From an uncultured bacterium (GTDB taxonomy: Bacteria; Lernaellota; Lernaellaia; Lernaellales; Lernaellaceae), in the NCBI GenBank assembly GCA_964534375.1, contig CAZHPN010000138.1:1-17015 (forward strand): DNA of 17,015 bases. Direction: 5' to 3'. A program made the translations under genes and the position numbers. Under the pieces are notes generated by a model, which did not search any database, was not told where the DNA came from, and saw only the letters and a list, made by a program, of their open reading frames with translations. Positions 1-17,015 of the stretch are shown in pieces. The number at the start of each line of letters is the position of its first letter. Positions within the stretch are counted from its first letter, which is position 1.

Positions 1-291
<291 letters not shown>

Positions 292-294
292 AAG

Positions 295-363
295 AGTGGT
301 CAGCGGCCAGTGGTCAGCAACCGGCCGCGCATGCTGGCCACTAGCCACTAGCCACTGACCACT
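295..363. repeat. Inverted arrays of 7-bp tandem repeats (potential hairpin) in the mreB-mreC spacer
   Basis: Left arm AGTGGTC AGCGGCC AGTGGTC AGC (295-318); 14-nt spacer; right arm GCT GGCCACT AGCCACT AGCCACT GACCACT (333-363), made of the reverse-complement unit. Confidence 0.85.
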
Positions 364-373
364 TTGGGTGCCC

Positions 374-1213
374 ATGTTTCGCTTCATCGCCCAACATCGC
401 GTGCTGTTCCTGGTCTTGCTGCTGATCCTGATCGGCCTGCAACTGCTCACGACCGGCCTCAAGCACAAAACCGACGTGGGCTTCTTCGGCAAGGTCGCCC
501 TCGCCGTGTATTCGCCCGTGTATCAAATTCTGTCGTGGCCGTTCCGCTTCGTCGCCGGCGGCCTGGGCGACTACCTGTGGCTCGTCCACGTCAAACGCGA
601 CAACGCCGATCTGCGCCGGCAAAACAACGCCCTGCGCGGCGCCACGACCGAGTGCGTCGAGTTGCGCGCCGAAAATGAGCGTTTGCACAAGCTGCTCCAT
701 ATGCCGACGACCGACCTGCCGCCGGTGGCGAACGCGCGGGTCGTCGGCCGCAGCGACCGCGCCGGCTTCCATATTGCGCTGCTCGACGCCGGCACGCGCC
801 GCGGCGTCGCCAAAGGCATGCCCGTCGTCGCGCCGGAGGGCGTGGTCGGTTTCGTCGCCGCGGCGACGATCAACGCCTCGAAGGTGGTGCTGATCACCGA
901 CGCCAGCGCGCGCGTCGACGTCATCCTGCAACGGACGCGCCGCCGCGCCGTGCTCTTCGGCCGCGGCCGCGATCTCTGCTCGCTGGAATACCTGGACGCC
1001 GACGCCGACGTCGCCGAGGGCGATCTGCTCGTCACGTCCGGCGCCGACGGCGTGTTCCCCAAGGGCCTCGCGGTCGGCTCGGTGAAGAGCGTTTCCCGCG
1101 GCAATTTCGGCGTCGTGATGGCGGTGGAGGCGGCGCCGGCGGTCACGTTCGCGCGACTGGAAGACGTGACCGTGCTGGCCCGCCGCGCGGACGGCCTGGA
1201 GCTGCTGCCGTGA
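374..1213 (+). CDS. mreC: Rod shape-determining protein MreC
   Basis: N-terminal TM helix, coiled coil (ELRAENERLHKLL), GMPVVAPEGVVG, GDLLVTSGADGVFPKGLAVG. ATG at 374 preferred (GTG at 368 is the alternative). Syntenic with mreB and mreD. Confidence 0.95.
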   Translation: MFRFIAQHRVLFLVLLLILIGLQLLTTGLKHKTDVGFFGKVALAVYSPVYQILSWPFRFVAGGLGDYLWLVHVKRDNADLRRQNNALRGATTECVELRAENERLHKLLHMPTTDLPPVANARVVGRSDRAGFHIALLDAGTRRGVAKGMPVVAPEGVVGFVAAATINASKVVLITDASARVDVILQRTRRRAVLFGRGRDLCSLEYLDADADVAEGDLLVTSGADGVFPKGLAVGSVKSVSRGNFGVVMAVEAAPAVTFARLEDVTVLARRADGLELLP

Positions 1214-1734
1214 AAAAGCTGCTGGCCTATCTCGCCGCCGGCCTGTTGGCGCTGGTCGTGCAGGCGCTGTGGCGCACGGTTTTTCACGCCGGCTCGGGCC
1301 CGGAATTCCTGTTCCTGCTGGTGATTTTTTCCGGCATTCATCACCGCCTCTTCGGCGGCCTGCTGCTGGCGTTCGTCTTCGGCTACATCGTCGACGCGCT
1401 CTGGGGGTTGATGCCGGGCCTGTTCGCCGTGCTTTACGCCGCCACGTTCGCGGCCTGCCGGCTGATCGGCCGCCGCTTCTACCAGCGCAGCTTCGCGTTC
1501 CAGTTGTTCATCGTGGGCGCGGCGACGCTGGCGCTGAAAATCGTCGAAAGCGTCGTCGTCACCTGGGTCGAGGCGCGGGCCGATTCGCCGTTGACAATGC
1601 TTTGGCAGGCTTGGCCGGCGGTGTTCTGGAATCTTGCGCTCGCGGCGCCGGCGATGGTGGCGTACGAGCGCTTGGAAAAATCCTTTGCCGACGAATATGC
1701 CAGCCAGTTCCTTGTGCGCCGGGGCATTCTGTAA
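1210..1734 (+). CDS. mreD: Rod shape-determining membrane protein MreD
   Basis: 174-aa, highly hydrophobic multi-TM protein with GLLLAFVFGYIVDAL...G motif. GTGA overlap with mreC; sits between mreC and mrdA. Confidence 0.88.
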   Translation: MKKLLAYLAAGLLALVVQALWRTVFHAGSGPEFLFLLVIFSGIHHRLFGGLLLAFVFGYIVDALWGLMPGLFAVLYAATFAACRLIGRRFYQRSFAFQLFIVGAATLALKIVESVVVTWVEARADSPLTMLWQAWPAVFWNLALAAPAMVAYERLEKSFADEYASQFLVRRGIL

Positions 1735-3614
1735 TGGTTCAGGACGCCGGCCCCCAGAAACTTCATCAGCGCGCCTTCGGCCGGCTGCTGGCGCTGGTCA
1801 CGGTCGTGTTCGCCATCCTGGCCGTGCGCCTGTGGCAACTGCAGATCGTCAAGGGGATGCAGTTCACCGAGCGCAGCGAAGCCAACCGCATGCGTTCGTA
1901 CCGCATCGGCGGCCCGCGCGGCATGATCTACGACCGCAACGGCGAAATGCTCGTCGACAACCGCCCGTCGTTCAGCCTCATTTTCAACCCGGCGGCGATC
2001 GCCGAAAAAGCGCGCCAGAAATTCTTGGAGACGATTTGCCGCGAGGTTGCTTGCGACGTCGAAGTGGCGCAGACGCGCCTGAGCCGGCGGACCGGCGCGA
2101 TCACGCTCAAGGAAGAGTTGACCCGCGACGAGGTGGCGCGTGTCGAAGCGTTGGGCATGTTCTACGAAGGCGCGGAGTATCCGTTGTCGGTCGAGAAAGT
2201 CGGCAAACGCATCTTCAAGTATGGCCCGCTGTTCGCCCACACGATCGGCTACACCGGCGAAATCGACCAGGTCCGTTTGAGCGAGCCGGCCTACGCCGGC
2301 TATCAACCCGGCGACCGCGTCGGGCAGTCGGGCGTCGAGGCCTCGTATGAAGCGTTCCTCCGCGGGGAATTCGGCAAGCTGAAAGTCGAGGAAAATGCTC
2401 GCGGGATGCGCATCCGCTCGCTCGAATTCACCCCCGCTTCGCCCGGCAACAGCCTCGTGCTCAACATCGACCTGGATCTGCAGAAAACCGCCGCGCGCGC
2501 TCTCGCCGGCCAGTCCGGCGCGGTGGTCGCGCTCGATCCGCGCAACGGCCACGTGCTGGCGATCTACAACGCGCCGTCGTTCGATCCGGATTTGTTCACG
2601 CGGCCGCTGGACAAAAAAGACTGGGACGCGCTGTCCGGCGATCCGCGGCATCCGCTGCAAAACAAGGCGATCGCCGGCCTGTACCCGCCGGGCTCGACGT
2701 TCAAGGTGGTCGCGGCGCTGGCCGGTTTGCAGGAAGGCGAGATCAACGCCTCGACGATTTATTATTGCGAGGGCAAATGGAAATACGGCGAACGGGTCTT
2801 TCGTTGCCACAACGAGCACGGCCACGGCGCGATGACCGTCGTGCCCAGCCTCATCCATAGCTGCGACGTATTCTATTACAAATTGTCCGACAAACTGGGC
2901 ATCGAACGGCTCGCCAAGTACGCGCGCATGCTCGGCGTCGGCCGCAAATCCGGCATCGACATCCCCGGCGAGCAGGAAGGCCTGATGCCCGAACCGGAAT
3001 GGAAAACCCGCGTCTACCAAAAGGCTTGGTTGCCCGGCGAAACGTTGATCACCTCGATCGGCCAGGGCTCGGTGGTGATGACCCCGCTGCAGTTGGCGTC
3101 GCTGTACGCCGCCATCGCCAACAAGGGCACGCTGTACCAACCGCAGATCGTCGGCAAGATCACCGCCCCGAATGGCGCGGTGATCCGCGAGATCGCGCCG
3201 GTGGTCGCCGGCCGCGTCGACGTCAAACCCGAACATTTCGCCCTCGTGCGGCAGGGACTGCTGGGCGTTTTCAACGAACCGGGCGGCACGGCCTACAGCG
3301 TGCGCTTGAAAAGCCTGCTCGTCGCCGGCAAGACCGGCACCGCGCAGGTGCGCCGCATGGGCAAGACCAGCACGCACGGCGGCGGCCCCTACGAATTCCG
3401 CGATCACGCCTGGATTGCCTGCTATGCGCCGGCCGACGACCCCGAGATCGTCGTCGTCGCGCTGGTCGAACACGGCGGCTTCGGCGGCCACACGGCCGGA
3501 CCGGTCGCGATGCAGGTGGTCGCCAAATACGCCCAAAAGAGGTTAAAACTGGATCAGGCGCCGACGGAAGCGGAAGCGCTGAAAGGAACCGCCGAGCATG
3601 CGGACGCAGAGTAA
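1734..3614 (+). CDS. mrdA: Penicillin-binding protein 2 (class B transpeptidase)
   Basis: Start at ATG 1734 overlapping the mreD TAA (TAATG). TM then RLWQLQI, PRGMIYDRNG, YPPGSTFK (SxxK), SCDVFYY (SxD), AGKTGTAQV (KTG), DHAW. Confidence 0.96.
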   Translation: MVQDAGPQKLHQRAFGRLLALVTVVFAILAVRLWQLQIVKGMQFTERSEANRMRSYRIGGPRGMIYDRNGEMLVDNRPSFSLIFNPAAIAEKARQKFLETICREVACDVEVAQTRLSRRTGAITLKEELTRDEVARVEALGMFYEGAEYPLSVEKVGKRIFKYGPLFAHTIGYTGEIDQVRLSEPAYAGYQPGDRVGQSGVEASYEAFLRGEFGKLKVEENARGMRIRSLEFTPASPGNSLVLNIDLDLQKTAARALAGQSGAVVALDPRNGHVLAIYNAPSFDPDLFTRPLDKKDWDALSGDPRHPLQNKAIAGLYPPGSTFKVVAALAGLQEGEINASTIYYCEGKWKYGERVFRCHNEHGHGAMTVVPSLIHSCDVFYYKLSDKLGIERLAKYARMLGVGRKSGIDIPGEQEGLMPEPEWKTRVYQKAWLPGETLITSIGQGSVVMTPLQLASLYAAIANKGTLYQPQIVGKITAPNGAVIREIAPVVAGRVDVKPEHFALVRQGLLGVFNEPGGTAYSVRLKSLLVAGKTGTAQVRRMGKTSTHGGGPYEFRDHAWIACYAPADDPEIVVVALVEHGGFGGHTAGPVAMQVVAKYAQKRLKLDQAPTEAEALKGTAEHADAE

Positions 3615-4755
3615 GACCGCCACCGTCTACCAGAGCCCGGACCGCAAGTTCACGGGCCGCATCGATCGCCGGCTGATCGCCAATTTCAATTGGACGCTGC
3701 TGGCGATTTTCGCCCTGATCCTGATCGCCGGCCTCGCCAATCTCTACAGCGCCACGCGGCAGGACGTGCACCACGACAATCGCTTCCTGCTGCAGCTCGT
3801 CTGGATTTTCGTCGGGCTGGTGCTGATGGCGCTCGCCTTTTCGATCAATTATCAGCTTTACAAAAACGCCGCGTTTTACGTGTTCGCCGCGGCGTTGCTG
3901 ATGCTGGCGGCGACGTTCGTCATGGGCTACGTCGCGCACGGCGCCAAACGCTGGCTGATCCTCGGGCCCGTGCGCTTCCAACCGAGCGAGCTGGCGAAAC
4001 TGGCGGTCGTGCTCGCCCTCGCCCGGTTCTTCGCTGAGAACCCGACCGACGAAGGCATGGGCCTGTCGGACCTGCGCTGGCCGCTGGCGATCGCCGGGGC
4101 GCCGATCGCCCTGGTGCTGATCCAGCCCGACCTCGGCACGGCGATCATGCTGGCGTTCATCGCCGCGACGATGATTCTGTTCGTCGGCGTGCGGCCGCGG
4201 GTGTTGCTCGGCGCCGGCCTCGCCGCGGCGGCCGCGGCCCCGGCGATGTATTTCTTCGTGCTCAAGGAATTTCAGCAGAAGCGCATCCGTACGCTGTTCG
4301 ACCCGAGCCTCGACCCGCACGGCGCCGGCTACCATATTCAACAGTCGCTGATCGCCATCGGCTCCGGTCAGTTGTTCGGCAAGGGCTGGGGCCACGGCAC
4401 GCAGGCCAGCCTCGAATTCCTGCCCGAGAAACACACCGATTTCATCTTTTCGGTGCTCGCCGAGGAATGGGGCTTTGTCGGCGGCCTGATCGCGTTGGCG
4501 CTGTTCTTCGCGCTGATCGTCTGGTGCATCAACATCGCCATGGAATCGAAAGACCATTTCGGCTGCCTGCTGGGCGTCGGGCTCGCCGCCTTCATCTTCT
4601 GGCACGTCGCCGTCAACATCGGGATGGTGCTCGGCATCCTGCCCGTCGTCGGCGTGCCGCTGCCCTTCATGTCATACGGCCGGACGTCGCTGCTGACGAT
4701 GATGATCGCCGTGGGCATGCTGCTGAACATCTCCAGCCGGCGGTATATGTTTTAG
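3598..4755 (+). CDS. rodA: Rod shape-determining SEDS glycosyltransferase RodA
   Basis: GAKRW, FQPSELAK, QPDLGTA, GYHIQQSLIAIGSG, FLPEKHTDFIFSV, GVPLPFMSYG. Follows mrdA. Exact start codon uncertain. Confidence 0.96.
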   Translation: MRTQSKTATVYQSPDRKFTGRIDRRLIANFNWTLLAIFALILIAGLANLYSATRQDVHHDNRFLLQLVWIFVGLVLMALAFSINYQLYKNAAFYVFAAALLMLAATFVMGYVAHGAKRWLILGPVRFQPSELAKLAVVLALARFFAENPTDEGMGLSDLRWPLAIAGAPIALVLIQPDLGTAIMLAFIAATMILFVGVRPRVLLGAGLAAAAAAPAMYFFVLKEFQQKRIRTLFDPSLDPHGAGYHIQQSLIAIGSGQLFGKGWGHGTQASLEFLPEKHTDFIFSVLAEEWGFVGGLIALALFFALIVWCINIAMESKDHFGCLLGVGLAAFIFWHVAVNIGMVLGILPVVGVPLPFMSYGRTSLLTMMIAVGMLLNISSRRYMF

Positions 4756-4757
4756 GG

Positions 4758-4785
4758 CAGACGTCAGAAGTCGGAAGTCGGAATG
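4758..4785. repeat. 7-bp tandem repeat (CRGAAGT-like x4) directly after the rodA stop
   Basis: CAGACGT CAGAAGT CGGAAGT CGGAATG. Confidence 0.7.
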
Positions 4786-4802
4786 GCGTGGCAACCCGCT
4801 TG

Positions 4803-4822
4803 CGGCGCCGTTGCCGGCGCCG
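4803..4822. terminator. GC hairpin between convergent genes, possible terminator or RNA-stability element
   Basis: CGGCGCCG-TTGC-CGGCGCCG gives an 8-bp stem. There is no clear U-tract on either strand, so terminator function is uncertain. Confidence 0.3.
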
Positions 4823-4839
4823 GAATGAGCGAGCGGCCA

Positions 4840-4867
4840 ATCGCTGTTCACTGTTCACTGTTCGCTG
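4840..4867. repeat. 7-bp tandem repeat (TTCACTG-like x4) overlapping the 3' end of the SGNH gene
   Basis: ATCGCTG TTCACTG TTCACTG TTCGCTG. The same unit recurs at 15847-15881. Confidence 0.8.
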
Positions 4868-5963
4868 ACCGCAGGTACTCCGGGTGTTCTCGCAGAATGT
4901 CGCGCAGCGCGTTGGCGACGATTTCCGTCGCCAGCCGATTGGGGTGCGTGGCGTCGTTGCAGGTGGTGTACGTCGCCGCCGGATTGGGCGTCTGGGCGCC
5001 GAACGCGGCGCGGCGCTCGGCATAATCGCGCACAAAATAAGGGGAGAGTCGAAAGACGGCGATGTGGCTCTCTTGGCCCAGGCGCTCGATCTCCGTTTCG
5101 CCGGTCGCCGGCACGAGATTGTCGGCTTCATTCGTCAACGGGCGCGATTGCACTTCGAATATATCCGTTTTCGAAAAATACGGCCAAAAAGCGATAAAGG
5201 CTTTGAAGTGATATTCGTCGGCCAGGCGCCGCAGCCGCGGCAAGCCGCCGCCGGCCCGGTACGCCGCCAGCAGGTTCAGGTGTTCCGCCCTCATGCGGCG
5301 ACGAACGATGAGGTAGCGGAACAAATGCGACCGGTACGCCCATTTGAGCGGGACAATTCCGAACGGCGCGCGAAAATAATGGCCGATCTGCGAATTGACG
5401 AAGACAAAATCGTGCCGTTCGAACAACAAGATCACGAGGTCGGGCGAATATTTCACGCCTTTGGTCGCCAGCAACTCCAGTTCGCTGACCAGGCCGTAGC
5501 CGCCAATGCCCATGTTCAACACCTCGATCGACGACGGATCGAGTTTCGTTTCGAGTTTGCGCGAAATCGTGTCGTTCAGGTCTTCCACGCCGTGAGCCGA
5601 GACGTCGGAGTCGCCCAGCAGGATAATGCGTCGGATGCCCGGCGGCTTTTCCCACGTGCGCTCCACATCGCGCTGCCCGTGCGAATTGATGAACGGAAAC
5701 GACTCCTGCAGATCCGGGTGATCGTGGTCCTGGTAGCCGTTCTTGAACACGTAGCCAAGCAGCGGGTTGTCCGAGAGTTGAAACGCCGATTTCGACTTCG
5801 CCGTGTCGATGATCGCGACGTGCCCGGCGAGCCCGGCCCGCCGCACCGCGAATTCGGCGAGCGCGAGACCCACGAGCGTCGCCGCGAGCACGAGCGCCAG
5901 CAGCGCCGGCAGCAGGCGCAGACGCACGCCGAAAACATGCCGGGGCGCGCTGCGACGCGCCAT
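4848..5963 (-). CDS. Membrane-anchored SGNH/GDSL hydrolase-like protein
   Basis: N-terminal TM ending LAEFAVR; INSHGQRD; block I RIILLGDS; block II VLNMGIGGY; block III PDLVILLFERHD; block V DATHPN. ATG directly follows the upstream gene's TAA. Confidence 0.8.
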   Translation of the reverse strand: MARRSAPRHVFGVRLRLLPALLALVLAATLVGLALAEFAVRRAGLAGHVAIIDTAKSKSAFQLSDNPLLGYVFKNGYQDHDHPDLQESFPFINSHGQRDVERTWEKPPGIRRIILLGDSDVSAHGVEDLNDTISRKLETKLDPSSIEVLNMGIGGYGLVSELELLATKGVKYSPDLVILLFERHDFVFVNSQIGHYFRAPFGIVPLKWAYRSHLFRYLIVRRRMRAEHLNLLAAYRAGGGLPRLRRLADEYHFKAFIAFWPYFSKTDIFEVQSRPLTNEADNLVPATGETEIERLGQESHIAVFRLSPYFVRDYAERRAAFGAQTPNPAATYTTCNDATHPNRLATEIVANALRDILREHPEYLRSANSEQ

Positions 5964-6962
5964 TTACGGCTCCAGCGGCAAGGCGGCGCCGCATATGGCG
6001 CAACGCCCGTCCGCGGTCAGGCCGGCGCGGTCGACCGCGTAGCCGCGGCGGCGCACGGCGGCGGCGCCGCAGGCCGGGCACTGCGTATCCGCCGCGCCGG
6101 GAATGTTGATATTGCCGACGTAGACATAGCGCAATTTGGCGCGAGCGATCTCGGCGGCGCGCTCGAGCCGCGCGGCCGGCGTCGGCGGCGCGTCCCATTC
6201 GCGATTGGGATAATAGCGCGAGAGGTGCAGCGGCAGATCGGGCGAAACGCCGGCTTGCCACTCGACCAGTTCGGCGAGTTGCGCCTCGCTGTCGTTGGCG
6301 TCGGTCACCAGCAAATTGGTGGTCTCAACCCGCACGCCGGCGCGCCACGCGGCCTCGACGTTGCGGCGCACCGGCGCGAGGCGGCCGCCGGTCAGCCGGC
6401 GATAAAACGCGTCGTCGCCTTTGACGTCGACGTTCATCGCGTCGACGCAGCGGCACAGTTCGTCCCACGGCCCGGGTTCGAGGTAGCCGTTGGTGACCAG
6501 CACCGTCTTCAAGCCGCGGGCGCGCAGCAACGGGGCGCAGGCGAGAATGTACTCGAACCAGACCGTCGGCTCGTTGTAGGTGAACGCGAGGCCGAGCGAG
6601 CCGCGTTCGCCCGCGCGCGCGACGATCGTCTCGGGCGGCGCGTATTCCTCCGCCGCCCGGCCTTCCGACAAATGCCAGTTCTGGCAGTACTTGCACGACA
6701 GGTTGCAGCCGTTGGCCCCGATCGAAAAGATCGACGCGCCCGGGTGAAAATGGTGCAGCGGTTTTTTTTCGATCGGATCGAGCGCCGCGGCGGCGATCAG
6801 GCCGTACCGCGCCGCGATCAACTCGCCGCCGTCGTTGGCGCGGTGGCCGCAGAAGCCGGCCTCGCCGTCTTGAATGACGCAGTGGCGCGGGCAGAGTTCG
6901 CAACGGCAGACGCCGCCGGCGCGCGCCGTCTGAAAGCGGGCGATGAGGCGCGGCGGCTGCAT
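5964..6962 (-). CDS. amrS: AmmeMemoRadiSam system radical SAM enzyme (PFL-activating-enzyme-like)
   Basis: CELCPRHC...GFCGHR, DPIEKKPLHHFHPG, radical SAM GCNLSCKYCQNW (CxxxCxxC), FTYNEP, LVTNGY, YVYVGNI, C-terminal CPACG and CAICG. Start at ATG 6962 (MQPPRL), 8 bp after the upstream stop. Confidence 0.92.
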   Translation of the reverse strand: MQPPRLIARFQTARAGGVCRCELCPRHCVIQDGEAGFCGHRANDGGELIAARYGLIAAAALDPIEKKPLHHFHPGASIFSIGANGCNLSCKYCQNWHLSEGRAAEEYAPPETIVARAGERGSLGLAFTYNEPTVWFEYILACAPLLRARGLKTVLVTNGYLEPGPWDELCRCVDAMNVDVKGDDAFYRRLTGGRLAPVRRNVEAAWRAGVRVETTNLLVTDANDSEAQLAELVEWQAGVSPDLPLHLSRYYPNREWDAPPTPAARLERAAEIARAKLRYVYVGNINIPGAADTQCPACGAAAVRRRGYAVDRAGLTADGRCAICGAALPLEP

Positions 6963-6970
6963 TCCCCGGC

Positions 6971-9900
6971 TTATTCGGGCGCCGGCGCGCAGCAGCGGAA
7001 GCCGATCAGGTAGCTCTTGGAACTGGGCGCGGCCGACATCCGCACCGCGCACCGGGCGCCCCAGTCGGCGTCGTCGACGCCGCCGCCCTTGAGGATCGGC
7101 GAGCCCTGCCCCGGCGTTCCTGTCCATTCGCGCGCGGCGCCGGACATATCATAGATGCCGAAAGTCGAACGGCAGCCGGCCGCCTGCCCGGACGCGGTCA
7201 GGTAACGCTTCTGGCCGTCGGCGATCTGCGTCGCGCAGACGTTCGGCTTGTATTCGTTGCCGTACGGATACCGCTGATTGCCGGGCCCTTTGCAGGCGCG
7301 TTCCCATTCGGCTTCGGAGCACAGCCGCTTGCCCTGCGACTCGCAACTGGCCTCCGCATCCTGCCAGGCGATGTTTGTTTTCGGCGGCGCCCCCGGCTTG
7401 TTGGGATATTCGTAGAGATCCACGCAATACGCCTGGACGAGGGTTGGCGTGTTGGTTTTTTCGCCGGACGTGCGCAACGGGTCATCGGGCGAACTGCCCA
7501 TGCGGAACGAGCCGGCCGGGATGTAGCGCATGCCCGTCGGGCAGGTCTTGGCGACGGCCGCCGCGGGCGCCGGGACCGGCGTAGCCGCCGCCGCTTGTTC
7601 CTTCGCGCTCTGGGCCTTGGCGCGCAGCCCGGCGAGCGCGGCGTTGTTCGGGTCGGCGAGCAACCCGTCGTCGGCCGCGGCCATGGCGTTATCCCACTGC
7701 GAGTTCTTGATGCCGGTCTGCGCGTCCTGGGTCTGGCGGGCCACAATGTCCTTGCGCGCTTTGGCCGCCGCGTCGTTGGTCGGCTGAATCCGCTCCAAGT
7801 CCTCGATCGTCGACAGCGCGCAACTGCCGGCGGGCCTCACGTAGACTTTATGCTTGATGTACCACTGCAATTGGGTGGTCAGCTTGGCAAGCCGTTGCGG
7901 ATCGGGTTGGCTCCCCAACCCGGCCTGCGCCTTGGCAAGATATCCCGCGAAGGCGGCGTCGGTCGGGCGAATCTGCAAGCCCTGCTGCGCCAATTCAAGC
8001 GCCGGCGCATATTGCTGATTCGCCAGCGCCTGATCGGTGCGCGCGGCGAGATCCTTCAGCATCGTGCGGCGGGCTTGCTCCGGATAGGCGTTTTGCGCGT
8101 CGAGCTGTTCGATCTGTTTCACCAGCGCCAGCGCGTTTTCCGCCGCCGGTTTGACGTACTGCTTCGTGGCGATCAACCCGTCGGCCTGGGCGACCAGCGC
8201 CGCAATCTTTTCCGCCGCCGACGGCGCAGCCGGCGCAGCCGGCGCTTCGGGCGACGGCTCGGGCGCGGCGGCGGGCGGGGCCGCCTCGACGACGGGCGCG
8301 GGCGGCGGCGCTTTTTGCACGGGCGGCGGCGGATTCGCGCCGTTGAACCAGCCTTCCTGGTAGCCGAAAAATCCGGCGATCGCGGCGCCGGCGAGAACGA
8401 TGATGAGGGTCGCGACCCATAGCGCGCGGCGGCCGGTCGGTTTGGCGACGTGCTTCGGCGGTTCGATCCGTCTGGCCGGCGCTGGGGCGACGTACGGCGC
8501 GGGCGTTTCTTCCAGTTCCCTGGCCGATACATCCTTGTGGGCCAGCAAATCCACCAAATTGACCGGCTGGGACGCGGACGGCTGCGGCGCGCGACGGTCG
8601 TGCTTGAATTCGGCGGCAATGGCCGCCCCTTCGGCCTGCGCGTGTTCGACGGCGGAGAATTCCCGCGGCGCCGGCTCGGGCGCGATCGCCGGTTCGGCGG
8701 GCGGCTCGGCTTTCGCCGTCCATTCCTCGGCCGCGGGAGCTTCGGCGACAGATTCGGTTTCGGCGTCGATCTCCGGCGGCGCCGCGAGCGGCTCGAGCGG
8801 TTCGCCGAGCGCCTCTGCCAGCGGCGGCAGTTCTGGTTCCGGCGCGGTTTCGACCGTCGCTTTCAGCGGCGTCTCGATAGCCGGCGCCGGCTCGGGCTCC
8901 GGCGCAACCGGCTCGACGGCGTGCGCCAGCGCCTCGGATTCAACAACAGATTCCGGCGCGGCCGTCTCGATCTCCTCGGCGGGCAACTCGGCGGCCGGCG
9001 ACGCTTCGATTTCCGACGCGACAGGCTCGATGGCCTCCGCCGCCGCTTCGGACGCAACGACGGCTTCCGCCGCCTCCTCTGCCGGCGCGGCAAGCCACTC
9101 CGCGTCGAACGGCGTTTCGGGTTCCGACGGGGCCGGCTCGACGGTTTCCGCAAGCGGCGCGGTTTCCGCGGGAGTCTCGATTTCCGGCAAGGCCGGTTCG
9201 GCCACCGCCGCGATCGGCTCGGGGGCGACGACCGGCGCCGCCGCCTCGGTCGCTTCGGCGAGCCACGCCGCGTCGAACGGCGTTTCGGGTTTCGGCAAAA
9301 CCGGTTCGGCGGTTTCCGCCGGGAACGCGGACGGCTCGGCGGGCTCGGTCGTTGCGTCGACGCCGGGCAAGGCCGGCTGTTCGGTCGCCGGTTCGTCGAA
9401 CAAATGCTCGCCGAGTTGCCGGTCGGCCGGCGCGGGCATTTCCGGCGGCAATTCGGCCGGCGGTTCGAGCGACGGCAATGCGGATTCTTCGGCGAACAGC
9501 GGCTCGTCGACGGCGGGCGCCCGCGGCGGGGGCGTCGTGAGCGGCGCCTCTTCGCCGAACAGGCCGACGCCGGCTTCGGACAATTCCTGCGCCAACGCCT
9601 CGTTTTCGGCGGCCGACGGCTCGTGCGCCGCCGCGCCGGATTCGACATCGGCGAACATTTCGGCCGCCTCGGCCGCCGACGCGCCGACGTCCGCCGCGAC
9701 CTCCTCGAACGTCGCCGCGCCGCTTGCCGCTGTTTCCGCGACGGCGAAAACGCCCTCGCCGTTGGTCGGCGCCGCGCCGCGATCGAGCGCTTCGCTGCGG
9801 GCGATGGCGCCGTCGAGCAGATGCGCGAAGGCGGCGTCTTGCTCGGCGGGCCGCGCGGCAGCTTCGGCGCTGAGATCGACTGCCGGGACGGCGGGCGCCG

Positions 9901-10729
9901 CGCCGGCGATTTCGACGAGCCGTTCGCGCAACTCGGCGTATTTGGCGAAACGCTGTTCCGGCTTGGTCGCCATCATCTTGGCGAGCAGGTCATCCCACTC
10001 TTCCGGCACGGTGCGGTTGACTTGCGACGCCGGGCGGAAGCCCTTGCGCGGCGGCTTGCCGGTGAGGAATTCGTACAGCAGCGCGCCCAACGAATACTGG
10101 TCGGCGCGCGCATCGATTTTGCCGCCGCAGCCGACAAATTCGCAGGCCAGATAGTAGTACGGCGAGCCCGCCGAAAGTTGCAGGCTGGCGTACTTGCTGA
10201 AACTCAGCAGACAGCAAACGCCCATGTCGGTCAGATAGAATGGCGAGTCGTCGGGCAGCGGCCCGCCGGGCGGCATTTCGGCGATCAGCACGTTCGAGGG
10301 TTTGATGCCGCCGTGCACCGTCCCGTGCGGCAACTGTTCGAGGATGGTCACGATCCGTTCGGCGATCAGACCGGCGGTCGCCGGATCGCCGAGGCGGCCG
10401 TCGTCGGCCATGGCGTCGAACAGTTTCTGGAGGCTTGATCCATCGACGTACGGCAGCTTCAGGAACTTCATGCCGTCCGCTTCGCCGATCTCCAGCGGGC
10501 GGACGATGGCCGGATGCAGCGCCGTTTTCTCCGCGTAGACTCCCTTGAGTTTCTCGACGCCGATGTGCGCGGGAATGACACGCGGGAGAAACACCTTCAG
10601 CGCGTAGTACTTCCCGTTCTCGATCACACGGAAGACCTCGGCCATCGGCCCTGAGCCGACAAACTCCTCGACCGCGAATCGGCGCGCGAATGTGGAGCCG
10701 ACGGATATACCGGTCTTTGTGGCGGCCAT
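6971..10729 (-). CDS. Large membrane protein: Ser/Thr kinase-like (probable pseudokinase) domain, acidic Pro/Ala/Glu linker, TM helix, helical repeats, FGE-sulfatase (SUMF1) domain
   Basis: ATG 10729 with GAGGGGG RBS. Kinase motifs VGSGPMAEVF, YALK, VHGGIKPSNVL, LTDMG, ADQYSLGALLYEFLTGKPP. TM at ~8360-8425. C-terminal CPTGMRYIPAGSFRMGS, GKRLCSEAEWERACKG, GIYDMSGAAREWT, GFRCC are typical of FGE-sulfatase domains. Confidence 0.9.
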   Translation of the reverse strand: MAATKTGISVGSTFARRFAVEEFVGSGPMAEVFRVIENGKYYALKVFLPRVIPAHIGVEKLKGVYAEKTALHPAIVRPLEIGEADGMKFLKLPYVDGSSLQKLFDAMADDGRLGDPATAGLIAERIVTILEQLPHGTVHGGIKPSNVLIAEMPPGGPLPDDSPFYLTDMGVCCLLSFSKYASLQLSAGSPYYYLACEFVGCGGKIDARADQYSLGALLYEFLTGKPPRKGFRPASQVNRTVPEEWDDLLAKMMATKPEQRFAKYAELRERLVEIAGAAPAVPAVDLSAEAAARPAEQDAAFAHLLDGAIARSEALDRGAAPTNGEGVFAVAETAASGAATFEEVAADVGASAAEAAEMFADVESGAAAHEPSAAENEALAQELSEAGVGLFGEEAPLTTPPPRAPAVDEPLFAEESALPSLEPPAELPPEMPAPADRQLGEHLFDEPATEQPALPGVDATTEPAEPSAFPAETAEPVLPKPETPFDAAWLAEATEAAAPVVAPEPIAAVAEPALPEIETPAETAPLAETVEPAPSEPETPFDAEWLAAPAEEAAEAVVASEAAAEAIEPVASEIEASPAAELPAEEIETAAPESVVESEALAHAVEPVAPEPEPAPAIETPLKATVETAPEPELPPLAEALGEPLEPLAAPPEIDAETESVAEAPAAEEWTAKAEPPAEPAIAPEPAPREFSAVEHAQAEGAAIAAEFKHDRRAPQPSASQPVNLVDLLAHKDVSARELEETPAPYVAPAPARRIEPPKHVAKPTGRRALWVATLIIVLAGAAIAGFFGYQEGWFNGANPPPPVQKAPPPAPVVEAAPPAAAPEPSPEAPAAPAAPSAAEKIAALVAQADGLIATKQYVKPAAENALALVKQIEQLDAQNAYPEQARRTMLKDLAARTDQALANQQYAPALELAQQGLQIRPTDAAFAGYLAKAQAGLGSQPDPQRLAKLTTQLQWYIKHKVYVRPAGSCALSTIEDLERIQPTNDAAAKARKDIVARQTQDAQTGIKNSQWDNAMAAADDGLLADPNNAALAGLRAKAQSAKEQAAAATPVPAPAAAVAKTCPTGMRYIPAGSFRMGSSPDDPLRTSGEKTNTPTLVQAYCVDLYEYPNKPGAPPKTNIAWQDAEASCESQGKRLCSEAEWERACKGPGNQRYPYGNEYKPNVCATQIADGQKRYLTASGQAAGCRSTFGIYDMSGAAREWTGTPGQGSPILKGGGVDDADWGARCAVRMSAAPSSKSYLIGFRCCAPAPE
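9093..9291. repeat. Intragenic direct repeat, 31 bp x2 at 168-bp (56-aa) spacing
   Basis: AGCCACTCCGCGTCGAACGGCGTTTCGGGTT (9093-9123) and AGCCACGCCGCGTCGAACGGCGTTTCGGGTT (9261-9291), one mismatch. Encodes PETPFDA(A/E)WL twice. Confidence 0.85.
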
Positions 10730-10961
10730 TTGTCCCCCCTCGGTTGCCACGAACTGGCGATACATGAAATCACAGTGCGCGTGTTCAAGCAAGCGGCGAA
10801 GCGGCGCCGAAAGACCATGGATTCCAGCCTTTTTTTCGCGGCCCGCACGCGGCGAGCAGCGGCCGCCGTGTTGCGAAAAACTCTGGCGTGGCGACCGACG
10901 GGCGGCTCCGTTTGCCCCTTGCATGAAATCGCGTTCGCAATCCAGTCTTTTCGAGAGAAAG

Positions 10962-11078
10962 TGTTCAAATCGAATACAGTTCGGCGTTCAATTTCGATGC
11001 ACGCGTAATATGCTGATATCACACGCATTTCCCCGACGCCGGCGTCGCGATGCCATTTAAGCGTATGAAAATCATACA
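10962..11078. promoter_or_regulatory. Candidate upstream activator sequences for a sigma-54 enhancer-binding protein (three YGT-N11-RCA sites)
   Basis: TGTTCAAATCGAATACA (10962-10978), CGTTCAATTTCGATGCA (10985-11001) and CGTATGAAAATCATACA (11062-11078, containing the perfect inverted repeat GTATGA-AAA-TCATAC). They lie ~125-240 bp upstream of the -24/-12 element. Confidence 0.5.
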
Positions 11079-11201
11079 GACTGACGTTTTTGCGGCCGGG
11101 CAGATTACGCGTCGCAAAGAACCGGCTTGCCCACCGTAACTATTGATTAAGTAGCGGTATTTCCCGACAGCGGACGCGAATTTTTCCGCCGGGCTGTTGT
11201 T

Positions 11202-11217
11202 TGGCACGATCCTTGGA
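11202..11217 (+). promoter_or_regulatory. Sigma-54 (RpoN) -24/-12 promoter
   Basis: TGGCACG-ATCC-TTGGA versus consensus TGGCACG-N4-TTGCW. The -24 box and spacing are perfect, with one deviation at -12 (GG for GC). Ends 43 bp before ATG 11261, which has a GGAGG RBS. Confidence 0.72.
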
Positions 11218-11260
11218 AGGAATCCGCCTGGCGCAGCAATTTCAAGTTCGGGAGGCGATC

Positions 11261-11920
11261 ATGGTTGCGTTTTCGGTTTTCTTGTTCTTTCTCGTCGCGA
11301 TTCTCGCCAGCATTCTCTCGGAAATCTGGCATCGCCGGCGCGCGGGCGCGCCGGAAGAAAAGCCGGACGCGGCGACGACCAGTCGTTCGGCGGCGCCGGC
11401 AATCCCGGCCGGCATCTTGTTCAATCGCAGCCACGCCTGGGTGAAGGTCGACAACGCCGCGGTCGCCGTGGGTCTGGACGATTTTGCCCAACGGTTCGCC
11501 GGCCGGATCGACCGGATCGAGATCCCTCGCGTCGGCGCCGACGTCAAAAAAGGCGAAACGCTGTGGCGCATCCATTTCGGCGGACGGTCGGTGACGCAAT
11601 TGGCGCCGATCAGCGGCCGGGTGGTGCAGATCAACCGGATGGTGGCCGGCGACCCGTCGCTCGCCGACCCGGCGTACGAAGACGGCTGGGTGGTGAAGAT
11701 GCTGCCGCAGTCGTTGACTGAAGAGACCTCGCGCCTGCTGAACCGCGACGGCGTCAAGAAGTGGCGCGACATCGTCCGCACCCGCCTGCTAGGCGAAATG
11801 ACGCCGCAATTGGGGCCGGTCGTCGGCGACGCCAGCGAGATCCGGCGCGGCCTCGGCAAGGAAATCGATGCGCAGCACTGGAACCAACTCGTCGATTTTC
11901 TGTTTCACGAAAAGGATTAG
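11261..11920 (+). CDS. Membrane-anchored glycine cleavage H-like protein #1 (no canonical lipoyl-Lys)
   Basis: GGAGG RBS then ATG 11261. N-terminal TM followed by RRR. GcvH-fold motifs SHAWVKV, VGLDDFAQ, LAPISGRVVQIN, DPAYEDGWVVKM. The ESVK lipoylation turn is replaced by HFGGR. Confidence 0.85.
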   Translation: MVAFSVFLFFLVAILASILSEIWHRRRAGAPEEKPDAATTSRSAAPAIPAGILFNRSHAWVKVDNAAVAVGLDDFAQRFAGRIDRIEIPRVGADVKKGETLWRIHFGGRSVTQLAPISGRVVQINRMVAGDPSLADPAYEDGWVVKMLPQSLTEETSRLLNRDGVKKWRDIVRTRLLGEMTPQLGPVVGDASEIRRGLGKEIDAQHWNQLVDFLFHEKD

Positions 11921-11933
11921 GGAAGGAGGAGCC

Positions 11934-12029
11934 ATGTCGGCCATCGGGATTTTGTTGTGCATCGTGTTCGCGATCGCCGCGGATCGTTATCGCGCCGGTC
12001 GCCGGGCGGCCGCCGCCGGGAACCGTTGA
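11934..12029 (+). CDS. Small 31-aa single-pass membrane peptide (below the ORF-track cutoff)
   Basis: Strong RBS AAGGAGGAG just before ATG 11934. Translates as MSAIGILLCIVFAIAADRYRAGRRAAAAGNR*, a hydrophobic segment plus basic tail, and fills the gap within the operon. Confidence 0.6.
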   Translation: MSAIGILLCIVFAIAADRYRAGRRAAAAGNR

Positions 12030-12066
12030 CCCAATTCGCAATTTTTAACAACGGAGGGACAATCCT

Positions 12067-12987
12067 GTGAAGATCAGCCGCCGAAATTTCCTCAAGTCGA
12101 TCGTCGCCGCCGGCGGCGCCTCGCTCGTGCCGCTGGGCTCGAAGGCGGTCGCCGAGCCGAAGTTGGACGGCTATCCGGACCGCTTCGGCTGCCTGACCGA
12201 CGTGACCCGCTGCGTCGGTTGCCGCGCGTGCGAGGAGGCGTGCAACCAGGCCAACAAGCTGCCGAAGCCGGATGTTCCTTTCGACGACCAAACCGTGGTC
12301 GAAACCCAGCGGCGGACTTCGGCCAAGGCGTACACGGTGGTCAATCGGTACGGGAACTCGAAAACCGGCGAGCCCGTGTTCCGCAAGATTCAGTGCAATC
12401 ACTGCAACGAGCCGGCGTGCGCGTCCGCCTGCCTCGTGAAGGCGTACACGAAAACGCCGGAAGGCGCGGTGGTTTACAACCCTGACATTTGCCTGGGTTG
12501 CCGTTACTGCATGCTGGCCTGCCCGTTTTCGGTTCCGGCGTACGAATATGACAATGCCTTTTCGCCGCGCATTCGGAAATGCAGCCTTTGTTTCGACCGC
12601 ATCAAAACGGGCGGCGTTCCGGCGTGCGTGGAGGCCTGCCCGACGGAAACCCTCATTTTCGGCAAACGGAAAGACCTGATCAAAATCGCGCGGGACCGCA
12701 TCGAAAAAGAACCCGATAAATATCTCGACCACATCTACGGCGAGCACGAGGTCGGCGGCACGAGTTGGCTGTACATCTCCGGCGTGCCCTTCGAGCAGGT
12801 CGGGTTGAAGACCGACCTGGGGGACCGCCCGTATCCGGAATTGACGCGCGGCTTCTTGTCGGCCGTGCCGCTGGTGTTGACGCTCTGGCCGGCGCTGCTC
12901 GGCGGCTTTTATCTCTTTTCGAAAACGCGGGACGACGCGGCGGAAACGCGCGAAGCCCGCCCGGCGACGGAGGCGCGGCGCAAATGA
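12067..12987 (+). CDS. Tat-exported 4Fe-4S dicluster electron-transfer subunit, HybA/HmcB/NrfC-like
   Basis: Twin-arginine signal SRRNFLK. Four Cys groups: CVGCRACEEAC, CNHCNEPACASAC, CLGCRYCMLACP, KCSLC...PACVEACP. YLDHIYGEHEVGGTSWLY and a C-terminal TM helix as in HybA/HmcB. GGAGG RBS. Confidence 0.9.
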   Translation: MKISRRNFLKSIVAAGGASLVPLGSKAVAEPKLDGYPDRFGCLTDVTRCVGCRACEEACNQANKLPKPDVPFDDQTVVETQRRTSAKAYTVVNRYGNSKTGEPVFRKIQCNHCNEPACASACLVKAYTKTPEGAVVYNPDICLGCRYCMLACPFSVPAYEYDNAFSPRIRKCSLCFDRIKTGGVPACVEACPTETLIFGKRKDLIKIARDRIEKEPDKYLDHIYGEHEVGGTSWLYISGVPFEQVGLKTDLGDRPYPELTRGFLSAVPLVLTLWPALLGGFYLFSKTRDDAAETREARPATEARRK

Positions 12988-14219
12988 CGCAGGACATCGG
13001 CAAACTTTCCCGAAACGGCGCGACGACGGCCTGGATCTCCGAAAAATTTCTCTTGGGACTGTCGTGGCGGGATTACGTCAAAACGCTGATTACGCCGCTC
13101 AACGCCGCCGCCGGCCTGATCCTGGCGATCGGCCTGCCGTTTATCGTATTGCGATATTGGCGCGGATTGGGCGCGGTGACGGCCGCTTCCGACGACCAAC
13201 CGTTCGGCCTGTTTCTGAGTTGGGGCCTTTTCTCGGGGGTGCCGATGGCCTCGACCGGCTTTCTGCTGGCGACGGCCGTTTACCTGTTCGGGCTGCGCGA
13301 CTACAAGCCGCTGGTGCGGCCGGCGGTGCTGACCGGCTTCGTCGGCTATTTCTTCGCCGTCGTGTTCCTGCTCATCGACCTGGGCCAACCGTGGCGCCTG
13401 CCCTACCCGATGATTCGTTCGTTCGGCACGGGCTCGGTGCTGTTTCTCGTCGCGTGGCACGTGGCCCTGTACCTCTCGGTCCAATTCCTCGAATTTTCGC
13501 CGGCGGTGTTCGAATGGCTCGAAGCGCGGAAGCTGCGCGCCTGGGCGGTCGGCCTGACGCTCGGCGCGACGATCTTCGGCGTGATCCTCTCGACGCTGCA
13601 CCAATCGGCGCTGGGCGCGATGTTCCTGCTGGCGCCGGGCAAGCTGCACCCGCTGTGGTATACGCCCAATCTGCCGGTGCTGTTCTTCGTGTCGGCGATC
13701 TTCTGCGGCCTGTCAGTCGTGATTCTCGAATCGACCGTGATCTACCGCTTGATGCCCAATCGCGTCGATCCGCGCAACTTCCGCGTGATCGACCGGCTGA
13801 CGCTCGGCCTCGGCAAAGCCGCTGCGGTGACGATGTTCGCCTACTTCTGCCTGAAATATCTCTCGGTGGCGCACGATGACAACTGGCGCCATCTGGCCGG
13901 ACCGTACGGGCCGATTTTCCTGCTCGAAACTTTCGGCTTCGTGCTGCTGCCGTGCGTTCTCTACCTCGCGGGCGTTCGCCGCCGCAACGCCTCGGTCGTC
14001 CGGTGGGCGGCGCTGATCACCGTGCCAGGCGTCATTCTCAATCGCCTCAACGTCACGTACCTGGCGCTGAACTGGAACCTGCCGCATCGCGAATTGTTTC
14101 ACGGCCGCGAAATGCTCATCGTCGCCACGGTCGTCACCATTGAACTGCTCGCGTACCGCTGGATCGTCAATCGCCTGCCGGTGCATCGGGAAAGTTCGCG
14201 TTTCGCCGACGACCATTAA
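12984..14219 (+). CDS. NrfD/PsrC-family integral membrane quinone-interacting subunit, HybB/HmcC-like
   Basis: ATGA overlap with the Fe-S gene; multi-TM; GLGAVTAASDDQPFGL, YKPLVRPAVLTGFVGY, DLGQPWRL, LSTLHQSALG, KLHPLWY, GVILNRLNV. Confidence 0.9.
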   Translation: MTQDIGKLSRNGATTAWISEKFLLGLSWRDYVKTLITPLNAAAGLILAIGLPFIVLRYWRGLGAVTAASDDQPFGLFLSWGLFSGVPMASTGFLLATAVYLFGLRDYKPLVRPAVLTGFVGYFFAVVFLLIDLGQPWRLPYPMIRSFGTGSVLFLVAWHVALYLSVQFLEFSPAVFEWLEARKLRAWAVGLTLGATIFGVILSTLHQSALGAMFLLAPGKLHPLWYTPNLPVLFFVSAIFCGLSVVILESTVIYRLMPNRVDPRNFRVIDRLTLGLGKAAAVTMFAYFCLKYLSVAHDDNWRHLAGPYGPIFLLETFGFVLLPCVLYLAGVRRRNASVVRWAALITVPGVILNRLNVTYLALNWNLPHRELFHGREMLIVATVVTIELLAYRWIVNRLPVHRESSRFADDH

Positions 14220-14237
14220 CCGGCGCAGGGAGATTTC

Positions 14238-14975
14238 ATGCACACCCTTTTCGAGTTCATCACCTACACCAAGAGCGTCGAGTATCTGATCGCCGTCGGC
14301 TTTCTCGTTTCGTTCGTCGTCTTCTGGCGCTTCGCCAACGGCGCGAGCGCGGCGCCCGCCCCGCGCACGGCGGCCGCCGGGCTGGCCGGCCGCCTCGGCG
14401 AGTACGTCGGCGGTTTCTTGCTGCCCGAGTCGTATTTCTTCCATCGCGGCCATGCCTGGGTGAAAAACGAGAGCGGCGACCGGGTGGCGGTCGGCGTGGA
14501 CGATTTCGGCCAGAAACTGCTGGGGCGAATCGACGCAGCTTTCCTGCCCCAGGTCGGCGCCGTCCTGTCGCAGGGCGAGCGCGCCTGGACGCTGCACGCC
14601 AACGGCAAGTCCATCGACATGCTGGCGCCGATCGACGGCGAAGTGCTCGCGGTCAACGAAGGCGCCGCCGCCGATCCGTCCGTCATCCAGCGGGATCCCT
14701 ACGGCAAGGGTTGGCTGCTGATCCTGCGCGCGCCGCGCAAACGCGCTTTGCTGCCGGGTCTCTTGTCGGGGATGCTGGCGAAACATTGGCTGGAAGAAGC
14801 GCGCGGCAAATTGTCGCTGAACTCGGGCTACGCGCTCGGCGAGGTCTTGGCCGACGCCGGTCCGGCGCGCGGCGGCATCGCCCAGGCGCTCGATCCCGAA
14901 CACTGGGATCGCCTGGCGCGGGAGTTCTTTTTGACGAATGAGGACGGCGGGGATGAAGCCCGACCGCCCCGCTAG
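14238..14975 (+). CDS. Membrane-anchored glycine cleavage H-like protein #2 (no canonical lipoyl-Lys)
   Basis: GGGAG RBS. N-terminal TKSVEYLIAVGFLVSFVVFWRF TM; FHRGHAWVK, VGVDDFGQKLLG, MLAPIDGEVLAVN, DPYGKGWLL. Lipoyl turn reads HANGK, with Lys one register off. Confidence 0.87.
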   Translation: MHTLFEFITYTKSVEYLIAVGFLVSFVVFWRFANGASAAPAPRTAAAGLAGRLGEYVGGFLLPESYFFHRGHAWVKNESGDRVAVGVDDFGQKLLGRIDAAFLPQVGAVLSQGERAWTLHANGKSIDMLAPIDGEVLAVNEGAAADPSVIQRDPYGKGWLLILRAPRKRALLPGLLSGMLAKHWLEEARGKLSLNSGYALGEVLADAGPARGGIAQALDPEHWDRLAREFFLTNEDGGDEARPPR

Positions 14976-15720
14976 CTTTCACGTGATTCCGGCCGGCGAA
15001 ACGGCGTGCGTCTGGATGCTCGCCGGGGTCGTCTCCTACAAATTGTGCGACCGCGGATACCGCTGCGAGAATTGCCCGCTGGATCGCGAATTGCGCCACG
15101 CGAAGACCGGGCTCGCCGAATCGGCGCCCGACGAGGCGCCCGACGAGGCCGACGGCGCCGCCGCGCCGGCCGGCGGTTCGCTCTTGTTTTTCGCGCGCAA
15201 TCACACGTGGGCGCGGTTCGCGGACGAAGAGCGCGCCGTCGTCGGCTTCGACGATTTCCTCCTGCGGCTGTTCGGCGAGATCGACCGGATCGTGCTGCCG
15301 GCCAAACGCGCGACGGTGCGCCGCGGCGAGCCCCTCGCCATCGTCGTGCAGGGCGCCGACAATTTCGTCGTCGCCTCGCCGCTCTCCGGCACGATCCTGC
15401 GGCTCAACGCGGAAATGCGGCAACATCCCAATTCCGCCCGGGCGAATCCGGCGGCCGGCGGCTGGCTGGCCGAACTCGCGCCGAGCCATCTCTTCGCCGA
15501 AATGGGCGCGTTGCTGACCGGCCGGCGCGCGCTGGCGTGGCAGGAAAACGAAAGCAAAAAGCTGGAGTTGATTGTCGGCACGTTGCCCGCCGCCGAACGC
15601 GAACGGCTCGGGCCGGTCATGCACGACGGCCGCGGCGCCGCCGGCGCCCTGCTCGCGCTCGTCGGCCCCGCCCGTTACGTCAACATTATGCTGTCGTTTC
15701 TTCAGCCGGACGAGCGCTGA
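14953..15720 (+). CDS. Soluble glycine cleavage H-like protein #3 with N-terminal 4-Cys motif
   Basis: Start ATG 14953 (14938 is the alternative). CVWMLAGVVSYKLCDRGYRCENC (C-x12-C-x5-C-x2-C), then NHTWARF, VGFDDFL, ASPLSGTILRLN, GGWLAEL. No Lys at the lipoyl turn (QGADN). Confidence 0.85.
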   Translation: MKPDRPASFHVIPAGETACVWMLAGVVSYKLCDRGYRCENCPLDRELRHAKTGLAESAPDEAPDEADGAAAPAGGSLLFFARNHTWARFADEERAVVGFDDFLLRLFGEIDRIVLPAKRATVRRGEPLAIVVQGADNFVVASPLSGTILRLNAEMRQHPNSARANPAAGGWLAELAPSHLFAEMGALLTGRRALAWQENESKKLELIVGTLPAAERERLGPVMHDGRGAAGALLALVGPARYVNIMLSFLQPDER

Positions 15721-15765
15721 CTCGGCGCGCCGCGTGATGGTTTCGGCGGGATTATTATATCCTTT

Positions 15766-15909
15766 TTGACAGGATCAACAGGATCGACGGGATCAATTGC
15801 CCAACGTTGTCGTTTCGCGAGAAGATGGCGAACGGGCTTTGGGTTTTTCACCGGTCATTGTTCACTGTTCGCTGGTCACCGATCCTGTTGATCCCGTTGA
15901 CCCTGTCAA
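15766..15909. repeat. 29-bp inverted repeat built from 9-bp units (RACRGGATC-like x3), enclosing a 7-bp tandem array, between convergent operons
   Basis: Left TTGACAGGATCAACAGGATCGACGGGATC (15766-15794); right GATCCTGTTGATCCCGTTGACCCTGTCAA (15881-15909); 25/29 complementary. The inner region contains TTCACCG GTCATTG TTCACTG TTCGCTG GTCACCG (15847-15881). Confidence 0.85.
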
Positions 15910-15917
15910 GAAAACGA

Positions 15918-16463
15918 TCATCCGCCCGATCGCCGCAGAAGCTCCTCGTAGGTTTTTTCGCACTGCCGGCACATCTCGCGCGACTTGGCGTCGATCTGTT
16001 CGATGATCGTCGAGGGGTTCATCACGCAAAAAGGGTTGAAGCAGTGGATCAGGCCGAAGGCGTGGCCCAGTTCGTGAATCGCTTCTTTGTACAACCGTTC
16101 CGCGAACTGGTCTTCGTCCGGCGGCATGCCGTAGTTTTCGTTGCGCAGCCGAAAGGTGGACATGACGGCCGCGAGGCCGTCGAGTTGCGCCTCGCCGAAG
16201 AGGAAATCGAAGACCGGCACGAACAGGTCCGCTTCCGTGACGCCCAGAATCCTGGCGGCGTCCGGCGGCGGATTTTCGGTCAGCCGGAGCAGAATCGCCG
16301 CGCCGTGATATTGCTGGCGTTGCGGATCGAACGCGAAGGAAATATCCATGGTCGAGCGCGCGACGGCGACCGGCAGGGAGAACACCCGCTGCAGGACCTC
16401 GGGCAGCGAGGCGAGCAGCGGAATCCGCATGGGGCGGATCAGCGACAAATAAATTCGGCGCAT
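15918..16463 (-). CDS. Archaemetzincin family (peptidase M54) Zn-metalloprotease
   Basis: HELGHAFGLIHCFNPFCVM...C-x2-C, i.e. HExxHxxGxxHC-x4-C-x-M plus a terminal CxxC; FDPQRQQY; DLFVPVFDFLFGEAQ. Confidence 0.92.
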   Translation of the reverse strand: MRRIYLSLIRPMRIPLLASLPEVLQRVFSLPVAVARSTMDISFAFDPQRQQYHGAAILLRLTENPPPDAARILGVTEADLFVPVFDFLFGEAQLDGLAAVMSTFRLRNENYGMPPDEDQFAERLYKEAIHELGHAFGLIHCFNPFCVMNPSTIIEQIDAKSREMCRQCEKTYEELLRRSGG

Positions 16464-16468
16464 GCGGC

Positions 16469-17014
16469 TTATTCTCGCAGGCCGTATTTCTTGATCTTGG
16501 CGTAGAGAGTCGCGCGCTCGATGCCGAGCAGTTCGGCGGCCTGGGCGATGTTTCCCCCGGTTTTGTCGAGGATGCGGCGGATGTGCAGTTGCTCCATTTC
16601 CTCCAGCGAATCGACCGCGGGCAGGCAGCCGCCCTCGTCGAAGGGCAGCGACAGGTCCGCCGCCTGAATGACGTCGCGTTTGGCGACCACCATGGCGCGT
16701 TCGATGACGTTGCGCAATTCGCGGACGTTGCCCGGCCAGCGGTAGCGGCCCAGCACCGACAGCGCCTCGTCGGCAAAGCCGGCGATCGGCTTGCCCATCG
16801 ACTTCGTGAACTTGGCCAGGAAATAGTCCGCCAGCAGCGGGATGTCCGACGGCCGGTCGCGCAGCGGCGGCAAGGCGATCGTGAAGACGTTGAGGCGGTA
16901 ATAGAGGTCTTCGCGGAACCGCCCCTCTTTCACCGCGTGTTCGAGGTCGAGATTGGTGGCGGAAATCACGCGAAAATCGGCCGTGATCAGGTTCTCGCCG
17001 CCCAGGCGCGTGAA
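16469..17014 (-). CDS. Sigma-54-dependent transcriptional activator (NtrC/Fis family), C-terminal part; 5' end outside window
   Basis: FTRLGGENLITADFRVISATN, GRFREDLYYRLNV, PPLRDRPSDI, WPGNVRELRNVIERA, and Fis HTH GGNIAQAAELLGIERATLYAKIKKY. Confidence 0.95.
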   Translation of the reverse strand, partial: FTRLGGENLITADFRVISATNLDLEHAVKEGRFREDLYYRLNVFTIALPPLRDRPSDIPLLADYFLAKFTKSMGKPIAGFADEALSVLGRYRWPGNVRELRNVIERAMVVAKRDVIQAADLSLPFDEGGCLPAVDSLEEMEQLHIRRILDKTGGNIAQAAELLGIERATLYAKIKKYGLRE

Positions 17015-17015
17015 T

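Follow-up and report, generated by a model that had tools for sequence, protein, structure and literature searches.

Three lipoyl-less GcvH-like proteins in a conserved sigma-54-linked HmcBCD-type operon: candidate adaptors between redox state and gene control

The window analysed here is a whole contig (C138) of 17,015 nt, the end of which cuts a sigma-54 activator gene, and it contains an operon unit that is real and widely conserved, in which an HmcB-HmcC-HmcD redox module is combined with three GcvH-like (H-like) proteins, H1, H2 and H3. We consider, with a probability of about 0.5, that these proteins could serve as cytoplasmic adaptors that connect the redox state with an autoregulatory sigma-54 circuit controlling their own operon. 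A literature search, confined mostly to openly available papers and to their main texts, found no paper on this arrangement, in keeping with the first-pass annotation of this DNA, which knew of no characterisation.

Organisation of the locus

An ORF and profile check of the contig bore out the coordinates of every gene listed below and, with them, the compact plus-strand unit facing an activator-archaemetzincin pair that had been described from the letters alone.

10962..10978, + strand: upstream activator site, a 17-bp palindrome with three-base inverted ends and an 11-base spacer; the promoter is 240 bp further on
11202..11216, + strand: predicted sigma-54 (-24/-12) promoter; the -12 element has G, not C; kept in related leaders
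11261..11920, + strand: H1, N-terminal membrane helix, lipoyl-less GcvH-fold domain (GCV_H profile) and DGG-type tail
11934..12029, + strand: hydrophobic/basic peptide ORF of 31 codons with a strong RBS
12067..12987, + strand: HmcB, Tat-exported, tail-anchored 4x[4Fe-4S] protein (NF045715, TAT signal, Fer4 domains)
12984..14219, + strand: HmcC/NhcC-like NrfD-family membrane subunit (best model NF045714) with a remodelled quinone site
14238..14975, + strand: H2, HmcD helix (NF045712) fused to a lipoyl-less GcvH-fold domain (structure model) and DGG-type tail
14953..15720, + strand: H3, soluble, N-terminal four-Cys motif, lipoyl-less GcvH fold (structure model) and DGG-type tail
15918..16463, - strand: archaemetzincin zinc metalloprotease (NF033823), HExxH and four-Cys motifs intact
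16469..17015, - strand: receiver/sigma-54 activator, C-terminal half (181 aa), cut by the contig end

From H1 through the peptide ORF, HmcB, HmcC and H2 to H3, the intergenic gaps are 13, 37, -4, 18 and -23 nt. H3 has an alternative start at 14938. The profile search found no CxxCH, gcvT/P, ligase, hydrogenase or molybdoenzyme gene within the operon unit, as had been claimed. Independent wetland assemblies reproduce the sequence, and exact contigs of RNA run X5, in which DNA carry-over is possible, cover H1, the H1-peptide-B junction, the B-C junction and H2, with none over 10500-11371 or the protease gene.

The 31-aa peptide matched no family in the profile search, and similar short hydrophobic ORFs with an RBS precede H1 in 8 other loci. 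The closest relative, locus L045, has an ORF of equal length at the same place, adjoining an intact cytochrome gene, and BLASTP gave no alignment between the two peptides; since L045 has both, the idea that the peptide is the relic of a lost cytochrome was discarded.

The archaemetzincin passes its model (155.7 bits, cut-off 145) and matches PDB entries 2x7m, 3zvs and 3lmc. The M54 motif HExxHxxGxxHC-x4-CxM-x17-CxxC, as outlined in PMC3427221, is present here, with a spacer of 16 residues as in 3lmc.

GcvH-fold proteins without the lipoyl lysine

GcvH, GcvH-L and LbpA are lipoyl carriers, and the proteins of this operon share their barrel-sandwich H fold (rmsd 1.4-2.2 A) and differ from them by the loss of the lipoyl Lys and by the membrane anchors or four-Cys motif placed in front. 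H1, of which the GcvH fold is known by profile alone, scores 72.6 bits with GCV_H, below the GcvH equivalog cut-offs, and its membrane helix corresponds to residues 1-19. The model of H2 (pLDDT 89.1) superposes on 1onl at an rmsd of 1.5 A over 125 columns, and that of H3 (pLDDT 80.8) on 1dxm with a Z of 18.7 and an rmsd of 1.9 A (128 aligned), in a fold search that barely covered the four-Cys motif and the tail; the four Cys (C19, C32, C38 and C41) are invariant in 36/36 aligned rows. At the lipoyl-lysine column H1 and H2 have G and H3 has A, and Lys is found there in 12 of 259 family rows, so that the three proteins were rightly called lipoyl-less. Their supposed membrane location holds for H1 and H2, which are anchored, and not for the soluble H3.

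All three extend the GcvH plan by about 45 aa at the C-terminus, a tail that contains DGG and Trp and has no counterpart in GcvH. The DGG motif is conserved at 88/90/94% over the 259 rows and corresponds to a low-confidence extended loop in the H2 and H3 models. It is also found without an H domain, on small membrane proteins and on the tails of 6 C proteins; none of 20 loci with such a small DGG membrane protein has an H1-type protein, and H1 can apparently be pared down to a helix with the DGG motif. Judged by their sequences, H1, H2 and H3 are old and distinct paralogues; a recent triplication was rejected, as each clusters with its own subtype in a quick tree without bootstrap.

The redox core

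The core had been described as HybA/HybB-like, a proposal that gave way to a better one, as both Hyb models fall short (HybA 224 vs a cut-off of 263; HybB 199.4 vs 450) and the Hmc models score better. HmcB passes NF045715 (458.5 bits, cut-off 420), NF045714 is the best model for HmcC (426.6 bits, below its cut-off of 550, with the quinone-site Asp and Glu replaced), and NF045712 recognises residues 2-32 of H2 (37.3 bits vs a cut-off of 34), HmcD thus being fused to H2. E. coli Hydrogenase-2 has the same NrfC/NrfD-type redox module in HybA/HybB, and its HybO/HybC hydrogenase subunits were found neither in the unit nor among the recurring gene clusters of related loci.

The Hmc complex of Desulfovibrio vulgaris is HmcABCDEF (bioRxiv 10.1101/2023.11.02.564894). 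The gene order B-C-D is shared with it, whereas the 16-heme HmcA, HmcE and HmcF are absent from the unit, and HmcD here bears a GcvH-fold domain and is accompanied by two further H-like proteins. Nhc (NhcABCD; PMC8076601) and Geobacter Cbc4 (CbcSTU; 10.1101/2025.04.14.648717) both consist of a cytochrome, a 4x[4Fe-4S] protein and an NrfD-type subunit with no catalytic enzyme; in them a multiheme cytochrome adjoins B and C, whereas this copy has none, and the accessible text of their published descriptions mentions no H-like proteins, kinase or protease.

The module had also been called an orphan, which is true of this copy only, since a 3-5 heme cytochrome is present in 10/29 long related loci, and both L045 and a paralogous operon of the same genome (contig C41) have a tetraheme cytochrome, c3-type in the latter, that the C138 copy lacks. 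The genome also encodes a Tat [NiFe] hydrogenase without an adjoining membrane subunit; at 94% completeness, it yielded no dsrA and no HmcA or NarI-family gene over cut-off.

All 16 Cys in the four cluster motifs of HmcB, which ends in a C-terminal helix, and the proton-path residues of HmcC are intact, which is consistent with real electron transfer. Two quinone-site acids are named for QrcD/NhcC (PMC6303296, PMC8076601); placed by spacing from the residue numbers in PMC8076601, the quinone-site residues of HmcC are Gly81, Leu155 and His159, and a PDB sequence search with this protein gave no match. Both acids are replaced in 120/120 closest C homologues and retained in E. coli HybB. The Glu is retained in 10/67 H-linked C rows and, in a Myxococcota-like sample, in 29/30 C proteins, of which 11 are encoded within 1.5 kb of an H-like gene. 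The H link therefore does not require a changed quinone site, and the Glu-to-Leu change was rejected as a mark of all H-linked modules. Apparently truncated B subunits in related loci proved to be gene-caller artefacts, all being full length.

Promoter, activator site and two-component partners

In the window alone the sigma-54 pattern is not above chance (12 matches vs 18.85 expected), and it is the related operons that lend credit to the RpoN promoter first proposed: 38 of 43 have the pattern upstream, vs 0/43 on the reverse strand and a shuffle mean of 1.2. The activator site is present in 58 copies in 32/38 related leaders (shuffle mean 2.9, maximum 8), and spacers of 9, 10 or 12 give 2-3 copies only. 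A predicted -24/-12 element and an upstream activator site, the two marks of a sigma-54-dependent operon, are thus both found, and rpoN is encoded in the genome. In 18 operon-linked activators the recognition helices resemble one another; most of the other 21 activator ORFs of the genome have a different one. The tie to a sigma-54 circuit thus gains from the conserved promoter, site and helix, and from the receiver-H fusions described below.

A constant member that had been missed is a histidine kinase. The N-terminal half of the activator and a Cache-HAMP kinase are probably those at the start of contig C44, a join based on residue ranges that fit together with a gap of about 13 codons, and not on overlap. 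This kinase, which contains a Cache domain but lacks a heme motif, may thus detect a ligand by itself; 19/37 linked kinases in related loci carry CxxCH.

NtrB/NtrC-type sigma-54 two-component systems are modulated by accessory proteins such as PII or PspA. They resemble the present system, functionally only, in the HAMP kinase, the receiver-AAA+-Fis activator, the palindrome, the -24/-12 promoter and the accessory operon proteins; the candidate modulators differ here in being GcvH-fold proteins tied to a quinone module and accompanied by an archaemetzincin. The conserved promoter and activator site offer a direct handle for reporter assays.

Distribution of the H-like proteins

Related loci were picked for their resemblance to H2, and many of them are related to one another. 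Among 29 metagenome loci of at least 8 kb, a kinase is present in 24, an activator in 26, an archaemetzincin in 24, B in 24, C in 26 and at least two H-like proteins in 28. A second phylum sample of 30 H-centred loci contains both halves in 10, an activator without B/C in 9, B/C without an activator in 5 and neither in 6, with an archaemetzincin in 18; in another sample, 8/20 regions hold a lone H-like gene. The conserved co-occurrence of these families, left by the first-pass annotation to a gene-neighbourhood check, is thus found across phyla, the phylum of genome G040 being represented by one genome. A scan of the genome contigs gave only 2 loci, and a search for longer homologues only 1 fusion, unrelated and weak as evidence.

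The combination of H-like proteins, kinase, activator and protease is also used with other redox enzymes. H-like proteins occur in HdrA/NuoEF-type clusters, where the H domain is part of a HoxU-like Fe-S/Cys/H fusion and 4/5 loci have the kinase and activator, and they retain the kinase/activator/archaemetzincin trio with these enzymes as redox partner; one further setting adjoins an [FeFe]-hydrogenase-like/anti-sigma operon. Receiver-H fusions, in which the H domain comes after the receiver domain, were found in P0119, P0161 and twice in L172, and as Atlas clusters of 58 and 93 members. The H domain follows a periplasmic cytochrome and HmcD in fusions P0149 and P0192, and is also fused behind Fe-S domains.

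Proposed function and alternatives

We suggest that HmcB, HmcC and HmcD would form the membrane part, in which periplasmic HmcB would take electrons from a periplasmic carrier, possibly a small c3/c7 cytochrome, in-operon in many relatives and here supplied in trans, HmcC would be the quinone-side subunit and HmcD would carry the GcvH-fold domain of H2 on the cytoplasmic side. Membrane-anchored H1 and soluble H3, with its four-Cys metal or Fe-S site, would be partner adaptors assembling with H2, the conserved DGG tail being the probable contact. This assembly would modulate the HAMP kinase and receiver-sigma-54 activator pair, the adjacent activator would bind the upstream palindrome and drive its own operon, and the archaemetzincin, as a fixed member of the regulatory half, may reset it. 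Against this stand the 11/30 loci of the second phylum sample without an activator, the lone H-like genes, the Glu-keeping H-linked C proteins, the signs of real electron transfer and a probable kinase that may sense for itself; an operon that is no more than the target of a two-component system would likewise account for the co-location and shared regulation.

The adaptor reading suggests how Hmc/Nhc-type complexes outside sulfate reducers connect to gene control. Its extension is more doubtful: DGG-tailed lipoyl-less GcvH domains might be a new modular class of signalling adaptors in anaerobes, placed on varied redox inputs (HmcBCD, HdrA/NuoEF, sensory hydrogenases, periplasmic cytochromes or binding proteins), reading each other's DGG and controlling a dedicated kinase/sigma-54 pair, with the NrfD subunit of this subclade turned from quinone reductase into sensor, and with tails that would be the substrates long sought for bacterial archaemetzincins. 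The system also provides these proteases with a first candidate context and substrate.

Rather less likely than the adaptor reading is an ordinary Nhc/Cbc4-like electron-transfer complex, in which the H-like proteins would be structural or docking subunits that replace HmcE/F on the cytoplasmic face and hold soluble cytoplasmic redox enzymes or aid assembly, the two-component system only switching the operon on. The fusion of H2 to a subunit of the complex, the HoxU-like Fe-S domains fused to the H domain, the intact proton path and Fe-S Cys, the hydrogenase without a membrane subunit alongside the paralogous c3-type cytochrome, and the 5/30 loci with H and B/C without an activator would all suit it. 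It is at odds with the receiver-H fusions, the 9/30 loci with H and an activator without B/C, the lack of a cofactor site in the H domain, the apparent reducibility of H1 and the 18/30 C-like genes that have no H-like gene within 1.5 kb.

It is improbable that the DGG tails act mainly as substrates or recruiters of the archaemetzincin, the cleavage of which would free an inhibitor of the kinase or activator; the intact active-site motif of the protease, its presence in 24/29 and 18/30 loci, and a DGG segment modelled as an extended loop and found free elsewhere are compatible with this, whereas in related loci the protease gene is usually with the kinase/activator genes, often on the strand opposite to the H genes.

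That the H-like proteins carry lipoyl or another covalently bound group in glycine cleavage, lipoate relay or sulfur oxidation is very improbable in spite of the common fold, of Lys124 of H2, which sits one residue beyond the lipoyl position (likewise Lys in 65/259 rows), and of an assembly with gcvP and no Lys-bearing gcvH, since Lys at the lipoyl column itself is rare, Arg or other residues are as common as Lys in the next column, the E-S-x-K context is lost, H1-H3 all miss the GcvH, not_gcvH and GcvH_rel_desulf cut-offs in the profile search, no ligase or gcv gene cluster recurs among related loci, and gcvH is probably unassembled, gcvP beginning at a contig edge and relatives carrying separate short gcvH-type ORFs. 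As the H-domain family has many members (1,613 representatives at E <= 1e-30, possibly including some true GcvH) and is routinely annotated 'glycine cleavage system H protein', metabolic models built from the genomes of many anaerobes probably misread it as GcvH.

Window and operon

The cassette is real and widespread; it varies the Hmc/Nhc-type module by adding a new family of proposed adaptors, and it is apparently undescribed so far: no published description of the arrangement was found, supplements and subscription papers being places that could hold one, and the main text of PMC8076601 contains none of the words "glycine", "GcvH" or "kinase". Related literature comprises PMC6303296, PMC8076601, PMC9386147, PMC3427221, 10.1101/2025.04.14.648717 and 10.1101/2023.11.02.564894.

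The window spans all of contig C138 from a 94% complete genome; its sequence is present in wetland metagenomes and was recovered again in independent assemblies. The six plus-strand operon genes (H1, a 31-codon ORF, HmcB-like B, HmcC-like C, H2 and H3) are close-set, with gaps of 13, 37, -4, 18 and -23 nt, and lie head-on to an archaemetzincin and a sigma-54 activator truncated by the contig end, with 197 nt between. In this convergent gap there is a long, imperfect inverted repeat (15768-15910), probably a repeated element or a two-way terminator, since contig depth is about tenfold higher there.

Features of the window and of a second copy in the same genome
1-4755, + strand: mreB end, mreC, mreD, PBP2 and rodA, as read from the sequence; an ordinary cell-shape operon
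6971-10765, - strand: Ser/Thr kinase domain joined through a long acidic Pro/Ala linker and then a membrane helix to an FGE-sulfatase domain; transcribed away from the operon
10962-10978: 17-bp palindrome, candidate activator site
L003:14364-15601, L004:13939-16833, L005:1-792, L128: second copy of the system

Redox core

By NCBIfam, the Fe-S protein is HmcB (458.5, cut-off 420), the membrane protein is nearest HmcC (426.6, below the cut-off of 550; HybB 199.4) and H2 matches HmcD over its N-terminal 32 residues (37.3, cut-off 34); on these scores, the core is the predicted B-C-D part of Hmc/Nhc complexes. The first-pass annotation was right to see a redox module here, but not in calling it HybA/HybB-like. 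Across the 94% complete genome, neither HmcA nor a NarI-family gene was matched over cut-off, and dsrA was not found. A hydropathy scan of C gives 8 peaks; its NrfD-type family is described with 10 helices (PMC6303296).

NhcC residues listed in PMC8076601 were mapped onto C by spacing from the DLG Asp, and C retains those of the proton path (Tyr100, Arg112, Tyr122, Asp132, Tyr163, Glu170, Glu177, His206). The equivalents of QrcD D70 and E142 (PMC6303296) are Gly81 and Leu155, and His159 is new. Both acids are replaced in 120 of the 120 closest homologues of C, with the His in 119; the 67 C rows of H-linked loci carry Leu/His (51), Glu/Cys (10) or a gap or unrelated residue (6), and Glu is kept in E. 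coli HybB and in 29/30 C proteins sampled from the phylum of G041 (a Myxococcota-like sample). The putative quinone site is remodelled in a subclade.

The second copy, across the ends of contigs C6 and C41, combines B and C with two H-likes and a tetraheme c3-type cytochrome, and its kinase-activator pair is on C349, which overlaps the C41 start by 55 bases. The closest long relative, L045, keeps the gene order of the window and adds a tetraheme c3-type cytochrome. Elsewhere in the genome there are a [NiFe] hydrogenase with a Tat signal (small and large subunits and maturation protease, C106:6376-9447) with no adjoining membrane subunit, and an unrelated NrfC/NrfD pair accompanied by a Tat protein and a 7-heme cytochrome (C212, L006:3231-7994).

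H-like proteins

The models of H2 (pLDDT 89.1) and H3 (pLDDT 80.8) match GcvH with rmsd of 1.5 and 1.9 A, respectively. The family-specific tail, in an alignment of 259 tailed rows (17 tail-less rows left out), has a DGG motif conserved at 88, 90 and 94% and a Trp at 94%. Because basic residues follow the N-terminal helix of H1 and H2, their H domains are probably cytoplasmic. The four Cys of H3 are invariant (36/36 rows); in many loci H3 is replaced by another small protein with four Cys, either free or fused to an H domain and without family match (L001:7501-7725, L052:6701-6919, others). A quick tree (102 rows) places H1, H2 and H3 each with their own subtype, the subtypes not being single clades.

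Twenty loci encode small membrane proteins that carry DGG (21 in all), and 6 C tails have the motif as well. H1-type proteins occur in 0/20 loci with the small DGG protein, and the latter in 0/20 metagenome loci with an H1-type protein, an exclusion inflated by kinship; H1 is thus apparently reducible to an anchor plus the motif, which points to DGG as a ligand.

Fusions include receiver-H (P0119, P0161, L172; Atlas clusters of 58 and 93), cytochrome-HmcD-H (P0149, P0192), HmcD-H-cytochrome (P0212), tandem H-H (P0121) and HoxU-like Fe-S/Cys/H (L162, L163, L166), and PBP_like_2 is on 11-33% of members in two clusters. P0133 (1391 aa) is an FAD-linked oxidase/CCG protein fused to three tail-less H domains. 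By source names and Atlas taxa, the family spreads over Acidobacteriota, Bacteroidota, Myxococcota, Thermodesulfobacteriota, Gemmatimonadales and WOR-3.

Promoter and activator

Of 43 leaders picked by hand, 38 have a -24/-12 pattern, set post hoc after the first leader results, at most 270 nt from the first gene (reverse strand 0, shuffles 1.2), with the -12 C in only 7 of these 38. The 17-bp palindrome with its 11-base spacer occurs 58 times in 32/38 leaders (shuffle mean 2.9, maximum 8); a spacer of 13 yielded 16 sites across 8 loci, partly nested with the former. Where readable, the recognition helix is alike in 18 operon-linked activators; among the genome's 21 activator ORFs (6/21 unreadable), most differ from it.

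The part of the activator that the window lacks most likely lies, together with a Cache-HAMP kinase, at the start of contig C44, as the activator part there is 78% identical to that of L045 and stops near residue 253, the window part starting near 267; the contigs do not overlap and two paralogous pairs exist. C44 also carries a third pair of the same subfamily (L127:12447-15697), its kinase in two ORFs and no protease gene adjoining, amid repeated lipoprotein genes.

Neighbourhoods in other genomes

Gene-neighbourhood analysis bore out the first-pass annotation's grouping. Metagenome matches numbered 408; the best 80 were kept and the window's own sequence then removed. Among the 29 of these loci that reach 8 kb, 28 have two or more H-likes; the regulatory trio is present as kinase (24), activator (26) and protease (24), and the redox genes as B (24), C (26) and cytochrome (10). 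Strong H2 matches occur in 6/7 same-family genomes.

In the phylum of G041, a C-like gene is found in 34/151 genomes, and tailed H-likes in 19 of these 34; of the 117 C-less genomes 20 were searched, and one has tailed H-likes; an H-like gene is within 1.5 kb of C in 12/30 C loci. Twenty further regions, chosen mostly for H-likes distant from C, comprised HdrA/NuoEF-type clusters (5), [FeFe]-hydrogenase-like/anti-sigma operons (3), full cassettes (3), lone H-like genes (8) and a kinase with two receiver-H fusions (1). In the phylum of G042, 34/151 genomes matched, and 30 loci from 28 genomes (five weak tail-less matches and G042 itself left out) had both halves (10), activator only (9), B/C only (5) or neither (6). 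The H-likes are linked to the regulatory trio no less closely than to B/C.

In clusters of HdrA/HdrC/CCG with NuoE/NuoF-type genes (L162, L163, L164, L166, L173, L196, L201), the HoxU/NuoG-like subunit has a C-terminal Cys4 motif plus H-like domain in place of a catalytic domain. Linked kinases read as having an N-terminal Fe-S, hydrogenase-like region (L195:3394-5358, L205:3695-5659, L201:14630-16690) may be sensors of H2 gas or of redox state.

Proposed mechanism

The H-likes would be cytoplasmic adaptors coupling the state of the B-C-D module, through putative contacts, to the kinase/activator, whose output would feed back on the operon; we put this at a probability of about 0.5. The main rival, structural docking of the H-likes on a working electron-transfer complex, which the C106 hydrogenase could feed, is possible but tentative. 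Proteolytic control is improbable. A lipoyl-carrier role is very unlikely: lipoylation generally requires an exact lysine position, and the lipoyl column, Lys in true GcvH, holds Lys in only 12 of the 259 tailed rows, Lys124 of H2 lying one place beyond it.

Follow-up and report, generated by a model that had tools for sequence, protein, structure and literature searches.

Within the window, i.e., the whole stretch of 17,015 nucleotides that was analysed, three genes for GcvH-like proteins (hereafter GcvHL) bracket two genes for membrane-associated redox proteins, all five being read from the forward strand. The first (11261..11920, +) encodes a type 1 protein of 219 aa, GcvHL-1, with a Pfam GCV_H match; an anchor helix (residues 1-25) followed by RRR precedes the GcvH fold (residues 54-166), and an extension runs to residue 219. 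Its ATG at 11261 has a Shine-Dalgarno sequence, GGAGG, 6 nt upstream, and its relatives start with the same MV(V/A)(I/L)L helix. The second gene (12067..12987, +) encodes a HmcB/HybA-type periplasmic iron-sulfur protein of 306 aa; it has a Tat signal (RRNFLK) and four 4Fe-4S-type Cys motifs, and a helix at its C-terminus (residues 262-285) serves as anchor. It reaches 458.5 bits with the NCBIfam HmcB model (cut-off 420) and 224 bits with HybA, short of the 263 required by that model, and also matches Pfam Fer4_11 and the TAT signal domain (18.9 bits, cut-off 16.7). The third gene (12984..14219, +), whose start ATG at 12984, taken from the ORF translation, overlaps the hmcB stop as ATGA, encodes a HmcC/HybB-type membrane protein of 411 aa of the NrfD family (Pfam NrfD, 65.7 bits), with about 8-10 hydrophobic segments by hydropathy, 426.7 bits for NCBIfam HmcC (under the cut-off of 550) and 199 bits for HybB.

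The two remaining genes of the module encode GcvHL proteins of types 2 and 3. GcvHL-2 (14238..14975, +; 245 aa; Pfam GCV_H and NCBIfam HmcD) is composed of an anchor (residues 2-32), the GcvH fold (69-170), a helical extension (171-235) and an acidic tail. GcvHL-3 (14938..15720, +; 260 aa; Pfam GCV_H), for which Met6 at nt 14953 is an alternative start, carries an N-terminal Cys4 domain, the GcvH fold (residues 85-194) and an extension to residue 260. In the Cys4 domain, C24, C37, C43 and C46 (nt 15007-15075) form the motif C[VI]WM..G....KLC.....C..C, of which C24, W26, M27, K35, L36, C37, C43 and C46 are invariant in 15/15 rows of alignment A3. The junctions are tight: besides the ATGA overlap there are a gap of 18 nt and an overlap of 23-38 nt. 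On the reverse strand follow an archaemetzincin gene (15918..16463, -; peptidase M54, 181 aa; NCBIfam archmetzin and Pfam Peptidase_M54) and the C-terminal part of a sigma-54-dependent activator (16469..17015, -; AAA+ lid and Fis-type HTH) that runs off the window; its full-length relatives combine REC, sigma-54 AAA+ and HTH domains and lie downstream of a HAMP histidine kinase. The HmcB and HmcC genes, the HmcD-like anchor of GcvHL-2, the Cys4 domain and the kinase, sigma-54 and archaemetzincin neighbours had been passed over by the initial annotation.

A sigma-54 promoter-like site, TGGCACGATCCTTGGA (11202..11217, +), stands 44 nt upstream of the start of GcvHL-1, with a single mismatch, in the -12 GC. 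Five such sites were found across the window where 6.2 would be expected, i.e., not above chance; the position of this one and the sigma-54 regulator next door are suggestive. A perfect match to the consensus lies 177 nt upstream of the first module gene in a related locus (L011).

The initial annotation had regarded the three proteins as GcvH paralogues devoid of the lipoyl-lysine, and HMMER alignments and MAFFT counts bear this out. All three exceed the Pfam GCV_H gathering score of 22.2 (72.6, 66.8 and 44.3 bits, respectively), and the AlphaFold2 model of GcvHL-2 (pLDDT 88, pTM 0.74) is superposed by Foldseek on the Thermus thermophilus H-protein 1onl with a TM-score of 0.91 by target and an rmsd of 1.5 Å. 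When the lipoyl column is placed by residue-by-residue HMMER alignment to solved H-proteins, it falls, as had been proposed, on Gly, Gly and Ala: G108 in GcvHL-1 (second Gly of HFGG, nt 11582-11584, against pea 1dxm), G123 in GcvHL-2 (Gly of HANGK, against 1onl) and A140 in GcvHL-3 (Ala of VQGAD, nt 15355-15357, against Escherichia coli 3a7a). The lysine said to be shifted by one in GcvHL-2 is K124, exactly at 14607-14609. The canonical E-S-x-K context is absent around the column in all three.

In one MAFFT alignment, lysine occupies this column in 59/59 short canonical GcvH ORFs (loci L020-L080, excluding L022 and L062 because they are not canonical) and in just two (L008_4950 and L011_956) of the 49 GcvH-like proteins that are associated with the cluster, a set to which the window's three belong. 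An extension-only exhaustive profile search supplied 149 new proteins among its best 150 matches, and of the 78 that are near full length (190-450 aa) three have the lysine. This position of the lipoyl hairpin is free to vary in GcvHL proteins (G, S, D, A, N, E and others) while the core motifs are invariant. Judging from these alignments, the loss is a trait of the GcvHL family, and GcvHL-1 to GcvHL-3 are probably not lipoylated.

A C-terminal extension shared by the three proteins had also been described, with a length of 60-70 aa. The sharing stands, since BLASTP aligns GcvHL-1 with GcvHL-2 (E 7e-35) and GcvHL-2 with GcvHL-3 (E 4e-18) right to their C-termini; the length does not. Past the conserved Pro there are 104, 115 and 113 residues, respectively, against 54-69 (one 80) in canonical GcvH, and the LL..G..A..W helix is the counterpart of the normal C-terminal helix of GcvH, so that the true extension comprises about 45-55 aa. 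The motifs noticed there, LL..G..A..W, G.V..D(G/A)(G) and W..L..F, do correspond to conserved columns in alignments A1, A3, A4 and A5. Across the family the extension is helical, with a nearly invariant D-G-G in the loop between helices, from which the window deviates (GDAS, ADAG and HDGR in GcvHL-1, -2 and -3); its profile retrieves 1680 cluster representatives. In the AlphaFold2 model of GcvHL-3 the fold and the extension have a pLDDT of about 90, and the Cys domain one of 52-63.

Kyte-Doolittle plots place hydrophobic segments at residues 1-25 of GcvHL-1 and 11-36 of GcvHL-2, in agreement with the N-terminal anchors initially assigned to both, and none in GcvHL-3; the model of GcvHL-2 has a helix at residues 2-35. 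The anchor of GcvHL-2 is homologous to HmcD (NCBIfam HmcD, 37.3 bits over residues 2-32, cut-off 34), and its E15-Y16 pair is invariant in alignment A1. A cytoplasmic location of the following domains, suggested from the outset, is supported by the basic residues after the helices and by a relative (P0155) in which a signal peptide and a cytochrome c with four CxxCH motifs precede the HmcD helix and the GcvHL domain, which sets the N-terminus of this same anchor outside.

The module of five genes is found again in 15 of 21 GcvHL loci from many phyla, the record titles naming Gemmatimonadota, Syntrophales, Bacteroidota, Acidobacteria, Eisenbacteria, Calditrichaceae, Deferrimicrobiaceae, Planctomycetota and others. 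HmcB- and HmcC-like genes adjoin the type 2 gene in 15/16 loci where that gene is intact, and none occurs in the 59 canonical GcvH loci. The neighbourhood follows the same partition: a histidine kinase is present in 14/20 GcvHL loci against 2/59 canonical ones, a sigma-54 regulator in 15/20 against 2/59, and an archaemetzincin homologue, within the fetched DNA, in 14/20 against 0/59. Phylogenetically, GcvHL proteins stand apart from canonical GcvH (SH-aLRT 99), with support of 100 for the type 2 clade (16 rows) and of 98 for the module-linked type 3 clade (9 rows); from this tree, the types would derive from an ancient triplication. Fusions add to the picture. A class III cytochrome c lies immediately 3′ of hmcC in L011, and in P0233 a GcvHL domain runs into a cytochrome c7. 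The protein in the type 1 position of L004 consists of anchor, REC and GcvHL, as does P0119; P0130 is REC plus GcvHL, and an ESM Atlas cluster of 58 members has Response_reg and GCV_H each on 100% of them. There are also exceptions: a paralogue trio with neither HmcBC nor regulators (L012), a lone frameshifted copy (L062) and a double-Cys type 3 protein without HmcBC (L015, L017, L018 and L019), adjoined in L015, L017 and L019 by kinase, regulator and archaemetzincin. Thus, the GcvHL domain is not strictly dependent on HmcBC.

Compared with known systems, the module shares with the Hmc (HmcABCDEF) and Nhc complexes of sulfate reducers an HmcB-like part, above the cut-off, followed as in those complexes by parts resembling HmcC and HmcD (order B-C-D). 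Nevertheless, the HmcA cytochrome, the HmcE cytochrome b and the HmcF CCG protein are all lacking in the window, no CxxCH motif occurs in any of its ORFs of at least 60 aa, and HmcC stays under its cut-off, so that this is not the Hmc complex proper. Furthermore, the HmcD helix is here continuous with a GcvH-like domain on the cytoplasmic side, and two more paralogues are present. HybA, of E. coli hydrogenase 2, likewise has a Tat signal and a C-terminal anchor, but hydrogenase genes do not accompany the module's HybA/HybB-like pair.

As for GcvH itself (PF01597; 1onl, 3a7a, 1dxm), the barrel-sandwich fold and the motifs GHxW, G.DDF/Y.Q..G, P..G..N and PY..GW are common to both, whereas in GcvHL proteins the hairpin is variable, about 50 residues are added as a helical subdomain with D-G-G, the N-terminus carries a membrane anchor or a Cys4 domain, and the operon is of hmcBC type instead of one with gcvT/gcvP. 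GcvH-fold paralogues outside glycine cleavage are already represented by LbpA of sHdr sulfur oxidation and by GcvH-L of Staphylococcus and Streptococcus (Foldseek match to 5a35, E 2.6e-07), in which the lysine is strictly conserved and lipoylated, according to PMC6067878 and bioRxiv 10.64898/2026.10.01.755906. Both are soluble, lack the GcvHL extension and have other gene partners. NCBIfam also curates non-GcvH relatives, NF045810 ("GcvH-related protein", Desulfovibrio type) and TIGR03077 ("not_gcvH"); the three proteins are members of neither (23.8-31.2 bits against a cut-off of 150, and 27.8-45.3 against 144). A biotinyl/lipoyl-type barrel without the modified lysine, cofactor-less and sitting on a membrane complex, is found in the N-terminal barrel-sandwich hybrid domain of NqrA/RnfC, and the "lipoyl" domain of HlyD/AcrA-type membrane fusion proteins is the same kind of module. 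We propose this as an analogy rather than an established homology; the structural match to NqrA is weak (8a1y_A, E 0.069, TM 0.21 by query).

Altogether, we favour, with a probability of roughly 0.55, the reading that GcvHL proteins belong, as cytoplasmic subunits that are neither lipoylated nor catalytic and have a structural or regulatory role, to a quinone-linked complex of HmcBC type, and are neither H proteins of glycine cleavage nor lipoyl carriers; no such HmcBC-GcvHL system was found in the literature searched. Gene order and the HmcD homology suggest that the products assemble physically. The core would consist of the Tat-exported, C-terminally anchored HmcB/HybA-type protein with its four [4Fe-4S] clusters and of the quinone-interacting HmcC/HybB of NrfD type, and most likely connects the menaquinone pool with periplasmic carriers by electron transfer, the direction and the partners being presumed. 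In relatives, these carriers would be the small multihaem cytochromes c, adjacent or fused, while for the present module they would come in trans. GcvHL-2 would be held at HmcC through its HmcD-homologous helix and GcvHL-1 by its own N-terminal helix, GcvHL-3 being soluble with a putatively metal-binding Cys4 domain. The barrel together with the family-specific helical subdomain may cap the complex on its cytoplasmic side, in a structural or regulatory capacity; no redox task is evident for this cap, since NrfD-type subunits are not known to hold a cofactor able to pass electrons to the cytoplasm. In relatives, the inserted receiver domain would place the cap under phosphorylation control, and expression of the operon probably depends on the kinase and the sigma-54 regulator encoded beside it.

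These same regulatory links admit, as a less likely reading, a signalling device in place of a respiratory enzyme: an HmcBC-like core would sense how reduced the quinone pool or the periplasmic carriers are, and the GcvHL proteins would be cytoplasmic transducers that communicate with the neighbouring kinase and sigma-54 regulator, the Cys4 of GcvHL-3 being a redox- or metal-sensitive element. The retention of kinase, regulator and archaemetzincin with GcvHL where HmcBC is absent (L015, L017 and L019) and the receiver fusions point in this direction, as do, as leads only, receiver-domain and stand-alone 62-aa protein models found near the Cys domain of GcvHL-3 in an Atlas structure search. However, the simplest view of a two-component system next to an operon is that it regulates this operon, the fusions fit regulation of the complex equally well, the kinases have their own sensors (HAMP after a periplasmic loop; PAS-GAF in L015), and L012 and L014 lack regulators within 8 kb.

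It seems unlikely that the archaemetzincin has the GcvHL proteins as its substrates or dedicated partners, releasing or inactivating them by cleavage, for example between anchor and domain or in the extension. The linkage occurs in most GcvHL loci and in none of the 59 canonical ones, the window's copy keeps the HExxHxxGxxH zinc site as HELGHAFGLIH and scores 155.7 bits, above the archmetzin cut-off of 145, and low-pLDDT flexible linkers follow the anchor of GcvHL-2 (residues 36-56) and the Cys domain of GcvHL-3 (residues 59-79); nevertheless, the gene is the last of the kinase-regulator unit and may work for it, the GcvHL proteins yielded no cleavage motif, and we know of no archaemetzincin substrate.

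A kept prosthetic group, either lipoate or an acyl moiety on Lys124 of GcvHL-2 or another residue, or a non-covalent ligand at D-G-G, would make these proteins carriers, which we consider very improbable. The loop between helices could be a ligand site, and the basic residue that follows the lipoyl column in many type 2 proteins, as Lys124 does, may allow an unusual modification; but this residue is K/R in only about two-thirds of type 2 rows, and is R in GcvHL-1 and D in GcvHL-3, the flanking context is gone, a shift of the lysine by a single residue is reported (Wallis and Perham, 1994) to abolish lipoylation in lipoyl domains, and the window shows no gene for a lipoate ligase or synthase. 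Finally, that these are ordinary or decaying gcvH genes, as the GCV_H matches and the public naming of relatives by JGI and NCBI as "glycine cleavage system protein H" would have it (a mislabelling that had been foreseen), is practically untenable, being contradicted by the lost lysine, by bit scores (48-78) that fall short of the NCBIfam GcvH cut-offs (about 116-117), by the lack of gcvT/gcvP in the window, by the anchors, by the separate clade and, as regards decay, by the conserved extension of so many representatives.

The reading of GcvHL proteins as subunits of an HmcBC-type complex would make them a case of a GcvH barrel put to new use as a protein module without a cofactor, belonging to what appears to be a little-known module of membrane electron transfer in many anaerobic bacteria.

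All three GcvH-like proteins of the window, #1 (11261-11920, plus strand), #2 (14238-14975, plus strand) and #3 (14938-15720, plus strand), score above the 22.2-bit cut-off of the Pfam model GCV_H, with 72.6, 66.8 and 44.3 bits respectively. They are relatives of GcvH by fold, but they are not GcvH by the defining site or by the curated cut-offs: the NCBIfam model TIGR00527 (cut-off 115.85) gives them 57.4, 62.6 and 42.1 bits, NF002270 (cut-off 117) gives 69.6, 78.2 and 48.2 bits, and the lipoyl lysine of the (V/I)E(S/A)xK hairpin is absent from each one. In HMMER alignments to solved H-proteins the lipoyl-lysine column is occupied by G108 in #1 (HFGG), G123 in #2 (HANGK) and A140 in #3 (VQGAD), precisely the Gly, Gly and Ala that the initial annotation had read at these positions, and the lysine that it saw shifted by one in #2 is K124 (nt 14607-14609). 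As a control, a single alignment shows a lysine at this column in 59/59 short canonical GcvH ORFs versus 2/49 proteins of the window's kind; in a separate sample, 78 near-full-length proteins from 149 new top matches of a profile search with the C-terminal extension only, it occurs in three. With no lysine present, a freely varying hairpin and no E-S-x-K context left around it, the three proteins are very probably not lipoyl carriers, as far as sequence can tell. We refer to such lysine-less proteins of GcvH fold as GcvHL, and to the paralogue classes of #1, #2 and #3 as types 1, 2 and 3.

The three paralogues also share a C-terminal subdomain. BLASTP pairs among them extend to the C-termini (E 7e-35 and 4e-18), and the motifs listed by the initial annotation, in the order LLxGxxAxxW, LGxVxxDGG and WxxxxxEF(F/L), coincide with columns conserved across the family alignments. 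Past the conserved proline, the window proteins continue for 104-115 residues, versus 54-69 in canonical GcvH. The LLxGxxAxxW helix is the normal C-terminal helix of GcvH, so that the true addition amounts to about 45-55 residues, and not to the 60-70 initially estimated. An AlphaFold2 model of #2 (35-row alignment; pLDDT 88, pTM 0.74) is predicted to comprise an N-terminal helix (residues 2-35), a flexible linker, a GcvH barrel and a helical C-terminal subdomain (helices 168-174, 178-195, 201-204, 214-218 and 223-230). In a Foldseek search of the PDB, H-proteins lead the matches to this model (1onl, TM 0.91 by target, rmsd 1.5 A), and the extension has no counterpart there. In the model of #3, the barrel and extension reach a pLDDT of about 90, and the Cys4 N-terminal domain 52-63. 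Pfam searches of the Cys N-domains and the three extensions, at E up to 10, returned nothing meaningful, and Atlas searches gave unnamed or GCV_H-labelled clusters only, which serve as leads. A complex prediction in which full-length #3 was scored as partner of the cytoplasmic parts of #1 and #2 (score 0.00, mark 0.32) speaks neither way on binding, including a possible assembly of the three by means of their common extension.

The genes for these proteins belong to a set of five on the plus strand, closely packed and flanked by two minus-strand genes: a divergent one for a Ser/Thr kinase (6971-10924) and a convergent one for an archaemetzincin (peptidase M54; 15918-16463). The order is #1, with a GGAGG 6 nt ahead of its ATG; an HmcB-like iron-sulfur protein (12067-12987); an HmcC-like membrane protein (12984-14219), its ATG and the stop codon of the gene before it sharing the sequence ATGA; #2; and #3. 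The HmcB-like protein scores 458.5 bits with NF045715 (cut-off 420) and has a Fer4_11 domain, a TAT signal and four Cys motifs that can be read in its sequence. The membrane protein matches Pfam NrfD with 65.7 bits (cut-off 25.8) and the HmcC model NF045714 with 426.7 bits (E 9e-128), below the cut-off of 550. Furthermore, residues 2-32 of #2 match the HmcD model NF045712 (37.3 bits, cut-off 34); HmcD is a 38-aa subunit of its own in the Hmc complex, whereas here it forms a fused anchor. A Tat-exported 4x[4Fe-4S] subunit and a haem-free NrfD-family subunit thus make up an NrfD-type two-subunit quinone module. The Hmc complex also contains HmcA, HmcE and HmcF, all three of which the core in the window lacks: no CxxCH occurs in any ORF of at least 60 aa in the six frames of the window, which excludes the multihaem cytochrome c HmcA there, and neither the cytochrome b HmcE nor the CCG-domain protein HmcF was found among the window ORFs scanned, the operon being bounded on both sides. 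For these reasons we call it an HmcBCD-type or NrfCD-type module and not an Hmc complex, and it is quite probable that #1-#3 belong to it.

The rest of the window deserves a brief description. The divergent gene (6971-10924, minus strand) encodes a protein of 1317 aa that starts with a Ser/Thr kinase domain and ends with an FGE-sulfatase domain; between them lie a very long repetitive part rich in Ala, Pro and Glu, a single membrane helix and TPR-like repeats. On the same strand, a radical SAM protein (5964-7127) is followed by a 371-aa ORF that no Pfam model matches (4848-5963); a plus-strand ORF of 709 aa that covers this DNA has no match either and is probably spurious. Positions 1-4755 (plus strand) hold an ordinary cell-shape cluster consisting of mreB (3′ end), mreC, mreD, PBP2 and rodA.

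The family extends far beyond this contig. With #2 as query, 119 relatives besides itself were retrieved, in three classes that mirror the three genes of the window; where they are named, they bear the label "glycine cleavage system H protein", the mislabelling as gcvH that had been foreseen. A profile of the extension only matched 1680 cluster representatives at E ≤0.001 (243 at ≤1e-10), so that, with clustering at 50% identity, no fewer than 1680 clusters of proteins have the subdomain. For #3 a homologue search gave three matches, and its alignment was drawn mainly from genomic loci. A search for longer fused forms of #2 (region 57-235) found none, which is weak evidence, as fusions surfaced by other routes. 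The precomputed Pfam label PF28260 on close type-2 relatives, absent from the Atlas output, indicates that some curated family covers part of them. In a quick-mode maximum-likelihood tree, built without the truncated row L004_4900 and without 41 of the 59 canonical rows, 48 GcvH-like rows part from 18 canonical rows (SH-aLRT 99). The HmcD-anchored type forms a clade of 16 rows (support 100) and the module-linked Cys type one of nine (support 98), while type-1 rows do not form a single clade; the triplication is thus an old event. At the base of the canonical group lies a subgroup of short lysine-bearing GcvH (L020, L021, L027, L045, L056, L069) whose hairpin reads E(T/S)GKW or QSRKW instead of ESVKA. 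As for gene calls, the public version of #3 (P0121, 234 aa, matching 90% of the query at 100% identity) apparently starts at Met27; such a start would remove the first Cys, C24, and the C-x-W-M motif (window 14938-15015), which 15/15 relatives keep. The Atlas copy begins at residue 6, and the longer start fits the family.

A genome scan seeded with a 12-row family alignment (A2) kept 80 loci, 21 with GcvHL (L001-L019, L022 and L062) and 59 with ordinary GcvH, in which linkage was counted by phmmer on stop-to-stop ORFs. Of the 21 GcvHL loci, 15 have genes like hmcB and hmcC next to the paralogue with the HmcD anchor, as do 15 of the 16 with an intact type-2 gene; the 59 canonical loci have none. 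Two gene orders recur: that of the window (type 1, hmcB, hmcC, type 2, type 3), and another with all three paralogues ahead, where the Cys-rich N-domain on the Cys protein is of another kind (CPFLE...C.AFP). The latter domain (KCPFLE...C.AFP.K.IP...C), which takes the place of C-x-W-M on the third paralogue, looks unrelated and has no Pfam match; it is found at L005:6183-7151, L007:4322-5095, L011:968-1981, L012:6504-7208 and L014:6510-7217. Locus L012 carries the paralogue trio without hmcBC. The locus that most resembles #2 (54% identity, over a part of it) is L062, where a lone frameshifted copy (7926-8484) is divided between two frames; neither hmcBC nor a kinase, regulator or protease gene lies near this copy, which may be decaying or reflect a sequencing error. 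Finally, L015, L017, L018 and L019, labelled Desulfobacterales, Desulfococcaceae or "Deltaproteobacteria", have no hmcBC and encode a GcvH-like protein of about 310 aa with two Cys4 motifs (7575-8531 in L015), preceded by an archaemetzincin, a sigma-54 regulator and a kinase of the PAS-GAF type. Its neighbours in L015 also include an HdrD-like CCG/4Fe-4S protein, as well as a pyridine-nucleotide-disulfide oxidoreductase that has Fe-S domains.

Fusions give further indications on topology and partners. The relative P0155 joins a signal peptide, four CxxCH (cytochrome c3/c7 matches), an HmcD-type helix, a GcvH-like domain and the extension. This architecture places the N-terminus outside and the GcvH-like domain in the cytoplasm, in agreement with the cytoplasmic domains behind N-terminal anchors that the initial annotation had suggested, and it points to small multihaem cytochromes as possible periplasmic partners. 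A class III cytochrome c gene directly follows hmcC in L011, and the fragment P0233 runs into a cytochrome c7. Moreover, the first module gene of L004 combines an anchor helix, a receiver domain and a GcvH-like domain, as does P0119; P0130 joins a receiver with a GcvH-like domain, and in a 58-member ESM Atlas cluster both Response_reg and GCV_H are found on 100% of the members. The 246-aa P0201, with an HmcB-like 4Fe-4S region, the last third of GCV_H and the extension, could be a real fusion or else a chimera produced by gene calling or by assembly.

Taken as a package, the reading that we favor, at a probability of roughly 0.55, is that GcvHL proteins are non-lipoylated, non-catalytic cytoplasmic subunits of an HmcBC-type quinone module. 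The HmcB/HmcC pair would act as a periplasm-facing, quinone-linked electron-transfer module, in the manner of HybA/HybB or HmcB/HmcC; HmcC would be the docking site of #2, by way of the HmcD-type helix, and of #1, by way of a helix of its own, and #3 would join both in the cytoplasm. As NrfD-type subunits have no redox cofactor to carry electrons inward, the trio would most likely constitute a non-catalytic structural or regulatory cap, and the receiver-domain fusions suggest that this cap could be a controllable element. The nearest functional analogy that we can name is the N-terminal domain of NqrA and RnfC, a barrel-sandwich hybrid without cofactor; Foldseek gives a weak structural match of #2 to NqrA (8a1y_A, E 0.069).

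A second set of neighbours must also be considered, namely a HAMP histidine kinase, a REC/sigma-54/HTH regulator and an archaemetzincin. Within the fetched DNA they occur in 14, 15 and 14 of 20 GcvHL loci respectively; among the 59 canonical loci, the kinase occurs in two, the sigma-54 regulator in two and the archaemetzincin in none. Directly downstream of #3 the window has the same pair, the archaemetzincin as last gene of a kinase/regulator unit and a sigma-54 activator, whose gene runs off the window so that its C-terminal part is seen (16469-17015, minus strand). The operon is probably under the control of this adjoining two-component system. At 44 nt upstream of #1 lies a TGGCAC-N5-TTGGA site with a mismatch in the -12 GC, its window-wide count being at chance; of 17 sequences, from the window and from 16 related loci, 10 have an upstream site with up to two mismatches, a count with no shuffled control and with several starts guessed; the site is a candidate and a lead only.

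These linkages nourish other readings, three of which are compatible with the subunit reading. In the first, GcvHL would be a signalling device, a transducer to the kinase and regulator; its attraction is that the regulator linkage persists even without hmcBC, regulators and archaemetzincin being kept in three of the four loci with the double-Cys protein, and we deem it rather unlikely. Less likely still, GcvHL proteins might be substrates or partners of the archaemetzincin, which ends the kinase/sigma-54 unit travelling with them in the window and in L001, L003, L005-L011, L013, L015, L017 and L019; we know of no archaemetzincin substrates. That they are carriers with an unusual modification or ligand is very doubtful. 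Ordinary or decaying gcvH genes are hardly credible, and no match to gcvT or gcvP (the T and P proteins) exists among the window ORFs scanned.

The family is also distinct from LbpA and GcvH-L, the lysine-bearing proteins with which, judging by titles and abstracts, the publications found on GcvH-like proteins deal. In the passages available, LbpA has a strictly conserved lipoyl lysine and linkage to shdr genes (PMC6067878), and LbpA/GcvH-L keep this lysine (PMC6067878; bioRxiv 10.64898/2026.10.01.755906), unlike #1-#3, which have none. An LbpA identity was rejected, as the lipoyl lysine is absent and the window has no Hdr-like genes. A term search of the 2021 review of NrfD-like subunits (PMC8076601) gives no occurrence of "lipoyl"; in the literature searched, nothing apparently relevant linked glycine cleavage H proteins with NrfD, HmcD, HybA or archaemetzincin, and no publication on a GcvH-like/HmcBC arrangement was found.

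Altogether, what the initial annotation observed is confirmed and its interpretation supported, with the function inferred, and the finding is larger than was stated at first: the family is widespread, mis-annotated, triplicated and tied to an HmcBC-type quinone module, and both a sigma-54 two-component system and an archaemetzincin are conserved along with it. A bolder reading, which we put forward tentatively as possible but rather unlikely, is that of an undescribed widespread membrane system in which the lysine-less barrel and its D-G-G subdomain, regulated by phosphorylation, would act in the cytoplasm as effector or transducer for a haem-free HmcBC quinone module, wired to its own kinase, sigma-54 regulator and dedicated archaemetzincin. 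If this were true, an ancient lipoyl-carrier fold would have been turned into a signalling or gating domain through which the redox state of the periplasm or of quinone is coupled either with gene expression or with the gating of the complex.

Whatever their precise role, the mislabelling of GcvHL inflates the predicted glycine cleavage and lipoate dependence of anaerobe genomes and metagenome-assembled genomes. The linkage to archaemetzincin may offer an orphan protease family a testable genomic partner and, from a bioenergetic perspective, NrfD/HmcBC quinone modules would gain a new kind of cytoplasmic partner. GcvHL proteins represent, moreover, a clear case of a carrier fold without its cofactor site, triplicated and fused to anchors, cytochromes, receiver and Cys4 domains.
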